Shown: piece after piece, positions 1-62,089 of the stretch
How the letters are laid out: each line of letters opens with the position of its first letter
How positions within the stretch are numbered: the stretch's first letter is position 1
Source of the DNA: an uncultured bacterium
GTDB lineage: Bacteria > Patescibacteriota > Minisyncoccia > Phycocordibacterales > PALSA-1337
Reading direction: 5' to 3'
Assembly (NCBI GenBank): GCA_903902315.1
Contig: CAIUUK010000013.1
Coordinates: forward strand, 1 to 62,089
DNA length: 62,089 nt
The notes under the pieces: model-generated
What the model was told of the DNA's origin: nothing
The model's input: the letters and a program-made list of their open reading frames with translations, nothing else
Databases searched by the model: none
Program-made: the position numbers and the translations under genes

Positions 1-342
1 ACTTGTGATAGCCATCTTGATTTCCATTGGGGCATATTCAAAAACTGGTACACCAACTTTGAGAGCTTGATATATGATAATTCCGCGCACTTCCGAAACA
101 CGCATAGCAGTCTTTTGGTTTTTTGTAATAAAGAGAGTCTCTATCGCCAAAGCATCAGGCTTATGTTTGGCGAGTATTTTCGTCACTTCATCGCCAAGTA
201 TCTTGAAACGATCATATATGGTGTCTTTCGCAGATGTGGTTATGCAATCAGAAAAAAGAACAGAATCTTTTCCTTTGGCTGATTTTTCTATGATGGCTAC
301 ACCAAGGCGGTCATAGCCTGGATCAATGCCGAGGATGATCAT
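1..342 (-). CDS. ruvC: Crossover junction endodeoxyribonuclease RuvC, N-terminal 114 codons; the 3' end runs off the window edge
   Basis: Not in the ORF track because there is no stop in the window. A reverse-strand ATG at 342-340 opens MIILGIDPGYDRLGVAIIEK...DALAIETLFITKNQKTAMRVSEVRG, a RuvC-type N-terminus with the GIDPG and IE motifs. The frame stays open to base 1. Confidence 0.85.
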   Translation of the reverse strand, partial: MIILGIDPGYDRLGVAIIEKSAKGKDSVLFSDCITTSAKDTIYDRFKILGDEVTKILAKHKPDALAIETLFITKNQKTAMRVSEVRGIIIYQALKVGVPVFEYAPMEIKMAITS

Positions 343-389
343 AGACTAATAGTAAACGGTAAATAGTAATCAGTAAACAGAGGGAGTGA

Positions 390-920
390 TTACTCCGCAT
401 TTGTGAAGACTTCCTGTACCTCGTCGTTATTTTCAAGCTCTTCAACCATCTTTGTGAGCAATTCAATATCAGCATCTTCGAGAGGCATGGTCGTCGTCGC
501 AATCCATTTACCAGATTCTTTTTTGAATGCCCACGATGCACTGCCAGGAGAGGCTAGTTCGAAACCATTGAGCGAAAGAATATGTTTAATTTCCTGGGCG
601 GCTTTGTTGCGGTTATCGGTAAGAGCTTCTATAAGTATTGCGATGCCACCGGGTCCATATGTTTCGTAAACGATCGACTCCATTTCGGCACTGTTATCTG
701 TCGTCGCTTTTTTTATTGCACGATCAATCGTGTCGTTTGGCATATTTTCACCGCGAGCTTTCTCGACAGCAGCCATGAGGCCTGGGGAGGTGAGGGCACC
801 ATGAGCCTTTTTTGCTTCTACTGTTATGAGACGGACCAGCTTGCCGAAATTCTTGCTCTTTTGAGCGTCGTTTTTGGCTTTGATATGTTTGATTTTTGAG
901 TATTTATTGTGGCCGGACAT
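390..920 (-). CDS. yebC: YebC/PmpR-family protein, compact form
   Basis: MSGHNKYSKIKHIKAKNDAQKSK...YETYGPGGIAILIEALTDNRNK...DEVQEVFTNAE matches the YebC pattern MAGHSKW...YEGYGPGG...DNRNR...DVQEV. The start was moved to the MSGH Met at 920; the ORF track begins at 938. Confidence 0.85.
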   Translation of the reverse strand: MSGHNKYSKIKHIKAKNDAQKSKNFGKLVRLITVEAKKAHGALTSPGLMAAVEKARGENMPNDTIDRAIKKATTDNSAEMESIVYETYGPGGIAILIEALTDNRNKAAQEIKHILSLNGFELASPGSASWAFKKESGKWIATTTMPLEDADIELLTKMVEELENNDEVQEVFTNAE

Positions 921-959
921 GGTGGTTAAACTGTACACCCAAGGGCGTATTAAATCAAT

Positions 960-1820
960 TTACTTCAATTTCATTCTTACAGCTTTAATCTCATCGTTTT
1001 GCCTCTTTTTCAGTTCACGCATTTCTTTTTTGTGTCTTGATTGCATCTTTTTAATATCCTCGGCAGGAGGAAGTGATTCCGGATAGATGTTTGACTTAAC
1101 CAAAACACCTCTAACGTTCGTGTTATTTGTAACATGTTCGTTCAATATAGGGCCTTTTCCTTGAAGATTCTTCTTTCTAGTATTCTCTGATGTTATCGCA
1201 GCCGCAAACTCTTTGGCTGAAATAGTTACTTTTGGTAATACGTCCGCCAAAGGGGTATTTTTACCTGCACCTAACTTCCTCTTCATATCGTCTGTTGATT
1301 TGCCTCCAAAAAGTGCTTTATCACCGAAGCTTCTAATCTCTGATAGTCCGCGGCCATCCACACCCCTGCCAAAGACAAGTGCCGCAAAATCTTTTTCAGT
1401 TACGCTTAACTTTTCTCTAGCCGTGAGTCTCTCCAATTCAGTCATTCTCTGTTCAATAAGCTCCATTTTTCTGGTTTGTGTAGCAAAGTATGCTTGAGCG
1501 AAGGCAATCTCAGTCTTTCGGGGGTCGCCATTTAATGTAATTAAATAACAAGCATACCGAGTTAATTTTATGTCATCTATTTCTTTTTCTGCTCCACTGC
1601 CTATACTGACCATCTTCCTGACGCCAGGAAAATGGTCTACAACTGAACCTTTAGATTTTTCACATGCCTCCTTTGCTCTATCAATGGCGGTCTGAAAATT
1701 TTCCCATTTGGTATAACCTAGTAATGGATATAAATCCCTTGCATACCAGTATTCAACACCGTTTTGGCGACGGTTATCATCAAAGGTCTTGTACAAAGTT
1801 TGTAACTGATTAGATTCCAT
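960..1820 (-). CDS. dinD: DNA-damage-inducible protein D-like (DinD, BRO-N-type N-terminal domain)
   Basis: WYARDLYPLLGYTKWENFQTAIDRAKEACEKS...LTRYACYLITLNGDPRK...AQAYFATQTRK is colinear with E. coli DinD as I recall it (WSARQLGKLLGY...RAKEACENS...LSRYACYLVVQNGDP...GQTYFAIQTR). Confidence 0.75.
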   Translation of the reverse strand: MESNQLQTLYKTFDDNRRQNGVEYWYARDLYPLLGYTKWENFQTAIDRAKEACEKSKGSVVDHFPGVRKMVSIGSGAEKEIDDIKLTRYACYLITLNGDPRKTEIAFAQAYFATQTRKMELIEQRMTELERLTAREKLSVTEKDFAALVFGRGVDGRGLSEIRSFGDKALFGGKSTDDMKRKLGAGKNTPLADVLPKVTISAKEFAAAITSENTRKKNLQGKGPILNEHVTNNTNVRGVLVKSNIYPESLPPAEDIKKMQSRHKKEMRELKKRQNDEIKAVRMKLK

Positions 1821-2044
1821 GCAGATAATTTTATCACTACAAAAAAGCTTGGGAACTTACCAAGAGGAATTATTTATTCTGTAGTTTTATGGTAGTATTA
1901 AGGAATGGAAAAGTTTAATGGAATACAACTGAAACCTCCTATATTACAGAAAAAGAAAGAGAAGCTTTTGATAAAGCAGAGAAAAGAACAAAGAATGATC
2001 TTGAGAGAAGACTGGTTTCTGATATAGAATCGACAGGGTCGTAT

Positions 2045-2458
2045 TTGCTTGCAGTTTTAAATAATAAAGAAAAATATTCCGAATCAATGATCATTAATAG
2101 TGATGGAGAGATCGAACGCCACACTTTTATGGATAATGCCAATAGAAATATACTTGAAGGTGCAAAAAGCTTTGATGTAAGCCGGGAAGGATTGAATAAA
2201 TTGATAGAAGGCGTTGAGAAAAGATTTAAACACCTTAGATTCGAGATCGATGAAGCTGATGGCGAGATAACTCTAACGGTTGAGAATTTGATCAAGAAAG
2301 GAGCCTTTGTTAATTGGATTAATCAGGGCGCCAATCAATGGTCTGAACCAAGGCAGATTGTTCATATAAGTGAGGATGGCAAATATGCTTTTTTTGACGG
2401 AAGCATGTCCGGAATCCCTGTTAGTCAGTTGGAATTACCAGAGGCAGAGTTTGTTTAG
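2045..2458 (+). CDS. Hypothetical protein; the 5' end is uncertain
   Basis: ORF-track ORF with a TTG start. The same frame is open and protein-like back to 1919 without a canonical start. An ATG at 1905 lies in another frame. Confidence 0.4.
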   Translation: MLAVLNNKEKYSESMIINSDGEIERHTFMDNANRNILEGAKSFDVSREGLNKLIEGVEKRFKHLRFEIDEADGEITLTVENLIKKGAFVNWINQGANQWSEPRQIVHISEDGKYAFFDGSMSGIPVSQLELPEAEFV

Positions 2459-2489
2459 TAGGAAATAATTCTTGTATAAGAACTTTTAA

Positions 2490-3521
2490 TTATAGTAACT
2501 TCGCGTGACCCTTTTCACCCAAATGCGCATATGCTTTATCTGTTGCAATACGTCCACGAGGCGTCCTTTCAAGCAAACCCAACTGAATCAAGTAAGGTTC
2601 ATAAACCTCTTCTATAGTAGCCATCTCCTCTGATAGGGCAGCGGCAACGGTATTCAACCCAACAGGACCTCCGCCAAATTTATGGATGATGACTTTGAGA
2701 ATATCACGATCGGCGGCAGTGAGTCCGAGAATATCGACACCAAGCATGGTTAACGCTTTCTCGACAGACGCGCGATCGAGGTCGGTTTTGTGAATTTGGG
2801 CGAAATCACGACATCTTTTGAGATGATAGTTGGCTGTTCGTGGAGTAAAGCGTGAACGAACAGCTATTTCGCGAACAGCATCGTCGTGAATGGTGATACC
2901 GAGTATTTTGGCGGACCTTTTTATAATCTCACCAATTTCTTCGTTTGAGTAAAATTCGAGTTTGAAAACACCACCTGAAAAACGGCTACGTAGGGGGCTG
3001 GAAATCATGGCTATCCGAGTGGTAGCTGCGATGAGGGTAAAAGGAGGTAAATCGAGTTGTATTGTCCTTGCTGATGGACCTTTGCCTATGATAATATCTA
3101 ATACTCCGGACTCCATTGCAGGGTATAGAACTTCCTCTATAGCTTTGTTGAGTCTATGTATTTCGTCAATAAAAAGTATATCTCCGGCAGAAAGATTCGT
3201 GAGGACCGACGCTAGATCGCCGACCTTGAGAATTGCGGGGCCGGAAGTTACTTTCATTTGAGCACCGTTCTCTTTGGCTATGAGATGAGCCAGAGTTGTC
3301 TTGCCGAGACCTGGAGGTCCATAAAAAAGGATATGTTCAGGTGGGTGAGCTCGTTCGCGAGCAGCGGTTAGAAGAATATGGAGGTTATCCTTGATGTTTT
3401 TTTGACCGATATAATCGTCCCAACGGGAAGGACGGAGGGTTTGGTCGAGAAAACCCACCTCTTTATCGTCGACATGAGAGTCGCTAGGGGAACCGTGTGA
3501 TTGTTGAGAAGTACTTGACAT
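2490..3521 (-). CDS. ruvB: Holliday junction branch-migration ATPase RuvB
   Basis: Walker A GPPGLGKTTLA, FIDEIHRL and the TRxxxxSxPLRSRF sensor region. The length is typical at 343 aa. Confidence 0.95.
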   Translation of the reverse strand: MSSTSQQSHGSPSDSHVDDKEVGFLDQTLRPSRWDDYIGQKNIKDNLHILLTAARERAHPPEHILFYGPPGLGKTTLAHLIAKENGAQMKVTSGPAILKVGDLASVLTNLSAGDILFIDEIHRLNKAIEEVLYPAMESGVLDIIIGKGPSARTIQLDLPPFTLIAATTRIAMISSPLRSRFSGGVFKLEFYSNEEIGEIIKRSAKILGITIHDDAVREIAVRSRFTPRTANYHLKRCRDFAQIHKTDLDRASVEKALTMLGVDILGLTAADRDILKVIIHKFGGGPVGLNTVAAALSEEMATIEEVYEPYLIQLGLLERTPRGRIATDKAYAHLGEKGHAKLL

Positions 3522-3587
3522 TTAAATAGTTATATGCTAGTGTTATGAGGTCGTTGAAATAACGTTTGATTCCAGCAGGTTTTCATT

Positions 3588-3749
3588 CGAACCCATAATT
3601 CTCTAAGCAATGGCCTTCCCAGGTTTGGGTATAGTGCTAAGGACATTTTGGTTGCAATACTCCGGTATCGCGTACTGAAATTATCCTCGGGACTCTACCT
3701 CGCTTGACTCATCACGAGACAAGATTTTGCTTAGAGAATTCTGTGTTCG
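3588..3749. ncRNA. Unclassified structured element: a 22-position long-range stem enclosing about 118 nt with local hairpins
   Basis: 3588-3609 (cgaacccataattctctaagca) pairs with 3728-3749 (tgcttagagaattctgtgttcg) at 20 of 22 positions, 13 of them contiguous. Inner hairpins include CCCA-GGTT-TGGG at 3618-3629. It lies in a 361-nt gap with no ORF. Confidence 0.3.
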
Positions 3750-3882
3750 ATCTCATTTAAGGAACTTGACTCAAAGTTCGAATTTGCTGATTCCTCTATT
3801 TTTTATCCTAGCGCTATGCACAGGAAAAAAGCAATTGACACCACACAGCATTTTCTGTTTTAACGATATTTTTAAGGAGTAA

Positions 3883-5556
3883 CTAATCTGTGAGTGTAAT
3901 AACGCGTTCGAGTTCTGCAAGGGAAGTGACACCGGCGAGGATTTTTAGAACACCATCTTGTTTCATTGTCAGGATTCCTTGACCTTTTGCTGCATCCCAA
4001 ATCTCGCGTTCACTGGAGCTTTTTTGCACAGCTAATTCAACTTTTTTATTCATTAATATAGCTTCATAAATACCAATACGCCCTTTATAACCAGTGTGGT
4101 TACATTTGTCACAGCCAACTGGTTCCCACATCTTGCTTCTATCTGTAGGAATTACAGACTTATCTTCTATACCATTTACTATTGTTTCTATTTCGTTTTG
4201 GTTTTGTCCATCAAGCATGACTTCTTTTTTACAGTCATTACAAAGACGACGAACGAGACGCTGTGCCATAGAGACACGAAGAGCAGAAGGAATGATTGTT
4301 GGATTTGCACCAAGATCAATCAAACGAGGGAATGTTCCGGCTGCGTCGTTGGTGTGGAGAGTAGAGAAGACGAGGTGACCAGTGAGAGCTGAGTTGATGG
4401 CGATGTTGGCAGTATCACCATCTCGGATTTCACCGACCATGATGATGTCAGGGTCTTGGCGAACTGCAGCACGCAATCCTTCGGCGAAAGTATAACCTTT
4501 GTCATTGACTTGAGTTTGAACAATACCAGGCATGTGATATTCGATAGGGTCTTCGAGTGTAATTATCTTTACTTCTGAATTGTGAACTTTTTGTAGAAAA
4601 GCATACAAGGTTGTAGTTTTACCTGAACCAGTTGGACCAGTCGTGAGAATCATACCGTCCGGACGATTGATTTCTTCATTTAATATTGCAAGCAATTTTG
4701 GATTTATACCCATACTATCGAGAGAGACACGGATTGATCGTGGGTCGAGGAGACGCATGACGATTGATTCATTATAAGCACCTGGGAGAATAGACACACG
4801 AACTTCTATATCACCGGTTGCCAAACGAATACTGAAACGACCATCCTGTGAGTCTTTTTTTATATTTAGCTTCATGCCAGAGATAAGCTTGATACGAGAA
4901 AGTAGAAGCCCGTAAGTCTCAATGTCGATACGCATAAGTTCTTGGAGAACACCATCTAAACGATAACGAAGTAAAATATAACCTTCTTCTGGTTCAAGGT
5001 GCACATCAGATGCTCCGACAGCCAAAGCTCCAGCCACAATTGTTTCTAAAATTCGAGAAACACGATAACTTTTCTTTGCAGACATTGTGTTTCCAAGAAT
5101 AGAAATAACGGTTGGAAGACTTTTGGCTTGATTGATTATTTCTGTGATTTCGTCACTTGAAATTTCAAGTGAACCGGCTCGACTTTCATAAGCGAAAGAC
5201 AGGTCTTTGTACATTTTCCAGGCTTTTTCGAGGCCCTGAGTCGAAGTTATATGGATTTCAGGTTCATAACCTTTCTCTTTTAATCCAGCAACTACATCAG
5301 CGGTTTTCTGATCCTCAGGATTTCTTGCTGCTACTTTTATTTTTTTATTTACCATTGCAAATCCAGCAACCAAAGCGGCTCTGGCGGTTTGTTCATCAAT
5401 CAGACGAAGGGCGTCTGTGTTAACCGGAGTATTTAACAAGTTTACATAATCAACACCGTATTTTGCGGACATGATCTGCACCATCTCCTCTTCCTCTTGA
5501 TGGAGAAGGTTGCCAATTCTTTGCTTCTGCTTGTCTTCATCAAATTGGATAGTCAT
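3883..5556 (-). CDS. pilB: Type IV pilus assembly ATPase PilB (GspE family)
   Basis: GPTGSGKTTTLY Walker A, the GEIRD motif, the TGHLVFSTLHTN His box and a tetracysteine cluster (CNDC...CDKC). The start was set at the MTIQFDEDK Met at 5556. Confidence 0.9.
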   Translation of the reverse strand: MTIQFDEDKQKQRIGNLLHQEEEEMVQIMSAKYGVDYVNLLNTPVNTDALRLIDEQTARAALVAGFAMVNKKIKVAARNPEDQKTADVVAGLKEKGYEPEIHITSTQGLEKAWKMYKDLSFAYESRAGSLEISSDEITEIINQAKSLPTVISILGNTMSAKKSYRVSRILETIVAGALAVGASDVHLEPEEGYILLRYRLDGVLQELMRIDIETYGLLLSRIKLISGMKLNIKKDSQDGRFSIRLATGDIEVRVSILPGAYNESIVMRLLDPRSIRVSLDSMGINPKLLAILNEEINRPDGMILTTGPTGSGKTTTLYAFLQKVHNSEVKIITLEDPIEYHMPGIVQTQVNDKGYTFAEGLRAAVRQDPDIIMVGEIRDGDTANIAINSALTGHLVFSTLHTNDAAGTFPRLIDLGANPTIIPSALRVSMAQRLVRRLCNDCKKEVMLDGQNQNEIETIVNGIEDKSVIPTDRSKMWEPVGCDKCNHTGYKGRIGIYEAILMNKKVELAVQKSSSEREIWDAAKGQGILTMKQDGVLKILAGVTSLAELERVITLTD

Positions 5557-5581
5557 GAGAACATTATAGTATACTTTGAGT

Positions 5582-6070
5582 ATGAAATCTCTCACTTCAC
5601 ATTCGCTTGCTGAAACCAAACAGATAGCCAAAAACTGGTTATTTTCAATTTCAAATACTTATGCCAATCACGACGGAGCACTCGTTGTTGGTCTTTCTGG
5701 TCACCTCGGTGCAGGTAAGACAGCTTTTACAAAGGCCGTTGCGACTTTGCTGGGTGTTGAAGAAGAGATAACAAGTCCAACTTTTGTGATTATGAAGATG
5801 TACAGCATTAATGATCAAGTCTCAATTATCAATGATCAAAAGGGCGCACAAACAGTTGAAACGCCATGGAAAAGATTGGTCCACATAGACGCTTATCGAT
5901 TGGAAAAGAGGGAAGAGTTGGTTGCGCTTGATTGGGAAAAGTTAGTTGCTGATAAAAATAATTTGATTTTAATGGAGTGGCCAGAAAATGTTGGTCTAAA
6001 AGAGTTTGGACCGTTGGCACATCTTTCTTTTGATTCTATTGATGGGACTTATAAGATAACGATTGAATAA
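5582..6070 (+). CDS. tsaE: tRNA t6A37 biosynthesis protein TsaE
   Basis: GLSGHLGAGKTAFTKAV...TSPTF...HIDAYRL, the signature of the TsaE/YjeE P-loop family. Confidence 0.85.
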   Translation: MKSLTSHSLAETKQIAKNWLFSISNTYANHDGALVVGLSGHLGAGKTAFTKAVATLLGVEEEITSPTFVIMKMYSINDQVSIINDQKGAQTVETPWKRLVHIDAYRLEKREELVALDWEKLVADKNNLILMEWPENVGLKEFGPLAHLSFDSIDGTYKITIE

Positions 6071-6088
6071 ATAGTGTACAATTGAGCC

Positions 6089-8482
6089 ATGAAAAGACTT
6101 ATTCTCCTAGATGCTCACGCTATACTTCATCGCGCGTATCATGCGTTGCCAGATTTTGCGACATCAAAAGGCGAACCGACTGGTGCGTTGTATGGCCTTT
6201 CGACTATGCTCATAAAGATCATCGAGGATTTGAAACCAGACTATATAGTAGCTTGTTACGACTTGAAAGGACCAACCTATCGTCATGAAATATATAAAGA
6301 GTACAAAGCTGGTCGCCAGAAGACAGATGATGATTTGATTAAACAAATAAACAGATCTCGCGATGTTTTTCATGCACTGAATATTCCTATTTATGATAAA
6401 GCGGGATTCGAGGCCGATGATATTATTGGGACGATTGTTGAAAAGGTTCAAGGTCAAAGGTTAAAGGTTAAAGAAAACGGAGGAGACAAGATTGAGACTA
6501 TTATCGCTTCTGGTGATATGGATACGATGCAGCTCATCAGCGGAGAGGACGTGAAAGTCTATACGCTCAAGAAGGGGATCAAGGACACAATTATGTATGA
6601 CGAAGATGCTATAAAAGAGCGTTTTGGTTTTGGACCGGAATTAATTCCAGATTACAAAGGTCTTCGTGGCGACCCTTCTGATAATATTCCAGGAATAAAA
6701 GGAATTGGAGAAAAAAGTGGCACAGCTTTGATAACAGCTTTTGGCACGATTGAGAACATGTACAAAGAGCTTGAAGCTGGGCATGAGGTAAAGTTTACCA
6801 AGGCTGGTATGACACCCAGATTAATACAACTGTTGAAGGATAATAAAGAAGAAGCCGAATTCAGCAAGATGTTGGCCACGATTCGTCGTGATGCACCTAT
6901 AGATTTTGTATTACCAGAGAAGTTGTTCAAGGAAGGCTTGGATGTAAAAAAGGCTGGTGCTTTTTGGACAGAACTTGAATTTAGGACTTTGTTACCACGA
7001 CTTGAAAAAGCAGTAAATGGAAAACCATCAGAGTTATTCGATAGTATACAAAAGCCTGCAGAAATAATCGATCCTACAGAGCTTGAGAAAACTGCTTTGG
7101 CACTCTGGGTTGTTACATCAAATATAACCAATCCAAAAATCGAGGACATATATGCTTTTGCAAATAAAGATGGAAGTAGTACCAACGATTTTGCTGCAGC
7201 AACAAAAATAATTTTTGCTGAGCTTGATAGGCGCGGTTTGCGAAAGGTTTATGAGACGATTGAGCTTCCTTTAATCCCTATAATTCATGGCATGGAAAAG
7301 AGGGGAATCAAGATAGATAAAAAAATGCTTGTTGATTTATCGAAGAAATATAGCGCAGTTTTAGCTGGACTTGAGAAAAATATTTGGAAGGAGGCTGGTG
7401 TGGAATTTAATATTGCTTCGCCGAAACAATTGGGCGAGATTCTTTTTGATAAACTTAATCTCAAACCAAAGAATGCCAAGAAGACAGAAGGGGGAGCTCG
7501 TTCGACCAAAGAATCAGAACTAGAAAAGATGCGTGGTATGCACCCTATAGTTCCTTATATATTTGAATATCGCGAGATTTCAAAGTTACTTTCAACATAT
7601 ATAGATGCTATTCCGCCCTTACTTGATGAGAATAATCGTTTGCATACTCATTTTGTCCAAACAGGAACAACGACTGGTCGCATGGCTTCTGTTGAACCAA
7701 ATCTCCAGAACATTCCAATCAAATCAGAACTTGGAAAAAATATTCGCTATGCATTTATTCCAGAGAGAGGTTTCAAACTTGTTTCTTTTGATTATTCTCA
7801 GATGGAATTACGCATTGCAGCTTTCATGTCTCATGATGAAAAGCTAATTGAAATCTTTAGGAAAGGGGACGATGTTCACACGGCCGTAGCATCTTCGGTT
7901 TTCAAGGTGCCGTCGACCGAGGTAACTTCAGAAATGCGTCGTAGAGCAAAGGTAATTAACTTTGGCATCATATATGGCATGGGTGTAAATGCACTTAAAC
8001 AAAACCTTGATTCAACTCGTGAAGAAGCGCAGACTTTTTTAAATGAATATTTTGCTACATTTTCGACACTTGCTAGTTATTTGGATAATGTAAAAGCTGA
8101 AACAGCTCGTCGTGGTTATACAGAGACTTTTTATGGTCGTCGCCGTTATTTTGAAGGCATAAAATCCAAGATTCCTTTTGTTCGCGCGGCCGCTGAACGC
8201 ATGGCAATCAATGCGCCGATTCAAGGAACTGAAGCTGATGTTATCAAATTAGCCATGATTAAGATTGACGAGTATGTTCGCGCCGAGAAGTTGGAGGAAA
8301 TTGTTTATCTTTTATTACAAGTCCACGACGAACTTGTCTGTGAGATTCGCGAAGATAAAGCCGAAGAAATTTCAAAGAAAATAACGAAAATCATGCAAGA
8401 GGTTATGGATCCAAAAGATATTGAAGGTATTGTTTTGACTGCACAAGCAAATGTCGGAAATAGTTGGGGTGAGTTGAAATAA
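6089..8482 (+). CDS. polA: DNA polymerase I
   Basis: N-terminal 5'-nuclease region (LLDAHAILHRAYHA, GIKGIGEKSG). Pol A motifs DYSQMELRI, RRRAKVINFGIIYG and QVHDELV. Confidence 0.95.
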   Translation: MKRLILLDAHAILHRAYHALPDFATSKGEPTGALYGLSTMLIKIIEDLKPDYIVACYDLKGPTYRHEIYKEYKAGRQKTDDDLIKQINRSRDVFHALNIPIYDKAGFEADDIIGTIVEKVQGQRLKVKENGGDKIETIIASGDMDTMQLISGEDVKVYTLKKGIKDTIMYDEDAIKERFGFGPELIPDYKGLRGDPSDNIPGIKGIGEKSGTALITAFGTIENMYKELEAGHEVKFTKAGMTPRLIQLLKDNKEEAEFSKMLATIRRDAPIDFVLPEKLFKEGLDVKKAGAFWTELEFRTLLPRLEKAVNGKPSELFDSIQKPAEIIDPTELEKTALALWVVTSNITNPKIEDIYAFANKDGSSTNDFAAATKIIFAELDRRGLRKVYETIELPLIPIIHGMEKRGIKIDKKMLVDLSKKYSAVLAGLEKNIWKEAGVEFNIASPKQLGEILFDKLNLKPKNAKKTEGGARSTKESELEKMRGMHPIVPYIFEYREISKLLSTYIDAIPPLLDENNRLHTHFVQTGTTTGRMASVEPNLQNIPIKSELGKNIRYAFIPERGFKLVSFDYSQMELRIAAFMSHDEKLIEIFRKGDDVHTAVASSVFKVPSTEVTSEMRRRAKVINFGIIYGMGVNALKQNLDSTREEAQTFLNEYFATFSTLASYLDNVKAETARRGYTETFYGRRRYFEGIKSKIPFVRAAAERMAINAPIQGTEADVIKLAMIKIDEYVRAEKLEEIVYLLLQVHDELVCEIREDKAEEISKKITKIMQEVMDPKDIEGIVLTAQANVGNSWGELK

Positions 8483-8518
8483 AAATTCTAAATTCAAAAT
8501 AATAATTTCCAAACTATT

Positions 8519-9217
8519 ATGTTATATGTATATCACGGACCAGATATAAATAAGTCTCTAGATAAAGCACGAACGCTGGCTAATTCTCTGCGAACAAAGA
8601 GGCCAGATGCTACATATATCGAAGTTGAAAAGGATTCATGGTCACCGTCGATTGTTGAAGAAAATATCGGAGGACAAGGTCTGTTTTCGAGTAAATACAT
8701 CGTCTTTTTAAATCGCGTGACAGAGAGCGCTGATGCAAAAGAATCATTGCCAGATTTGATACAAGTGATGAATGAGTCGACGAATATCTTTATCTTACTG
8801 GAAGCGAAATTAAATACAGATCTAAAAAAAGCAGTTGAGAAATATGCGGAGAAAATCGTGGAGACGGGTGATAAAGGGGAAGGACGACCAGTAAGTCGGG
8901 CCGATGGAGGCCAGGGGTCAGGCAAAGATGAGTTTAATATTTTCGCTTTAGCAGATGCGGTTGGATCTCGAAACACGCTCAAATCCTGGACACTCTACCG
9001 ACAAGCGGTCGACAGCGGTCTTGAAGCCGAGAATATCATCGGTGTACTTTTTTGGAAGGTTAAGTCAATGATTACTGCGACAAATACAAGTAATTATTCA
9101 AACAATGAATTACACACGCTTTTGACTGATTTGATTACCATTTACCATGATGGTCATAGGGGAATAATTAATTCTGAACTGGCACTGGAGAAAAGGATGT
9201 TATCGCTTAAGAATTAG
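8519..9217 (+). CDS. holA: DNA polymerase III delta subunit-like protein
   Basis: Weak call. It rests on size, an N-terminal YVYHGPD-type start, position after polA and general delta-subunit-like helical composition. No strong motif was recognised. Confidence 0.4.
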   Translation: MLYVYHGPDINKSLDKARTLANSLRTKRPDATYIEVEKDSWSPSIVEENIGGQGLFSSKYIVFLNRVTESADAKESLPDLIQVMNESTNIFILLEAKLNTDLKKAVEKYAEKIVETGDKGEGRPVSRADGGQGSGKDEFNIFALADAVGSRNTLKSWTLYRQAVDSGLEAENIIGVLFWKVKSMITATNTSNYSNNELHTLLTDLITIYHDGHRGIINSELALEKRMLSLKN

Positions 9218-9294
9218 AAACAGATATAACTGTGCGGGTTGTGGTACGAAGTTGGAACTATTCTAGCACAAAGCCTATTATGAACATAAGTTAT

Positions 9295-9969
9295 TTATTT
9301 AAGATAATTAATGAAATCTTTACCAAGCTTTGTCAGTCGGTATGACGAGAATCCTCCATCGTAGGTTGCCTCCATGGAACCATTCATTAGGCCGACACTA
9401 TTAAACGTCGAATAGTGTTCAGCGATTTCGTACATTCCGTATGTTTCATTCCTTAACTTCAGAATCATTTCAACTTGGTGTAAATTGAAAAAATTACCTA
9501 ATTTTATATTAGCTGCTCCATCAGGTTGCGACGCAACCCATCTATCAAAAGTTCCGTCAGAATAGATAGAAAGAATGTGCAAATTTTCCTCTGAAAGCTG
9601 ACTAAGAATAAAGTTGAACTTCTCTAGCTCAAATGAACGTTTGTCTTCTGATTTTGTAAATCCACAAAAAATGTCTCGTGCTATTTTTCTTTTATTTTCG
9701 CTTCGCTCGACAATATATTTTTCAAGCATATACACAAATCCGTCTTGAAATTCTTCGGTATTAATAATTTCATCAACAAATATATCAGGTTTGTTTTTAA
9801 CCATTTCGATGAATTCGAGTGCCCTATTTTCTCTAAGTTTCATACCTGCGCCAAATAAAGCCTTACACAAAGCCCAGGCAGCTGCAACACCGGGATGAAT
9901 TGTAGCTGCTATAACATCAGCAGTGCCTAGCGCACTTGCTTTAAGTATTTCCTTATCTACACCGTTCAT
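9295..9969 (-). CDS. Hypothetical protein, 224 aa (element cargo)
   Basis: Clean ORF with its own upstream region. It has a Gly/Ala-rich amphipathic N-terminus (GTADVIAATIHPGVAAAWALCKALFGAG). No family was recognised. Confidence 0.5.
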   Translation of the reverse strand: MNGVDKEILKASALGTADVIAATIHPGVAAAWALCKALFGAGMKLRENRALEFIEMVKNKPDIFVDEIINTEEFQDGFVYMLEKYIVERSENKRKIARDIFCGFTKSEDKRSFELEKFNFILSQLSEENLHILSIYSDGTFDRWVASQPDGAANIKLGNFFNLHQVEMILKLRNETYGMYEIAEHYSTFNSVGLMNGSMEATYDGGFSSYRLTKLGKDFINYLK

Positions 9970-10010
9970 GAAAGTTTGTGGTTACTTTAAGTAATATGTC
10001 ATAGTTTACC

Positions 10011-10044
10011 ATTAAAAAGAACCGCCAGAATTAAATTCTAGCGG
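10011..10044 (-). terminator. Rho-independent terminator of the 10065-11336 gene
   Basis: CCGCCAGAAT / ATTCTAGCGG stem with 9 of 10 bp paired, followed on the reverse strand by TTCTTTTT. Confidence 0.5.
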
Positions 10045-10064
10045 CTCGTGAGAACTAAATGTGA

Positions 10065-11336
10065 TCAATGCCTTGGGAAGGGCTTGCACACTTTCGCTTT
10101 TGCAGCATTGAAGCTGAGGCGAAATTTGTGAACCAATGGCTGTTTGAATGCCACAGGCACCGTAGACAGGTCAACTTTTTTGGGAAGTCGGTCTGTATTC
10201 AGTGTATCCCTCAACCATTGGAAGTAGAGTGGCTTTTGTTTACCAACACTAATTTGCCGACGTTGAGTTGTTTCCGTATCCCACTGTGTTCGGATATAAT
10301 CACCTGTTTTTTCAACGAAGTGAAGACGGATCAAACTTCGCAGAAGTGTGCAACCACAAAAGATTACAATTACACCGACGGCAAACACCACAATCCACAG
10401 TCCTTTATCCTTCCAAAATGCCTCCAAGATTATATCGAGAAGTGTATAAAACAATAGACCAAAGACTGCAATCATCAAAACCGCGGAGCCAGTAATCGGA
10501 TAATATTTTTCTTTTCCGTGTTCACGGTCCCAAACACCGTAGTCGTAACCACGAGTTATATCCCAGTCAACCTGACCAGGATTCCAACTGTGCCAATCCC
10601 AAATGATGTCGAAATCATTGAAGATAGGTTCGGATCGCCAACCAAGGAAGTTTGCCGTCGTTTTTGCTGTGATTAACCAAATGGACGACATTGTTGCCCA
10701 GAGGTATTTTGCAATCACCGCCACAACAAACCAAATAATTGGTTTGAGGCTGAATGCAAAAAACAGCCGTTTTCGGTAGCTGCATTGGTCAGTGGGTTCG
10801 TAACGATGCCAAAGATTAGCCCAGTTCCAGACCCACGATTTCGGTTTCGTTGCAAAGAGTTCTTTTGGTAGACTGATAGTTTTGGTGAAAACCGCAACCA
10901 CATAGCAAGCATCATCTCCATGTTCGAATGATATGCCATGTGTATCGGTATTTCCATTGAGGTCAACATAGTAACAGTAACACCCCGGACGATGTTCCTT
11001 GAGATAGACTTCCATCTTATTCTCGATCACTTGAGAACCGAGACTTGACTTGAGTGCAATGAAAGTCACCGTATGCTTCCCAGCCGAATCGAAACAAATA
11101 AAATCTGAACCGCGGGAAAGCGGAATCAGTTTACGAATTCCATAGCAAGGCTTAGTCTCCGATTCATGCTGGATAATGACCAGAACATGCGTCGGTTGGA
11201 TTTCAGCCAGAGCGTTGTTCACACCGAATTGAATCGGAATGCGTGCAGATTCCAGCACGTCGCTACCACCGTTGAGGATTACTGACAGCTTAGGCTCAGT
11301 AGCCAAAGCACTATTAGTTGTAGTGTTTTTGTTCAT
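10065..11336 (-). CDS. Multi-pass membrane protein with an N-terminal soluble domain, 423 aa (element cargo)
   Basis: The start was set at the MNKNTTTNS Met at 11336, which has AAGGA 8 nt upstream. It has several hydrophobic segments and a Trp-rich loop (DIIWDWHSWNPGQVDWD). No family was recognised. Confidence 0.6.
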   Translation of the reverse strand: MNKNTTTNSALATEPKLSVILNGGSDVLESARIPIQFGVNNALAEIQPTHVLVIIQHESETKPCYGIRKLIPLSRGSDFICFDSAGKHTVTFIALKSSLGSQVIENKMEVYLKEHRPGCYCYYVDLNGNTDTHGISFEHGDDACYVVAVFTKTISLPKELFATKPKSWVWNWANLWHRYEPTDQCSYRKRLFFAFSLKPIIWFVVAVIAKYLWATMSSIWLITAKTTANFLGWRSEPIFNDFDIIWDWHSWNPGQVDWDITRGYDYGVWDREHGKEKYYPITGSAVLMIAVFGLLFYTLLDIILEAFWKDKGLWIVVFAVGVIVIFCGCTLLRSLIRLHFVEKTGDYIRTQWDTETTQRRQISVGKQKPLYFQWLRDTLNTDRLPKKVDLSTVPVAFKQPLVHKFRLSFNAAKAKVCKPFPRH

Positions 11337-11439
11337 AATTATTCCTTTTTCAAATGCTGATATACGATACCAGCTTACAATTTTGCTAAATACTAGCATA
11401 TAATACATAGCTTTGTCAAGTTTGTGCGGTTCAGTCAAG

Positions 11440-11760
11440 TACGTGTCATTTGTGGCTCAATGTGGCTGTATATATGGTTCGTCATTCGCGTCCAAGCGGT
11501 GCATGGTCGCGGTCACGGAAGCGCGGGGATGTCCGCTTCTTCTATAGCGGTTTGTTCGCGCTTAGCGCATATTGACATGATGTAGCGCACACGATTGCGA
11601 AGCAATGGTGGAAAGCGCGAAGTCATGTGGATATGCGCGTTAAAAGCGCGCCACATACTCTCTTGGAAGCGGACATGCAAAGCGCTTCCATTGTCTGTTC
11701 AACACTACAGGATATATACGCGACCACGCTCGGCTTGGCGCGCCACTCACTCAAAATCCC
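11440..11760. other. G+C-rich, hairpin-dense non-coding hub; candidate origin or single-strand origin
   Basis: No credible ORF. There are many AGCGC/GCGCG motifs. Hairpins include GAAGCG...CGCTTC at 11518-11540 and TGGAAGCG...CGCTTCCA at 11664-11690. ATGTCCGCTTC at 11529-11539 is an inverted repeat of GAAGCGGACAT at 11666-11676. Confidence 0.35.
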
Positions 11761-11788
11761 TTGACTTCATTTTAGACAGGAATATAAT
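11761..11788 (+). promoter_or_regulatory. Near-consensus sigma70-type promoter facing the Rep and recombinase genes
   Basis: TTGACT at 11761-11766, a 16-nt spacer, then TATAAT at 11783-11788. Confidence 0.5.
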
Positions 11789-12057
11789 TGTGACAGGTAC
11801 AGAGCTCTCTGATTTGAACTGCACAACTTAATCTAAATAAATTTAATAATAAATAAGTCCTTTTTTAGGCACTAGCAGCATCGGTAGCCATCATTGAATG
11901 GCATCCCTCTTTTTCAAATACCGGCTAGATACATACATAATATAAATAATCATAATAAATATCAGTGCTTTAAAATAGGAACTTCGTAAAAGGGTTCTTT
12001 TTTCGTTTGTTTCTTTTTTGTCCATCTCACAGTCTTTTCCTGTACCTAATTACTTAG

Positions 12058-12279
12058 GTGCCTTTTACATTCTCCAAAAGTTTAATACAAGACTGCATCA
12101 AGAACTTCAAAGAAGAAAATGAGGTCGACATTTCTGCTGAAACAGCCAATGAATATTTGAACAATATGGCTGGTTTGTATTTGGCATTTACGGAAAAGCG
12201 TACCGACCCGACCGCTTTAGCGGTGGGCGGGACGCTTCCGATCGACGGTGACTTAACCCTAGGTGTTAGTAACACCTAG
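12058..12279 (+). CDS. Small hypothetical protein, 73 aa, GTG start
   Basis: ORF-track ORF immediately upstream of Rep. Its stop lies inside the 12257-12281 palindrome. Coding status is uncertain. Confidence 0.3.
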   Translation: MPFTFSKSLIQDCIKNFKEENEVDISAETANEYLNNMAGLYLAFTEKRTDPTALAVGGTLPIDGDLTLGVSNT

Positions 12280-12281
12280 GG
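12257..12281 (+). promoter_or_regulatory. Perfect 12+12 inverted repeat just upstream of Rep; candidate nick-site/double-strand-origin hairpin or terminator
   Basis: CCCTAGGTGTTA g TAACACCTAGGG, 19 nt before the Rep ATG. It is followed by the small palindrome GCAAATTGC at 12288-12296. Confidence 0.4.
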
Positions 12282-12299
12282 TACGTTGCAAATTGCACC

Positions 12300-13343
12300 A
12301 TGATAGACACTATTAAATTCTTAATACCGATGACTGACATCGATCTTGTCGAGCAGTTAAAGAGTAACCTTCAGAGGTTTCGAAAGGATGATCTTCGCAC
12401 TGGCAAAATGGAGTTTGAATTTTTCAGTAGTAATATTGAGCTCGGTTCATATCGTAGGACGGTAGCCATAAAATCGACCAATGTCCCACAAGGATTCTTT
12501 ATTGAATTTTCTGTGCCAAAGTATGCCAAAGGAAATAACGTGGAGATGATATATCCGCATGAGCTTCCAGATATCATAGCGCGACTATACGATGAACTAT
12601 GCACCCACATGAATTACAAACTCCTCCATTATTCAGAGTGGCCAATATATCGTCTGGACGTCTGCTACAACTGGCTTTTCAAGAATGAGAATGAAGCCGT
12701 ATATGCCATGGACTTCTTGAGACGTATCGATTTTCCTCGAAAGAAAAAATACACTTACGACACTTCGGTCATGTTCAAAGGCAGTGTGTACACGGTGAAA
12801 TTCTATGCCAAAGGTTCTGAATTCAAAGCACATGATTTTGACAAGATTGAGCTCAATCGGGCTATGACATTACAGATGTGGGCTGATCGAATAGTTAGAT
12901 TCGAAGTCAATTTGAAAAGGGTTTACCTTCAAGATTTTTTTGGATTGGATACAGTATATTTGAAAGATGTTACTGATGATCAGACCATAGAAGACATATT
13001 GAAATACTTTCTAGAAGAAAAGGTCTTCTTTTACCTCAACGCCAACAGTATGACCGATGAAAACATCAAGCAGATCCTATTCGAGAACTTCACCAAGACC
13101 AAGGCGACTAGACTTTACCAATTTTACAAGGATTATTACTTCAATGAGGAGATGAAAAATATGTTTGTGCGGGGTGGCCTCAACCGAAGTACGATTTATA
13201 GATATTCAAAAGATTTGAAAGAGGTTGGCATAGGTATTTCAATCGAAAAAACATCTAACAATAAAAATATTTTAGAGCAATTGATCATCCCATCACCCAC
13301 TTCCAAATTTGATTTATTTGATTATTCGTTAGGGCAGGTATAA
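12300..13343 (+). CDS. Rolling-circle replication initiator, filamentous-phage gene II / CRI-like
   Basis: MIDTIKFLIPM... N-terminus and RIVRFEVNLKRVYLQDFFGL resemble f1 gene II as I recall it (MIDMLVLRLPF..., GLVRFEARIKTRYLKSFGL). The size is consistent at 347 aa. Confidence 0.6.
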   Translation: MIDTIKFLIPMTDIDLVEQLKSNLQRFRKDDLRTGKMEFEFFSSNIELGSYRRTVAIKSTNVPQGFFIEFSVPKYAKGNNVEMIYPHELPDIIARLYDELCTHMNYKLLHYSEWPIYRLDVCYNWLFKNENEAVYAMDFLRRIDFPRKKKYTYDTSVMFKGSVYTVKFYAKGSEFKAHDFDKIELNRAMTLQMWADRIVRFEVNLKRVYLQDFFGLDTVYLKDVTDDQTIEDILKYFLEEKVFFYLNANSMTDENIKQILFENFTKTKATRLYQFYKDYYFNEEMKNMFVRGGLNRSTIYRYSKDLKEVGIGISIEKTSNNKNILEQLIIPSPTSKFDLFDYSLGQV

Positions 13344-13354
13344 AATTATCCATC

Positions 13355-14842
13355 ATGAAATATATTGCGTACTACAGAAAATCCACAGAAGCAGAAGATA
13401 GACAACTTCTGTCATTGGACTCGCAAGAACGAGAGGCTCTTTCACTTGCTGAAAAACACAATCTACTCATCACCAAAACATTCAAAGAGAGCATGTCTGC
13501 CAAGTCATCTGGTCGTCCTCTATTCAACGAAATGATGAAAATGATTCAATCTGGTAAAGCTGATAGCATTGTCTGCTGGAAACTTGATCGCCTCGCCAGA
13601 AACTTCATTGATGGTGGTCTCATCATTGATCTACTTCAAAGAGGTATCATCAAGGAGATACAGACTTCAGAGGGCGTGCACAAACAAGGTGATGACGTCA
13701 TGCTCATGGCTATCAAATTTGGTATGGCTAATCAATACAGCAGGAATCTAAGCGTCGACGTCAAACGAGGCAACAGAGAAAAGCTATCTCGCGGAGGATG
13801 GCCAAATCGTGCTCCTCTTGGATTCTTAAACGACAAAGCGAACAGGACATTGGTTATTGATCCAACACGCGCAAAATATATACCACGGGCTTTTGAGCTT
13901 TACCTCACTGGCTCTCATGGCTTTAAAGATATTTCAATTATTCTTTACAATGAAGGATTTAGAACCAGAACAGATAAAATTGTCGACAAAAGCTATATTC
14001 AAAGGATTCTTTCATCTATTTTCTACACTGGTATCATGGAACGCGAGGGCAAATTCTATCAAGGTAACCACACGCCACTCATCTCAAAAGAAACATTCGA
14101 AAGGGCTCAGGACGTCATGAATAACCGCTCACATCCGAAACCACAACGACTATTCTTTCCACTTCGTGGATTCATGAAATGTGAAAACTGTGGTTGTGCT
14201 TTAACTGCTTCACTTAAAAAAGGTCATCACTATTACTACTGCACCGGTAATAGAAAAGAATGTGAGGAACACAAAAGCTACATGCGAGAAAATTATCTAT
14301 ATGAAAAAGTATCCGACATTTTTGAGGGGATTGCATTTAGTGAAAGTAAAATTGAACTCATGTATCAAGCCGCCAAGGAAAAGAGTAACAATGATAGCGC
14401 ATACAGTGATCACGTATTACAGAGGCTTCAGACACAGCTAAACTCGCTCAAGACGAAAGAATCTCTCTTACTCGATACTTTCCTCGCTGAACAAATTTCA
14501 AAGGAATTATATGACAGTAAAATGCTTAGACTGCACAATGAGAAAATCGTACTTGAAAAGCAGATTTCAGAAGCCAGATCCAAACAACCAGTCAATGTGT
14601 TGGAACCGACAAAGAAAGTATTTCTAGAAGCCAGTAGAGCCAGGAATGAGTTTCTCACTGGTAATGATCTCAAAAAACGAAATGTTCTAGAAAATCTCTG
14701 TTGGAACCTTTCCATCAAAGAGAAAAATATTCATACAGTTAGCCTCAAAAGTCCTTTTGACCTTATGCTAAAAACACCTAAATACGCCTCTTTCGAACTA
14801 TTGTGCGCCCAGTTGGATTCGAACCAACGACCCACTCCTTAA
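13355..14842 (+). CDS. Large serine recombinase
   Basis: Resolvase-type N-terminus YYRKSTEAEDRQLLSLDSQ...WKLDRLARN, a recombinase domain, and a Cys-rich zinc ribbon CENCGC...YYYC followed by a coiled coil. The last 39 nt overlap tRNA-Lys antisense. Confidence 0.9.
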   Translation: MKYIAYYRKSTEAEDRQLLSLDSQEREALSLAEKHNLLITKTFKESMSAKSSGRPLFNEMMKMIQSGKADSIVCWKLDRLARNFIDGGLIIDLLQRGIIKEIQTSEGVHKQGDDVMLMAIKFGMANQYSRNLSVDVKRGNREKLSRGGWPNRAPLGFLNDKANRTLVIDPTRAKYIPRAFELYLTGSHGFKDISIILYNEGFRTRTDKIVDKSYIQRILSSIFYTGIMEREGKFYQGNHTPLISKETFERAQDVMNNRSHPKPQRLFFPLRGFMKCENCGCALTASLKKGHHYYYCTGNRKECEEHKSYMRENYLYEKVSDIFEGIAFSESKIELMYQAAKEKSNNDSAYSDHVLQRLQTQLNSLKTKESLLLDTFLAEQISKELYDSKMLRLHNEKIVLEKQISEARSKQPVNVLEPTKKVFLEASRARNEFLTGNDLKKRNVLENLCWNLSIKEKNIHTVSLKSPFDLMLKTPKYASFELLCAQLDSNQRPTP

Positions 14843-14876
14843 AAGGGAGTTGCTCTACCAGCTGAGCTATGGGCGC
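14804..14876 (-). tRNA. tRNA-Lys (anticodon TTT)
   Basis: Hand fold: GCGCCCA/TGGGCGC acceptor, GCTC/GAGC D stem, ACTCC/GGAGT anticodon stem with loop CTTTTAA, GTTGG-TTCGAAT-CCAAC T arm. CCA is not encoded. Confidence 0.9.
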
Positions 14877-14904
14877 GAAAACTAATTATTGATACCTACC
14901 AAAA

Positions 14905-14991
14905 CAGCTATGGGCGCAAGCGAGGAAAAATCACGAGCGTCATACGCTCGTAGTTATTCCGAGCGTAGCGCCTATATGGATATATGGGCGC
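14905..14991 (-). repeat. Degenerate copies of the tRNA-Lys 5' end upstream of the tRNA
   Basis: AGCTATGGGCGC at 14906-14917 is identical to 14865-14876. Similarity extends through TGGTAG of the D arm. A third copy, ATGGGCGC, lies at 14984-14991. The hairpin ACGAGCGT-cat-ACGCTCGT lies between them. Confidence 0.6.
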
Positions 14992-15052
14992 AAAGACGAT
15001 GCATGAAACTATACTTATTTTTCTGACTTAAAGCAAGTGGATGTGCAAGTTT

Positions 15053-15421
15053 TTAAATATGCAAATCATAAGCAAGCAATCCTGGTCCCATAAAGATAAC
15101 CGCAACTGCCATTGTCAAAAGGAGAATATAATAGTTGATACCATCTGTTAAAAATGCTCCATCACGAATTTTGAATCCAAGTTTGATTACGAGGATGACT
15201 GCATTGAGGAGAGCCGCGAGTTGAGTGAAGAGACCTATTACGAGGAAGATGCCTACAATTATTTCTACAAAACCATAAGCTTTGGCATTACTGCCAGAAC
15301 TGTTACCTTTCATTAAAGTTTTACGATAACCGAAATATACAAGAGTAATACCGAGCAAGAGACGGATGAGCAAAGGACCGACTTGTTCATACGCGAGAAG
15401 TGATGGAAATAAAGAAAGCAT
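15053..15421 (-). CDS. DoxX-family membrane protein
   Basis: Four-TM 122-aa protein with LIRLLLGITLVYFGYRK, typical of DoxX. Confidence 0.75.
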   Translation of the reverse strand: MLSLFPSLLAYEQVGPLLIRLLLGITLVYFGYRKTLMKGNSSGSNAKAYGFVEIIVGIFLVIGLFTQLAALLNAVILVIKLGFKIRDGAFLTDGINYYILLLTMAVAVIFMGPGLLAYDLHI

Positions 15422-15457
15422 GTTGATTGTTGTATTAGGTTAAGTTACTGTAATGTC

Positions 15458-15970
15458 ATGATAGCAGAAAAGATGTCAAAAAAGCGAGAAGCATATTTGT
15501 TACTAGATAACATTCGTAGCGTTCACAATGTTGGATCTATATTTAGAACGGCCGAAACTCTAGGTATTTCAAAGATATATTGTGTCGGTACAACACCTAC
15601 ACCGCTTGATCGTTTTAATAATAAAAGACCTGATTTTGCAAAAGTGTCACTTGGTGCAGAAGATAGTGTTGTTTGGGAATATGTCGAAGTTGGCGATGAA
15701 TTGTCTTTGCTTAAAAAACTAAAAAAGACAGGTGCAAAAATTGTTGCTTTGGAACAATCGACTGGATCTATGGATTATAAACAAATAAGTCTTTCCTCGT
15801 CTTCAAAAAATAAAGTTGTAATCATTCTTGGTAATGAAGTCGAAGGTGTTTCAAAACCAATTCTAGAATTGGTTGATGTAATTGCAGAGATTCCAATGAG
15901 AGGAGAGAAGGAGTCTTTAAATGTATCTGTTTCTGCTGGAATATTTCTCTATAGGCTATTAGATAATTAG
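15458..15970 (+). CDS. SpoU/TrmH-family RNA 2'-O-methyltransferase
   Basis: SPOUT motifs NVGSIFRTAE, ILGNEVEGVS and IPMRGEKESLNVSVSAGIFLY. Confidence 0.85.
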   Translation: MIAEKMSKKREAYLLLDNIRSVHNVGSIFRTAETLGISKIYCVGTTPTPLDRFNNKRPDFAKVSLGAEDSVVWEYVEVGDELSLLKKLKKTGAKIVALEQSTGSMDYKQISLSSSSKNKVVIILGNEVEGVSKPILELVDVIAEIPMRGEKESLNVSVSAGIFLYRLLDN

Positions 15971-16990
15971 AACACTAGATTTAGTGGTTTTAGAGGTCTG
16001 ACCTCTTAGTTTCTGATGAACTGGACAGAAGTGAGCACTTCTACCACCGACTATCTTTCTCTGAATTATTCCCACACAAGTTCTGGCAGATTTTCCTGAA
16101 TCAGCTATAAATGAGCACGCCTGACCCTTTTTTCTATAAACTTGGTGATGTTCCTGAAATTTACCTTTCTCACCGTCAACATTTCTATAATCAGACATAG
16201 AATCTCCACCAAAATCTATGCCTTTTTTGAGAACTTTTAAGATTTCAGCGTAAAGTTTTTTCAGTGATAATTCAGAGATATTTCGCACTTTTTCTTCTGG
16301 ATGAATACTGCTACGCCAGAGAGCTTCATCACTATAAATATTTCCAATTCCCGAAATAATAGTCTGATCCATTAATACAGTCTTTATTTTTCCATTTGGT
16401 TTTTGACTGAGCTGGGTTTTGAAAACAGAGAAAGTAAACTTATTATCTAGCGGTTCAGGACCAAGGTTTTTTAGGTGAATTGATTGCTCGTCAACTAATG
16501 TCACTTTGGCAAATTTTCTTGTATCAGAAAGGACAAGGTTCTGGCCATCCGAGAGTGTCAGTACAAAATGGATAAATCGATTGTAAGGATCATGAAGAGC
16601 CTTTCTCTCGTCTGGAACAGGTGACCAGTGTTCTTTGGTGCTCCCATTTTTATTGCCACTTTTCTTATTCAAAACATATTTTCCAATCATGACATGACCA
16701 GTCATTTTCATGTGAATAAGAACGGTATTTCTAGACACACCTTTTGTGTAGAGAGTATTTTTTGTTGGTTCTAGATGAATCAGTATATTTTTTGCGCGTC
16801 TAGAGACCCTGATAATTTTTCTGTTGAGGACCTCTTTTTTGAAATACTTAAAATACTCAGGATCTTTGATAGTGTCAGAGCCTTTGAAATAGGGGCTATT
16901 ATAATCAGTCCAAACATCAGCGATAGTTAAGCCGACGATTGTTCTGGTTAGTCCAGTAACGGTTGTTTGAACTTCTGGTAATTCAGGCAT
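15959..16990 (-). CDS. mutM: Formamidopyrimidine-DNA glycosylase (Fpg/MutM), with insertions
   Basis: MPELPEVQT N-terminus with catalytic Pro2, an H2TH region (GIGNIYSDEALW) and a C-terminal zinc-finger region. Confidence 0.9.
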   Translation of the reverse strand: MPELPEVQTTVTGLTRTIVGLTIADVWTDYNSPYFKGSDTIKDPEYFKYFKKEVLNRKIIRVSRRAKNILIHLEPTKNTLYTKGVSRNTVLIHMKMTGHVMIGKYVLNKKSGNKNGSTKEHWSPVPDERKALHDPYNRFIHFVLTLSDGQNLVLSDTRKFAKVTLVDEQSIHLKNLGPEPLDNKFTFSVFKTQLSQKPNGKIKTVLMDQTIISGIGNIYSDEALWRSSIHPEEKVRNISELSLKKLYAEILKVLKKGIDFGGDSMSDYRNVDGEKGKFQEHHQVYRKKGQACSFIADSGKSARTCVGIIQRKIVGGRSAHFCPVHQKLRGQTSKTTKSSVLII

Positions 16991-17046
16991 AAGGGAATAG
17001 TAAACTGTAAATAGTAATCAGTAAACAGGGAAATGGGTTATAATAT

Positions 17047-18381
17047 ATGCGTATGGTTTCTCTCAAATATTATTTATTAACTATTTTGGCATTGATGGTC
17101 TTTGGTGTACCAGCAATTTCCTCACGATTTTCCAGCCAGGTAGGCGAGATTGCAAATGTTTTTTCAAACGCAACCAATCAATTAGCAACCGTTATTTTGA
17201 GTCATAATCCAAAATCTGTTGCAGATATTCAGGCTGATTATTTATCAGCAAATTCAACCATTTTCTCGACAACTTCAACCGTAACAACAGATTCCGCTAA
17301 TTCTACTACTACAAATAAAGTTAGAATTTTGCTAGTTCCAGGACATGAGCCGAATTATGGAGGAGCAGAGTATGCAAATATAAAAGAAAGAAATATGACA
17401 GTGGAACTTGCCCAGAATCTGTCTGATTTTCTAGGGAATGATAGTCACTATCAAGTCTTTGTAACTCGGGATAGTTCAGATTGGTCACCTGTTTTTGTAG
17501 ATTATTTTAAAAATGATTGGCAAAGTATTGTAGATTGGGAGAATGTATCAATTAGAGATATGGCACAGCGTATTTCTATAGGTTCAAGTACTAAACCTAT
17601 TCAAACAGTTTCACATAATCGTGTACCAAATGATGTAGCTACGCGTCTATACGGCATTACCAAATGGGCCAATGAAAATAACATAGACATTACCATTCAT
17701 ATTCATTTTAATGATGATACTGAACATCCAGCTAATCAAGCAGGAAAACATACAGGTTTTGCTATTTATATTCCTCAACATCAGTATGCAAACGGCACAA
17801 CTAGTCGTGATATAGCAGAAACTGTTTTTAAAAGATTAAGTAAATACAATCCTGTTAGTGATTTAGCAGGTGAATCAACTGGAATAATCGAAGATTCTGA
17901 TCTGATAGCAATAGGTGCAAACAATACAGCAGATTCTGCAAGTATGTTGATTGAATACGGTTATATTTACGAATCACAATTCAACAATCTAGATACCAGT
18001 AGTATCGCTCTGAAAGATTTAGCATATCAGACATACCTAGGTTTACAGGACTTCTTTGATCCGACAGACTCTGTGGCGACAGGTTCTGTAGCAACTGTAC
18101 GCGCATATGACACTGTAGCTTTACCTCATTCATGGATTAGAGTTGTCTCTGATAAAAATACTCAGAACGCAGATGTCTTTTCTTTGCAATCAGCTTTACT
18201 TGCTGATGGAGAATATCCACCAGCATCAAAAAATATCAGTCAGTGTCCTAGAACAGGTTCGTTTGGTGCGTGTACAAGATCAGCATTACAGGTCTTTCAA
18301 AAGAAAAATAATATAACTGGCGAAAAGGGAATAGTTGGCGAAAAGACTTTAGAAGCTTTAAATAGAAATTACGGGTTTTAG
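17047..18381 (+). CDS. N-acetylmuramoyl-L-alanine amidase with a C-terminal peptidoglycan-binding domain
   Basis: Signal/TM N-terminus, an Amidase_3-like region (LLVPGHEPNYGGAEY ... HIHFND ... IEYGY) and a PG_binding_1-like end (ALQVFQKKNNITGEKGIVGEKTLEAL). Confidence 0.75.
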   Translation: MRMVSLKYYLLTILALMVFGVPAISSRFSSQVGEIANVFSNATNQLATVILSHNPKSVADIQADYLSANSTIFSTTSTVTTDSANSTTTNKVRILLVPGHEPNYGGAEYANIKERNMTVELAQNLSDFLGNDSHYQVFVTRDSSDWSPVFVDYFKNDWQSIVDWENVSIRDMAQRISIGSSTKPIQTVSHNRVPNDVATRLYGITKWANENNIDITIHIHFNDDTEHPANQAGKHTGFAIYIPQHQYANGTTSRDIAETVFKRLSKYNPVSDLAGESTGIIEDSDLIAIGANNTADSASMLIEYGYIYESQFNNLDTSSIALKDLAYQTYLGLQDFFDPTDSVATGSVATVRAYDTVALPHSWIRVVSDKNTQNADVFSLQSALLADGEYPPASKNISQCPRTGSFGACTRSALQVFQKKNNITGEKGIVGEKTLEALNRNYGF

Positions 18382-18387
18382 TTTTAG

Positions 18388-19662
18388 CTACAAAATACTA
18401 TTTTTTTTGAGCTCTTCTTTAGCTACTCTAGCATCACTCCAAGGCGTTTTTGATCCATTTGGTCCCATGATATATGGATCAGTACCTTTTCCTGTGATGA
18501 TGACTGCATCACCTGTGGTTGCTCGTTTTATACCTTCTCTGATAGCTAGTCTTCTATCCATGATAATTGTTGGAGGACTAGACATTCCTTTTGCAACATC
18601 ATCGACAATAGATCGTGGATCTTCATCATAAGGATCCTCGTTGGTCAGAATTACCTCATCACAATATTCGTCAGCAAGCCGCCCCATTTCTTTACGCTTC
18701 CAACTATCTCGCCCACCACCTGTTCCACCTAGAATACAGATCATTCGTGATGACTGGAATACCTGATAAACTTTTTCAAGTGAATCAGCTGTGTGTGCAT
18801 AATCAACTATGACTTTGAAATCTTGACCAGCGTCAATATTTTCAAGACGTCCAGCTATTCCTGTGAATTTTTCTATTGCGCGAATAATTGCCCCATCTTC
18901 AATTTTCTGGCTTTTGGCTGTGGTGATAGCTGCGAGAAGGTTGTAAAGGTTAAATAGTCCGGAAAGATGAGTTGAGACTTTTTTGTCATTGATGGTAAAT
19001 TCTATGCCTTCTTTTTTTAGAGTATATGGTTCGAGCGAATTTATTTTGAAAGGTATTTTCTCATCCGCGTCACAAGCTAGGAATTTATCACCTTCTTTAT
19101 CATCGGCGTTTGCAATCATGATACGGTTCTTTTTGTGAGAAAGGATGAGACGTTTTGCTATGGATAGCTTGGCATCGCGATAATTTTCATACGAACCATG
19201 TGCTTCTATGTGTTCAGGTGAAAGGTTTGTAAATACGAAAACATCGAAGTCTATAAAGAGATGTCTGTAAGTGATGGCACCTTGAGATGTCATTTCTAGT
19301 ATTGCGTAATTACAACCAGCTTTGACGGCACTGCGTAAGAATTTGTGCATAAAGAAACGACCAGGCATACTCATTTTGTAAAGGTTGTCAGAAGAAATGT
19401 TGCCAATTTTGAAACGAATAGTGTTGGTGATTGCGGTTTTGAAGCCAGCTTCTTCAAGGATTGCGCTGATAATTTCAACAGTTGAGCTTTTTCCTTTTGT
19501 GCCAGTAACAGCGATGATCTTTATGTGTCTAGAAGGGAAACGATAAATGCAGGCTGCTATGGCAGAGAGAATCCAGTGATAAATCGGGCTAAGGATTTTA
19601 TAGAGAGCATCAGGAATAAGTTTACGGACTTTTGCGAGAATTGAGTCAATCATACGGCTCAT
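18388..19662 (-). CDS. murE: Mur ligase family protein (MurE-like)
   Basis: VTGTKGKSST P-loop, the central Mur ligase domain and the C-terminal DYAHTADSLEKV motif. Confidence 0.8.
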   Translation of the reverse strand: MSRMIDSILAKVRKLIPDALYKILSPIYHWILSAIAACIYRFPSRHIKIIAVTGTKGKSSTVEIISAILEEAGFKTAITNTIRFKIGNISSDNLYKMSMPGRFFMHKFLRSAVKAGCNYAILEMTSQGAITYRHLFIDFDVFVFTNLSPEHIEAHGSYENYRDAKLSIAKRLILSHKKNRIMIANADDKEGDKFLACDADEKIPFKINSLEPYTLKKEGIEFTINDKKVSTHLSGLFNLYNLLAAITTAKSQKIEDGAIIRAIEKFTGIAGRLENIDAGQDFKVIVDYAHTADSLEKVYQVFQSSRMICILGGTGGGRDSWKRKEMGRLADEYCDEVILTNEDPYDEDPRSIVDDVAKGMSSPPTIIMDRRLAIREGIKRATTGDAVIITGKGTDPYIMGPNGSKTPWSDARVAKEELKKNSIL

Positions 19663-19772
19663 TATGGCTTATTTATGGGGTTTAGCGCTACTTGACAGTA
19701 TGTATTAATAATGCTATCATTCAAGTAGGCCTGACAAATCATCAATCAAGGTGATGTCAGGAATTGATAACT

Positions 19773-20111
19773 ATGAAAACTAAATTATGTTTGTTGCTCG
19801 TTGCGGTGTTCGCGGTGTTAATCATCACTCCTGCCGTCTTGGCAGAAGGGAGTTCGTCCAAATCCTCGCCTCCTTCTCCTTTCGTGAGTGAGAAGGTTGG
19901 GGTCAGCCCGTTTTGGCTAACGCAAGCCGAGATCGGTGCTGGGATACGGTATTACCAACAAGGGGTATATTACTTCCCGATGGTTGGGGAAGAATACCGG
20001 ATTAACCTGGCCATGTTTCTCAAGGGTCATCAAGGGCTAGAGTTGGTCACCTCAACCCCTGACGGCACAAATAGTTATACCGTCATCCTCCGGTTACGGG
20101 AGAAGAAATAA
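19773..20111 (+). CDS. Small secreted hypothetical protein; the gene is visibly G+C-richer than its neighbours
   Basis: Signal peptide MKTKLCLLLVAVFAVLIITPAVLA, its own terminator and no recognised family. Confidence 0.5.
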   Translation: MKTKLCLLLVAVFAVLIITPAVLAEGSSSKSSPPSPFVSEKVGVSPFWLTQAEIGAGIRYYQQGVYYFPMVGEEYRINLAMFLKGHQGLELVTSTPDGTNSYTVILRLREKK

Positions 20112-20130
20112 ATAACCAAAACCTTCGCAA

Positions 20131-20166
20131 CCCTCGCATGATTCGTTTCGTGCGAGGGATTTTTTA
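20131..20166. terminator. Hairpin terminator between convergent genes
   Basis: CCCTCGCA ... TGCGAGGG stem followed by a T run. Confidence 0.6.
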
Positions 20167-20178
20167 TTATGATCATCT

Positions 20179-20775
20179 TTAACTGAGCATCTTGAGGGCT
20201 GCTTTAACTTTTGCTCCAGTAGCTGTAATACTTTTGTCGATTTTTTTGAGAGCTTCACGAGATTCATCAACACTAAAGCCGAGTGCTTTCAATGTTTCGA
20301 CAGCATCCATGTCACTTGAAATTTCAGCAGAATATTCTGTATCACCGTGGGTGTGGGCGAATGGTGCAAGTTTATCTTTGAGTTCGAGGACAATTTTTTC
20401 AGCGGTTTTTCTGCCAATGCCGGAAACTTTAACTAGATGAGAAGTGGAGCCAGAACGAATAGCAGAGACCAAAGTATCACTAGCTACGAGAGAAAGAATG
20501 TTGAGTGCACTTTTTGGACCAATACCAGAAATGCCGATCAACAGTTCAAAAAAATCGCGTTCTTTTTTGTTTATAAAACCGTATAAATCGTTAGTATCTT
20601 CACGAATGACATTATATATAGAAAGTCGTGTTTCTTCACCAATCTTAATTGATTGGATTGAATCATCAGTCAAAAAAACTTTATAGCCAATAGCACCACG
20701 CCCAGGCTCGCCAATTTCAATAATTGTATATCGGTTGCCAATTTCGGTGATTTGTCCACGAAGGGAGGCGATCAT
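20179..20775 (-). CDS. ruvA: Holliday junction DNA-binding protein RuvA
   Basis: MIASLRGQI... OB-fold N-terminus, HhH motifs (ISGIGPKSALNIL, VSGIGRKTAEKIV) and a C-terminal domain III. Confidence 0.9.
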   Translation of the reverse strand: MIASLRGQITEIGNRYTIIEIGEPGRGAIGYKVFLTDDSIQSIKIGEETRLSIYNVIREDTNDLYGFINKKERDFFELLIGISGIGPKSALNILSLVASDTLVSAIRSGSTSHLVKVSGIGRKTAEKIVLELKDKLAPFAHTHGDTEYSAEISSDMDAVETLKALGFSVDESREALKKIDKSITATGAKVKAALKMLS

Positions 20776-20884
20776 GTGTATAAGTATATAGTATAGGGTA
20801 TTAAAGTATATAGTATGATGAATTGCTTTTGGATTCTTGCCATTTTTTAAGCGATATGTTACCTTTCAAGGACATTTAAATCAT

Positions 20885-21148
20885 ATGGCTATCACTTCAT
20901 CAGCAAAAAAGGCTCTCCGTGCTTCAAAAAAGAAGCGTGTTTTCAATCTTCGTAGTAAGGCTGCTATTGAAAAAAACATAAAAGCTTTTCGTAAACTTGT
21001 TCTTGCAAAGAACAAAGTCGAAGCTACTAAACTTGTTCCTGTTATCTATCAAGCTCTTGATAAGGCTGTTAAAACTGGTTATATCAAAGCGAATGCTGGC
21101 TCACGCAGTAAGTCTCGCGTGATGAAGGCGCTCGCAAAGATCGCTTAG
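20885..21148 (+). CDS. rpsT: 30S ribosomal protein S20
   Basis: MAITSSAKKALRASKKKRVFNLRSK... is a typical S20 N-terminus. The start was set at the ATG at 20885. Confidence 0.9.
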   Translation: MAITSSAKKALRASKKKRVFNLRSKAAIEKNIKAFRKLVLAKNKVEATKLVPVIYQALDKAVKTGYIKANAGSRSKSRVMKALAKIA

Positions 21149-21175
21149 TTTGGATTTGTCGGGGTGGTTCGGTAT

Positions 21176-21247
21176 GCCCTCGTCGTTCAATGGATAGGAC
21201 GCAAGATTGCGGATCTTGCAATGTAGGTTCGATTCCTACCGGGGGCA
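21176..21247 (+). tRNA. tRNA-Arg (anticodon GCG)
   Basis: Hand fold: GCCCTCG/CGGGGGC acceptor (one G-T pair), GTTC/GGAC D stem, CAAGA/TCTTG anticodon stem with loop TTGCGGA, GTAGG-TTCGATT-CCTAC T arm. Confidence 0.85.
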
Positions 21248-21251
21248 CAAA

Positions 21252-22055
21252 ATGTTTGTGATACAAAAAGAAGAAGGAAAGACTCCTCTGGAAGCTCTCG
21301 AGGAACTTCGTCGTGAGAAAGGTTTAACAGATGACGTTCCAATGACTTATGCTGGCAGACTTGATCCGATGGCTGAAGGCCGACTCCTAATACTCGTTGG
21401 TGATGAATGTAAAAAGAAAGAAGAATATCTGGGACTTGATAAAGAATATGAAATTGAAGTTTTACTGGGAATTGGAAGCGATACAGGTGACGTGTTAGGT
21501 GTAATTGAAATTGATAATAGAAAAGTTAATAGAGAAGTACAAATAGGTTCGAAAATAGGTGCAGATATAATTAATGAAAAAATTATTGCCGAGAGAATTA
21601 AATTTTTAACAGGAAAGCGTAGTGAAAAATACCCGTCATTTTCATCAAAGACCGTGAATGGAAAACCCTTATTTGTTCATATGAGGGAAGGTGGCATAAA
21701 AAATGGATTAATAAATGACGGTAACACAGATGCTGTGGAAATTCCAGAAAAAATTATTGAAATATATGAAATTGACCTTCTGGGAATAGAGTTGATTGGA
21801 ATTGAAGATTTAATCAAAATTTCTATTGAACGAATAAAAAAAGTTAAAGGAGATTTTAGACAAAACGAGATAATCCAATCGTGGCAAAAAAATGATTCTT
21901 CATCTTTAAGGTTTCAGATAATCAAACTGCGAGTTAAATCTTCTTCGGGTGCGTACATGAGAACTTTGGCTCAAAAATTTGGTGAATTGTGTGACACAAA
22001 GGCTATTGCTTGGAAAATTAAGCGAACAAAAATAGGTGACTACTCAATAAATTAG
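21252..22055 (+). CDS. truB: tRNA pseudouridine-55 synthase TruB-like
   Basis: YAGRLDPMAEGRLLILVG matches the TruB catalytic-Asp motif (GTLDPxAxGxL). The start was set at the MFVIQKEEG Met at 21252, 5 nt after the tRNA. The ORF-track start at 21207 would overlap the tRNA. Confidence 0.75.
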   Translation: MFVIQKEEGKTPLEALEELRREKGLTDDVPMTYAGRLDPMAEGRLLILVGDECKKKEEYLGLDKEYEIEVLLGIGSDTGDVLGVIEIDNRKVNREVQIGSKIGADIINEKIIAERIKFLTGKRSEKYPSFSSKTVNGKPLFVHMREGGIKNGLINDGNTDAVEIPEKIIEIYEIDLLGIELIGIEDLIKISIERIKKVKGDFRQNEIIQSWQKNDSSSLRFQIIKLRVKSSSGAYMRTLAQKFGELCDTKAIAWKIKRTKIGDYSIN

Positions 22056-22519
22056 AAACCAAATCCTTCTAGGAAGTGTTTCAAGAAAGGTTCGTGGTGT
22101 TCAGTTTCAGCAATGTATTTAAGTAAGACTTCTCGAACTGATTCAGGGTCTATCTCTTCAATATAAATAATAAAGAGAGGCATGAGCAACTTGCGAGATT
22201 TCAATATAAGTTTTGGTTTATTTATTTCATCGTGTGGAATCCAAAATGAATCCAAAGTTAGAAAAGGGTAGAGGGTATTATCAAATATGATTCCTCGGTC
22301 GTTGACTTCACAGTAGACACGCTTTGGTGGACGAGATGCATGAAGTACTAGTGCAACTGCGGCGACGATTATAAATATACCCGTGATAATTTGACCAAAA
22401 ATAAGTGCTACGGCTGAAAGAGCCAAAGTGATTATGCCTACAACCCAGAACCAATCTGGTTTTTTTTCAACATAGAAATGTGCAGGTGCATTCCAAGAGA
22501 TGAGAGCTTCGGTTGCCAT
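22052..22519 (-). CDS. Membrane hypothetical protein, 155 aa
   Basis: Two TM helices followed by a soluble C-terminal domain. No family was recognised. Confidence 0.5.
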   Translation of the reverse strand: MATEALISWNAPAHFYVEKKPDWFWVVGIITLALSAVALIFGQIITGIFIIVAAVALVLHASRPPKRVYCEVNDRGIIFDNTLYPFLTLDSFWIPHDEINKPKLILKSRKLLMPLFIIYIEEIDPESVREVLLKYIAETEHHEPFLKHFLEGFGF

Positions 22520-22571
22520 GTTGAAATTATAGCATTAATACAGTTGAGAAAGATGTGAATAACACCAGTTG

Positions 22572-22659
22572 CGGAGGAGGTGAGATTCGAACTCACGGTC
22601 CAGTTGCCCGGACTCCGCTTTTCAAGAGCGGTGCCTTAAACCACTCGAGCCACTCCTCC
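22572..22659 (-). tRNA. tRNA-Ser (anticodon TGA), class II with a long variable arm
   Basis: Hand fold: GGAGGAG/CTCCTCC acceptor, CCGCT/AGCGG anticodon stem with loop CTTGAAA, variable arm GTCC...GGAC, GTGAG-TTCGAAT-CTCAC T arm. CCA is not encoded. Confidence 0.9.
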
Positions 22660-22715
22660 ATGTTTTCAGACACAAAATACCGTGCTGAATACACTAGATA
22701 CTCTCATATTTTTGT

Positions 22716-23186
22716 TTAATTTTCAAGACCCTTTTCTTTCAGGTGTTTTTCGTAGTGACAGTTTGGACACACTAGCTCAAGGTTACTGAAATTATTATTT
22801 GATCGGTTTCTGTCTATGTGGTGTATGTGTAAAATCTCATACTTATTGTAACTACATATTTCACATTTCATTCCTCGCATTTTTATGAGTCTTTTCTTTA
22901 TAATTTCTTGTGTTCGAACTTTATCATTAGGCCTTTTGATTCCATATTTTATACCAGATCTGTTTTTGTTTGAACATGTTCTGCTGCAAGTTTTTTTGTG
23001 TAAACCAGACAAAATCATTTTTCCACAAACAACACAAGGTTTTTCGTCCCGACAAAATTTACCATAACAGGCATTACTACAAAAAATATTACCACCATTT
23101 AGTTGAATTTGAGAAGGTCTTTTGTATATACGTTTGCTACATATTTTACAGTTTGTATTCGGGTTTCTTTTATATTGCTCAGCCAT
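22716..23186 (-). CDS. HNH endonuclease with multiple CxxC zinc knuckles
   Basis: The C-terminal ILHIHHIDRNRSNNNFSNLELVCPNCHYEKH is an HNH motif. Upstream there are repeated CxxC...CSxxC units. Confidence 0.7.
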   Translation of the reverse strand: MAEQYKRNPNTNCKICSKRIYKRPSQIQLNGGNIFCSNACYGKFCRDEKPCVVCGKMILSGLHKKTCSRTCSNKNRSGIKYGIKRPNDKVRTQEIIKKRLIKMRGMKCEICSYNKYEILHIHHIDRNRSNNNFSNLELVCPNCHYEKHLKEKGLEN

Positions 23187-23237
23187 TAATCCAGTATACC
23201 ACAAGACAATCTAGAGGAATTATTCTAATATAAAAGC

Positions 23238-23639
23238 ATGAGAATTCTAGGTATAGACTATGGAACTAAACGCATCGGCATAGCGGTTTCTGACCTGGAT
23301 GCGCAATTCGCGTTACCTCATTCGGTTATTCAAAATTCAAATGCTGAATCAAAAAGACAAGCTATTCTTGATGAAATTGTTTTGATCGCTCAGACAAACG
23401 AAATAAAAACCGTTGTTATTGGTGAGTCGCGTGATTATAAAGGTCAGCCAAATAAAATTTTGCCAGTTGTGTTGAATCTGAAAAAAGATTTAGAAGGGCA
23501 GGGGTTTGAAGTCCATCTGGAACTAGAATTTATGACCAGCCAACAAGCAGAAAGATTTCAAGGTAAAACAGATAAATCAGATTCAGCAGCAGCAGCACTT
23601 ATTTTGCAGTCATATTTAGATAGCTACAAAAACAAGTAA
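23238..23639 (+). CDS. ruvX: Putative pre-16S rRNA nuclease / Holliday junction resolvase-like RuvX (YqgF)
   Basis: MRILGIDYGTKRIGIAVSD N-terminus, typical of YqgF. Confidence 0.9.
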   Translation: MRILGIDYGTKRIGIAVSDLDAQFALPHSVIQNSNAESKRQAILDEIVLIAQTNEIKTVVIGESRDYKGQPNKILPVVLNLKKDLEGQGFEVHLELEFMTSQQAERFQGKTDKSDSAAAALILQSYLDSYKNK

Positions 23640-23675
23640 TTATACTTCTGGACACCTATAGAATATACTTTCATC

Positions 23676-24269
23676 ATGTTTTCATTTCTAAACCCTCATA
23701 TAATAATTGCTACACTCGGACTTGTCGGAGTTATCAGTATTGTTTTTGCTGAGACAGGTTTATTTTTTGGTTTCTTTTTACCGGGTGATTCATTGCTTTT
23801 TACTGCTGGATTTTTGGCTTCACAACATCAAATTTCTTTTGCATGGTTACTCATTGGAGCTTTTCTTGCCGCGGTTATAGGAGACAGTGTTGGTTACGCT
23901 TTTGGAAAAAAAGTTGGGCCAGCTATTTTTGTAAAAGAAAATTCTGTTTTTTTCGATAAAAAACACATAGCTAGATCACAGTATTTTTATGAAAAATATG
24001 GAAAGAAAACTATTATTTTGGCACGATTTATACCAATCATTCGAACATTTGCACCAATAGTTGCTGGTATTGGAAATATGACTTACAAGACCTTTGTTAG
24101 TTTCAATGTCATCGGCGCGTTTGCTTGGACATGGGTTATGTTGTGGTTGGGCTATGGTTTTGGGTCTATTATTCCAAACCCAGATAGATATGTAATCCCC
24201 GCGGTGATTGTTATTGTCATAATTTCGGCGACTCCGGCATTGAGAGAAATATTTAGGAAAAGAACCTAG
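23676..24269 (+). CDS. DedA-family membrane protein
   Basis: FFLPGDSLLFTAG and ARFIPIIRTFAPIVAG motifs. Confidence 0.85.
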   Translation: MFSFLNPHIIIATLGLVGVISIVFAETGLFFGFFLPGDSLLFTAGFLASQHQISFAWLLIGAFLAAVIGDSVGYAFGKKVGPAIFVKENSVFFDKKHIARSQYFYEKYGKKTIILARFIPIIRTFAPIVAGIGNMTYKTFVSFNVIGAFAWTWVMLWLGYGFGSIIPNPDRYVIPAVIVIVIISATPALREIFRKRT

Positions 24270-24315
24270 AAAAGTTGATTATTGGTCGCCAGTTATTTGT
24301 GCTAAAATATTACTG

Positions 24316-25266
24316 ATGCATCAATCGCTTTTCTTTAAACTTTTTCCTCCACCAAAATTCCTCTTGATGCCACATGTTGGCATCGATATCTCTGACGACG
24401 CTATTTCTTTTATCGAATACTCTAGACCAGTAGGGGATAGAACGATTACCAAACACGGAACTGTTAATTTGGATGTCGGAATTATTGAAGGTGGTGATAT
24501 AAAAGACGAGGCTAAATTACTCGAAATACTGAGTACTATTGTTCGTGATAACAATTTGTTGTATGCAAAATTATCCATACCAGAAGAGAAAGCTTATTTG
24601 TTTGAGACAGAAATTCCTTATGGTGATTTGAAATTAATTAGTCAAAATATTGAATTTAAGCTCGAAGAAAATATACCTCTTTCTGCTGCTGATGTAATTT
24701 TCACTTTCGATTTATTACCAAATGAACACAATAAACCATGGAGAGCTAGTGTTTTTGCTGTTCCTAGAACTTACATTGAACACATGGTGGAGATGTTCAG
24801 AAAAGTCGGTATTATTCCTGTGGCATTTGAAACTGCACCAAGAGCCATTGCACGAGTAGTCTCCGGTCTTGGACAAGGAAATGTTATTGTTATTCATGTT
24901 TTACATAGAAAAACTGGTGTATATGTCATTACAGATAACGCTGTAGGTTTTACTTCAACAATTTCTATTGGTTATAGTGAAGCAAATATTGGATTATATA
25001 CTGATTCACTGGCTACAGAAATTCATCGTGTTTGTTCGTTTTGGTTAAACCAAAATCAAGATGAATTTTCGGCCATACACAAGGTTGTGGTGGTAGGACA
25101 TGATGCAGAAAATGTAGTACTTAACCTTCGAGATAAAGTTTCTGATACAGTATCTGTTGAAGTAATTGATGTTTGGCATTCTGTTTTGGATATGACGAAA
25201 TATGTTCCACCAATCGATCGTGATGGCTCGTTTGAATATGCACCAGCGGCTGGTCTCGCTCTATAA
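24316..25266 (+). CDS. pilM: Type IV pilus assembly protein PilM
   Basis: Actin-like ATPase fold start (VGIDISDDAISFIEY) and position ahead of PilN/PilO-like bitopic proteins. Confidence 0.75.
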   Translation: MHQSLFFKLFPPPKFLLMPHVGIDISDDAISFIEYSRPVGDRTITKHGTVNLDVGIIEGGDIKDEAKLLEILSTIVRDNNLLYAKLSIPEEKAYLFETEIPYGDLKLISQNIEFKLEENIPLSAADVIFTFDLLPNEHNKPWRASVFAVPRTYIEHMVEMFRKVGIIPVAFETAPRAIARVVSGLGQGNVIVIHVLHRKTGVYVITDNAVGFTSTISIGYSEANIGLYTDSLATEIHRVCSFWLNQNQDEFSAIHKVVVVGHDAENVVLNLRDKVSDTVSVEVIDVWHSVLDMTKYVPPIDRDGSFEYAPAAGLAL

Positions 25267-25272
25267 AATTAT

Positions 25273-25812
25273 ATGAGTTACACATTTCTTCCACCTGCAG
25301 AACGATTGAAAATGAAACGCGAATATCGCGTTCGTGTAGCGGTTGTATTTTTATTTTTTATTTCAACAGCTTTTATTGTAGGTGTTGGGTCATTGTTTCC
25401 GGCTTATATATATTCAGCACTTGAAGAGCGTTTACATCTAAATCAAGTTGCAGCGTTTAAAAAAACAGTTGATGCTTCAGCTATAACAGTGATACAGAAT
25501 AAATTATCGAACAGCTCTGTGTTACTCGGTGCGGTGAGTGATACACTTCAACAGAATATTTTTTCAACGATGATTAATTCTGTAGTAGCTTTGAAAGGAA
25601 ATGTCATGATTAATTCTTTGGGTTTGGAACAGCCAACTCCTGATGTTATGACTATAGATATAGTTGGTGTAGCGCCTACACGATCAGACCTACTTTCTTT
25701 TAAAGGTCGTTTACAGGGTCTGTCATCAAAAGAAACGGTGGATTTACCAATATCAACATTGGCAAAAGATAAGGATGTAGTTTTTTCAATTCAAGTAAAC
25801 GAAAAATTATAA
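25273..25812 (+). CDS. pilN: PilN-like bitopic membrane protein
   Basis: Basic N-terminus, a single TM and a coiled region. The call rests on synteny after pilM. Confidence 0.55.
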   Translation: MSYTFLPPAERLKMKREYRVRVAVVFLFFISTAFIVGVGSLFPAYIYSALEERLHLNQVAAFKKTVDASAITVIQNKLSNSSVLLGAVSDTLQQNIFSTMINSVVALKGNVMINSLGLEQPTPDVMTIDIVGVAPTRSDLLSFKGRLQGLSSKETVDLPISTLAKDKDVVFSIQVNEKL

Positions 25813-26381
25813 TGAAACATACGCATAGTCACATACCGTTACTTATACTCGCTACCACTATCACGCTTTTGGTGCTTGCTCTGTATATGTATATGTTTGG
25901 AGCTACACAAAATGCTGCTACACAGGCTGGTTTGGCTCGTGACATTGTTGCTACTGAACAGAATGATCAAACACAAGCAAAAAACTTGGCACAGATTGCT
26001 TCATCAACGACCGGGGATCGCTCAGAATTATCCTCACTTTTTATTTCATCTGATAATGTTGTATCACTCATAACTATGATGGAATATTTTGGCTCACAAT
26101 CAGGTAGTAAAGTCACGATAACATCGATTGATGCGGATCCTTTAACAAATCCTGCGCCTGGAAGTTTAAGTCATGCTCATATACATATAGACGACCAGGG
26201 AAGTTGGATTTCTGTTATGACGATGTTGTCGTTAACTGAACGAATGCCTTATGCTGGATCCATAAGTCATGTAAAAATGAATATAAATAGTTCTGATCCA
26301 AAATTGCGTACATGGGATCTTTCTTTCGATGTTCAGGTTCCATTGCTGGTTCCAATAACAGCCACGACCACAACGACTTAA
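25812..26381 (+). CDS. pilO: PilO-like bitopic membrane protein
   Basis: Single N-terminal TM, translationally coupled to the preceding gene. The call rests on synteny only. Confidence 0.45.
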   Translation: MKHTHSHIPLLILATTITLLVLALYMYMFGATQNAATQAGLARDIVATEQNDQTQAKNLAQIASSTTGDRSELSSLFISSDNVVSLITMMEYFGSQSGSKVTITSIDADPLTNPAPGSLSHAHIHIDDQGSWISVMTMLSLTERMPYAGSISHVKMNINSSDPKLRTWDLSFDVQVPLLVPITATTTTT

Positions 26382-26390
26382 TATATCTAT

Positions 26391-26744
26391 ATGTTTTCTT
26401 TCATATCAAAAAATAAATTATTTTCTAAACATAAGGCAAAAGCAAAGCCTGGTTATACTCGCTATATTAATTTAATTGGTAGTGATGCTTTTGCTGATTG
26501 GGTTATTATATTATCTATATCATGTGTTATTGCATTGTTTCTGATCGGTGTTGGTTCGTATGTATATGTTGATACAGAAGCTCAATTATCTGCACAAGCA
26601 AATATTTCTGTCACATCGAGTAAGGCATCACATTTCGATGTAAAAAAACTAACTTCAGTCATCACCACATTTGACGCTCGTGCCAATGAGAGGGTATTGT
26701 TAAGTAAAGGCTATGTTGGGCCTAAGGATCCATCCCTCCCGTAG
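26391..26744 (+). CDS. Bitopic membrane hypothetical protein in the pilus operon
   Basis: One TM segment. It is the last gene of the pilMNO cluster and its 3' end overlaps the tRNA-Arg start by 10 nt. Confidence 0.4.
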   Translation: MFSFISKNKLFSKHKAKAKPGYTRYINLIGSDAFADWVIILSISCVIALFLIGVGSYVYVDTEAQLSAQANISVTSSKASHFDVKKLTSVITTFDARANERVLLSKGYVGPKDPSLP

Positions 26745-26809
26745 TTCAATGGATAGAACAGGAGACTTCTAAGCTCTTGATGTAGGTTCGATTCCTACCG
26801 GGAGGACCA
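26735..26809 (+). tRNA. tRNA-Arg (anticodon TCT), CCA encoded
   Basis: Hand fold: CCTCCCG/CGGGAGG acceptor, GTTC/GAAC D stem, anticodon loop CTTCTAA, GTAGG-TTCGATT-CCTAC T arm, A-CCA end. Confidence 0.85.
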
Positions 26810-26941
26810 AAATGAACGTAGTGAATTTTGCGGACTCCCGAACAAGATGCCTTCGCATCTTGTGTGTAGGAATCGAAAAGGCTGAATATATAGCGCGGAA
26901 CGTAGTGAGCACTATATGAAGCCTCTACTGAAGCTGTAAGC

Positions 26942-26964
26942 TTCGATTCCTACCGGGAGGACCA
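26942..26964 (+). repeat. Perfect 23-nt direct copy of the tRNA-Arg(TCT) 3' end
   Basis: TTCGATTCCTACCGGGAGGACCA occurs at 26787-26809 and again at 26942-26964. An inverted T-arm copy, GTAGGAATCGAA, lies at 26866-26877. Confidence 0.85.
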
Positions 26965-27016
26965 TATGATATAATTATAGAGGTCATTAACCATTATTAG
27001 CTATTAATTTCATAAT

Positions 27017-27238
27017 ATGAAATCACTTCATGCTATTGCGTTTATTCTCGTCATTGTTGGTGGTTTGAACTGGCTCCTCGTTGGCCTCTTCAACCTCGAT
27101 GTAGTTATGTATCTAGGTGTTGCTCTAGCAAAGATCGTCTATGTTCTCGTCGGTCTTTCAGCGATCTACCTTATCGTTACACACAAAAAGGATTGCAAAT
27201 GTTGCGACAAGTCAGTAGCTACTCCTGCACAGATGTAA
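27017..27238 (+). CDS. DUF378-family small membrane protein
   Basis: ILVIVGGLNWLLVGLFNLDVV is the characteristic GGLNW motif. Confidence 0.75.
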   Translation: MKSLHAIAFILVIVGGLNWLLVGLFNLDVVMYLGVALAKIVYVLVGLSAIYLIVTHKKDCKCCDKSVATPAQM

Positions 27239-27272
27239 GTTTGAGTAATTTTTTACTTAATTTATATTCAAC

Positions 27273-27300
27273 AAAAAATCACCACTGTGGTGATTTTTTG
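27273..27300. terminator. Bidirectional hairpin terminator
   Basis: AAAAAATCACCAC tgt GGTGATTTTTT. Confidence 0.65.
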
Positions 27301-27315
27301 TTTCTGTCTATTTGA

Positions 27316-27391
27316 TGGTGGGCGATACAGGACTCGAACCTGTGACCTTCTCTGTGTAAAAGAGTTGCTCTACCAACTGAGCTAATCGCCC
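27316..27391 (-). tRNA. tRNA-Val (anticodon TAC), CCA encoded
   Basis: Hand fold: GGGCGAT/ATCGCCC acceptor, GCTC/GAGC D stem, ACTCT/AGAGA anticodon stem with loop TTTACAC, ACAGG-TTCGAGT-CCTGT T arm. Confidence 0.9.
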
Positions 27392-27453
27392 GCGAATTTC
27401 GACCAGAACCTCGAATCTTTGCCTTACCCGATACAATAGCGTATATTCATGCT

Positions 27454-28314
27454 ATGAGCAATAAGTCATCATCAAAAACCAAGAAGAACCATAGGCCTAG
27501 CACCAAAGCACGGCCTACGAAATTACCGAAAATCAATGTTCTATATGAGGACAGTGATATTGTTGCTATCAACAAACCTGCTGGCATCATGGTTCACCCA
27601 GATGGTAGAGCAAAAGGACCATTCATAACTGATTGGGTTATGGAACATTATCCACGTGCTGCCAAGGTTGGCGAGCCAGCTCGAGCCGTCGACGGAACTG
27701 AGATTCTTCGTCCTGGTATCGTTCATCGTCTCGATCGTGAGACATCTGGAGTTTTGCTAATTGCTAAAACTGTAAAAGGTCACGCTTTTCTAAAAAAACA
27801 GTTTCAGGACCGCACTATAAAAAAGAAATATATCGCTTTTGTTTGGGGTGATCTCAAAGAAGAATTCGGAACAATTACTCGACCAATCGGTCGTAGTGGT
27901 TCAGATTTTCGTAGATATTCTGCAAGTCGTGGTTCGCGCGGAGTAGAGCGTGAAGCTGAAACATATTGGACTAAACTTGCCACAGTTATTGTGCCAATGA
28001 AACTTGAAAATGTTTCTTCTGGACGCAATAAAGATAGCACTGAAAGTAAACAGAGATTTACACTTATGGAAGCTGAGCCAAAGACTGGAAGAACGCATCA
28101 GATCCGTGTGCATTTTTCAGCAATACAGCATCCTGTCGTAGGGGACACTCTGTATGCCCCAAATCGTCCAATGGAGCTTGGATTTAAACGAACAGCACTC
28201 CATGCACGATCCATCGAGTTTGATACTGTTAAAGGCGAGCATGTAAAGATTGAAGCACCTTTACCAAATGACTTTAAAGCCGCATGCAAAGCAACAGGAA
28301 TTGAGATACAATAG
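27454..28314 (+). CDS. RluA-family pseudouridine synthase (RluD-like, no S4 domain evident)
   Basis: HRLDRETSGVLLIAK catalytic motif and GRTHQIRVH. Confidence 0.85.
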   Translation: MSNKSSSKTKKNHRPSTKARPTKLPKINVLYEDSDIVAINKPAGIMVHPDGRAKGPFITDWVMEHYPRAAKVGEPARAVDGTEILRPGIVHRLDRETSGVLLIAKTVKGHAFLKKQFQDRTIKKKYIAFVWGDLKEEFGTITRPIGRSGSDFRRYSASRGSRGVEREAETYWTKLATVIVPMKLENVSSGRNKDSTESKQRFTLMEAEPKTGRTHQIRVHFSAIQHPVVGDTLYAPNRPMELGFKRTALHARSIEFDTVKGEHVKIEAPLPNDFKAACKATGIEIQ

Positions 28315-28321
28315 AATTATT

Positions 28322-28567
28322 ATGATTCCAATGATTGGAAGGATACTACCAAGTGCTCTAGCACTTTTGGGTGTAGTTGATACGCTTAAACTTTGGCCTA
28401 CGCATATTTTCTGGAGTATTGTGACAGGAATCATTACTATTTATTTGCTTCACCTTGTGTTTAAGGACTTTGAATCATCGACACCGAAACATTCTCTGCA
28501 TTTCTTTTTGAGTCACTTGTTCGCAATGCTCTATGTTTTGTTTGTGGCTTATTTGATTTTCTTTTAA
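28322..28567 (+). CDS. Small membrane hypothetical protein
   Basis: Three hydrophobic segments. The ATG at 28322 was preferred over the ORF-track start that overlaps rluD. Confidence 0.4.
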   Translation: MIPMIGRILPSALALLGVVDTLKLWPTHIFWSIVTGIITIYLLHLVFKDFESSTPKHSLHFFLSHLFAMLYVLFVAYLIFF

Positions 28568-28676
28568 TAAACTCCACACTCAGTTCTAAGTGCTTGACTA
28601 TCGCGCCATTTTTTGTTTAAATTATCCCTCAACTCTGGCATAGCAATAATAACCTTACTAACCCTTCATTTAACAT

Positions 28677-30500
28677 ATGGATAAGCAAGAAATCAGAAAC
28701 ATAGCCATCATTGCACACGTGGACCACGGTAAGACTACACTCACGGATGCCATCATGACTCAGTGTGGTCACGGCGATGAGGGAAGTATGGATAGTAACG
28801 CCCTTGAACAAGAGCGCGGTATCACTATTTATGCCAAGAACACCTCTGTCATATATAAAGGCACAAAGATCAACATTGTCGACACACCAGGTCACGCGGA
28901 CTTCGGTTCAGAGGTTGAGCGTGTCCTCCGTTCTATCGACACGGTTCTTCTCGTAGTCGATGCTCAAGAAGGTCCTATGCCACAGACTCGTTTCGTCCTC
29001 AAAAAATCTCTAGAACTTGGTCTTAAACCAATCGTCATCATAAACAAGATCGACAAACCAGCTGCTAACCCAAACCTCGTTCACGAACAAGTCCTCGAAC
29101 TTTTCATAGAGCTTGGTGCACATGATGCTCAGATCGATTTCCCAACAGTCTATGCTATCGGCCGTCAGGGTATAGCAAAAATGAATCTAGCTGATGATTC
29201 AAAAGATCTCACACCACTTCTCGACTGTATTTTGAGTCATGTTGCTCCAGCTAATACAGCAGAACAGGCTAGTTTGCCACTCAAAGCTCAAGTATTTAAC
29301 CTTGGTTATGATAATTTCCTCGGACGTCTTGGTGTATGCCGTATTTATGATGGTTCTATAAAAGATGGTCAGAATATTTGGGTCAAAGATATCAACGGTA
29401 AGACATTTACTGGCAAGGTGACAAAACTCTTTACATTTGAAGGAAAGAAGCGCGTCGAAGTCAAAGAAGCTTTTGCGGGCGACATTATCACTGTTGCTGG
29501 TTTGCCGGACATTTATATTGGCGAGACACTTATAGACAACGAAGCAACTCCAGCGCTCCCAACGATCAAGATCGATGAACCAACTATCAGTCTAAGTTTC
29601 CTCGTTAACAATTCTCCTTTTGCTGGCAGAGAAGGTAAGTTCGTCACGGGTCGTCAGATTCGCGAGCGTTTAGAAAAAGAACTCGAGATCAATGTCGGTT
29701 TGAAGGTGGACTTTTCTCCAAATGAATATTTCAAAGTCTACGGTCGTGGAGAGCTCCACATCGCGGTTCTCCTAGAAAACATGCGCCGTGAAGGTTATGA
29801 ACTTCAGGTTTCTCAGCCACAGGTTATTGTTAAAGAAGTAAAGAATGAAGATGGAAAAATGGAAAAAGTTGAGCCGTTTGAGGAATTGACGGTCGATATT
29901 CCAGAAGAATTTACTGGTGCCATCATCGACAAGCTCGGCAAGCGCAAGGCTATTATGACAGACATGAAGACGAAGGATGGTTTGTCACGAATCCTTTTTG
30001 AAATCCCAACTCGTGGTCTTCTCGGTTATAGAAACGTTTTCGTTATTGATACAAAAGGTGAAGGAATTCTCGCTAGTCGTTTTATAGATTTCAAACCATA
30101 TGCTGGCACCATCGAAAAGCGTGAGACTGGTTCAATGACTTCTATGGTTTCTGGTAAATCTCTCGGTTTCTCACTTTGGAATCTTCAGGATCGCGGCCGT
30201 CTCTTTATCGGTCCTGCCGTCGAAGTTTATGAAGGTATGGTTGTTGGTGATACTTCAAAAGGTGATGATATGGACGTTAACCCATGTAAGGGCAAGGCCA
30301 TGTCAAACATGCGTTCATCTGGTAAAGACGAAGCTCTCATGCTCGTGCCTCACTATGAGCTCAGTATCGAACGTGGTCTCGAACTCATGCGTGAAGATGA
30401 ATATCTCGAAATCACTCCTATCAATGTTCGTTTGCGCAAGAAGTTTCTCACTCCGACTGATCGCTCAAAGGCGTCAAGAAAGGACGGGGTAGTGGCGTAG
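28677..30500 (+). CDS. typA: Translational GTPase TypA/BipA
   Basis: IRNIAIIAHVDHGKTTL, DTPGHADF, NKID and a full EF-G-like domain layout over 607 aa. Confidence 0.95.
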   Translation: MDKQEIRNIAIIAHVDHGKTTLTDAIMTQCGHGDEGSMDSNALEQERGITIYAKNTSVIYKGTKINIVDTPGHADFGSEVERVLRSIDTVLLVVDAQEGPMPQTRFVLKKSLELGLKPIVIINKIDKPAANPNLVHEQVLELFIELGAHDAQIDFPTVYAIGRQGIAKMNLADDSKDLTPLLDCILSHVAPANTAEQASLPLKAQVFNLGYDNFLGRLGVCRIYDGSIKDGQNIWVKDINGKTFTGKVTKLFTFEGKKRVEVKEAFAGDIITVAGLPDIYIGETLIDNEATPALPTIKIDEPTISLSFLVNNSPFAGREGKFVTGRQIRERLEKELEINVGLKVDFSPNEYFKVYGRGELHIAVLLENMRREGYELQVSQPQVIVKEVKNEDGKMEKVEPFEELTVDIPEEFTGAIIDKLGKRKAIMTDMKTKDGLSRILFEIPTRGLLGYRNVFVIDTKGEGILASRFIDFKPYAGTIEKRETGSMTSMVSGKSLGFSLWNLQDRGRLFIGPAVEVYEGMVVGDTSKGDDMDVNPCKGKAMSNMRSSGKDEALMLVPHYELSIERGLELMREDEYLEITPINVRLRKKFLTPTDRSKASRKDGVVA

Positions 30501-30884
30501 GGAAAGGAGTGTAATTTTTTTGTTACGTTTTGCTAGGTCAAATTTTGATTTGACGGTTTTTCTTATTAAATAGGAGGGTGCGGACATTTCTCCTTAAGTG
30601 CCATTTTAGAAACCGTACGATTGTACGACCCTCGTCTCGCTTCTCCCGATTTATAGCCATACAAAAATTATTTGAATGTAACAATCGTATAATTATACGG
30701 ATTTAAAATAGGGGTCACGGAAAAGACACAGTGGCCCAGGCTAAAATGGTAATTTTGATAAATAAAAAAATACCCTGGGCGATTTTACTTGCTTCGTGGT
30801 TTATCCACCTTTGTCTATTGCGGTGTGGGTAGGTGGAGTTACAATGAAGCCTGCAGTTAAAACTTTTGAGGAAAGGTCATTCTT

Positions 30885-31067
30885 ATGGCAAAACTATGTG
30901 AAGAGTGTCAGCATCAATATTGTTGTAAACTTACAGCAATTGGGGAAAATTGCCCAGCGATTCATCCTCTTTTGCGACAATCTGTGGAAGTTTCAGATGA
31001 AGATTCGCAACCAACCGAGAATACATCCATGATTCCGTGTGATGCCTTGGAGGGTTTAAATCTGTAA
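30885..31067 (+). CDS. Small acidic Cys-rich protein, 60 aa
   Basis: GAGGAAAGG Shine-Dalgarno about 8 nt upstream and a strong terminator directly downstream. Seven Cys residues (CEECQHQYCC...C...C). Confidence 0.5.
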   Translation: MAKLCEECQHQYCCKLTAIGENCPAIHPLLRQSVEVSDEDSQPTENTSMIPCDALEGLNL

Positions 31068-31087
31068 AACTTTATTTGTTTTTTCCA

Positions 31088-31117
31088 AGCCAGACTCCTC
31101 CAGTCTGGCTCTTTTCT
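31088..31117 (+). terminator. Rho-independent terminator
   Basis: AGCCAGACT cctcc AGTCTGGCT followed by CTTTTCTT. Confidence 0.7.
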
Positions 31118-31154
31118 TGATTATTTATTATCCATATGATAAGCTCTCTCCACT

Positions 31155-31607
31155 ATGGCAATCAAGGCAAATTCCAAAATCGTCACTACTATCAACGCAG
31201 AAACACGCAAGAACCTCGATATTCACGCAGGTGATTTGGTTCGTGTTTGGCAGAAGATCGAAGAGGCAAAGGGTAAGTTCCGTCTTCAGGCTTTCGAAGG
31301 TCTCGTTTTGTCACACAAACATGGCTCAGAAGCCGGCGCTACTTTCACAGTTCGCAAAGTTATCGATGGTATCGGTGTTGAACGTATTTTTCCACTTTAC
31401 TCACCAATGATTGATGAGATCGAACTCGTTCGTCGTTCAAAGGTTCGCCGTGCAAAACTCTATTTCGTCCGCGAACAAGCTGCAAAGGAGATCCGCAAAA
31501 AGATGCGTCGCGTTATGGATACAAAATATCCAGACGAAGTTGTTGCAACAGATGTAGTCAAGAAAGGAACAAAGGTAGACGCTCCAAAGGAAGAAAAGAC
31601 CGCTTAA
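31155..31607 (+). CDS. rplS: 50S ribosomal protein L19 with a C-terminal extension
   Basis: GDLVRVWQKIEE...RLQAFEGLVLS...TFTVRKV..GIGVERIFPLYSP.I..IELVRR is the L19 core. Confidence 0.95.
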   Translation: MAIKANSKIVTTINAETRKNLDIHAGDLVRVWQKIEEAKGKFRLQAFEGLVLSHKHGSEAGATFTVRKVIDGIGVERIFPLYSPMIDEIELVRRSKVRRAKLYFVREQAAKEIRKKMRRVMDTKYPDEVVATDVVKKGTKVDAPKEEKTA

Positions 31608-31620
31608 GCGGTCTTTTTGT
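31595..31620 (+). terminator. Rho-independent terminator of rplS
   Basis: AAGACCGC ttaa GCGGTCTT followed by TTTG. The stop codon sits in the loop. Confidence 0.7.
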
Positions 31621-31669
31621 TGATTAAGTGGCGCATTTCAGCTATAGTGTGCAAGTTCTTTTGAAACAA

Positions 31670-31753
31670 GCGCGGGTGGCGAAATTGGTAGACGCACTAC
31701 CTTGAGGTGGTAGCGCCCATATGGGCATGGAAGTTCGAGTCTTCTCCCGCGCA
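31670..31753 (+). tRNA. tRNA-Leu (anticodon GAG), class II
   Basis: Hand fold: GCGCGGG/CCCGCGC acceptor, CTACC/GGTAG anticodon stem with loop TTGAGGT, variable arm GCCCATATGGGC, GGAAG-TTCGAGT-CTTCT T arm. Confidence 0.9.
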
Positions 31754-31762
31754 CAATTTAGT

Positions 31763-32416
31763 ATGAAAGAAAAAAGTATTCTCAAGCAAACCAAAGTCTT
31801 TGTCCAGGAACGCCTCGGTACCGAAGGCACTGGTCATGATTGGTGGCACATTGAACGTGTGTTAAATAATGTACATCTCATAAATAAATCAGAAAAGGCA
31901 AATCAATTCATCATTGATTTGGCGGTATTATTGCATGATGTTGGAGATAGGAAAGTTCTCAATACGATAGAGGATGATTATTCCATTGCCGAGATTTTCT
32001 TGAAGGAAATAAAAGTATCAGCTGAAGTGGTTGATAAAGTTATGTTTATTATCAAAAATATGTCTTTCAGCAAGTCTTTGAATAATAAAAATGCCTCTGC
32101 ACCAATTGAATTTTTTGTTGTTCAGGATGCCGATAGGCTTGATGCCTTAGGGGCAATTGGTATCGCTAGACTATTTGCCTATGGCGGAAGCAAGTCTCGT
32201 CCACTATATGATCCAACCAAGAAGCCTCAGTTATTCAGTACAACAAAAAGCTATAAAAAATTGAACACATCATCGTTTCATCACTTTGAGGAGAAAATCT
32301 TTCTATTGAAGGATTTAATGAATACAAAAGGGGCAAGAAAGATTGCTCAAAAAAGACATGATTATGTGAGGAAATACACTGATCAGTTCTTAGCAGAGTG
32401 GTATGGTAAGAAATAA
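31763..32416 (+). CDS. HD-domain phosphohydrolase
   Basis: GHDWWHIERV and LLHDVGD motifs. The start was set at the MKEKSIL Met after the tRNA. Confidence 0.8.
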   Translation: MKEKSILKQTKVFVQERLGTEGTGHDWWHIERVLNNVHLINKSEKANQFIIDLAVLLHDVGDRKVLNTIEDDYSIAEIFLKEIKVSAEVVDKVMFIIKNMSFSKSLNNKNASAPIEFFVVQDADRLDALGAIGIARLFAYGGSKSRPLYDPTKKPQLFSTTKSYKKLNTSSFHHFEEKIFLLKDLMNTKGARKIAQKRHDYVRKYTDQFLAEWYGKK

Positions 32417-32430
32417 TATATAATTATTAC

Positions 32431-32988
32431 ATGCTCTACACACGAAAAGGCGACGCAGGTACCACCAAGGATTTCAATTCGAAACCTGGTGAAAGAAAAT
32501 CAAAGAGCTCATGCCAGACAGAGTCGCTCGGGGCACTGGACGAGCTAGGTGCTTTCTTGGGTCTGGCTAAGCTGAAGTCAGTTGAGGTTTCGTGGACGGT
32601 TGATGGTGTGAAGCTGGCCGACATCGTCGCTTGGACGCAAGATAATTTGTTCACGGTTCAGGCTGAGGTGGCCGGGGCTGATAAGAGAGTTGGCCAAGAC
32701 AAAGTTATCCAAATGGAAAATTGGATCGATTGGATAGAAAAAGAATTGCCGCCAATAAAAACTTTTTTTATCTCTGGCGGTACCGAGCTTGCGGCTTTAT
32801 TTGATGTGTCACGTACACTTGCACGCAAAGCAGAACGACGAGTTGTGGCAGGAACAGAAGCGGGGGAGTTCGTCTTGGATTCGGCAACACTGGCATTTCT
32901 CAATCGACTTTCCTCATTATTCTACGCTTTAGCTAGACTTACTAACCACAAATCTGGTATAACTGAGCAACCCCCAAGTTATAAGTAA
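32431..32988 (+). CDS. ATP:cob(I)alamin adenosyltransferase, PduO type
   Basis: MLYTRKGDAGTT N-terminus and helical-bundle length typical of the PduO/MMAB family. Confidence 0.8.
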   Translation: MLYTRKGDAGTTKDFNSKPGERKSKSSCQTESLGALDELGAFLGLAKLKSVEVSWTVDGVKLADIVAWTQDNLFTVQAEVAGADKRVGQDKVIQMENWIDWIEKELPPIKTFFISGGTELAALFDVSRTLARKAERRVVAGTEAGEFVLDSATLAFLNRLSSLFYALARLTNHKSGITEQPPSYK

Positions 32989-33039
32989 TCGCTAGATGGG
33001 GGGATTGTATACGGTTCTGATCGTTTAGGTTCGTAATAT

Positions 33040-33113
33040 GGTGGCTATAGTTTAGTGGTAAAACTTCGGTTTGTGGAGCCGATATCGAGAGTTCGATTCT
33101 CTCTAGCCACCCA
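33040..33113 (+). tRNA. tRNA-His (anticodon GTG) with encoded G-1
   Basis: Hand fold: G-1 plus GTGGCTA/TAGCCAC acceptor, TCGGT/GCCGA anticodon stem with loop TTGTGGA, GAGAG-TTCGATT-CTCTC T arm, discriminator C. Confidence 0.9.
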
Positions 33114-33293
33114 TTAGAGTGCTTAATATAACCTGTGAATCTAGCTTGATATCTAGGGATTTTTTAGTTTTTGTGTTTGCCTAGCAGATGGTTTTTTGAT
33201 GCAATAATTTGCTTTTGGATAGGGGCTATCGCTCAGTTAATATAACTTTATGTTTTATTTATGAGTTTAGGTCTAAAGCTATGTAACCCCATT

Positions 33294-33331
33294 CTATTCC
33301 AATTTGTGGTAGAAGTTGTATAGTATATAAG
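33294..33331 (+). promoter_or_regulatory. Promoter-like motif shared with 43248-43285
   Basis: CTATTCCAATTTG-n6-AAGTTGTATAGT occurs upstream of both 33352 and 43320. TTCCAA and TATAGT are spaced like -35 and -10 elements. Confidence 0.45.
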
Positions 33332-33351
33332 TCTAAAGCCTCCATATTATT

Positions 33352-33543
33352 ATGAATAAAATGATTCTCGCTTCTCTTTGTATATTGGTTGTACTAACAA
33401 CTTTCACCTTTCAAGCGGAGGCTCGTGCAAGGTACAGTAGCATTAGGGTCGGCGGCTACAATAGTCACGGTAAGGCTAGTCATTATATAGGTGGATATGT
33501 GCGTAGTACGCATACGATTAAATATTATTTGAAACACTATTAA
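33352..33543 (+). CDS. Small secreted protein, 63 aa
   Basis: Signal peptide followed by a GGY..HGK.SHYIGGYVRS motif related to the N-terminus of the 43320 product (SGYYRSNGTYVNGYERT). Confidence 0.45.
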   Translation: MNKMILASLCILVVLTTFTFQAEARARYSSIRVGGYNSHGKASHYIGGYVRSTHTIKYYLKHY

Positions 33544-33548
33544 AATTT

Positions 33549-34016
33549 ATGACTATTTTTTGTCATCAATGTGGTAAAAAGATTGACAGTGATGCTAGAT
33601 TTTGTGAATCATGTGGAGCTACAATTAAAAGCAATGTTTCTAAAAGTAATGAATCAGAACACGAATTAAAGACGCCAGTAGTTAGTATGTCTTCCGGTTC
33701 GTTGATTAAATGTGGAAGTTGTCACTATGAGGGTCAGGGAGAACCTGCTAGAAGTATTGCCGGTATTATCCTCGCTTGTCTTTGTATATTTATAGCATGG
33801 CCAATTACTCTTATATATTTTCTTGTTACTTATAAGCATCAGTGTCCTAAATGTAAATCGACTTTTGTTAGTGTAAAAAATATTGCAGGTGAATTTATTC
33901 CACAAAGTAAATCTACATCTAGAACAATATTGAAGATAATCGGATGGGGACTATTTGGAATAGCGTTATTAATTATTGTATCAATGGTTTTGTTGTATTT
34001 TCCAGTCTGGAAGTAA
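33549..34016 (+). CDS. Zinc-ribbon protein with a LITAF-like membrane-inserted second zinc ribbon
   Basis: N-terminal CHQCG...FCESCG. It is followed by CGSC...hydrophobic stretch...CPKC, then a C-terminal TM. Confidence 0.55.
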   Translation: MTIFCHQCGKKIDSDARFCESCGATIKSNVSKSNESEHELKTPVVSMSSGSLIKCGSCHYEGQGEPARSIAGIILACLCIFIAWPITLIYFLVTYKHQCPKCKSTFVSVKNIAGEFIPQSKSTSRTILKIIGWGLFGIALLIIVSMVLLYFPVWK

Positions 34017-34049
34017 TAGGTAATACTTAAATATATAAAAAATAATAAA

Positions 34050-34931
34050 ATGCATTGCACAAATTGCGGTAAACAAGTAAATACAAATGAAAAGTTTTGC
34101 ACTGGTTGTGGAAAACCTTTATCGCACAAGTCAAAGTCATCTAATTTTAAATTCAGGGGACGTCCTTTAAATATTCCAGGGTTGGTAGTCATCCTTATTA
34201 TTATTGTCCTCGTGATATATGGTGCTTATGCAAGTTCACAGGATGATACGGCTCGACAGTCAAATGATCAGGGTCTAAGTAGTATGAATAATGGCAACAC
34301 TCAGTTAGCTACTCAGCAACTTCAAAGTGCATCGCAAACTGCATCAGATGATAATATAAAGAGAGCCACTTTAATTAATTTGGCTTATGTTTATGAGTCA
34401 GACAATAAAGATTTGCAAGCATTAACTACTTTTAAACAAGCGTTACAGCTCGCTCAATCTAATACATCAGATTATTATTTAATTTTGGCCGAGATTGCCG
34501 ATCTTCAAGGAGATCAATATTCTGCCTATACTAATTTTAATAATGCAGATCAGATTAATCCGAATAATTACCAAATTACTAATTCACTCGGATTGTTCTA
34601 CCTCGATTTAGATAATACCTCTACCAACTACGAGAATTATCCTAAAGCACTTATTCTCTTAAAGAAGGCGTACTCCATAGCACCTGTGGTTAATGGCGAA
34701 ATTGCAAAACAGAACTTAGCTATAGCATATTGTCTTAATGATAATTACGCTCAAACTATTAGCCTTTTATTGAATGAAAATTTTAATAACTTCCCATATT
34801 CTGCATATTGGTTGGGTCTGGCTTATTTGGGTGAGGGTGATTCAATAAACGGTAGATTTTATTTGCAAAAGGCAGTTAATCTAGGTGCAAATGTACCGCA
34901 AAAGATTAAAGATTTTCTTAATTCAAACTAA
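34050..34931 (+). CDS. Zinc-ribbon / TM / TPR-repeat protein
   Basis: CTNCG...FCTGCG, one TM, then TPR-like repeats (ATLINLAYVYESDNKDLQALTTFKQAL..., YWLGLAYLGEGDSINGRFYLQKA). Confidence 0.6.
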   Translation: MHCTNCGKQVNTNEKFCTGCGKPLSHKSKSSNFKFRGRPLNIPGLVVILIIIVLVIYGAYASSQDDTARQSNDQGLSSMNNGNTQLATQQLQSASQTASDDNIKRATLINLAYVYESDNKDLQALTTFKQALQLAQSNTSDYYLILAEIADLQGDQYSAYTNFNNADQINPNNYQITNSLGLFYLDLDNTSTNYENYPKALILLKKAYSIAPVVNGEIAKQNLAIAYCLNDNYAQTISLLLNENFNNFPYSAYWLGLAYLGEGDSINGRFYLQKAVNLGANVPQKIKDFLNSN

Positions 34932-35389
34932 TGATTATATTTGGCTGGCGTACAATTGTCACAAAACTAGGCATAGTTTTTAAAAGGTTATGTGATCATT
35001 GTCACAATGAAGAATATTGGATTCTAAATAGAGTAACCAAATGGTTTACATTATTTTTTATACCAGTAATTCCTTATGACTCAAATTATTTTTTTAGTTG
35101 TCCAATTTGTAAGTACGGTTTTAATTTAAACACAGATCAGATTAAGGCATTTAAACCAATAGCAGAAATTAATCAATTGTTGATGGAAGGAAAGATAAAT
35201 CAAGATCAATATCAAGTGAAATTAAACGAGATTAATGGGGCGGTACAAAATCCTCTACAGTCAAATAAATCTGATGAGGCGGAATCGAGCATAAAACCAG
35301 AATTACAATATTGTGCGAATTGTGGCACTTTGGTTGCTAAAGAGATAAAATTTTGTGGTAATTGTGGGGTTAATGTAATTCCGAATTAA
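34931..35389 (+). CDS. Zinc-ribbon membrane protein
   Basis: CDHC...CPIC flank a hydrophobic segment. The C-terminal CANCG...FCGNCG is a further zinc ribbon. TAATG overlap with the upstream gene. Confidence 0.5.
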   Translation: MIIFGWRTIVTKLGIVFKRLCDHCHNEEYWILNRVTKWFTLFFIPVIPYDSNYFFSCPICKYGFNLNTDQIKAFKPIAEINQLLMEGKINQDQYQVKLNEINGAVQNPLQSNKSDEAESSIKPELQYCANCGTLVAKEIKFCGNCGVNVIPN

Positions 35390-35393
35390 ACAT

Positions 35394-36800
35394 ATGTTTT
35401 GTAAAAGTTGTGGAAAACAATTAGGTGATAGTGCAAAGTTCTGTACAGGTTGTGGCATAAAGACAGCAAGCAAAGTTGTTGTACATAAACAGATCCTTGC
35501 CCGGTCTAAATCTTATAAAGGATTATTGATTTTGGTTGGCGCTTTAGTCCTTGTTGTAATTATAATTTTATCGTTTGTTACTAATACAGGTTCAATTTCT
35601 AAGAACACCAATATTCGAGATGATAATACAAAAGCGGTTGTGGATATCCTTTGTGATAATAATAAGGGCGGTTCGGGAACTATCTTCACAAATGACGGCA
35701 CAATATTAACCAACAACCATGTTATCGCTGGTGCTTTATCATGTAAAATAACCATCCCGAATCCTTCTACGGGAGGTATTTCAGAAGTTTACGAAGCGGC
35801 TCCTGTAATAGCTTCAGGATTAAGCAAAAAATATGATGTTGCAACTTTGAAAATCAATTCAGCCTATACAGATAGTGACGGAAAAGTTTGGGGCATTTAT
35901 CCTAGAGAATTTCCAACTTTTGTTTTACCAAGTACCTGTAATGTGAGTGTTGCCTCTAAGTTAGGTGATTTTGTGAGGGTATACGGGTATCCAGTGACTA
36001 GTGGCGGTTACAATCTAACTATTACCGATGGAGTCGTAAGTAGCTTTTCTGATGATGGGGATATACTTACATCAGCACAAATTGATAGTGGTAATTCGGG
36101 AGGTCTTGCTATTGATCAGAATGGTTGTTGGTTAGGAATACCTTCAGCGGTGGTTTCTGGTAATTATCAAAACCTTGGTGTCATAATTCCTGGTAATGTT
36201 GTTAAAGCTTTTCTCGATAATGTCCCAGCTAAATTAAGTCCTACCGAAAATACGAATTCGGTTTCAGACACTGTGGTTGCACCCCAAGAGTCGAATGATC
36301 AGATATGTCAGGATAGTTATGGTACTTATAGCGAATGGAGCGGGAAATTAAACAGTAAAGAAAAACCAACTTGTACATGTCAGACTGGTTATTCTTGGGA
36401 CAGTAGTGGAAATTCTTGTGCGGTCCAGACAACACTACAACAAGAATGTATCAATTCTTATGGAACTGGCAGTTATTCATATCCACAAAACGGAAAGGCT
36501 GTTTGTGGATGTTCGTCTGGCTATATTTGGAATTCAGATCAAACTGCGTGTGTGGTTCCTCAGGTTACAAAAGACCAACAATGCCAGAATAGTTACGGTG
36601 CAAGTAATTGGACGGGTGAATTAAATGGTCAGGGAGGACCAGTGTGTTCATGTAATACGGGTTATACATGGAATTATGGTCAGACTCAGTGTGTGGCACT
36701 TTCTCCTGATCAGGTATGTCAAAGAGATGTTGGGGCAGGAAGTTCTTATTTAGGATATAAAAATTCTGATGGAACATATGCTTGCAGTTCAGCCTATTAA
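35394..36800 (+). CDS. Zinc-ribbon / TM / trypsin-like serine protease with four C-terminal Cys-rich repeats
   Basis: CKSCG...FCTGCG, a TM, then the S1-type triad context TNNHVIAG, YDVATLKI and DSGNSGGLAI. Four repeats of C..SYG...G.LN....P.C.C..GY.W....C follow. Confidence 0.7.
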   Translation: MFCKSCGKQLGDSAKFCTGCGIKTASKVVVHKQILARSKSYKGLLILVGALVLVVIIILSFVTNTGSISKNTNIRDDNTKAVVDILCDNNKGGSGTIFTNDGTILTNNHVIAGALSCKITIPNPSTGGISEVYEAAPVIASGLSKKYDVATLKINSAYTDSDGKVWGIYPREFPTFVLPSTCNVSVASKLGDFVRVYGYPVTSGGYNLTITDGVVSSFSDDGDILTSAQIDSGNSGGLAIDQNGCWLGIPSAVVSGNYQNLGVIIPGNVVKAFLDNVPAKLSPTENTNSVSDTVVAPQESNDQICQDSYGTYSEWSGKLNSKEKPTCTCQTGYSWDSSGNSCAVQTTLQQECINSYGTGSYSYPQNGKAVCGCSSGYIWNSDQTACVVPQVTKDQQCQNSYGASNWTGELNGQGGPVCSCNTGYTWNYGQTQCVALSPDQVCQRDVGAGSSYLGYKNSDGTYACSSAY

Positions 36801-36812
36801 ATTTATTAATCT

Positions 36813-37031
36813 ATGAAATTTGGTCTTAGAAAATTTTCGTTAAACAAAAGAATCGCAGCGCGTACTTCATGGAAGAGGGTGGTTAGACATTCTATAGGTT
36901 TAAAAGCTCCACGGGGTTTTGGTTGGTTCACGGACCCTAAGAGAGCGCTTTATAACAGAGTCTATAATCGTACAAGTGTAAGTGTGGATAAATTGGTTAT
37001 TAGTATTTTCAAGCTATTTTTTCCTAGGTAG
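36813..37031 (+). CDS. Small basic hypothetical protein, 72 aa
   Basis: ORF-track ORF whose 3' end overlaps the recombinase stop region. Coding status is uncertain. Confidence 0.3.
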   Translation: MKFGLRKFSLNKRIAARTSWKRVVRHSIGLKAPRGFGWFTDPKRALYNRVYNRTSVSVDKLVISIFKLFFPR

Positions 37032-38604
37032 TTTGAGGATTATAAAGTTCTCTTGCGAAACTGAAGTCTTTGATATTTCCAGTCATAATCTCTGGGCTGA
37101 CACTGCTCAAATTGATTGTCTTTTGATGTAATAGCTCCTGAAATAGCGGGGAATAATGTTCAGCTATGATGATTCCGTCTTTTACTTCAAATTTATCAAA
37201 GAAAAAGTCGATTAAGCGTTTTTGTATCCTCTCTGGTGCTTTAAGATATGTCTGATAAATATCTCTCGTGAAGTTGAGGATCTCAGCAAGTGCATCGACA
37301 TTGATTTCCTTTGTTTTCTTGAGTTCACTGATCTTATGGTTAATTCTGTCTATATGACCTGATATCTCGTCTCTAATACGCGTATAGTCGGGTTTAGACA
37401 GTGTCTCATCGAGAAGTCTATCCTCAGCAGTCTTGAGTTTTGCTTCCCACGCATTCTTTTGGTTTAACAAGCCTCGAATATTTGTATCGTAAGATTGCTT
37501 CCTTGTTTCATATGTCTCTTTCACTTTAGCGATGATTGAGTCTATAAATCCTCGGTCGAGTTGGACATTTTTGAACTTATTAGCTACCTGTTTTTCGAGG
37601 TCTGACTTTTCAATATACTTACCACATCCAGTTGGGTTAGAGCAGTGATAGTATGCTTTGCCTTTTGCGAGGTGCCATTCTGCTGTGTATCTCCGCTTAT
37701 GAATGGCACAGAAGATGTAACCAGTAAGGAGCCAGAAGTATTTTCTTCGTCTGCAACGATTGTTAGTATTTCCATCTATGATGTTTTTCACTTGATTGAA
37801 AGTGGTTTCATCGATGAGGTGTTCGTGTTTACCGTCTTTCACATTGATATCTCGCCAGTGTATCTCTCCGAGATAGATTCGATTTCTCAGCATATCGTAA
37901 AACATGCTTGGCGCTAACTTCTTATTTGTATGAGAAACAAGACCTTTCTCATACATCATATCGTTTAATTCGAGGGCATTATATTGACCAGTCGCATAGA
38001 GTTTAAATGCTTCGGTTACAAGGGGTCCAACTTTTGGATGGGGGACAATAATTTTTTTAGCTACTTTCTCACAGAACTGATCTGGATTTTTACAATTTGT
38101 GAAGCCTATCGGAGCATGCGTTGGATAGTACCCAGCCAGAGCTTTTGCGTCTGTGGCTTGTCTGGTTTTTTCTCTAGTGTTGTCTGAGTGATATTGATTG
38201 ATTGTGGCAAACATATTGTCAGCCATGATCGAGCAGGCGTCTTCACCAGAGGATTGTCCGTTTAGATATTTTAGCTGAACTCCATTTGAAAGAAATGTGT
38301 GTCTCAAGAATGAGTGGTCAACAATATTTCGTGCTAGTCGATCCGAATGAGTAACGTATATTATCGATATCTCTCTATTCTTGGCGAGTTCAATGACTTC
38401 CTGAATACCTTTTCGGTTTAGGTTCTTTCCACTTTTACCCTCATCTTTAATAATCTTGATGTCAGTATAGCCATCACGAATAGCCGCCGTACGGCACTGT
38501 TGTTCTTGGTAGTCGAGAGAAATTCCATTGTCCGCCTGATCGTCAGTGGAAACTCTATTGTACCCAAGTGCAGTATTTTTATTTTTAGGGATTTTCCGTT
38601 CCAT
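37024..38604 (-). CDS. Large serine recombinase
   Basis: GYNRVSTDDQ catalytic Ser context, THSDRLARN, a recombinase domain, a Cys cluster (C...YHCSNPTGCGKY) and a coiled-coil tail. Confidence 0.9.
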   Translation of the reverse strand: MERKIPKNKNTALGYNRVSTDDQADNGISLDYQEQQCRTAAIRDGYTDIKIIKDEGKSGKNLNRKGIQEVIELAKNREISIIYVTHSDRLARNIVDHSFLRHTFLSNGVQLKYLNGQSSGEDACSIMADNMFATINQYHSDNTREKTRQATDAKALAGYYPTHAPIGFTNCKNPDQFCEKVAKKIIVPHPKVGPLVTEAFKLYATGQYNALELNDMMYEKGLVSHTNKKLAPSMFYDMLRNRIYLGEIHWRDINVKDGKHEHLIDETTFNQVKNIIDGNTNNRCRRRKYFWLLTGYIFCAIHKRRYTAEWHLAKGKAYYHCSNPTGCGKYIEKSDLEKQVANKFKNVQLDRGFIDSIIAKVKETYETRKQSYDTNIRGLLNQKNAWEAKLKTAEDRLLDETLSKPDYTRIRDEISGHIDRINHKISELKKTKEINVDALAEILNFTRDIYQTYLKAPERIQKRLIDFFFDKFEVKDGIIIAEHYSPLFQELLHQKTINLSSVSPEIMTGNIKDFSFARELYNPQTT

Positions 38605-38694
38605 TTGTGGGTATATTAAGCGTCCTTTCCTTTATGTGTGAAGGCAACTCTAGTTATGAACCTTTGTACACATGGGTTGGATTTCTTTTATTTA

Positions 38695-40056
38695 TTAATT
38701 AATAAAGTGAATCGGTCCCGTGTGTGGGTCACTTGGTTTTTCTGTGGTTGTAGAAGGTAGAGGTGACAGTCCACGTATTTCTCGACACTCGTTACTAATA
38801 AACCACTCAAACTCTTTCTTCAAATGAATTTCTTCTTCTGGTTGTCCGACACCTCCACGACTTTCTTTTGCAATGTTGCATATACCGAGTATTTCAAGAG
38901 TATTCATCTCTTTGAGAGCTGTAGGTTTTGATTGGTTTAATTTTTTTTCAACCTCGTTCGTCTTCATAATGCCGTTGTAGTCAATTAATGCTCTGAAAAG
39001 ACTTGAACGGCTTGTATAACCACTATCAAAACAAAGTTCTATAGTTGCCTTGAGATCACTTCGTTCAATCTGTTTTCTTCCGTGTACGAGAGCGTAACCA
39101 CGACACTGGTTATATAAGAGTTGGTTGATGCGGTCAGATTTTTCAATAGTAGGAGTTGCATAGCTATATTTTGTCTCACCCCAATCATCTGAGGACCACA
39201 CATTAACTGCACCTCTCAATTTAGCTAGTAGCCCAGAACAACGCGCAATGATTGTCATAACATCTTCTGGATCATTCTCGTTATTCCAAATAATGCCGTT
39301 TGGATTTTCTGACCACAAAGTTTTAACGAAAGCGTTAGTTATCTCCCTACAAGCAGTTTCTTTTCCTTTGTAAGCCTTACTCTTTAATTGTTTAACGAGT
39401 TCTTCGTCCGTTTTGTTACGTGAATTCATTCGAAGAAAGAAAAGCCTTGAGCCTAGATTTCCCATGATCTTGAAGATCTTTGGTGATATGGGTGTTGAAG
39501 CTCCTAACATCATAAATAGGTATTCGCCTTTATATCCTCTTTGACCATGAACTCCCGATTCCGTGTCCAGTCCCTCGCCGTCGAGCACACGGGTGAGGAG
39601 ACCGAGCAGTTCAGTCAAATGTTCTTCTTTCTTAGAAAACATTGTTGCCATATCTCTAAGTAAGAACATTTTATATCTGATACGTGGTAAAAGGTCGACT
39701 TTTTCAATCTGATCTCTTGAGACACTTGGAGAGTTGGTTACAAATGATGCTGGTGTAAATTTGTCTGTTGCATAGGTGAGACCCTCAATTCCATCAAAGA
39801 AGTTCACTACGATGGTCTTTCCAGCCGCTGGTACATCTACAAGAACTAATGCAAATGGATTAGTGATCTCTTTGATAAGAATTTGAGCGATGATTGAGAG
39901 CCCTATTTCGGCAGGAAAGAGAAGGTCTGGAAAGTTGTTCTTGATAACCTTCTGCCACTCATTAAAATAAACTGGCTTCTCTGGTTTCTCAAACTGTTTG
40001 ATACGCCCGATTTTTTCTGGTCCGTCTTGTGGAAGCATGGTGCTAATGTGTTCCAT
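38695..40056 (-). CDS. P-loop NTPase-like protein with a C-terminal winged-helix-like region; putative replication or helicase-loader function
   Basis: Walker A-like VDVPAAGKT and Walker B-like KMFLLRDMATMF. Its operon position lies between a DNA-binding protein and the recombinase. Family not identified. Confidence 0.45.
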   Translation of the reverse strand: MEHISTMLPQDGPEKIGRIKQFEKPEKPVYFNEWQKVIKNNFPDLLFPAEIGLSIIAQILIKEITNPFALVLVDVPAAGKTIVVNFFDGIEGLTYATDKFTPASFVTNSPSVSRDQIEKVDLLPRIRYKMFLLRDMATMFSKKEEHLTELLGLLTRVLDGEGLDTESGVHGQRGYKGEYLFMMLGASTPISPKIFKIMGNLGSRLFFLRMNSRNKTDEELVKQLKSKAYKGKETACREITNAFVKTLWSENPNGIIWNNENDPEDVMTIIARCSGLLAKLRGAVNVWSSDDWGETKYSYATPTIEKSDRINQLLYNQCRGYALVHGRKQIERSDLKATIELCFDSGYTSRSSLFRALIDYNGIMKTNEVEKKLNQSKPTALKEMNTLEILGICNIAKESRGGVGQPEEEIHLKKEFEWFISNECREIRGLSPLPSTTTEKPSDPHTGPIHFIN

Positions 40057-40064
40057 GTAATTGT

Positions 40065-40190
40065 TTAATTAATTTGTAATGACTTGTCGCTAGCTTTGTC
40101 TTTTATCTTCATATCGATTAGTTGTAAGAAAATGGTTGCAAGTAGTTCGACTGCTTCTTGGTTTTGCCCATGATCGTTTTGCTTAATCAT
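40065..40190 (-). CDS. Unannotated 41-codon ORF (MIKQNDHGQNQEAVELLATIFLQLIDMKIKDKASDKSLQIN)
   Basis: Below the ORF-track length cut-off. Its stop lies 9 nt upstream of the ATG of the P-loop gene, consistent with operon coupling. Confidence 0.3.
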   Translation of the reverse strand: MIKQNDHGQNQEAVELLATIFLQLIDMKIKDKASDKSLQIN

Positions 40191-40299
40191 GGGTGCAGTT
40201 TAGAATGCACAAAAAATACCCGAAATTGGGCTTTTTAGGATCTTTCCATTTTGTGGCTAGCCAGCTAGATTTTTTAGGGCTGAAAAGTCCTACTTGGTT

Positions 40300-41001
40300 T
40301 TATTCATCCACTTTCTTTATCTGAATGATGTATTTATTTGTAGTGAAATTTTCAATAGTTATTGGCATACCACTGTCTTTAAGCTTTCTTCGTAGTTTTT
40401 TCAACGCTGATCGGAATGAGCCCTCGTCTCTATAGGGGACAGATTGTTCAAGTTCTTCTCTATTGATTTCCACTCCTTTTTTTGTAGTTTTTCCATCTGG
40501 TGAGATAATCCTTGGATTTTCAAGAAATATTCCCATCATCGTATAGTGACCTCTTTCAATCGGAAGTACGACGTCTCCCCAGACAATAGTCTTATTCAAT
40601 AGTTTAGGTGTGCCACGCAGACGATAAAATTTTTTCAAGAATAGATCTAGTTGCTTTGGAGAATCAATCAGTTCTTTAAGTCTAATCTCGTCTGTTTGGA
40701 TATCCGACTTCTTTTTCCATTCCAAGTCAATATTACCAATTGTAAATCCGCCTGTTCTTCTCTCAATCATTTCTTTCGTTGGAGCTATGTCATAATCCTC
40801 ATCACCTGGATCCCAAGGCATAATCTGATACTCAAATATCTCAGCTTTTCGAAAAAGATCCAAGATTTCGATAATTTTTGGCTTTGGAATATCCAACTCC
40901 TCCTCTAGCGATTTGAAGCTCCAGACGGGTCCAATCTTTTGAGCGCGAATCGCGAAATTAGCTAATTTCTTTATATCCTCTTTTACGTTTCTTGTTTCCA
41001 T
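40300..41001 (-). CDS. Putative DNA-binding protein with an OmpR/PhoB-type winged-helix-like C-terminus
   Basis: The C-terminal EELEQSVPYRDEGSFRSALKKLRRKLKDSGMPITIENF resembles the trans_reg_C pattern. It is the first gene of the reverse-strand operon. Confidence 0.4.
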   Translation of the reverse strand: METRNVKEDIKKLANFAIRAQKIGPVWSFKSLEEELDIPKPKIIEILDLFRKAEIFEYQIMPWDPGDEDYDIAPTKEMIERRTGGFTIGNIDLEWKKKSDIQTDEIRLKELIDSPKQLDLFLKKFYRLRGTPKLLNKTIVWGDVVLPIERGHYTMMGIFLENPRIISPDGKTTKKGVEINREELEQSVPYRDEGSFRSALKKLRRKLKDSGMPITIENFTTNKYIIQIKKVDE

Positions 41002-41086
41002 ATCAAATTAAATTTACCGTGTATAAGCTTTTCATTCAAGTCCTAATCTAATCGACAGCGCCAGTCTACAGTGATATATTTGTAGT

Positions 41087-41243
41087 ACAACTGAATACCG
41101 AAAGTAGCCTAAACCACTAACGTGGCATGGTGAATAACCCAGTCAAGGACAAAGAACCCATCGTGTGGGATTGCCTTGACTGGTCATATCGGGAAACCGG
41201 TATGGGGGACTTCGGTCCTCACCCCGCGGTGGGCTTTTTGTTT
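41087..41243 (+). ncRNA. Highly structured RNA leader or sRNA ending in a terminator 10 nt before the 41253 ATG
   Basis: Putative promoter: TCGACA at 41052-41057 and TG-n-TATATT at 41072-41080. Perfect 10-bp stem 41139-41148/41174-41183. GAAA-capped 8-bp hairpin at 41185-41204. UUCG-capped 6-bp hairpin at 41205-41220. CACC-ccgc-GGTG followed by GGCTTTTT. Confidence 0.45.
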
Positions 41244-41252
41244 ACCTAATCT

Positions 41253-41795
41253 ATGCAGTTCAAGATTCCAAAACTTGTTATAACTGATAAAAAAGATTTT
41301 TTGGAATTTTGGGCTAGACGATACACGTACTCGTTGGATGGACTATATGAAGAAAATATCAATCAGCCTTTAAATGAGAGTTGTGTTATAGAACTCTATC
41401 GTTGGAAGAATGGAACTGACCTATCGGAGAAGAAATTAGATTTGGTGAAGAGAGTATACATTCCTGAACTGAATCATTTACCGAAAATTGAGACTGTTGA
41501 GCAGGGTAGAGAGTATTTATTAAAACTCAATCGTGGGCAGATTTGGGATTTCTTCTGGCTTCATTGTTTGAACCCAAAGTTATTTCCAATATTTGATCAG
41601 CATACTTACAGAGCCATGGCTGAAATGGAAGGGCTAGCTGTACCAGAGATCCCATACTCGACAGAGAAGAAACTTGATATGTATTTTTCTCGCTACATAC
41701 CTTTTGTCTCAAAGATCGGTGGTGATATGCGTCTTTTGGATAAGGCACTTTTTGCGTATGGAAAGGAATTAAAGACAGGACCCTTTTCTCCATAG
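41253..41795 (+). CDS. Hypothetical protein, 180 aa
   Basis: Clean ORF with no recognisable motif and no obvious Shine-Dalgarno sequence. Confidence 0.5.
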   Translation: MQFKIPKLVITDKKDFLEFWARRYTYSLDGLYEENINQPLNESCVIELYRWKNGTDLSEKKLDLVKRVYIPELNHLPKIETVEQGREYLLKLNRGQIWDFFWLHCLNPKLFPIFDQHTYRAMAEMEGLAVPEIPYSTEKKLDMYFSRYIPFVSKIGGDMRLLDKALFAYGKELKTGPFSP

Positions 41796-41845
41796 ATAGG
41801 GGAATATGAGGAGGTATACCTTTATCAATCATTTAATTTAAAACT

Positions 41846-42352
41846 ATGTCTGAACAAAATAACAAAGTGTGGAAGAGTGCATTGAAAGTAGTTGGCATCG
41901 TATTAATTACCGTAGTCGTTATTTGCGGTATCTTGGTATTCATAGGTATTAGGGATGCTGTTAATTATAGATCATCAACAACATACACTCAGCCAGTATC
42001 TCAACAGACTATACAAACACAAGAAACCAATGATATGACTTGGCATACTGTATTCTCGTTGAGTAATAGCAATAAATTTTACAATACATCTGCTTTTGCT
42101 ATGAAAGGAAGTCAGTGGCGTATTTCATGGAGGTGTAGACTTACTGATCAATCTATTGGTGGTGAGGGAGGCTTTGCTGGAAGCATAGATTCCGTTGTCG
42201 ATAATACTGGACATACTTTTGCTCTTGATGACGGTTGTAAGTTGGCTACTACCACGACCACCAATTATTATGGAGAAAAACCTGGGCAATATTATCTCAA
42301 ATTTGGTCCGTCATACTCGATTTACAGTGTTATGGTAGAGGATTACTACTAA
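41846..42352 (+). CDS. N-terminally anchored extracytoplasmic hypothetical protein, 168 aa
   Basis: Single N-terminal TM (VVGIVLITVVVICGILVFIGI). Confidence 0.5.
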   Translation: MSEQNNKVWKSALKVVGIVLITVVVICGILVFIGIRDAVNYRSSTTYTQPVSQQTIQTQETNDMTWHTVFSLSNSNKFYNTSAFAMKGSQWRISWRCRLTDQSIGGEGGFAGSIDSVVDNTGHTFALDDGCKLATTTTTNYYGEKPGQYYLKFGPSYSIYSVMVEDYY

Positions 42353-42358
42353 TCAGTA

Positions 42359-42631
42359 ATGAAAAAGAAACATACAGCCAGATACATAGAAAGACACAAG
42401 AACTTTTATTGTATCGATTGCAAGAAAGACACATGGTATGAATACTACACAGTCAATAATCGGCTGTGGAAAAAGATCAATCCAAAAATAAGTGGAATGC
42501 TCTGTATTGGCTGTGTTGAAACACGATTAGGAAGAAAGCTGAAAAAGGCAGATTTTGCGGATAAACCTATTAATACAAAGAAGTTTACTCGAACACCAAG
42601 GCTGATCAATAGGTTACAGAGAGAAGTTTGA
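42359..42631 (+). CDS. Small basic zinc-finger protein, 90 aa
   Basis: CIDC...CIGC four-Cys arrangement. It starts 7 nt after the preceding stop. Confidence 0.45.
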   Translation: MKKKHTARYIERHKNFYCIDCKKDTWYEYYTVNNRLWKKINPKISGMLCIGCVETRLGRKLKKADFADKPINTKKFTRTPRLINRLQREV

Positions 42632-42801
42632 AGAATTTGGCTAAAATAAATCACCTAAAAATTAGGGAAAACTGTCATAAAACTCATTTTCGTGTTTTTA
42701 TTATTTTTTAGAGAATGCCGTAGTTAAAAGGGTAGTTTGAAAACTGTCGTTGACCTCGCTTGTGGTTATGTGGCTGTCACTTTACCATCACGGGAATATC
42801 G

Positions 42802-43035
42802 TTATTTGATCAGACCTAGCATCAATAATCGAATAGTGAGTGCCTGTTCGCTTACATCAAACTTAGTTGCTAGCTCCTTTAGGTTTAATGTCTTTCCTTC
42901 AGTTTCTTTTCGTATCATCTGTTCTGGTACGGGGAGATGTATATAGATAAAGATGTATCGGTTACATTTGATCAAAGACCTCCGTACCCTCGGTATTTCA
43001 CTACTGATGAAAAGATTGAGGGTGATCTTATGCAT
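42802..43035 (-). pseudogene. Possible remnant of an HTH or ImmA/IrrE-type regulator
   Basis: Only the C-terminal LNLKELATKFDVSEQALTIRLLMLGLI looks protein-like. The upstream part is low quality. Confidence 0.25.
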
Positions 43036-43236
43036 AGATACGGTTATATAGAAATGCCTATTTTCCCATTAGATAAGGTTCCTTTTGTACACGAAATTAA
43101 GTTGAGATTAAAAGAAAAAAGAGAGGTACGAATCTATTATTACTTTAGAACCGATTTAGGTGATTCCCCAATCTGGTCATGGATAGCGATGTCTCGTGGA
43201 AAGTATACTTGGCTGAAATGTCTGAAGGTCAGTTAG
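42937..43236 (+). CDS. Hypothetical protein, 99 aa
   Basis: ORF-track ORF that overlaps the antisense remnant. Coding status is uncertain. Confidence 0.3.
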   Translation: MYIDKDVSVTFDQRPPYPRYFTTDEKIEGDLMHRYGYIEMPIFPLDKVPFVHEIKLRLKEKREVRIYYYFRTDLGDSPIWSWIAMSRGKYTWLKCLKVS

Positions 43237-43319
43237 ATTACGTACTCTCTATTCCAATTTGCGTAATAAGTTGTATAGTTAATACACAAGCGCTGGTTTA
43301 AATAATCAGTCTAACTAAA

Positions 43320-44252
43320 ATGAGAAAACTACTTATAACAAGTGTGTTATTCCTATTTATTCTAGTAGTTCAAATTTCAACTGCTCATGCGGTATATGTA
43401 AGTGGATATTATAGAAGTAACGGCACTTACGTTAATGGATATGAACGAACAGCTCCTGACGGTAATCCGTATAATAATTATAGTTATCCGGGAAATTACA
43501 ATCCAAATACAGGAAGCATTACAGGCGGAAGTGATAGCACATATTTAAATAATTATTATAGTAGCGGGTCTTCGGGTAGTACTTACTATTCTTCTCCTAC
43601 ATCGTATAGTAGTTACTCTTACCCAACTACACCGACATGCCCATTAAATTCATATTATGATGGTATTTCTACTTGTAAGTGTAATTATGGGTATGTTGTT
43701 AGTGGGGGAAGTTGTGTTTCCGCAAATAGTATTTGTTACAACCAGCTTGGCTATAGTTCTAGTTATGATTCAACAAGTAATACCTGTAAGTGTGACTATG
43801 GCTATGTGATAGGATCCTCTGGTCAATGTACTAGTGGTACAAATTACTGTTATTCTAAAACAGGTTATGAGTCCACCTATGATTCAAGTAGTAATACATG
43901 TAAGTGTAATAGTGGTTATGTGTTAAATACTTTAGGACAGTGTGTCGCACAAGCGCCATTGGTACCACAAATAAGCACAACAAATCTCACGTCTAAATCG
44001 GCTGTGGTGGTCTATGAAAAATATAGTTGTGACTATTTTATCGTTAAAGATAGTGGTGGTGATTATGATTTATTAGAGTGGTATAGCGGTTATGATCCAA
44101 GTTCGGGCGATATTTTAAAAGGGAACTTCCATACATACGGTTTTCATGATTTTTATAATTCCTCATATACTAGAAAGACCCATGTCTGGATTGAGGATTG
44201 GTTGTTAACTTGGGATGATGCAATTAGTCAGTATAAAGATAAATGTAATTAA
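43320..44252 (+). CDS. Secreted Cys-rich repeat protein, 310 aa
   Basis: Signal peptide, a YVSGYYRSNGTYVNGYERTAPDGNPYNNYS motif, and repeated C.C.YGYV....G.C units similar to those in the 35394-36800 protease. Confidence 0.6.
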   Translation: MRKLLITSVLFLFILVVQISTAHAVYVSGYYRSNGTYVNGYERTAPDGNPYNNYSYPGNYNPNTGSITGGSDSTYLNNYYSSGSSGSTYYSSPTSYSSYSYPTTPTCPLNSYYDGISTCKCNYGYVVSGGSCVSANSICYNQLGYSSSYDSTSNTCKCDYGYVIGSSGQCTSGTNYCYSKTGYESTYDSSSNTCKCNSGYVLNTLGQCVAQAPLVPQISTTNLTSKSAVVVYEKYSCDYFIVKDSGGDYDLLEWYSGYDPSSGDILKGNFHTYGFHDFYNSSYTRKTHVWIEDWLLTWDDAISQYKDKCN

Positions 44253-44254
44253 TT

Positions 44255-44545
44255 ATGAATGAGGAAGAAACAATCGGTGGTATAGGTTTCTTGCTACTTA
44301 TAGCAGTGATTTGGCTTGGTGTTACTGTTCATAGTCAAAATAAACAAATTGATCAACTCAAAGGAGTTATTAATGATTGTGATTCGGCAGTTACTGATGC
44401 AAATCAGAATATTAGTGATCTTAATGATCAAATCGATAATGCTAAGAATGATGCATGGAGTGATTATGACACTATGGGACAATCGCTTGAGAATTTAACT
44501 AGTGGAGATCAAGTTGAAAATCCTTGTTATGTTCCACAACAGTAG
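44255..44545 (+). CDS. Bitopic coiled-coil hypothetical protein, 96 aa
   Basis: One TM then an Asn/Asp/Gln-rich helix. It starts 2 nt after the upstream stop. Confidence 0.45.
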   Translation: MNEEETIGGIGFLLLIAVIWLGVTVHSQNKQIDQLKGVINDCDSAVTDANQNISDLNDQIDNAKNDAWSDYDTMGQSLENLTSGDQVENPCYVPQQ

Positions 44546-44610
44546 TTATATTACCTTTTGGATAGTGACAAAAAACCGATCGTATCACTTAAATATTCGA
44601 GTTTCATTTT

Positions 44611-44729
44611 GGGCTAGCCAGAATCGAACTTTTGATATGGTTGAGCTGTGATATTACAAATTTGTTGAATTAGGCTATAGGGAATTGAACTTTGGAAAAT
44701 TGAGTTAGTTCGATTCTCGGTAGGCCTAC
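44611..44729. repeat. Degenerate tRNA-His 3'-end copies, one inverted and one direct
   Basis: The reverse complement of 44611-44630 is GTTCGATTCTGGCTAGCCC. 44707-44729 reads AGTTCGATTCTCGGTAGGCCTAC. The tRNA-His end is GAGTTCGATTCTCTCTAGCCACC. Confidence 0.5.
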
Positions 44730-44818
44730 TATTGACAGATATACATTAAATATGCTATAAAATTAGCGTAGGTGATTTTTTGCAAAAAAACAACAATCAA
44801 CCAAATAGAACTTTGAAT

Positions 44819-45112
44819 ATGAAACTATCGAATGAAGAAATGGCCGAAGCGATTAATTTGCTCGGAATCCTCCATGAAGGTGGCTCAATTCGCTACTTCG
44901 CTGTGGCTGGTGGGCAAGCGGTGCACGGAAAAGATGGCAAACCAATGCCTTCAGAAAAATGCTCAATCACAGTCTTCCTTGATTTACGGGAGAATGGGAT
45001 GATCGAAATGACTGAACGAAACGTCATGGGGTATCCATACTATGCCGATAATCATCGGTCTGATGTCTACAGGATGACCGATGTAGGTCGTGCATTTCTG
45101 GAGAACAAATGA
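44819..45112 (+). CDS. Hypothetical protein
   Basis: ORF-track ORF 44780-45112 with a TTG start. The ATG at 44819 (MKLSNEEMAEA) was preferred. A strong terminator follows. Confidence 0.45.
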   Translation: MKLSNEEMAEAINLLGILHEGGSIRYFAVAGGQAVHGKDGKPMPSEKCSITVFLDLRENGMIEMTERNVMGYPYYADNHRSDVYRMTDVGRAFLENK

Positions 45113-45185
45113 TTCGGGACATCCCTATTTAGCAGGAAGGGAAGTAGGTTTTAATAGAGTTGAAGAACTCTCCAAAATCTCTCAG

Positions 45186-45214
45186 GTCACACTTCGATCA
45201 GTGTGACTTTTTTA
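45186..45214 (+). terminator. Rho-independent terminator
   Basis: GTCACACT tcgatc AGTGTGAC followed by TTTTTT. Confidence 0.7.
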
Positions 45215-45366
45215 TTTTATACATTGTATTCAATGGTGGGGTAGAGTGATGGAATATACACCGTCGCATTACCCCTATCCCTAAACCTAGTTAAAGTAAC
45301 TTCTAAATCTTTCTCAACTAAGCCATCCTATACCACAGTTATAATAACGTTTGGATAGCCACCCCA

Positions 45367-46539
45367 TCAATGTGTATGCTCGAATTCCTCGACTTTGCGC
45401 ATCTCGCCGGCGACGACAGTTGTATCGGCTTGGACAGCTTCTTTTTTCTTCATCAAAAAGAAAATAGCGATCACTGTTGTTATTGGCACAGCGAGAATTA
45501 GTCCGATTGATCCGACCATGGCCCGAATAATCTCGGTGGCGAAGATCTCACGGTTAACGGTCAAGGCAAAGTCGGCACCAGACTGATAGAAAAGCAAAAG
45601 CAGGGGCAAGGAGGCTCCGACATAGGCGATAGCCAGAATATTTACAAGCGCTCCGATATGTTCGCGACCAATGCGCAAAGCACGTTTGAAAATAATAGTG
45701 CGAGGCAGGTGCGGACCGATATGGTGAAGCTCGTCGACGGCAACAGCTTGGCCTATGGCGGCATCATAGAGTACGCCAAGGAGACCGATGAGAATGCCGC
45801 CCATCAAGAGGCCGGCAAAGTCTATGGTCCCGTTGGTATTCATATTTAGATAGACTGATTCATCGCTTGAGAAGCCAGTGAGTTTCGCGCCGTGGATCGA
45901 TATGTACGCCAATACGCCGGTGAATATGATCGTCGCAACCATGCCGACCACGGCCGAGGTGGTCACTCTATTGAATCCGTGTGTGATATACGATCCGAGA
46001 ATGATCATGAGGGACGCTACGCCAATCGACATGAGGATTGGAGAGAATCCGTGAAGTATTCCGGGGAAGAGTACGTATGCGATGACAACAAAACTTAATG
46101 CCAAGGCGATCAATCCTCTGAACCCTTGCTTGCCGCCGAATATGAGTACGCAAAGCACAAATAATCCGACGAGACCATAAAGCCACGGCAGGCGATACGG
46201 ATCAGAGACAGCGTACATATCGAAGCTCTCAAGTGAATCGACGGTGTGCGTAAGGTATACAACGTCACCGGCCTTGAGTTCGATGTAATCATTTTCGACG
46301 CTGACTTCTTTTCCTTGCTCATTGCCGTCGAGAATCTTGACCTGGAGCATCTGATCGAGACTGTTCACATTCGTGCCGGGCACATTTTGACGCTTGGCAC
46401 TCGTGACCTCAACTACCACTGCCTTCATTGTTGTTATCTGGTCAGGGACCAACTGCTGGGCGTGAGTAGTGTTGAATACGAGAAAACTTCCAAATACGAG
46501 AATGGCTAAGGAAAAAATCTGTTTGAATCGGCCTGTCAT
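45367..46539 (-). CDS. YibE/F-family membrane protein
   Basis: Signal/TM, an extracytoplasmic N-terminal domain, then multi-pass YibE/F-like helices (GKQGFRGLIALALSF..., LYDAAIGQAVAVDEL). Confidence 0.75.
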   Translation of the reverse strand: MTGRFKQIFSLAILVFGSFLVFNTTHAQQLVPDQITTMKAVVVEVTSAKRQNVPGTNVNSLDQMLQVKILDGNEQGKEVSVENDYIELKAGDVVYLTHTVDSLESFDMYAVSDPYRLPWLYGLVGLFVLCVLIFGGKQGFRGLIALALSFVVIAYVLFPGILHGFSPILMSIGVASLMIILGSYITHGFNRVTTSAVVGMVATIIFTGVLAYISIHGAKLTGFSSDESVYLNMNTNGTIDFAGLLMGGILIGLLGVLYDAAIGQAVAVDELHHIGPHLPRTIIFKRALRIGREHIGALVNILAIAYVGASLPLLLLFYQSGADFALTVNREIFATEIIRAMVGSIGLILAVPITTVIAIFFLMKKKEAVQADTTVVAGEMRKVEEFEHTH

Positions 46540-46617
46540 AATGTCAAGTATACCAGAGAATTTTCATTAAAAAACTCTGCAACCCATAAAATGAATTGCA
46601 GAGTGCGAACGTGTCTT

Positions 46618-48150
46618 TCAGACAGCCTCCCATCGTACTAACCAGGTACTGTTTCCCGATGCCAACTGACGGCAGTGAGCGAGAGTCTGATCAGCTTCGA
46701 TCTGACTAATCTCTCCGCGACTGAGACCCCAATCAAGAGATTCCTTGACGAGTTCAGGCCGTTCCTCGGCTAGCTCATCATTGAATCCGAACTTGGTAAG
46801 TCCAAGCAGTCCCTCGACAAGAATCTCCACCGGCCTTACCCGAATGGCTTGGCCAAGCAGATCATCGCCGACTAGCTCTGGATAGTGGATAGAGAAGTAA
46901 AAGAGCGTAATCCCCAACCTCCGTTTCCAATAGGCCAGGTCCTCAGCGGGGACGTCCCATTGCCGTGCCCGAAGGAGCAGGAAAGATTTGATACGCCATG
47001 ATACGAAGCTTCGGACCGCTTCAGCTTTGACCTCGATCGGAACATGGTCCCGCAAGGAAAGCTGAAAAGCGGCATCGGCCTCCCAGTCAACACGCAATCG
47101 GCCTGATGATGACACTGTTCCCGCTTCATTATACAGACCAAGGAGCCACTGTATGGCTTTGAGTGTGTCATCGAGAGGTGCCTCATGCTTTCGCATGAGT
47201 CCCTTTTTCGTCTCGTCGCTTGGCGTTACATCAATTGCGATGCCAGCGAATGCCGATTGATCCCATTCTTCCGTGGCGATGAAGTTGCCATAAGGTTCTT
47301 CCGGCGTTGATTCTCCGAGCTCGAAAGAACCTTGAACAAGATCGAACCTTTGTCCGTCGACCACACCCTTAGCTCTTACGAGCTTGTCGAGGTATGGTGC
47401 AATGGCTTCGGCCAACTGCTCAAGCTTCGCATCTTTCCGTATTCGGATGGTCGTCGTGTGGACGCCGTGGTCCGTATGCGTATGGACGTGGTGCTCATGG
47501 TTATGGCCGTGATGACTTCCGCAGTTGCAGCGCGGCTTGATTAATACAGTGAGCGTTTCTTCTTGGCGGACTGCGAGCAGAGAATCGACGACTTCCTCTG
47601 GCAACGAGTCTCTCGTTATGAGTGACACTTTTCTGCCACGGGCATTCCCGATGTGGCGAAGATCTTCCGCCAATCGTTCATCCAGGATATTCACGAGAGC
47701 TGGCATGTGGTCATACCACGTGAGACCGATAATGTCTGCCACGGCAATCTGGCTCTCCATCACTCCGAGCGCATGATTGCGTGCGGCGTGTCGTATGTCG
47801 TAGAGGCACAGAATCTTTCCGGGAATCTCCGCTCTCGCAAGCGCGTCCCTGATTTCCTTGCCGTCAGCGATGCCGGTTGGCTCGATAATGACTGTGTCGA
47901 CCTGCTTAGTCTTCGCCTCGTTCAAGATGGCGAGAAATGACGGCAGGTCACTGCATCCGATGCATCCGGCAGTGAGCGGACGAATCTCTCCTACGGTTTT
48001 GATCCTTGTAGCATCGACATTGACGTTGCCGACATCGTTCACCACGACGAGCGTAGTGCCGAGGTCGACGCCGCTCGCGAGCAAGTTATTGACTACGGTT
48101 GTTTTGCCGGACCCTAACGATCCGATGACGGCTATGGCTTTCGTTTTCAA
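46618..48150 (-). CDS. COG0523/CobW-family G3E GTPase metallochaperone with a His-rich tract and a C-terminal extension of about 200 aa
   Basis: GSLGSGKTT P-loop, GCIGCS in place of the CxCC metal motif, EPTGIADG, CNCGSHHGHNHEHHVHTHTDHGVH, a CobW_C-like segment, and then an unassigned domain. Confidence 0.85.
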   Translation of the reverse strand: MKTKAIAVIGSLGSGKTTVVNNLLASGVDLGTTLVVVNDVGNVNVDATRIKTVGEIRPLTAGCIGCSDLPSFLAILNEAKTKQVDTVIIEPTGIADGKEIRDALARAEIPGKILCLYDIRHAARNHALGVMESQIAVADIIGLTWYDHMPALVNILDERLAEDLRHIGNARGRKVSLITRDSLPEEVVDSLLAVRQEETLTVLIKPRCNCGSHHGHNHEHHVHTHTDHGVHTTTIRIRKDAKLEQLAEAIAPYLDKLVRAKGVVDGQRFDLVQGSFELGESTPEEPYGNFIATEEWDQSAFAGIAIDVTPSDETKKGLMRKHEAPLDDTLKAIQWLLGLYNEAGTVSSSGRLRVDWEADAAFQLSLRDHVPIEVKAEAVRSFVSWRIKSFLLLRARQWDVPAEDLAYWKRRLGITLFYFSIHYPELVGDDLLGQAIRVRPVEILVEGLLGLTKFGFNDELAEERPELVKESLDWGLSRGEISQIEADQTLAHCRQLASGNSTWLVRWEAV

Positions 48151-48250
48151 ATCACACCTCCGTTTGTTGTTGGTTTGTTAAAGAGCACAGTTGAAAGAAC
48201 AATGTAGGGCGACACATATCACCCTTGTAAGCGGACAATTGTTTACCCGC

Positions 48251-49564
48251 TTACAAGGAAGATATGACCTTCTCGTATTCCTTTTCCAATCCTTGAGGCA
48301 AAGGCATGTCTCCGCAAATTCCGGCCTTCCTGAATCTTTTTATGACTTCGCGGATATTCTTCTCTGGCTGGCCGAGAACGAAACGGACCCAGTGATTCAG
48401 GCGATGTCCGTGGTTCGATCCTGGACGGAGGAGCACGTGTGCATTCTTGAGCACATGATATGTGAATATGTGGTCAGGGAGCACTCGCTTCGATGCGGCG
48501 AAGCTTTCCGGAACATGCAGGAAGAAGTTAACGCCGGATGGTGGGACCTGCACTTTGAAGCCAAGAGAGCTCAAACCGTCGGTGAGCGTCTTCATCCTCT
48601 TTTGCAGAGTCTTTCTTGCCATATCCATATCGATGCGCGGCAATGTAAGCTCGGCAAGGAATCGGGTGACTGGAGAGCTCATTTCCAGACTCAAGCGCTG
48701 GAATCTTTTCAAGCCGCCAACGATGTTCTCCTGACCAACAATGAAGCCTATGCGCAATCCAGGCGCTCCAATCTCCTTTGTCATGGTGAAAAGGAAAAGA
48801 CAGTGCTTTCGTAAAAGGGGGATCGTGAGCGGCAGCCAAGGCTTCGAATCCAATCCGTAGCTTGTATACCAGGAATCGATGTCGATGACGCCAAGCACGT
48901 CATATTTTTGAAGAAGCCGAGCAAGCTTTAGATAATATGAATGTGGGATCTGCTTCACAGGCTTGGTGTGATAGATGTAAACGCAGGAGATATCTCCGGC
49001 GTGCCGCTTGAGCTGTCGGTCCAACGTTTCGAGATTGAGCAGGCCAGTCTCAAGTATCGCAGGGATTTCGATTACTTTCTTACCGAGGCTGGCGAAGCAT
49101 GCCTTATTGATCTGATGTATCAGTTCTGGCGCAAGGACATATTTTCCTTGCCGTGAGAGCAGGATTGTCTTATATGATCCGTACACTCCGCTCGGTGATA
49201 CCGCTACCTCATCAAGCCTGATCGATATACCGGTCCAGCGTTTCAGGAAGGCTGAGAATGCTTTCTCCAGGCCGAAATCGCGCTGGATGAGATACGGATA
49301 TGAATGGAATTTTTCCAAGAGATGAGCCAGTTCTTTCTTCACGACGGCTCCAAGCTTCCGTTCAGTGGTATCGTGGAAAAGGTTCATTGAAGTGGCCGAG
49401 CTTATATCGATGACCTCCTTGCCTCGTCCGAGGCGCTCGATCAATTTCCGCTCTTTAATATTTCCAGTGAGAAAATCCGACTCGATAGCATCCAATACGG
49501 CCGTCATCTTATCAGACGCGGTGGCTTTGCGGACATGTGGGGTGTTAGTGAGTAGGTGACTCAT
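48251..49564 (-). CDS. PLP-dependent aminotransferase-fold protein (class I/II-like)
   Basis: FTMTKEIGAPGLRIGF matches the S-x-S-K....G.R.G Schiff-base lysine context. The start was set at the MSHLLTN Met at 49564. Confidence 0.6.
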   Translation of the reverse strand: MSHLLTNTPHVRKATASDKMTAVLDAIESDFLTGNIKERKLIERLGRGKEVIDISSATSMNLFHDTTERKLGAVVKKELAHLLEKFHSYPYLIQRDFGLEKAFSAFLKRWTGISIRLDEVAVSPSGVYGSYKTILLSRQGKYVLAPELIHQINKACFASLGKKVIEIPAILETGLLNLETLDRQLKRHAGDISCVYIYHTKPVKQIPHSYYLKLARLLQKYDVLGVIDIDSWYTSYGLDSKPWLPLTIPLLRKHCLFLFTMTKEIGAPGLRIGFIVGQENIVGGLKRFQRLSLEMSSPVTRFLAELTLPRIDMDMARKTLQKRMKTLTDGLSSLGFKVQVPPSGVNFFLHVPESFAASKRVLPDHIFTYHVLKNAHVLLRPGSNHGHRLNHWVRFVLGQPEKNIREVIKRFRKAGICGDMPLPQGLEKEYEKVISSL

Positions 49565-49647
49565 AGGTGCAATATACTTGCATTTGCATAGTACACAAAA
49601 TACGTTCTTGTTGCAAATTATTAACATTTAGCTTATGATACTTCTAT

Positions 49648-50061
49648 ATGTCAAAAGACTTTCCTGGCTTACTTAAAGAGAAGGGGCTGAAGAATACACC
49701 TACGAGAAGGGCGATTCTTGATGTCTTTTCGGCCGACTGCAAGCCGATCAATGCCGAATATATTCACGAGAAGCTGAAGAAATCCGATATTAATCTAGTG
49801 ACTATTTACCGTACCCTCGAATCTTTTGAGGAGGCTGGTATTTTGAAGCGTGTCAGTTTAAACAAAGCATCATCATATTACGAGCTTGCCGCAAATCATC
49901 ACCATCACCTGATCTGTACGAATTGTGGGACCGTCGAAGGTTTTAAGGAATGCGACATTGGCGATGTCTCGCGCAAAGCTTTGAAGGATTCAAAATTTCA
50001 GACCGTTAGCGGTCATTCACTGGAGCTTTTCGGAAAGTGCAAGAAGTGTGCGAAGGCATGA
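49648..50061 (+). CDS. zur: Fur-family metalloregulator, probably Zur
   Basis: TPTRRAILDVF wHTH, HHHHLICTNCG and CKKC structural Zn site. It is divergent from the COG0523 operon. Confidence 0.8.
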   Translation: MSKDFPGLLKEKGLKNTPTRRAILDVFSADCKPINAEYIHEKLKKSDINLVTIYRTLESFEEAGILKRVSLNKASSYYELAANHHHHLICTNCGTVEGFKECDIGDVSRKALKDSKFQTVSGHSLELFGKCKKCAKA

Positions 50062-50114
50062 AGTTCGCAAAATGGGGAAGTATGATCAAAAGTGTTTTTT
50101 TGACATTTTTTCGC

Positions 50115-50233
50115 TCAAACTGCAGCCACTTTTTCGGCATCCTGAAACTGCTGAATAAGCCTTAGTTTTTCTCGTATTCCGCACAAATATTCGTGGTCAC
50201 AAAGTACCGTCATAAATGCATACCTATCATGAC
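50115..50233 (-). repeat. Repeat segment A: 32-codon ORF plus a conserved 20-mer, paralogous to 51792-51935
   Basis: The reverse-strand ORF MTVLCDHEYLCGIREKLRLIQQF... aligns with LTTLADHEYMRGIQEKVALIKAF... of segment B. AAATGCATACCTATCATGAC at 50214-50233 differs from AAATGCGTACCTATCATGAC at 51912-51931 at one position. Confidence 0.5.
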
Positions 50234-50305
50234 ACTGAAGTTAGTATTTATGACATAAGTTTACAGTATAGTGTAAACTGTAAACTTTCGTGATATGATA
50301 ATTTC

Positions 50306-51283
50306 ATGAAGAAAATAAGAATGAAGCAGAGGATAATCGATTATATCAAGGAAAAAGGTCAATCGAGTGCGGATGAGATGACTAATTTTTTTGGCATATC
50401 CAGACAGATCATTCATCGCCACCTCTCTCAGTTGGTAAAAGCCGACTTCATCTATAGGATCGGCAAACCGCCTAAAGTTTATTATTTGATCAGCAAAGAG
50501 GGGACGGTTAAAAATGACGACACCGTGTCTGACAGTCTAAAAAAGATTATCAACGAAAATTACTTGGTGATCACCCCTTCTGGGGAACAAAAAGAAGGGT
50601 GGGATGGTTTCGTATATTGGTGTGACAAACAGAAATTGCCCGTAGAAAAGACCGCTATTGAATACGAACGGACTCTGAAGAAATATGCGCCGTACAAAAA
50701 AGATGGACTTATCGACGGCATGTACAAGATAAAACATACGTTCGATCATATCTATCTCGACAAAGTTTTCTACCTCGATTTCTACAGCATAGAGCGTTTT
50801 GGTAAGACGAGACTTGGTCAGTTGCTTCTCTATGCAAAGCAAAGCCAGAATAAAGATCTGATTCGCGAGCTTGTTGTACAGATAAAACCGAAGATCGATA
50901 CGCTGCTCAAAAAGTTCGCCATAGACGCCGTTGGGTATATTCCGCCGACTGTGCGGCGTGAGGTCCAGCTCATGAAAGAGCTTGAGAGGCAACTCAATCT
51001 TTCCGTGCCGAGTGTCAATCTCGTGAAGGTGAAAACGCCTATTGCCGTGCCACAGAAAACCCTGACAAAACTTGAGGATCGCGTCGAAAATGCGAAGAAT
51101 ACTATAGTCGTTGATGATACCCATACCTATGAGACATTGCTTTTGATAGATGACGCGCTCGGTTCCGGTTCGACATTGAACGAGACGGCGCAAAAGATAA
51201 AAAAGCAGGGATTGGCAAAAACGATTATAGGTTTGGCGATCACTGGAAGTTTCAGCGGATTCGAAGTGATAAGCGAAGTGTAA
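50306..51283 (+). CDS. Winged-helix HTH fused to a ComF-type phosphoribosyltransferase domain
   Basis: N-terminal SADEMTNFFGISRQIIHRHLSQLVKADFIYRIGKPPKVYY. The C-terminal PRPP loop is LLLIDDALGSGSTLNE, preceded by the ComF-like R..N region. Confidence 0.65.
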   Translation: MKKIRMKQRIIDYIKEKGQSSADEMTNFFGISRQIIHRHLSQLVKADFIYRIGKPPKVYYLISKEGTVKNDDTVSDSLKKIINENYLVITPSGEQKEGWDGFVYWCDKQKLPVEKTAIEYERTLKKYAPYKKDGLIDGMYKIKHTFDHIYLDKVFYLDFYSIERFGKTRLGQLLLYAKQSQNKDLIRELVVQIKPKIDTLLKKFAIDAVGYIPPTVRREVQLMKELERQLNLSVPSVNLVKVKTPIAVPQKTLTKLEDRVENAKNTIVVDDTHTYETLLLIDDALGSGSTLNETAQKIKKQGLAKTIIGLAITGSFSGFEVISEV

Positions 51284-51314
51284 AATTGATTGCTGTTAAC
51301 TTCTTAGTAATATC

Positions 51315-51797
51315 ATGATCGGTAAGGAATTATTTGTTATAAAAAATGGAAGGTTTGGCAAGCTCGTTTGTGCGAACAAATTTTTCGAGAAAGGCCAAAA
51401 GATTTTGGATTTCTCGGGCCCAGTTCTTTTGCGTTCTGAGTTACCAGAAAATATAGCGACTCCAGAAGACGACAGATTTCTACAGGTTGGCATAAATTTA
51501 TTTATAGGTCCTTCTGGTGGCGTAGATGATCTTATAAATCACTCTTGTGAGCCGAACTCGGCGGTGATGATAAAAGACAAAAATGCATCATTATTCGCAA
51601 TAAAAGATATACAATCGGGAGATGAGATAACATACGATTATTCACTCCAGATGAATGACGAGCAGTGGACAATGCAATGTCGATGCGGTGCTAAATGCTG
51701 CAGACTTGTCATCAAGGAATACAGATTCATTCCTGAATCACTGAAAGACCATTATCTAAAACTAGGTTTTGTTCCTGACTACAATCGAGGTTTATAG
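51315..51797 (+). CDS. SET-domain protein, putative lysine methyltransferase
   Basis: NHSCEPN, GDEITYDY and a post-SET Cys cluster CRCGAKCC. Confidence 0.8.
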   Translation: MIGKELFVIKNGRFGKLVCANKFFEKGQKILDFSGPVLLRSELPENIATPEDDRFLQVGINLFIGPSGGVDDLINHSCEPNSAVMIKDKNASLFAIKDIQSGDEITYDYSLQMNDEQWTMQCRCGAKCCRLVIKEYRFIPESLKDHYLKLGFVPDYNRGL

Positions 51798-51935
51798 TTG
51801 GCAGCCTGGATGGCCTGAAGTGAGTTGTTTACCGTCTCGGATAAAAGCCTTGATCAGAGCCACTTTTTCCTGAATTCCCCGCATGTATTCATGGTCTGCA
51901 AGCGTGGTAAGAAATGCGTACCTATCATGACCCCA
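51792..51935 (-). repeat. Repeat segment B, paralog of segment A; it lacks the equivalent start codon
   Basis: See segment A. The ATG of A corresponds to CTT here. The frame is open from 51935 to the stop at 51792-51794. Confidence 0.5.
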
Positions 51936-51990
51936 CTAAATCTAGAGTAGTTAGTTCAACAATAGTTATAATTTGTGTATACTACAGGAT

Positions 51991-52290
51991 ATGAAAAAAC
52001 TTATTCAAGAATTCCTTATATTTTTACACGAATACAAAATAGTTTCGCTCGCTATAGCCTTTGTTATGGGTACAGCAGCAACAGGTTTAGTCAATTCTTT
52101 TGTGAATGATGTTTTTATGCCACTTATTTCACCGCTCATTGGCACCTCTGGTTCGTGGCGAGGTGCAGTGCTTCGAATGGGTCATATCCAAGTAATGTAT
52201 GGTAATTTTATCGGCCAATTGGTTAATTTCGTAGTTATTGCGGCAGTTATTTTTCTGGTAGTAAAGTATTTCTTTGCTGAGAGAAAATAA
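51991..52290 (+). CDS. mscL: Large-conductance mechanosensitive channel MscL
   Basis: MKKLIQEFLIFLHEYKIVSLAIAFVMGTAATGLVNSFVNDVFMPLI is the MscL N-terminus/TM1 signature. Confidence 0.9.
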   Translation: MKKLIQEFLIFLHEYKIVSLAIAFVMGTAATGLVNSFVNDVFMPLISPLIGTSGSWRGAVLRMGHIQVMYGNFIGQLVNFVVIAAVIFLVVKYFFAERK

Positions 52291-52343
52291 AACCACTTAC
52301 TCTAGGTTGTTTTTTGTTCGTTTTTGCGTGATATAATACAAAC

Positions 52344-53012
52344 ATGTTACAAATTGGAAAAGCGCAAAACATGGGCAAAAAAACATTTATGCTGATTTTG
52401 ACCAGGAGAACCACTCTTGGGTTTGTTTTGCTTTTGACAACAATTATAATAGCTTCGCTAGAATCAGCCATTTCTTCTGGAATAGTCGGCATGATGTCAC
52501 TCGGAGGCTCACCAAGTCATGGTGCTGTAGCAAGTATTGCCGGAGCAGTTTCGACTCTATGTGTTATGGCTTTGCTTGCAAGTATTATTTTGATTATGGT
52601 CGGTATAATCATTGCTTTGATTCAATATCGTAATCATGTATTTCTTTTAGATGAATTTAGTCTGAAATTCCGCCGAGGAATTATAGACAAAATGGAAGTG
52701 TCTATACCTTATAGACAGATCCAAGACATGAACATCGTTCGCACACTTCAACATAGATTGTTTGGTGTTAGTCGACTCATTATGATTACGGCTGGTCGAG
52801 AAGATTCACAAGATCATAACGAAGCCGATACAGTATTTGATCCTATAGATGCTGAGCTGGCTGTTGAAATAAGGGTCTATCTAGAAAGAAAAATAGGTGT
52901 TCAGGTTATTGAGAGAATGGTACAAGCTGATAAAGAAGAAAAAGTTGAAGAACAGGTGACAAATCCTATAAGTTCAGTGAGTGCAACACCAGATCAACAA
53001 AGCCATGCGTAA
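52344..53012 (+). CDS. Membrane protein with a bacterial PH (bPH_2/YdbT-like) domain
   Basis: TM segments followed by FSLKFRRGIIDKMEVSIPYRQIQDMNIVRTLQHRLFGVSRLIMITAG. Confidence 0.6.
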   Translation: MLQIGKAQNMGKKTFMLILTRRTTLGFVLLLTTIIIASLESAISSGIVGMMSLGGSPSHGAVASIAGAVSTLCVMALLASIILIMVGIIIALIQYRNHVFLLDEFSLKFRRGIIDKMEVSIPYRQIQDMNIVRTLQHRLFGVSRLIMITAGREDSQDHNEADTVFDPIDAELAVEIRVYLERKIGVQVIERMVQADKEEKVEEQVTNPISSVSATPDQQSHA

Positions 53013-53559
53013 AATAGTTGCTCGGCGCGAACTAGTCAAAGATATTGCATTTATAATTATCGGAGTATTTATTGCTCTAGCTTTGTCTCGAGCTGGTGTG
53101 ATCGATGAGATAATTGCTCTATTTGGAAATAGTGAAGTTGCTAGTTTTGTATCTGGTATGTTTTTTACTTCTGTTTTCACGATAGCACCAGCATCAGTTG
53201 CTTTGGGACACATAGCAATGCACACACCTGCCTATATTGTAGCTTTGTGGGGTGCGTGTGGAGCCGTCTGCGGTGATTTGATTCTGTTTTATTTTATAAA
53301 AGATCGCTTTGCTCTAGATGTTATGAATTCTTTTGGTTCAACTTTCACTAGACATTTACTAGCATCTTTTCATGTTGGTTTTTATAAATGGATGGCACCA
53401 ATTCTGGGTGCATTGATTATTGCTTCACCATTGCCAGATGAGTTTGGCATAACTCTACTTGGATTTTCTAAAACAAAAACCCTAGTTTTAATACCAGTAT
53501 CATTTATTGGAAATATTTTAGGTATTTATCTAATAGTTTGGTTTGGTAGTTTGTTGTAA
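53005..53559 (+). CDS. Multi-pass membrane hypothetical protein
   Basis: Five or six hydrophobic helices. The ATG at 53005 overlaps the upstream stop region. Confidence 0.5.
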   Translation: MRKIVARRELVKDIAFIIIGVFIALALSRAGVIDEIIALFGNSEVASFVSGMFFTSVFTIAPASVALGHIAMHTPAYIVALWGACGAVCGDLILFYFIKDRFALDVMNSFGSTFTRHLLASFHVGFYKWMAPILGALIIASPLPDEFGITLLGFSKTKTLVLIPVSFIGNILGIYLIVWFGSLL

Positions 53560-53587
53560 TTAGGTTCATGTTACTACTACGCATAAA

Positions 53588-54055
53588 ATGAAAATAACAA
53601 TTTTAGTGATTGGTAAAGAAAAGGATTTTGGTGGTCAAGATCTAGTTCGTGAATATACAGAAAGAATTTCACATTATTGTTCTTGCGAATGGAAATATAT
53701 TTCCAGCACTGGTCGTGATGAAGATAATAAAAAAGTCATCGAAATACTTGAAAAAGAAAAGTCAGGCGGGTCTGGTTCGTCAGGGTTGTATGTCGTTGCC
53801 TTAGATGAAATAGGGAAGGAGTATAATTCAAAAGACTTCGCTAGTCGCATCCAATCGTGTATGAATGAAAGTGTACGAACACTTATTTTTGTTATTGGTG
53901 GAGCATACGGTCTATCGAATGAGGTTAGAAATCAAGCCAATGTAACCATCGCTTTGTCCAAATTAACTTTTCCTCATCAACTCGTCCGTTTGATTTTGGC
54001 AGAGCAATTATATAGAGCTTTTACAATCATACGAGGTGAGAAATATCATCATTAA
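53588..54055 (+). CDS. rlmH: 23S rRNA (pseudouridine1915-N3)-methyltransferase RlmH
   Basis: SPOUT fold with FVIGGAYGLS and LSKLTFPHQLVRLILAEQLYRAF. Confidence 0.9.
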   Translation: MKITILVIGKEKDFGGQDLVREYTERISHYCSCEWKYISSTGRDEDNKKVIEILEKEKSGGSGSSGLYVVALDEIGKEYNSKDFASRIQSCMNESVRTLIFVIGGAYGLSNEVRNQANVTIALSKLTFPHQLVRLILAEQLYRAFTIIRGEKYHH

Positions 54056-54079
54056 TATTAAGTGCAGAGTTAAAATTAA

Positions 54080-55144
54080 ATGAATCCTGAACAATATAAT
54101 TATCATCTGCCAGAGAACTTAATCGCGCATGAGCCGGCTGAACCGCGCGATTCTGCCAAACTTTTGGTTTATAGTACAAAAACAGATGAAATTGTCATAG
54201 ATACTTTTGCACATTTGTCTCGATATATTCCAGCACAATCATTGCTTGTTTTTAATGATACACAAGTCGTACCTGCTCGTCTCGAACTTATGAAATTAAC
54301 TGGTGGAACAGTGCGGGTATTGTTTTTGGTAAATGAATGGCGAACAATAGCTCGAGCCGACGGAGGCCAGCGCGGACCAATCAAAGGTTTGCCAGATCGA
54401 AAACTTACAGTTGGTGACATGTTATTTTTTAATCACAAAGGAATATTGGAGGTTATTGCTCAAAAAAATGAAGAGTTTACATTTCGTTTGCATATTTCTG
54501 CAGATGAATTTGATAAATTATGTCAGCTACATGGACAGACGCCTTTGCCACCATATATACACACTAGCTTAAATGAAGAAGATGCTCGTCTAAAATATCA
54601 AACAGTTTTTGCTTCAAAACCAGCATCAGTTGCCGCGCCAACAGCGTCACTGCATTTTACGGCAGGTGTTTTGGAGTCTTTGATTACAAAGGGAATAGAT
54701 AGAACATCAGTTACTTTGCATGTCGGTCGAGGAACGTTTTCACCAATGACCGCAGAATTTATACAAGAAAAGCGTTTACATAGTGAACCGATTGAAATTA
54801 GCCGAGCTTCTGCTGAAAAAATTTGTAATGCAAAAAAAGAAAAAAGGATAATAATATCTGCCGGTACAACCGCAACACGAACACTTGAAGCTACTTCCAG
54901 TAGTATTTTCAAAAAAGAAGGGTATACAGGAGAAACATCGCTTATGATCACGCCTGGCTTTGATTTTAAAATTGTTGATGCAATGATTACGAATTTTCAT
55001 TTGCCAAATACATCGCTCATTATGTTGGTTGACGCTTTTCTTCAGTACAAAGGTTCAAAAAAGACATGGCGAGAGCTTTATGAAAGAGCTATCAGTGAGA
55101 AATTTAGATTTTATTCTTTTGGTGACGCTATGCTCATTATCTAG
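54080..55144 (+). CDS. queA: S-adenosylmethionine:tRNA ribosyltransferase-isomerase QueA
   Basis: YNYHLPENLIAHEPAEPRDSAKLL, PLPPYI, GTTATRTLE, TNFHLPNTSLIMLV and FYSFGDAMLI. Confidence 0.95.
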   Translation: MNPEQYNYHLPENLIAHEPAEPRDSAKLLVYSTKTDEIVIDTFAHLSRYIPAQSLLVFNDTQVVPARLELMKLTGGTVRVLFLVNEWRTIARADGGQRGPIKGLPDRKLTVGDMLFFNHKGILEVIAQKNEEFTFRLHISADEFDKLCQLHGQTPLPPYIHTSLNEEDARLKYQTVFASKPASVAAPTASLHFTAGVLESLITKGIDRTSVTLHVGRGTFSPMTAEFIQEKRLHSEPIEISRASAEKICNAKKEKRIIISAGTTATRTLEATSSSIFKKEGYTGETSLMITPGFDFKIVDAMITNFHLPNTSLIMLVDAFLQYKGSKKTWRELYERAISEKFRFYSFGDAMLII

Positions 55145-55156
55145 TATACTGATTCC

Positions 55157-55807
55157 ATGAATACAAAACGCGTAATCTTTTGGGCTTCTTTTATCATCAT
55201 TTTAGGTCTAATTTTCTGGGGTTTGGTCGTAGCTATGAATAAAACTGATACAGGATCGGCTGTTGGTGCACCTGCTCCAGTTACAAACAGTGATCATATC
55301 CTGGGTCCAAAAAATGCTTCTGTCACTATGATTGAGTACGGAGATTTTCAGTGTCCAGCTTGTGGAGCTTATTATCCTCTAGTCAAAAGACTTACGACTG
55401 AAGCCTCAACAACACTTCGTCTTGTTTTTCGTCATTTCCCATTACCTCAACATGCCAACGCTATGATAACTGCACAAGCTTCTGAAGCTGCTGGATTACA
55501 AGGTAAATTCTGGGAGATGTTTGACCTAATCTATTCGAATCAAAATGACTGGAATACTTTACCAGATGCTCATCTTGTACTGGATGGATATGCACAAAAG
55601 ATTGGATTGGATATGATTAAATTTAAAGCTGATATAGATAGCAGTGCTGTAAAAGCTGTAGTTGATACTGATTCTGCTGAAGGTGTCAAAATTGGTATTG
55701 ATTCAACGCCAACATTCTTCGTAAATGGAAAAATAATTAAAAACCCACAAAGTTATGATACATTTAAAGTACTTATTGAAGCGGCCTCTTTTGGCAGTTC
55801 CAAATAA
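55157..55807 (+). CDS. DsbA-family thiol:disulfide oxidoreductase
   Basis: N-terminal TM and a CPAC active site in a thioredoxin fold (EYGDFQCPACG). Confidence 0.85.
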   Translation: MNTKRVIFWASFIIILGLIFWGLVVAMNKTDTGSAVGAPAPVTNSDHILGPKNASVTMIEYGDFQCPACGAYYPLVKRLTTEASTTLRLVFRHFPLPQHANAMITAQASEAAGLQGKFWEMFDLIYSNQNDWNTLPDAHLVLDGYAQKIGLDMIKFKADIDSSAVKAVVDTDSAEGVKIGIDSTPTFFVNGKIIKNPQSYDTFKVLIEAASFGSSK

Positions 55808-56213
55808 AGTCGTAGTCGTACTGTTCATCATTGCCATTCTCGGCTTTTCAGATGCTTCTTTTTTGACGATTGAACATTATCAAAATCGTATTCCTCCTTG
55901 TACTACTGCCGGTTGTGAGACTGTTCTTACGAGTCAGTATGCAACAGTATTTGGTGTACCAGTTGCTTTACTTGGCATGATATATTATTTAATTATATCT
56001 TTAGGATTGTTTGCACATATTGAAGGAAAACATGAGCCATCATTACGAGCAGTTCTGTTAATGACAGTTTGCGGTTTCATTATGTCGATCTGGTTTGTTG
56101 GTGTACAGGCGTTTTTGATTCATTCATATTGTTTATATTGTCTTGGATCAGCAACTATTTCTACGGTTCTTTTTGGAAGCTCAGTTTATGTCCTTAAAAG
56201 ATATCGTGCTTAA
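55755..56213 (+). CDS. Vitamin K epoxide reductase (VKOR) family protein
   Basis: A C...C loop pair (CTTAGCETVL) and a CLYC active site in TM4. The true start may be the TTG at 55791. Confidence 0.8.
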   Translation: MIHLKYLLKRPLLAVPNKVVVVLFIIAILGFSDASFLTIEHYQNRIPPCTTAGCETVLTSQYATVFGVPVALLGMIYYLIISLGLFAHIEGKHEPSLRAVLLMTVCGFIMSIWFVGVQAFLIHSYCLYCLGSATISTVLFGSSVYVLKRYRA

Positions 56214-56223
56214 TAAACATATA

Positions 56224-57159
56224 ATGAACACCTCAAAAATTCTTACAACTAAAGTTTCGGTTGACTATGAACTCTTGGATTCTGGAGAAGGCGAAAAGCT
56301 GGAACGAATTGGTAAAGTACTTTTGTCTCGACCTGATCCTCAAGCCTTATGGAAAAAACGCCTGTCGTCAGCTGATTGGAAAAAGGCTGATGCGCACTTT
56401 GGTAAAAGTGGGCTAGTTCTGGTTGGTCAAGAGGAAAGGGGTAACTGGAGTTTCAAAAAAGAATTACCAAATCGTTGGGAGATTTCATTTGCTGATTTGA
56501 AATTTTATATCAAGCCTACAGCTTTTAAACATATAGGTCTTTTTCCTGAACAAGCACCAAACTGGGATTGGATGAGAGAAAAAATAAAGGAAGAAGGAAA
56601 TAAAAATAAAGAGACAAAGAAGGAGGGTGAGATAGAAGTGTTAAATCTCTTTGCTTATACAGGTGGTGCAACTATTGCTTGCGCACAAGCTGGAGCGAAA
56701 GTTGTGCATGTAGACGGATCAAAAGTTGCTCTAACTTGGGCTCGCGATAATGCTGAATTGTCTGGTCTTAAAGATAAACCTATTCGTTGGATACTCGATG
56801 ATGTAAGAGCTTTTGTAAAAAGAGAAATAAAAAGAGGCCGAAAATATCATGGAATAATCATGGATCCACCTGCATTTGGTCATGGTGCAGAAAATGAGGT
56901 GTGGAAGATTGAGGATGATTTTATGGCTTTGGTAGAACTTTGTACTGAGCTACTTACTCCAGAACCTCTGTTCTTTTTGGTAAATGGTTATTCGGCTGGT
57001 TATTCAGCAATTGCATATAGAAATAATCTGCTCCCTCTAAAGGAAAAATTTGGTGGTGACATAGAGATAGGCGAGTTGACGCTTGAAGAGTCTGTAAATG
57101 GTGGCACTTCTGAAGTCCGACTTTTGCCTTGTGGCATTTTCGCTAGGTGGTCAAAGTAG
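56224..57159 (+). CDS. Class I SAM-dependent (RlmI/RlmK-like) methyltransferase
   Basis: LNLFAYTGGATIACAQAGAKVVHVDGS and IIMDPPAFG motifs. Confidence 0.8.
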   Translation: MNTSKILTTKVSVDYELLDSGEGEKLERIGKVLLSRPDPQALWKKRLSSADWKKADAHFGKSGLVLVGQEERGNWSFKKELPNRWEISFADLKFYIKPTAFKHIGLFPEQAPNWDWMREKIKEEGNKNKETKKEGEIEVLNLFAYTGGATIACAQAGAKVVHVDGSKVALTWARDNAELSGLKDKPIRWILDDVRAFVKREIKRGRKYHGIIMDPPAFGHGAENEVWKIEDDFMALVELCTELLTPEPLFFLVNGYSAGYSAIAYRNNLLPLKEKFGGDIEIGELTLEESVNGGTSEVRLLPCGIFARWSK

Positions 57160-57180
57160 TTATGTGGTGAGGTTGCCTCC

Positions 57181-57241
57181 TTTTTAACTCACTTCAGTTA
57201 ACTGAAGTGAGTTAAAAAGCGCGACAGTGTAAGTGTCGCGC
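57181..57241. terminator. Tandem hairpins between convergent genes
   Basis: Perfect 38-nt palindrome TTTTTAACTCACTTCAGTT/AACTGAAGTGAGTTAAAAA at 57181-57218, followed by GCGCGACA gtgtaag TGTCGCGC at 57219-57241. Confidence 0.7.
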
Positions 57242-57260
57242 TTGAGATTGTCGGCTTTGT

Positions 57261-57806
57261 TTAGCCTAGAATCGTGTCGACCTCCGAAATAATATTTTCG
57301 AGAGGGATTTTAAGTTGATCTTCGACATAACTTGCAAAATTTTCTTTGAAACTAAAATGATAACCAATCCCGAGTAACATTCTTGGATCGTCATTTGGAC
57401 GAGAGGCATAAACAACTGGGAGATAGAGAATAGTTGCATATGTGATCATGTGCATCAAATTGAAGAATTCGCTCGGAATAGCCCCGGTTTCCTCTATTTG
57501 CTCAATAATATGAATTCCAATCAGTCTCGGATCTTCATATTTGAAATCAATGTTGAAGCTTAAAAAACAGTATTCAAAACTACGATCTGTATAAAGTGAC
57601 AAATGGTATTTCGTTTCTTTTAGACTTAGACCATCCAACATGAAGCACATTCGTAATTTTGAATTTGCCTTTAAAAGTGAAATTTCTCCCCAAAAAGCCG
57701 GATTTTTTTCTTGTGGATTGAATGAGTAGATCAAGATATAACCGTGTGGAAAATTTGTTGCATCAAGACGTTTGATTGAGTTTTCATCAATTTCCATGAC
57801 ATTCAT
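57261..57806 (-). CDS. Hypothetical protein, 181 aa
   Basis: Clean ORF with no recognised motif. Confidence 0.5.
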   Translation of the reverse strand: MNVMEIDENSIKRLDATNFPHGYILIYSFNPQEKNPAFWGEISLLKANSKLRMCFMLDGLSLKETKYHLSLYTDRSFEYCFLSFNIDFKYEDPRLIGIHIIEQIEETGAIPSEFFNLMHMITYATILYLPVVYASRPNDDPRMLLGIGYHFSFKENFASYVEDQLKIPLENIISEVDTILG

Positions 57807-57899
57807 AGTATCTCCGTGGTTAGTTGTTAAGTTTCAGAAGTTCATTTTATAGCTTACTCCTAGGTTCAATTAAATCAAGGTATATGCTACCTTATAACT

Positions 57900-58781
57900 A
57901 TGCTAGAAAATGCTTCTCCAATTAAAACTCTCAATCCAAAAATCCTTTCAGGAATTGTTGTTCGTGATGTATGCACGGTTGAATTAATTGAAAGATTTAA
58001 AAAAAATAAACATACTCCAGAGATAGCTATTATCCAGGTTGGAAGTAGATCAGATTCTACGGCTTATATAAAAGCCAAAATCACTTTTGCGGAAAAAGTT
58101 GGTGTGATTGCTCGCCACATTCATCTTTTTAAAAATGATAATGAAAAAGTCACACCAGAAATAATGCAGAAAATGCAAGATGAAATTATTGGTGAAGTAA
58201 AAAAATGTAATGCAAATAAAGCTATCCGTGGAATTATCGTTCAACTACCATTACCAGAATTTCTAAATAAAGACGAAATAATTGAAATTATAGATCCAAA
58301 AAAAGATATTGATGGTCTGACTTCGGCTAATACGAAATTGTTTTTTGAAAATAATTCGCACGCCATTGTACCAGCCACTGCTAGAGGTGTTATGGATTTG
58401 TTGGCGTATTATAAAATTGTTTTAAAAAATAAAAAAGTGACCGTGATTGGTAGGTCTGCTTTGGTCGGTAAACCAATTGTGAAGTTATGTGAGGAAGCCG
58501 GTGCAGCTGTAACTGTTGCTCATAGTAAAACTATTGATTTGATTAAAGAAACCAAATCAGCGGATATAATAATTAGTGCAGTTGGAAAAAAGAATTTGAT
58601 AGGTGTAGAGAATGTAAGATCTGGTCAGATAATTGTTGATATTGGTAGAGATGTAGACTTTGAAGCGGTATCAAAGGTTATTGGTCCAACTGGAGCAATT
58701 ACACCTGCAATTGGCGGTGTTGGACCTATGACAGTGTTTGCATTGTTTGAAAATCTGTTAGACTTACTAAGTGTTTATTAG
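57900..58781 (+). CDS. folD: Bifunctional methylenetetrahydrofolate dehydrogenase/cyclohydrolase FolD
   Basis: DSTAYIKAK, GIIVQLPLP, VIGRSALVGKP and GGVGPMTV motifs. Confidence 0.95.
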   Translation: MLENASPIKTLNPKILSGIVVRDVCTVELIERFKKNKHTPEIAIIQVGSRSDSTAYIKAKITFAEKVGVIARHIHLFKNDNEKVTPEIMQKMQDEIIGEVKKCNANKAIRGIIVQLPLPEFLNKDEIIEIIDPKKDIDGLTSANTKLFFENNSHAIVPATARGVMDLLAYYKIVLKNKKVTVIGRSALVGKPIVKLCEEAGAAVTVAHSKTIDLIKETKSADIIISAVGKKNLIGVENVRSGQIIVDIGRDVDFEAVSKVIGPTGAITPAIGGVGPMTVFALFENLLDLLSVY

Positions 58782-58797
58782 TCCTAATCTAAACAAT

Positions 58798-59556
58798 ATG
58801 AATTTACAAAAAAGAGCATGGCAGGTTGGAATATTTGTAGGGATAATGTTGAGCATTTATCTCATAGCTTTGGCAGTCGGACAATTTAAATCAGTAGCTT
58901 TTGTTGGATCTGGAATTCCTGCAACAAATACGATTACTGTCACTGGAACAGGTGATGCGTATGCCATACCTGATGTAGCAACTTTTTCATTTTCTGTAAC
59001 TGAGAATGCAAAAACTGTTTCTGATGCACAAACACAAGCAACCACAAAAATTAATTTAGCCTTAAAAACAGTTAGAGATGCTGGAATAGAGGATAAGGAT
59101 ATTCAAACAACGAACTATTCTATTAACCCTCACTATGATTATCAAAAAAATAATCCAGTTCTAACTGGTTATGATGTAAGTGAAACTATTACTGTTAAGA
59201 TTCGTAATCTAGATAATGCTGGAACACTTTTCGCTTCTATCGGATCACTTCAAGTTGAAAATATAAATGGTTTGGATTTTTCAGTTGATAAACCTGATAC
59301 AATCCAAACACAAGCTCGTGCTATAGCTATCACTGATGCAAAATCAAAAGCAGACACTCTTGCCAATCAGTTAGGTGTTCATCTGGTACGAGTCGTAAAT
59401 TTTTCTGAAGATAATGGTTCAGTTTATCCTCGTCCCATGATGTATGGAGTTGCTGACGCTGTTTCTGCAAGTAGTAAAATGATGGTTGCTCCAGAAGTGC
59501 CTGTTGGTCAGCAAAAAGTTACTGATAATGTATCTGTAACCTACGAAATTCAGTAG
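58798..59556 (+). CDS. SIMPL (DUF541) family periplasmic protein
   Basis: TM anchor then ITVTGTGDAYAIPDVATFSFSV...Y.V.N.I.V...D, typical of SIMPL. The start was set at the MNLQKRAW Met. Confidence 0.75.
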   Translation: MNLQKRAWQVGIFVGIMLSIYLIALAVGQFKSVAFVGSGIPATNTITVTGTGDAYAIPDVATFSFSVTENAKTVSDAQTQATTKINLALKTVRDAGIEDKDIQTTNYSINPHYDYQKNNPVLTGYDVSETITVKIRNLDNAGTLFASIGSLQVENINGLDFSVDKPDTIQTQARAIAITDAKSKADTLANQLGVHLVRVVNFSEDNGSVYPRPMMYGVADAVSASSKMMVAPEVPVGQQKVTDNVSVTYEIQ

Positions 59557-59614
59557 AAATTCAGCGCCGATTCAATGGTGGAAAAAGTGGTGTAGAAATG
59601 ATATTATACCTCAT

Positions 59615-60127
59615 ATGTTTAAAAAACCTCTCTCAGTATCTTTATTAGTGATCTGTGCACTTATTGTTACAAATGGTGTGTCAAACGCCAGTGTTTTGTC
59701 AGTTAAAAATTTTAGTCTCTTAGGATCAGTTGATAATATTATGTCAGAGTCAAAAAACATTTCAGTAGGTGGATCAGTTTTTGATCTAAGCATAGCTAAC
59801 AAAATTCAAAGTAAAAATTACTCAAAGCTTTCTCTGGATGATATAAGTATAAATGACAAAGTGATTCTTCAGGGTATAGAAAAAGGGGGAGTGGTCACAA
59901 TTTCTAGATTGATTGATTTGTCGTGGAGCGCAGCATTGACCAATGTAACTGCTACAAGTACGGATATTGCAACTACAACTGAGATAACTTCATTGGTCGC
60001 TACTTCTACGGATGTAATTGCTTCGAGTACTGATGTCGTGGCATCGACTACAGATGTTGTACCGTCAACAACCGAGGCGACCTCGACTGAAGCTACTTCA
60101 ACAGACGCCACCTCTACACCAGAATAG
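59615..60127 (+). CDS. Secreted protein with a Thr/Ser/Asp-rich repetitive tail
   Basis: Signal peptide and a C-terminal ATSTD/SSTDVV-type low-complexity region. Confidence 0.5.
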   Translation: MFKKPLSVSLLVICALIVTNGVSNASVLSVKNFSLLGSVDNIMSESKNISVGGSVFDLSIANKIQSKNYSKLSLDDISINDKVILQGIEKGGVVTISRLIDLSWSAALTNVTATSTDIATTTEITSLVATSTDVIASSTDVVASTTDVVPSTTEATSTEATSTDATSTPE

Positions 60128-60135
60128 CTACCAAC

Positions 60136-62089
60136 ATGATTCGTAAGACTGATACAATTTTCTTAAATAAATATTTACTGATTGTAATCGGTTTTGTTTT
60201 TTTATTTACGACGAAAAGTGCTTTTGCTGATGTGTTGGTACCAGGCACAGTCTATGGTTGTGGAGAGATTGCTAGTATTGGCACATATACCCTGAGTTCA
60301 ACAAGTACTTTCTCGGTTGCACCAGGTAGTGACTGTTTTGTGATTACTGCCGGAGGAACTTCAACTGAAACCATAATCAATGGTAATGGTATGACAGTTG
60401 ACGGCAACATAAATGGCGATGCTTCAAATCCTGGTGATCCTGGCCATAGTTTCACTTTAGAAAATATAAATGTAACTGGAACTACAACAGCAAATGGTTC
60501 ATATTTTTACGATAATATAAATGACCTGGATGTGGTTGGTGATGGTGGTTCTGTGGCGATTATAAATTCAACTACGACAGCTGTACTGGCTGAGGATGGA
60601 AACTTGAATGGAGATGTGGGTAATACAGATGCTTTGGCGGGTAATATTTCAATAGTTAATTCGACCACCACAACGCTAACCACCCTTGGTTCATATGGAG
60701 GTATAACAATCAACAATTCGAGTACCACAGATGTTTCAATTAATGGTGAATTTGGTACAACTACAATTTTAAATTCAATTACAGGTAACGTTTCTGCGAA
60801 TAATGATGGCGCTCAAACCTATGGTGATGCTGGAAATATAATCATTTCAACTTCTACTGTGGGGTCTATTTCAGCAAATGCGCATCTTTACGGTTTTCAT
60901 TGTGGTTTATGTGATTACAACAGTGGACATGCTGGAACGATCGTTATAAATAGCTCAAATATAGGTTCGATTACTGCAAATAGTCCTGGCGGTATAAATA
61001 GTGTTGGTGGAAATATTACAGTTTCTGGTTTGGATGTTGATTTATCAAACCATACGATATCAGCAACAGGGAGTGTTAATGGTATACTCACTATTAATTA
61101 CTCGACATTTGAGTACGCCTCTCTGACACTTTCTGCTTTGAGTGATTTAATTTTAAATGGACCATCTAATTCCCCGGGAGATATGGGTGTATTTGGGGGA
61201 GGTTCATTTACATTTAGTAATGTCATCACTGATTCTTCAGAATGTAATTTAAATTTACCAAAAACATATGTTCTCGGTAATGATATTACTGGTGATTGTC
61301 ATATATCAAGTAACGGCGTAACCATCGATGGTCTAGGAAAATATACAATCAATGGAAATGTGATAGGTGATGCAACACTTGGTACAGGAAATAATGGTTA
61401 CAATTTTTCACTAAAAAATATTACGGTTACTGGTTCAATAAGTTCACTCGGTTCAATATATTGGATATGGGGAAATTCATTTGGTGGTTCTGGTGGAAAT
61501 ATAACTATAGAAAATTCTACAACGACTGACATTTCATCTAACGCGCAACTTTGTACGCATTTCGTCAATAATTCATCTTGTGGTTCTGGTGGAGTAATTA
61601 CAGTTCTAGATTCAACGACTACAAATATAACTGCGAATAGCGGAAGTAATCAGTATACTTTCAGTAATATTGCTGGTCATGGTGGAACTATCAATGTTTC
61701 AACTTCAACAACAGGAACACTTACAGCAAATGTTGGTTCTGGTGAGGAAAATGGTAGTAAAGGTGGAACGATTTCGGTACTTTCTTCTATCGAAGCTATT
61801 GCCAGTAGTACTATAAGTGCTAATGGAGGAGATGCAGTAATATGTGGATATGGTGGTGATGGAGGATCTGTAACTCTTTTAAATTCAACATATACTGGAG
61901 TAGTAAGTTTCGTACAAGGAAATGATCAGTTGGTACAAGGTCCGAATCTCTGTGGGGGTTGGTCATTTAGCGGCTCCTCCGGCTCCTCAGGCTCATATCA
62001 GAGTGTTGGTACATACAACAACCCAGTTGCACCAACACCAGTAAATAATCCAACACCTCCAATTCCAGTAACACAACCAGTCCCACAAT
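60136..62089 (+). CDS. Large secreted repeat (beta-helix-like) surface protein, N-terminal 651 codons; continues past the window end
   Basis: Not in the ORF track because there is no stop. ATG at 60136, signal peptide ...FLFTTKSAFA, then periodic N.S/T.T..I.AN...GG repeats. I read the frame as open to 62089. Confidence 0.7.
   Translation, partial: MIRKTDTIFLNKYLLIVIGFVFLFTTKSAFADVLVPGTVYGCGEIASIGTYTLSSTSTFSVAPGSDCFVITAGGTSTETIINGNGMTVDGNINGDASNPGDPGHSFTLENINVTGTTTANGSYFYDNINDLDVVGDGGSVAIINSTTTAVLAEDGNLNGDVGNTDALAGNISIVNSTTTTLTTLGSYGGITINNSSTTDVSINGEFGTTTILNSITGNVSANNDGAQTYGDAGNIIISTSTVGSISANAHLYGFHCGLCDYNSGHAGTIVINSSNIGSITANSPGGINSVGGNITVSGLDVDLSNHTISATGSVNGILTINYSTFEYASLTLSALSDLILNGPSNSPGDMGVFGGGSFTFSNVITDSSECNLNLPKTYVLGNDITGDCHISSNGVTIDGLGKYTINGNVIGDATLGTGNNGYNFSLKNITVTGSISSLGSIYWIWGNSFGGSGGNITIENSTTTDISSNAQLCTHFVNNSSCGSGGVITVLDSTTTNITANSGSNQYTFSNIAGHGGTINVSTSTTGTLTANVGSGEENGSKGGTISVLSSIEAIASSTISANGGDAVICGYGGDGGSVTLLNSTYTGVVSFVQGNDQLVQGPNLCGGWSFSGSSGSSGSYQSVGTYNNPVAPTPVNNPTPPIPVTQPVPQ

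Follow-up and report, generated by a model that had tools for sequence, protein, structure and literature searches.

A conserved cluster of zinc-ribbon proteins with an HtrA/DegS-like protease in a variable island of a Patescibacteria-type bacterium

The window (the whole stretch of DNA that was analysed, 62,089 nucleotides long) comes from an ultra-small bacterium of the Patescibacteria type and carries, between positions 33549 and 36800, an operon of four open reading frames, all on the plus strand (Table 1). Genes 1 and 2 are separated by 33 nt, genes 2 and 3 overlap by a single nucleotide (TAATG) and genes 3 and 4 lie 4 nt apart, a tight packing that had been reported in a preliminary description of this DNA and that the ORF coordinates confirm. 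All four products share the motif C-x2-C-G-x8-F-C-x2-C-G (that is, CX2CX10CX2C), which makes up a putative Cys4 zinc ribbon of about 22 residues in every member of the operon. The presence of one such short module in each gene had been noticed before, and the motif was indeed found in four of four proteins, but the spacing of 9 or 10 residues then given was a miscount, the distance from G to F being 8 residues in every copy. Similarly, the statement that the ribbon is joined to a transmembrane segment holds for genes 1, 2 and 4, but is only loosely true of gene 3.

Table 1. Features of the operon and of its surroundings, in positions of the window.
Feature	Position	Strand	Basis or remark
tRNA-His, left edge of variable island	33041..33112	+	ARAGORN, Rfam
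63-aa signal-peptide protein	33352..33543	+	ORF; 5 nt upstream of gene 1
Gene 1 (P0001, 155 aa)	33549..34016	+	Pfam Zn_Ribbon_1 32.9 bits, DZR
Gene 1, N-terminal zinc ribbon (residues 5-23)	33561..33617	+	
Gene 1, interrupted second ribbon (residues 55-102)	33711..33854	+	
Gene 2 (P0002, 293 aa)	34050..34931	+	Pfam zinc ribbon and TPR
Gene 3 (P0003, 152 aa)	34931..35389	+	PF17032 55.1 bits
Gene 3, C-terminal zinc ribbon (residues 128-146)	35312..35368	+	
Gene 4 (P0004, 468 aa)	35394..36800	+	Pfam Trypsin_2
72-aa basic ORF	36813..37031	+	12 nt past the protease gene; end overlaps recombinase stop
Large serine recombinase	37024..38604	-	Pfam Resolvase, Recombinase, Zn_ribbon_recom
Two tRNA-like 3'-end remnants	44612..44730 (44619-44630 -; 44707-44718 +)	.	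T-arm 12-mer copies

With a gathering cut-off of 25 bits, the Pfam profile Zn_Ribbon_1 (PF13240) recognises the ribbons of gene 1 (32.9 bits), gene 2 (28.9 bits) and gene 4 (26.5 bits); the ribbon of gene 3 scores 20.5 bits, under the cut-off, and is covered by the match of this protein to Zn_ribbon_15 (PF17032). Genome-wide, PF13240 has four matches in 770,674 bases, and all four fall inside the operon. No Zn_Ribbon_1 match at all was obtained in 30 of 40 genomes of the same genus and in 276 of 401 sampled genomes of the phylum, most of the others having one or two, and a terminal ribbon is present in only about 11 of some 600 ORFs flanking the cluster loci. These counts at the level of genome, genus and phylum rule out that the ribbon-helix arrangement is a generic, abundant anchor of the lineage, an objection anticipated in the preliminary description; the ribbon is specific to the gene cluster.

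The N-terminal ribbon of gene 1 is followed by a second, interrupted ribbon and by a C-terminal membrane helix (approximately residues 130-151). The second ribbon is formed by C55xxC58, a hydrophobic stretch of 26 residues (I70-Y95) with a central proline, and H97-Q-C99-P-K-C102; C5, C8, C19, C22, C55, C58, C99, P100 and C102 are invariant in the alignment of the family (A3), for which a word-based search returned only two homologues, further ones being taken from the fetched loci. Such an arrangement recalls the zinc ribbon of LITAF type, mutations of which occur in a human neuropathy: the pattern of a CxxC, about 22 hydrophobic residues and an (H)xCxxC is present in gene 1 and conserved in its family, with two Cys knuckles flanking some 22-26 hydrophobic residues and a second knuckle of the form H-x-C-P-x-C. 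[quoted passage not shown] The earlier suggestion of a LITAF-like second ribbon was thus upheld for the pattern of cysteines and hydrophobic residues but not for the profile, as zf-LITAF-like (PF10601) matched neither gene 1 at E-values up to 0.1 nor seven of its homologues at E-values up to 1, and the matches to the LITAF-like BRI3 family (E 0.001-0.17) concern the homologues only and stay below the BRI3 cut-off.

Type IV pili and other surface filaments dominate cell-cell contact in Patescibacteria, and the operon could in principle be an accessory module of such a structure. The gene 1 family would then contribute a pilin-like helix in tethered form, with the TPR protein as a helper in the manner of PilW or PilF. 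The last helix of gene 1 homologues does resemble the pilin alpha-1 helix (…IAIIGILASVVLASLNSAR…), weak BLAST matches (E 0.001-0.009) connect this helix to a true N_methyl pilin, P0244 carries the source annotation 'PilE', and the TPR domain matches type_IV_pilW, albeit far below the cut-off (E 1e-7). Nevertheless, Pfam N_methyl matches no member of the family, gene 1 of the window itself is devoid of the pilin-like motif, the TPR matches are generic and the neighbourhoods of the clusters have no recurring pilus assembly genes. The case for a pilin-like gene 1 family stayed weak, and we regard a role in a filament as very improbable.

Gene 3 provides the sole match to Zn_ribbon_15 above the gathering cut-off (28.9 bits) in the genome, spanning residues 20-146. 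Its product begins with the Zn_ribbon_15 domain (residues 1-66), which includes a hydrophobic beta-hairpin, and continues through two helices and a disordered linker to the C-terminal ribbon, whose location agrees with what had been proposed. A hydrophobicity scan of the protein detected no hydrophobic helix of 19 residues, and WFTLFFIPVIPY alone lies between C21xxC24 and C57PxC60; gene 3 belongs to the Zn_ribbon_15 proteins and has no true membrane helix, which corrects the preliminary description. The AlphaFold2 model has pLDDT values of 85-93 across the N-terminal domain, and a Foldseek search with this fold gave no PDB match (best E-value 0.23). We collected 155 homologues of constant length, the invariant residues of which are recorded in alignment A2. 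The interrupted ribbon of gene 3 belongs to another family (PF17032) than that of gene 1 and has no detectable relation to it; homology of the two was discarded after a comparison with hhalign, which aligns the soluble ribbons only. A suspected tie of Zn_ribbon_15 proteins to cell-wall synthesis in Bacillota was also discarded, the presumed neighbouring PBP-RodA pair being DUF3160 and FG-GAP proteins by Pfam.

Genes 2 and 4 both begin with the ribbon (residues 3-21), and both have a basic linker on the ribbon side of the membrane helix. In gene 2 the helix (residues 42-60) is followed by an acidic stretch and by a TPR domain (approximately residues 75-290), an organisation matching the extracytoplasmic TPR repeats described earlier, and the domain is predicted to lie outside the cytoplasm. 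Homologues of gene 2 fall into 58 clusters (50% identity) at E<1e-30 and, among the matches listed, mostly align end to end over about 300 aa. In gene 4 the helix (residues 44-62) precedes a protease domain (approximately residues 80-277) and Cys-rich repeats (residues 300-468). The triad H109, D148 and S235 (DSGNSGG) is invariant in 33 homologues (alignment A1), and the structure model contains four helix-plus-strand units in the repeat region, which bears out the assignment of an S1-type protease with four Cys-rich repeats. The conserved additional cysteines are confined to the ectodomains (alignment A1).

The protease can be placed more precisely, since it is specifically HtrA/DegS-like and PDZ-less. 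Its family profile matches DegP, DegQ and DegS, and Foldseek retrieved DegS and HtrA at E-values of about 1e-15, with TM-scores of up to 0.81 of the target; the NCBIfam Do-family model gives 58.5 bits vs a cut-off of 416. DegS and the other membrane-anchored members of the HtrA family (MEROPS S1C) are the best sequence and fold matches of gene 4 and share with it the chymotrypsin fold, the His-Asp-Ser triad, an N-terminal anchor and an outward catalytic domain. In contrast to them, gene 4 has no PDZ domain detectable by Pfam: its C-terminal 170 residues consist of the four Cys-rich repeats, which are lacking in short forms of the family where nothing follows the protease domain, and a putative cytoplasmic zinc ribbon stands ahead of the anchor. 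Gene 4 is a type-II anchored HtrA/DegS-like serine protease whose catalytic domain and Cys-rich repeats are predicted to face outwards.

A membrane-anchored protease that in fold comes closest to HtrA and to DegS minus its PDZ domain brings to mind signalling of the DegS type: the TPR protein would sense an external cue, TPR proteins being often sensors or adaptors, the protease would cut the ectodomain of a partner, and a cytoplasmic ribbon would be released or rearranged and pass the signal inward. The surveyed clusters, however, contain no recurring sigma factor, transcription factor or site-2 protease, the cytoplasmic parts amount to a 22-residue ribbon and a short linker, and genes 1 and 3 expose almost nothing outside that could be cut. 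We consider this scheme quite unlikely.

The gene 3 family was found in 28 other species genomes, at 28 non-redundant Zn_ribbon_15 loci. In 21 of these a co-directional gene of the protease family is present, and in 16 it follows immediately, after 2-6 nt or with a small overlap. Gene 3 is the near-constant upstream neighbour of the protease; such tight spacing suggests translational coupling of genes 3 and 4. The partnership is not obligatory, because protease loci without a ribbon partner (L020, L029, L030) and Zn_ribbon_15 loci without a protease (L084, L088, L096, L099, L102) both exist. In 17 of 22 close protease loci the protease gene has one or more neighbours on its strand that encode zinc-ribbon membrane proteins, and the recurrent order is the LITAF-like protein (similar to gene 1), the TPR protein, a small membrane protein with a ribbon and two helices, Zn_ribbon_15 and the protease. 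Genes 1 and 2 are recurrent further members of the cluster; the gene 2 family adjoins the protease in many loci, and about every second cluster is without a TPR gene. These surveys rule out that the homologues are scattered singly, which would have spoken against an operon-level function, as Zn_ribbon_15 and protease genes occur next to each other and co-directionally, within a conserved cluster for zinc-ribbon membrane proteins, in many Patescibacteria, and the synteny supports the multi-component envelope system that had been proposed.

Conserved adjacency also fits with surface proteins that are co-regulated but act separately. The four genes would then form no complex and encode independent surface or membrane proteins with one generic cytoplasmic anchor, produced by tandem duplication and domain swapping and subsequently co-regulated and co-transferred. 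Genes 2 and 4 resemble each other in the ribbon and helix (E 1e-7), which points to paralogy; loci differ in which ribbon genes they contain and in how many, between 2 and 6; and lone proteins composed of a ribbon, a helix and an ectodomain are found elsewhere (TcaA, and the single matches in many genomes of the phylum). On the other hand, the order of Zn_ribbon_15 and protease, together with gaps of 2-6 nt, is kept across distant lineages, length and architecture are constant in each of the four families, and the Zn_ribbon_15 protein is without an ectodomain and therefore has no obvious stand-alone surface role. On balance we hold independent action of the four proteins to be doubtful, while taking it seriously.

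The operon was found almost only in Patescibacteria, and within them it is accessory and moves horizontally. The Zn_ribbon_15 profile matched in one of 400 sampled genomes of the phylum, and no close homologue was found among 24 sampled genomes of the same genus. In the same-genus genomes that were fetched, tRNA-His follows an orthologous adenosyltransferase gene, and in five of them the adenosyltransferase and tRNA-His are followed by 2.7-9 kb and then by orthologues of the 52.3-59.5 kb region of the window, the operon being absent from the tRNA-His site in all five. The G+C content falls to 0.34 across the operon. Another species of the genus (G046) carries a second cluster on a different contig, where a related recombinase lies 5 kb away, and related recombinases adjoin the cluster in other genomes as well. 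About one locus in three has a recombinase no more than 6 kb away, with five per 770 kb in the genome under study; strong enrichment was discarded, the excess being only about three-fold over genome density and the comparison set of distant protease loci behaving likewise. The operon is carried as cargo in a variable island next to a serine recombinase and does not represent a core envelope system. Near 44.6-44.7 kb, the two tRNA-like remnants contain the T-arm 12-mer AGTTCGATTCTC, which in exact form or with one mismatch has four matches vs 0.43 expected by chance; outside the 12-mer they resemble tRNA-His weakly. To judge from these short copies, the recombinase element possibly ends on its right side at the remnants; a search for the whole 27-nt 3' end of tRNA-His as a direct repeat at the right border found none.

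That the operon could not be assigned to any described system, as stated at the outset, still holds. A literature search yielded no paper describing it, Pfam gave generic matches only, and nothing beyond generic HtrA and TPR similarity was obtained with NCBIfam. In PADLOC-DB 2.0 only the protease domain matches, to the protease part of RT-Protease_XI (E 1e-8), and the nine other proteins tested have no match; a known anti-phage defence system was rejected on these results. The closest studied case is llmg_0524-0526 of Lactococcus lactis, where Llmg_0524 and Llmg_0526, encoded in one operon and located at the membrane, bind zinc stably through an N-terminal CX2CX10CX2C; Roussel et al. 2015 suggested that the ribbon serves folding and stability or protein interaction, and Llmg_0524 affects cell-wall integrity (PMC4628341). 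In llmg_0524-0525-0526 two genes of the operon encode this motif followed by membrane helices, and its exact spacing is found in all four window proteins, where zinc binding is putative. Unlike the operon of the window, with which it was compared by the shared motif only, the lactococcal one belongs to a Firmicute, is not described as mobile and has no protease, TPR, Zn_ribbon_15 or LITAF-like member. In TcaA of Staphylococcus aureus, a single membrane helix lies between a zinc finger inside the cell and a large extracellular domain (PMC10328498). There is a weak match between the TcaA ribbon and the one of gene 1 (NCBIfam NF053815, E 9e-4), but at 18 bits vs a family cut-off of 550 this is not membership, and TcaA is a single gene outside any multi-ribbon operon, with a different ectodomain.

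A TPR adaptor is paired with a protease in NlpI-Prc, LbcA-CtpA and LapB(YciM)-FtsH, in which the TPR protein chooses substrates at the membrane. In LapB, TPR repeats occur together with a membrane anchor and with the same Cys4 motif, the CX2CX10CX2C of YciM being cited in PMC4628341. The proteases of these pairs belong, however, to S41 or to the AAA+ FtsH family and not to S1C, NlpI and LbcA have lipoprotein anchors, and the TPR domain of LapB is cytoplasmic; the resemblance lies in the possible working mode, and no homology is claimed.

We propose that the four genes encode a surface protease complex, mobile and tagged by zinc ribbons, in which the TPR protein is the adaptor, a model to which we give an even chance of being right. 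The four proteins would build a membrane-bound protease module, gathered by the predicted cytoplasmic ribbons acting as a common assembly handle, which would bind either each other or one shared partner. In place of the PDZ domain, which the protease lacks, the TPR subunit would serve as adaptor for substrates or as regulator, and gene 3, being without an ectodomain, would control or position the protease from the cytoplasmic face. Candidate substrates are surface proteins of the cell itself or proteins that it encounters at its surface. A niche or conflict role is favoured over housekeeping because of the rarity and mobility of the cluster and its variable number of repeats. A bolder version, which seems to us rather unlikely, would see in the Cys4 ribbon a dedicated tag that nucleates, at the cytoplasmic face of the membrane, a self-contained and horizontally traded surface protease machine with two kinds of prokaryotic membrane-dipping interrupted ribbons (LITAF-like and Zn_ribbon_15). 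Ultra-small episymbionts would use it in conflict or host contact, for instance to cleave surface proteins of a host, of a competitor or of incoming phage, and such a machine would form a membrane complex of a new class.

Patescibacteria combine a tiny genome with a life spent attached to other cells, and little is known about how their surface works. The cluster offers a compact, conserved and mobile set that places an HtrA-like protease and a TPR protein outside and a repeated, putatively zinc-binding tag inside. If the ribbon is an assembly handle, this would explain the common and poorly understood zinc ribbon-helix proteins of Gram-positive-type bacteria (TcaA, Llmg_0524/0526) and would provide a testable model system of just four or five small proteins. 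Gene 1 and its relatives may in addition represent prokaryotic counterparts of the membrane-dipping LITAF-type ribbon for structural study.

Two small ORFs border the operon. The upstream 63-aa protein, with an N-terminal hydrophobic segment at residues 4-22, has no Pfam or PHROG match and no homologue next to the other clusters; its gene is possibly the first of the transcription unit. The downstream 72-aa ORF is similar to the N-terminal part of four phage protein families of unknown function, most strongly to phrog_3374 (E 8.6e-16).

The four genes of the operon are co-directional and, as the preliminary description had it, tightly packed: ORF calls leave spacers of 33 nt between genes 1 and 2 and 4 nt between genes 3 and 4, with a one-base TAATG overlap between genes 2 and 3. 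All four main products possess the same module, C-x2-C-G-x8-F-C-x2-C-G (the ribbon); its presence in each had been recognized correctly, while the nine or ten residues first given for the spacing are one or two too many (x8 in each). Pfam places the corresponding Zn_Ribbon_1 domain at the N-terminus in genes 1, 2 and 4 and, in line with the original reading, at the C-terminus in gene 3. A six-frame search of the host genome (770,674 bases, 97% complete) retrieved a total of four Zn_Ribbon_1 domains, every one of them in the operon. The count was zero in 30 of 40 sampled genomes of the same genus, with one in most others. Across the phylum, with 401 genomes sampled, 276 had none and the remainder mostly one or two. 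In this lineage, therefore, the ribbon does not serve as a common anchor; a generic, abundant one is ruled out by these counts. The run of four consecutive ribbon genes is a real feature, beyond chance. Short ORFs are found on either side (see table); the downstream one gives matches to the N-terminal ends of four families of phage proteins without known function (best phrog_3374, E 8.6e-16) and runs 8 nt into the convergent recombinase gene, over its stop.

Coordinates of the operon, of neighbouring features and of features in loci of relatives (L-numbers)
Feature	Location	Strand	Remarks
Gene 1, LITAF-like protein	window 33549-34016	+	155 codons
Gene 2, TPR protein	window 34050-34931	+	293 codons
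Gene 3, Zn_ribbon_15 protein	window 34931-35389	+	152 codons
Gene 4, HtrA/DegS-like protease	window 35394-36800	+	468 codons
ORF with signal-peptide-like start			63 codons; stop 5 nt upstream of gene 1
Basic ORF, 72 aa	window 36813-37031	+	start 12 nt past gene 4
Large serine recombinase	window 37024-38604	-	follows operon in island
LOOT RNA (RF03000)	window 41106-41220	+
Secreted protein, 310 aa	window 43320-44252	+
Recombinase; overlapped tRNA-Lys	window 13355-14842; 14803-14876	+; -
Recombinase; overlapped tRNA-Glu	L083 1910-3496; 1899-1971
Recombinase; overlapped tRNA-Gln	L174 12118-13650; 13588-13661
Recombinase; overlapped tRNA-Phe	L022 6224-7900; 7813-7886
Pilin-like gene-1 relatives	L097 4066-5043; L100 3143-4183; L086 4190-4690; L089 3855-4397		also proteins P0243, P0244
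bAvd gene and 302-aa ORF	L015 3903-5158	-

Gene 4 codes for an HtrA-like protease that faces outward and lacks a PDZ domain. The ribbon (residues 3-21) is followed by a basic linker, a single membrane helix (44-62; membrane helices were assigned by a hydropathy window, not by a trained predictor) and a protease domain matching Trypsin_2 in Pfam. The S1-type serine protease proposed from the sequence is borne out by an alignment of 33 homologues, in which His109, Asp148 and Ser235 are unchanged and the four ribbon cysteines are invariant too. The family profile matches DegP, DegQ, DegS and HtrA chains, and the AlphaFold model (pLDDT about 85-91 across the protease domain) superposes on PDZ-less DegS and on HtrA (E about 1e-15, TM-scores of at most 0.81 of target); no PDZ domain was found in gene 4. 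With a protease of this kind a DegS-like signalling cascade could be envisaged, which we consider improbable. The four Cys-rich repeats attributed to this protein are also seen in the model, after the protease domain, each made of one helix and several strands; their number varies among protease homologues, and many relatives of ~300 residues have none. A 310-aa secreted protein of the same island, 6.5 kb downstream of the operon, shares the repeat type (C-x-C-x2-G-Y…C; 31% identity over 121 residues, E 0.002) and has an N-terminus matching phrog_29674; no further copy of the repeat was found in the genome.

In gene 2, Pfam detects ~230 residues of TPR repeats, which had been described as extracytoplasmic and are indeed predicted to be extracellular, because the ribbon, a basic linker and a helix precede them. 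Relatives of this protein form 58 clusters (50% identity) at E<1e-30, and most of those listed align over the full length, ~300 residues. Gene 3 matches Zn_ribbon_15 (PF17032, 55 bits in Pfam) and belongs to a highly uniform family of ~153-residue proteins, for which 155 relatives were found. Its N-terminal 95 residues are strongly conserved (C21xxC24, WFTLFFIPVIPY, C57PxC60 and two helices) and are followed by a variable linker and the ribbon. The transmembrane segment to which this ribbon was said to be joined did not hold up: the hydropathy window revealed no hydrophobic stretch of membrane-helix length, and the model (pLDDT about 90), to which a structure search found no similar solved structure, places the hydrophobic dodecamer at the tip of a long beta-hairpin. 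Outside the operon type, the N-domain is also found by itself, in Bacillota, Zixibacteria, Bacteroidota and other groups; these stand-alone domains have no C-terminal ribbon, protease or consistent neighbour. The domain is far more widespread than the operon, with 423 species genomes matched. The Bacillota version (L107-L111, L116, L121, L125) has a near-identical WFTLFFIP hairpin without the C-terminal ribbon, and is often encoded after DUF3160 and FG-GAP proteins or before very large Kelch/dockerin surface proteins.

Gene 1 consists of an N-terminal ribbon, C55xxC58, 26 hydrophobic residues with a central Trp-Pro, His-x-Cys-Pro-x-Cys and a final helix; these features are shared without exception by the relatives collected. 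The experimentally defined eukaryotic LITAF domain shows this pattern (PMC5142333); the second ribbon had initially been called LITAF-like. The Pfam LITAF model does not match gene 1, and the related BRI3 model matches its homologues below threshold. Homology of this interrupted ribbon to the one in gene 3 was rejected: hhalign shows no relation and aligns the soluble ribbons only. In several gene-1 relatives (see table) the last helix and the following part resemble a type IV pilin alpha-1 helix (…VIAIIGILASVVLASLNSARxxG…), in some cases with a Cys-containing globular part after the helix. None of them has the G-F-T-L-I-E cleavage site; BLAST pairs them weakly with a true N_methyl pilin from one locus (L011), and the motif is missing from the window's own gene 1. 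This pilin-like helix suggests an accessory role related to pili, which, however, finds no backing in Pfam and strikes us as very improbable.

The protease family comprises more than 200 relatives, whose source names all, and record titles nearly all, indicate Patescibacteria; a small number of contigs are assigned to bins of other phyla, and many source genomes are metagenome bins with unreliable taxon labels. Partner genes are evident in the gene tables of three relatives: a Paceibacterota genome gives the order TPR, Zn_Ribbon_1, Zn_ribbon_15, protease, and in an Adlerbacteria genome the order is ribbon protein, protease, ribbon-DUF805 protein, Zn_ribbon_15. Neighbourhoods were surveyed in loci from one genome per species with ORFs called by the longest-ORF rule, so that starts and very short genes are approximate. 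Of the 22 closest protease loci, 17 have one or more adjoining co-directional genes whose products combine membrane segments with a Cys4 ribbon at one end; several loci hold three to five such genes. Reciprocally, among 28 non-redundant Patescibacteria-type loci with a full-length gene-3 relative, a protease is encoded on the same strand in 21 and immediately next to it in 16 (2-6 nt apart or, it seems, slightly overlapping). The linkage in both surveys (17/22 and 21/28) rules out singly scattered homologues. The recurrent order is gene-1-like, ribbon-helix-TPR, a two-helix ribbon protein of ~130 residues (absent from the window), Zn_ribbon_15 and protease, a five-gene set exemplified by L083 4137-7340; a terminal ribbon occurs in only ~11 of ~600 other ORFs of the cluster loci. 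One zinc-ribbon protease cluster, a single case, is preceded at 270 nt by a divergently oriented bAvd gene (diversity-generating retroelement accessory protein) and a 302-aa ORF.

Alongside the protease, the set comprises an outward TPR protein and two small proteins with nearly no ectodomain, all with one common ribbon. The ribbons are probably cytoplasmic, since the linkers next to them, ahead of the helices, are basic and a Cys4 zinc site requires a reducing compartment. There they may gather the subunits together. By analogy, the TPR protein could take over substrate selection or regulation, which in HtrA proteases fall to PDZ domains; TPR partners serve other envelope proteases in this manner (NlpI-Prc, LbcA-CtpA, LapB-FtsH). 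Gene 3, a near-constant upstream neighbour, would act on the protease from the inner face. We place about even confidence in such a ribbon-assembled surface protease complex, with the TPR protein as a PDZ substitute and gene 3 acting from inside. That the products are instead independent, co-regulated surface proteins is a possibility we regard as rather unlikely.

The initial failure to assign the operon to a described system has persisted: PADLOC and NCBIfam match nothing past generic HtrA and TPR similarity, Pfam gives generic domain matches only, and a full-text literature search found no description of such a cluster. [quoted passage not shown] Staphylococcus aureus TcaA has the same plan of ribbon, helix and ectodomain (PMC10328498). 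Unlike these, the window operon possesses a protease, a TPR protein and two interrupted ribbons in a fixed multi-gene arrangement, is found almost exclusively in Patescibacteria and is mobile.

The operon combines conserved tight linkage with mobility, and the module is rare and accessory. Apart from the window's own genome, a single one among 400 phylum genomes sampled has a match to the gene-3 profile, and protease matches in 24 sampled same-genus genomes are weak and partial only. Five same-genus genomes share a backbone of adenosyltransferase, tRNA-His, 2.7-9 kb of variable DNA and orthologues of window 52.3-59.5 kb. Between the same landmarks the window has ~19 kb, with the operon first, directly after tRNA-His (33041-33112), and G+C dropping to 0.34 across it. 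At this site a 78-residue piece of a related recombinase is preserved in one relative, and another has a distant recombinase adjoining its tRNA-His. No repeat of the full tRNA-His 3' end was found downstream; two T-arm-like remnants lie at 44.6-44.7 kb. Another species of the genus (G046) has a full cluster elsewhere, on a different contig; a related recombinase lies 5 kb away there, its end overlapping tRNA-Gln. In a third species (G020), 1.7 kb separate a ribbon-protease gene from a recombinase. About a third of cluster loci include a recombinase of the serine or tyrosine type, or a transposase, within ~6 kb, and the host genome has five resolvase-type genes in 770 kb; this enrichment beside the clusters is suggestive, not strong.

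The stretch from tRNA-His to ~52.3 kb (33113-52300), which has no counterpart at the site in the five same-genus genomes, seems to have accumulated from several blocks. These are the operon island, a block of high G+C (0.48-0.52) at 46-50 kb, whose YibE/F gene is shared by just 7 of the 40 relatives sampled, and, at 50-52 kb, a small cassette. Four large serine recombinase genes have a 3' end that overlaps a tRNA gene on the opposite strand (see table); it looks, from sequence, as if these elements integrate into tRNA genes, the recombinase frame running into the rebuilt tRNA end. The operon's neighbouring recombinase has no such overlap. A LOOT RNA, of which no functional description was found in the literature searched, lies inside the island between 233-aa and 180-aa genes and gives a full-length Rfam match (80.1 bits versus a gathering score of 46.4).

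What the first reader, a model, noticed from the sequence alone, without database searches (positions are those of the whole stretch)
41052..41243. Strongly structured RNA of about 155 nt with GAAA and UUCG tetraloops and a terminator 10 nt before an ORF that lacks a Shine-Dalgarno sequence
The putative promoter is TCGACA-n-TG-a-TATATT. Downstream of it the plus strand can form four elements.
- A perfect 10-bp stem (CCAGTCAAGG/CCTTGACTGG) encloses a CCCA/TGGG hairpin.
- An 8-bp hairpin is capped by GAAA.
- A 6-bp hairpin is capped by UUCG.
- A GC-rich hairpin plus T5 partly overlaps the UUCG stem, giving possible alternative pairing.

The following ORF (41253) starts 10 nt after the T run with no obvious ribosome-binding site. 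Stable tetraloop-capped helices in an AT-rich genome are not expected by chance. The element could be a riboswitch-like attenuator, a replication or copy-control RNA of the mobile element, or a non-coding partner of the unknown downstream proteins. I could not match it to any riboswitch or ribozyme consensus I know.
Basis: seen in the sequence. Interest (0 to 1): 0.6.

Follow-up and report, generated by a model that had tools for sequence, protein, structure and literature searches.

The report
LOOT RNA leader with built-in terminator
The structured stretch is a full-length copy of LOOT RNA, a catalogued RNA family of unknown function. Here it heads the cargo genes of an integrated mobile element in an ultra-small (Patescibacteria) bacterium and looks built to switch between a read-through fold and a terminator fold.

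Summary
Window 41106-41220 (+) matches Rfam LOOT (RF03000) over its full length at 80 bits (cut-off 46), so it is a known family.

New context from 112 copies:
- **Host and element.** LOOT occurs in about 20-27% of sampled Patescibacteria genomes. It almost always lies within a few kb of a large serine integrase, often beside phage terminase genes, and it is also on 7 IMG/VR viral contigs.
- **Promoter.** A sigma-70-type promoter and a conserved 5' ACAAYUGAAUA precede it.
- **Downstream gene.** In 108/112 loci a co-directional gene starts about 33 nt after it.
- **Terminator helix.** The roughly 20 nt after the Rfam model, U tract included, are complementary to the apex of the long hairpin P2. 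This helix covaries and cannot fully coexist with stem P2a. The two folds are about isoenergetic.
- **Start-site copy.** About one third of loci also repeat the P2a 5' strand at the next gene's start site. This window does not.

Best reading (about 0.6): a cis-acting two-state leader or attenuator, not a free small RNA. The trigger is unknown and no transcript data were available.

The missing Shine-Dalgarno is normal here (2/44 genes have one). This scan has reached the same reading on other genomes before.

The parts
41052..41057 (+). -35-like hexamer TCGACA
   Evidence: A TTGACA-like -35 recurs at this distance in the profile of 92 loci.
41072..41080 (+). Extended -10 (TG-a-TATATT)
   Evidence: The -10 box aligns at a fixed distance in 100 loci.
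41087..41097 (+). Conserved leader ACAACUGAAUA, probable first 11 nt of the transcript (start inferred 7 nt after the -10)
   Evidence: The motif ACAAYUGAAUA is found in 92/112 loci, 10-31 nt before the Rfam model start. The transcription start is inferred, not measured.
41106..41220 (+). LOOT RNA core as modelled by Rfam (four serial hairpins P1-P4)
   Evidence: RF03000, 80.1 bits, model positions 1-121/121, E 1.8e-13.
41107..41131 (+). P1 with internal loop CCUAAA (41108-41113) / CAUGG (41126-41130), resembling the 11-nt GAAA-tetraloop receptor
   Evidence: Loop pairs are CCUAAA/CAUGG in 60 loci and CCUAAC/UAUGG in 15. The receptor consensus CCUAAG/UAUGG comes from PMC2615604. Docking is inferred.
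41139..41148 (+). P2a 5' strand (CCAGUCAAGG)
   Evidence: Perfect 10-bp stem. It covaries across 103 sequences even on an alignment not fitted to it.
41149..41173 (+). Apex of P2 (A-rich internal loop plus P2b hairpin). Positions 41149-41170 are the 5' strand ('A') of the long-range terminator helix.
   Evidence: Duplex with the tail is -27.4 kcal/mol. The helix covaries.
41174..41183 (+). P2a 3' strand (CCUUGACUGG)
   Evidence: In about 30/95 other loci this strand is complementary to the start region of the next gene. It is not in this window.
41185..41204 (+). P3, 8-bp hairpin with GAAA loop (41193-41196)
   Evidence: The loop is GAAA in 109/109 loci.
41205..41220 (+). P4, 6-bp hairpin with UUCG loop (41211-41214)
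   Evidence: The family has GNRA here in 79 loci and UUCG in 18.
41221..41242 (+). 3' tail 'D' (ACCCCGCGGUGGGCUUUUUGUU), the 3' strand of the long-range helix with U tract 41235-41239. It lies outside the Rfam model.
41253..41795 (+). First downstream gene (180 aa, conserved hypothetical). There is no promoter-like site between the tail and its ATG.
   Evidence: Homologues of 180-185 aa align over 98-99% of the query, so the start is right. No Pfam, PHROG, PADLOC or PDB match.
40300..41001 (-). Divergently transcribed 233-aa gene of the element (no family match)
37024..38604 (-). Large serine recombinase (integrase) of the island that carries the RNA
   Evidence: Resolvase, Recombinase and Zn_ribbon_recom domains. 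phrog_95 integrase, 3e-66.

Best explanation
The element is a LOOT RNA (Rfam RF03000). It is transcribed from its own sigma-70-type promoter, starting at about 41087, as the 5' leader of the rightward cargo operon of an integrase-bearing island in a Paceibacteria-class (Patescibacteria) genome.

I read it as a cis-acting two-state attenuator.
- Fold 1 is the catalogued series of four hairpins (P1, P2a/P2b, P3-GAAA, P4-UUCG). It is probably compacted by the P3 GAAA loop docking into the receptor-like loop of P1. This fold leaves the tail single-stranded.
- Fold 2 forms when the 22-nt tail (41221-41242) pairs with the apex of P2 (41149-41170). That gives a helix of about 20 bp ending in the U tract, which is an intrinsic terminator whose 5' strand sits inside the structured domain. 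The full helix cannot coexist with stem P2a.

Which fold forms as the polymerase reaches the U tract decides the outcome. Either a short RNA of about 155 nt is released, or transcription continues into the gene that starts 10 nt further on.

Shown: family membership, covariation of both competing helices, their near-equal energies, the promoter, and the gene arrangement.

Inferred: the transcription start, actual termination, tetraloop docking, and the trigger, which is unknown. Candidates for the trigger are a host or element factor, polymerase speed, or Mg2+.
For: - Membership: 80.1 bits, full length.
- Native fold: 109/112 family cores fold into four serial hairpins.
- Long-range helix, alignment-free test: the P2 apex against its own tail gives a median of -25.4 kcal/mol. 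Tails of other loci give -13.2, the shuffled own tail gives -10.7, and the tail folded alone gives only -5.3. The own tail ranks in the top 5 of 96 in 85 loci.
- Covariation: 19 pairs are 95% and 87% paired, all with double-sided changes, against 40-48% in slid controls. On an alignment fitted to the rival native fold, the 15 core pairs are still 84-95% paired.
- U tract: its side stays U while the partner varies between A and G (AU:98, AU:91, AU:52/GU:46). That is what a terminator would show.
- P2a: it covaries too.
- Energies: the native fold and the fold with P2a open differ by a median of -0.4 kcal/mol. For this window they are -51.6 and -53.3.
- Leader position: a co-directional gene follows in 108/112 loci, at a median of 33 nt after the tail. 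No promoter-like site lies between the tail and the ATG here.
- Start-site copy: in about 30/95 loci a copy of the P2a 5' strand ends 0-8 nt before the next ATG.
- Strand-specific U.G pairs (66-86 of 103 sequences at three positions) point to RNA on this strand.
Against: - No transcript data.
- A shorter version of the tail-apex helix (the G+C-rich core only) could coexist with P2a as a pseudoknot. The tail might then simply stabilise a free small RNA, rather than acting as a switch.
- This window lacks the start-site copy seen in a third of loci, so part of the family-level argument does not apply here.
- Downstream genes are heterogeneous and no sensing partner was found.
- The alignments come from related sequences, so the shuffle statistics overstate independence.
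Confidence: 0.6

Rival explanations
1. It is a free-standing trans-acting small RNA, as Rfam labels the family ('Gene; sRNA'). It is always terminated at the U tract, and the tail-apex pairing is a 3' pseudoknot or extended helix that stabilises the mature RNA.
For: - It has its own promoter and a U tract.
- There are 1-4 copies per genome.
- Pairing of the U tail with an A tract would protect the 3' end.
- Rfam gives the type as sRNA.
Against: - 108/112 copies have a co-directional gene at a median of 33 nt, with no room for, or sign of, another promoter.
- One third of loci carry a copy of the P2a 5' strand at the adjacent gene's start.
- Copies within one genome are not kept orthogonal. Cross-pairing is about as strong as self-pairing in G030 and G278, and partly so in G000, out of 7 multi-copy genomes.
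- Both roles could coexist.
Confidence: 0.2
2. It is a metabolite- or ion-sensing riboswitch. The LOOT core would be an aptamer and the tail-apex helix its expression platform, in an ON-switch layout.
For: - The terminator 5' strand is embedded in the conserved domain.
- The two folds are near-isoenergetic.
- The core nucleotides are highly conserved.
Against: - Downstream genes are diverse cargo, including secreted, membrane and zinc-ribbon proteins and hypotheticals, with no common pathway.
- The RNA rides on integrative, phage-like elements.
- The conserved loops are explained by a tetraloop and receptor, not by an obvious pocket.
- The architecture is a row of hairpins without a junction.
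Confidence: 0.1
3. It is a phage-type anti-termination or immunity RNA. One possibility is an RNA that modifies polymerase, like the put RNA of phage HK022 (recalled from memory). The other is an RNA that pairs with its own operon's transcript, like P1 c4 or P4 CI (also recalled from memory).
For: - It sits at the head of an operon divergent from integrase, repressor-like or terminase genes in phage-like elements.
- It is complementary to the downstream start region in one third of loci.
- The conserved initial transcribed sequence could be a pause or recognition site.
Against: - No test of polymerase modification or of processing was possible.
- This window has no start-site complementarity.
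- There is no sequence or structure similarity to those RNAs. Only LOOT matched in Rfam, even at E-values up to 1.
Confidence: 0.08
4. It is a DNA-level structure of the mobile element, such as a single-strand replication origin or a recombination site, rather than an RNA.
For: It lies next to a serine recombinase. Some relatives lie next to rolling-circle Rep-like genes.
Against: - GAAA is invariant in P3, P4 carries GNRA or UUCG caps, and there is a receptor-like loop. All are RNA motifs.
- U.G pairs are strand-specific.
- A promoter lies directly upstream and a U tract downstream.
Confidence: 0.02

Closest known systems
LOOT RNA motif (Rfam RF03000; from the screen of Weinberg et al. 2017, PMC5737381)
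   Same: Full-length match at 80 bits. It has the same four hairpins, the GAAA loop on P3, a tetraloop on P4 and the CCUAAA/CAUGG loop in P1.
   Different: Nothing differs in the core. Four things go beyond the public model.
- A conserved promoter and 5' ACAAYUGAAUA.
- A covarying helix between the P2 apex and the 3' tail.
- A leader position in front of genes.
- Carriage by integrative, phage-like elements of Patescibacteria, here from freshwater and groundwater relatives rather than the ocean.
Only two papers in the searched library contain the term 'LOOT RNA' (one listed, the CaCoFold preprint), and none links it to a host.
Transcription attenuators and ON-type riboswitch expression platforms, for example the pbuE adenine riboswitch (from my own knowledge)
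   Same: The 5' strand of the terminator is part of the folded sensor domain, so the folded domain and the terminator exclude each other. The element sits between a promoter and the first gene.
   Different: The terminator strands are about 70 nt apart and enclose two hairpins. No ligand or coherent regulon is known. Termination was not measured.
Phage leader RNAs: lambda PR'-tR' 6S RNA, HK022 put, P1 c4 and P4 CI (from my own knowledge)
   Same: A short structured transcript at the head of an operon of a temperate element, followed by a terminator. In a third of LOOT loci the RNA is complementary to the start region of the next gene, as c4 is.
   Different: There is no sequence or fold similarity. 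No dedicated protein partner is conserved next to LOOT. This window's copy lacks the start-site complementarity.
GAAA tetraloop / 11-nt receptor (CCUAAG/UAUGG; PMC2615604)
   Same: The P1 loop is CCUAAA/CAUGG or CCUAAC/UAUGG, and the P3 loop is GAAA in all 109 copies parsed.
   Different: One or two positions differ from the canonical receptor. Docking is inferred from sequence only.

Membership tests
LOOT RNA (RF03000) | Covariance-model score above the curated gathering score, over the full model | tested here: met
   80.1 bits against 46.4, model positions 1-121/121.
LOOT RNA (RF03000) | Four consecutive hairpins with tetraloop caps on P3 and P4 | tested here: met
   The MFE and CM alignments show P1-P4, with GAAA on P3 and UUCG on P4. 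The same holds in 109/112 relatives.
LOOT RNA (RF03000) | Helices supported by compensatory changes among homologues | tested here: met
   All pairs of P1, P2a, P3 and P4 show double-sided changes, and P1, P3 and P4 are 94-99% paired.
Intrinsic (Rho-independent) terminator / attenuator | G+C-rich helix immediately followed by a U tract, between a promoter and a gene | tested here: met
   The tail-apex helix ends in GGGC-UUUUU. The U side is conserved as U. A promoter lies upstream and the ATG is 13 nt after the U5 run.
Intrinsic (Rho-independent) terminator / attenuator | A conserved alternative structure that excludes the terminator | tested here: met
   P2a and the tail-apex helix both covary. 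They cross in topology, and the apex loop is fully consumed by the helix. The energies differ by a median of -0.4 kcal/mol. A partial pseudoknot is not excluded.
Intrinsic (Rho-independent) terminator / attenuator | Transcripts that end at the U tract, with a regulated read-through fraction | not testable with these tools
Riboswitch | Specific ligand binding by the conserved domain | not testable with these tools
Riboswitch | Functionally coherent set of regulated genes | tested here: not met
   The first downstream genes fall into many unrelated small clusters, mostly unannotated cargo. Examples are surface repeat proteins, zinc-ribbon membrane proteins and hypotheticals.
Trans-acting small RNA gene | Independent gene with no fixed orientation or spacing relative to its neighbours | tested here: not met
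   108/112 copies have a co-directional gene, at a median of 33 nt after the tail.
c4/CI-type phage antisense RNA | Complementarity to the translation start region of a gene downstream in the same operon | tested here: not met
   This is met in about 30/95 relatives. In this window the best duplex is -9.5 kcal/mol, and 79 of the 95 other loci's P2a 3' strands bind this downstream region at least as well.

The most novel reading that the evidence does not exclude
LOOT may be a self-contained bistable RNA switch of a kind not yet described. A tetraloop-receptor-compacted row of hairpins would lend the apex of one hairpin as the 5' strand of a distant terminator. In many copies its freed stem strand would also act as a mask for the next start codon. 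This would gate the cargo or early operon of phage-like integrative elements across the Patescibacteria, in response to a still unknown host or element signal.
Probability: 0.35. Interest if true: 0.7.

Novelty: new member of a known kind. Interest (0 to 1): 0.45.

Why it matters
LOOT has been an orphan since 2017. It was known only from metagenomes, with no assigned host and no function, and it is filed as a small RNA.

Three things would turn it into a testable regulatory element.
- Placing it in Patescibacteria.
- Placing it on integrase- and terminase-bearing elements.
- Showing a second, covarying fold that makes a terminator.

It would then be one of the very few candidate gene-control devices known for the mobile elements of these uncultured ultra-small bacteria. 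It also shows that the public model is truncated at its functionally most telling part.

Tried and rejected
- **Leader peptide.** The AUG in the conserved CAUGG opens a 40-codon frame here. The frame stays open through the element in 32/104 loci, against 30 and 31 in the other two frames, so it is chance.
- **Start-site mimic in this window.** Only CAGUCAAG against CAGUUCAAG was found, which is not above background.
- **Local terminator hairpin as the main terminator.** The tail alone folds weakly, at a median of -5.3 kcal/mol.
- **rRNA or another RNA upstream of relatives.** Rfam finds only LOOT.
- **Other Rfam families at E-values up to 1 in 40900-41400.** None.
- **Orthogonality of copies within a genome, as a sign of trans action.** Not seen.
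- **Function of the neighbours.** The 180, 168, 233 and 453 aa proteins have no Pfam, PADLOC or PDB match, and PHROG matches only unknown-function families for two other island ORFs.
- **A conserved partner protein next to LOOT.** None. The upstream genes vary between integrase, ParB-methylase, repressor-like and others.
- **Pairing partner for the conserved 5' leader.** None was seen by eye.
- **Supplement of Weinberg 2017.** It is not held, so the original description could not be read.

Full report
**What is there.**
- A promoter-like TCGACA-17-TATATT with an upstream TG.
- A perfect 10-bp stem that encloses a small CCCAU/GUGGG hairpin.
- An 8-bp GAAA hairpin and a 6-bp UUCG hairpin.
- A terminator-like hairpin plus U5 that overlaps the UUCG stem.

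The 164-nt stretch folds at -59.9 kcal/mol against -47.4 +/- 4.2 for shuffles (z = -3.0). It is 51% G+C in a 39.5% window.

**Identity.** A scan of the window against Rfam gives one non-tRNA hit. That hit is LOOT (RF03000) at 41106-41220 (+), 80.1 bits against a gathering score of 46.4, covering model positions 1-121 of 121.

Rfam types it 'Gene; sRNA'. In the held literature the motif appears only in the Weinberg et al. 2017 screen (PMC5737381, whose supplement is not held) and in the CaCoFold paper. No paper links it to a host.

**Host and distribution.** The window lies in a 0.77-Mb, 97%-complete genome with three LOOT copies. The TypA protein of the window is 94-96% identical to proteins of MAGs titled Candidatus Paceibacterota or Patescibacteria group. 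At about 80% identity it also matches MAGs titled Taylorbacteria and Parcubacteria. Many of these isolate names point to groundwater, rivers and lakes.

LOOT scores above its cut-off in:
- 23/61 close relatives;
- 39/151 genomes of the order (41 at E <= 0.001);
- 29/151 genomes of the class;
- 30/151 genomes of the phylum;
- 0/14 control genomes.

There are 1-4 copies per genome. Groups outside the phylum could not be sampled beyond the controls.

**Genomic setting.**
- In 21 loci with about 10 kb on each side, 19 have a large serine recombinase within the 20-kb stretches examined (about +/-8-10 kb of the RNA).
- About half also carry a terminase large subunit (phrog_38, 1.5e-76), a terminase small subunit and a ParB-DNA-methylase. 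Three carry a LexA/CI-like S24 repressor.
- A pattern search of IMG/VR found seven viral contigs. All are confirmed as LOOT at 76-94 bits, and four of them carry genes of the same integrase / terminase / ParB-methylase module next to the RNA.
- In this genome all three copies lie within about 5 kb of a serine recombinase (C0-cluster) gene. The genome search with the window's integrase found four such genes; the one beside the C42 copy was identified only by the ORF clustering, which makes about five.
- In the window, the RNA sits in the island that also holds integrase 37024-38604, a 453-aa protein and a divergent 233-aa protein.

**Leader, not lone gene.**
- Across 112 loci the next gene is co-directional in 108. 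It starts a median of 33 nt after the tail, and within 100 nt in 98 of those 108.
- Here the ATG is 13 nt after the U5 run, with no promoter-like site between them.
- Upstream, a TTGACA-like -35 and an extended -10 sit at a fixed distance from a conserved ACAAYUGAAUA (92/112 loci). This motif should be the first nucleotides of the RNA, at 41087-41097 here.
- The start codon of the 180-aa ORF is confirmed by homologues of the same length.
- The missing Shine-Dalgarno is normal. Only 2 of 44 ORFs in the window have one, and several have a -10-like box just before the ATG.

**A second conserved fold.**
- 109/112 cores fold into the four Rfam hairpins.
- In essentially every locus, the roughly 20 nt after P4 (U tract included, and outside the Rfam model) are complementary to the apex of P2. 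The apex comprises the A-rich internal loop, the P2b 5' arm, the loop and part of the 3' arm.
- Alignment-free test on 96 loci: the own apex against the own tail gives a median of -25.4 kcal/mol. Tails of other loci give -13.2 and the shuffled own tail gives -10.7. The tail alone folds at only -5.3. The own tail ranks in the top 5 of 96 in 85 loci.
- A covariance model of this fold matched all 100 loci searched, full length.
- On its alignment the 19 pairs are 95% and 87% paired, every pair shows double-sided changes, and slid controls give 40-48%.
- On an alignment fitted to the native fold instead, with the tail aligned by sequence only, the 15 core pairs are still 84-95% paired.
- The U-tract side stays U while its partners vary between A and G. 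That points to a terminator rather than mere pairing.
- Three positions are U.G in 66-86 of 103 sequences, so the structure is read on this strand.

**Competition.**
- P2a also covaries, at 79-88% paired on an alignment not fitted to it.
- The tail-apex helix consumes 22 of the 25 loop nucleotides closed by P2a. A 20-bp helix cannot have both ends of one strand anchored at one stem end, so the full helix and P2a exclude each other. This is my geometric inference. A shorter pseudoknot is possible.
- The native fold and the best fold with P2a open differ by a median of -0.4 kcal/mol. For this window they are -51.6 and -53.3.
- In about 30 of 95 loci a copy of 'AAAA plus the P2a 5' strand' ends 0-8 nt before the next ATG. 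The freed P2a 3' strand could therefore mask the start site. The window's copy lacks this.

**Other structural notes.**
- The P3 loop is GAAA in 109/109 loci.
- The P1 loop is CCUAAA/CAUGG (60 loci) or CCUAAC/UAUGG (15 loci). Both are close to the 11-nt GAAA receptor CCUAAG/UAUGG, so a P3-P1 docking is likely but untested.
- The internal 40-codon frame is chance.

**Mechanism proposed.** The RNA is a cis-acting two-state leader. The native fold allows read-through. The tail-apex helix plus the U tract stops transcription and releases an RNA of about 155 nt. The trigger is unknown. Rival readings are a stable free sRNA, a metabolite riboswitch, a phage-type anti-termination or immunity RNA, and a DNA structure. 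They are weighed in their own sections.

**Prior notes.** After reaching this reading I looked up the scan's notes. At least eight follow-ups on other genomes call the same family a switchable LOOT leader on mobile or phage-like elements of Patescibacteria. That agrees with my results but is not independent evidence.

Noticed in passing
L061:203-380 and L061:1476-1652: Two full-length LOOT copies lie in tandem about 1.27 kb apart on one contig of another genome of the same class. Each scores 68-76 bits with my models.
   Followed up: no
L118, L119, L124, L129, L134, L139 (several others similar): A compact module recurs beside LOOT: serine integrase, terminase large subunit, terminase small subunit and ParB-DNA-methylase, all on one strand. 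No capsid or portal gene was identified among the recurrent gene clusters that I annotated within about 8 kb; most of the other ORFs there were not annotated. It may be a phage-satellite-like integrative element of Patescibacteria.
   Followed up: partly
window, starts of 44 long ORFs: Only 2 of 44 ORFs have a Shine-Dalgarno-like motif. Several have a TATAAT-like box 6-8 nt before the ATG, which suggests widespread leaderless or SD-independent initiation in this genome.
   Followed up: partly
L004, L006, L027, L030, L014, L022, about 40-100 nt upstream of LOOT: A conserved block (GTTGGTAACyyGGCTTCGCAA ... AGCTAGGGTACTGAC) lies between the divergent serine recombinase gene and the LOOT promoter. 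It could be a recombinase site or a regulatory region.
   Followed up: no
window 41253-41795: The 180-aa protein behind the RNA belongs to a conserved family of about 180 aa with no domain assignment. Members at 40-50% identity include a few that NCBI names as coming from Gammaproteobacteria and Bacteroidetes MAGs, so it looks like horizontally moving cargo.
   Followed up: partly
L031, L040, L048, L068 (between the 5' leader motif and P1): Some copies carry an extra small GNRA-capped hairpin between the conserved ACAAYUGAAUA and P1.
   Followed up: no
window 42359-42631 and 43320-44252: Two island ORFs match phage protein families of unknown function: phrog_6053 at 3.7e-19, and phrog_29674 at 3.3e-10 for the N-terminus. 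These are the only phage-like signals in the cargo part of this island.
   Followed up: no
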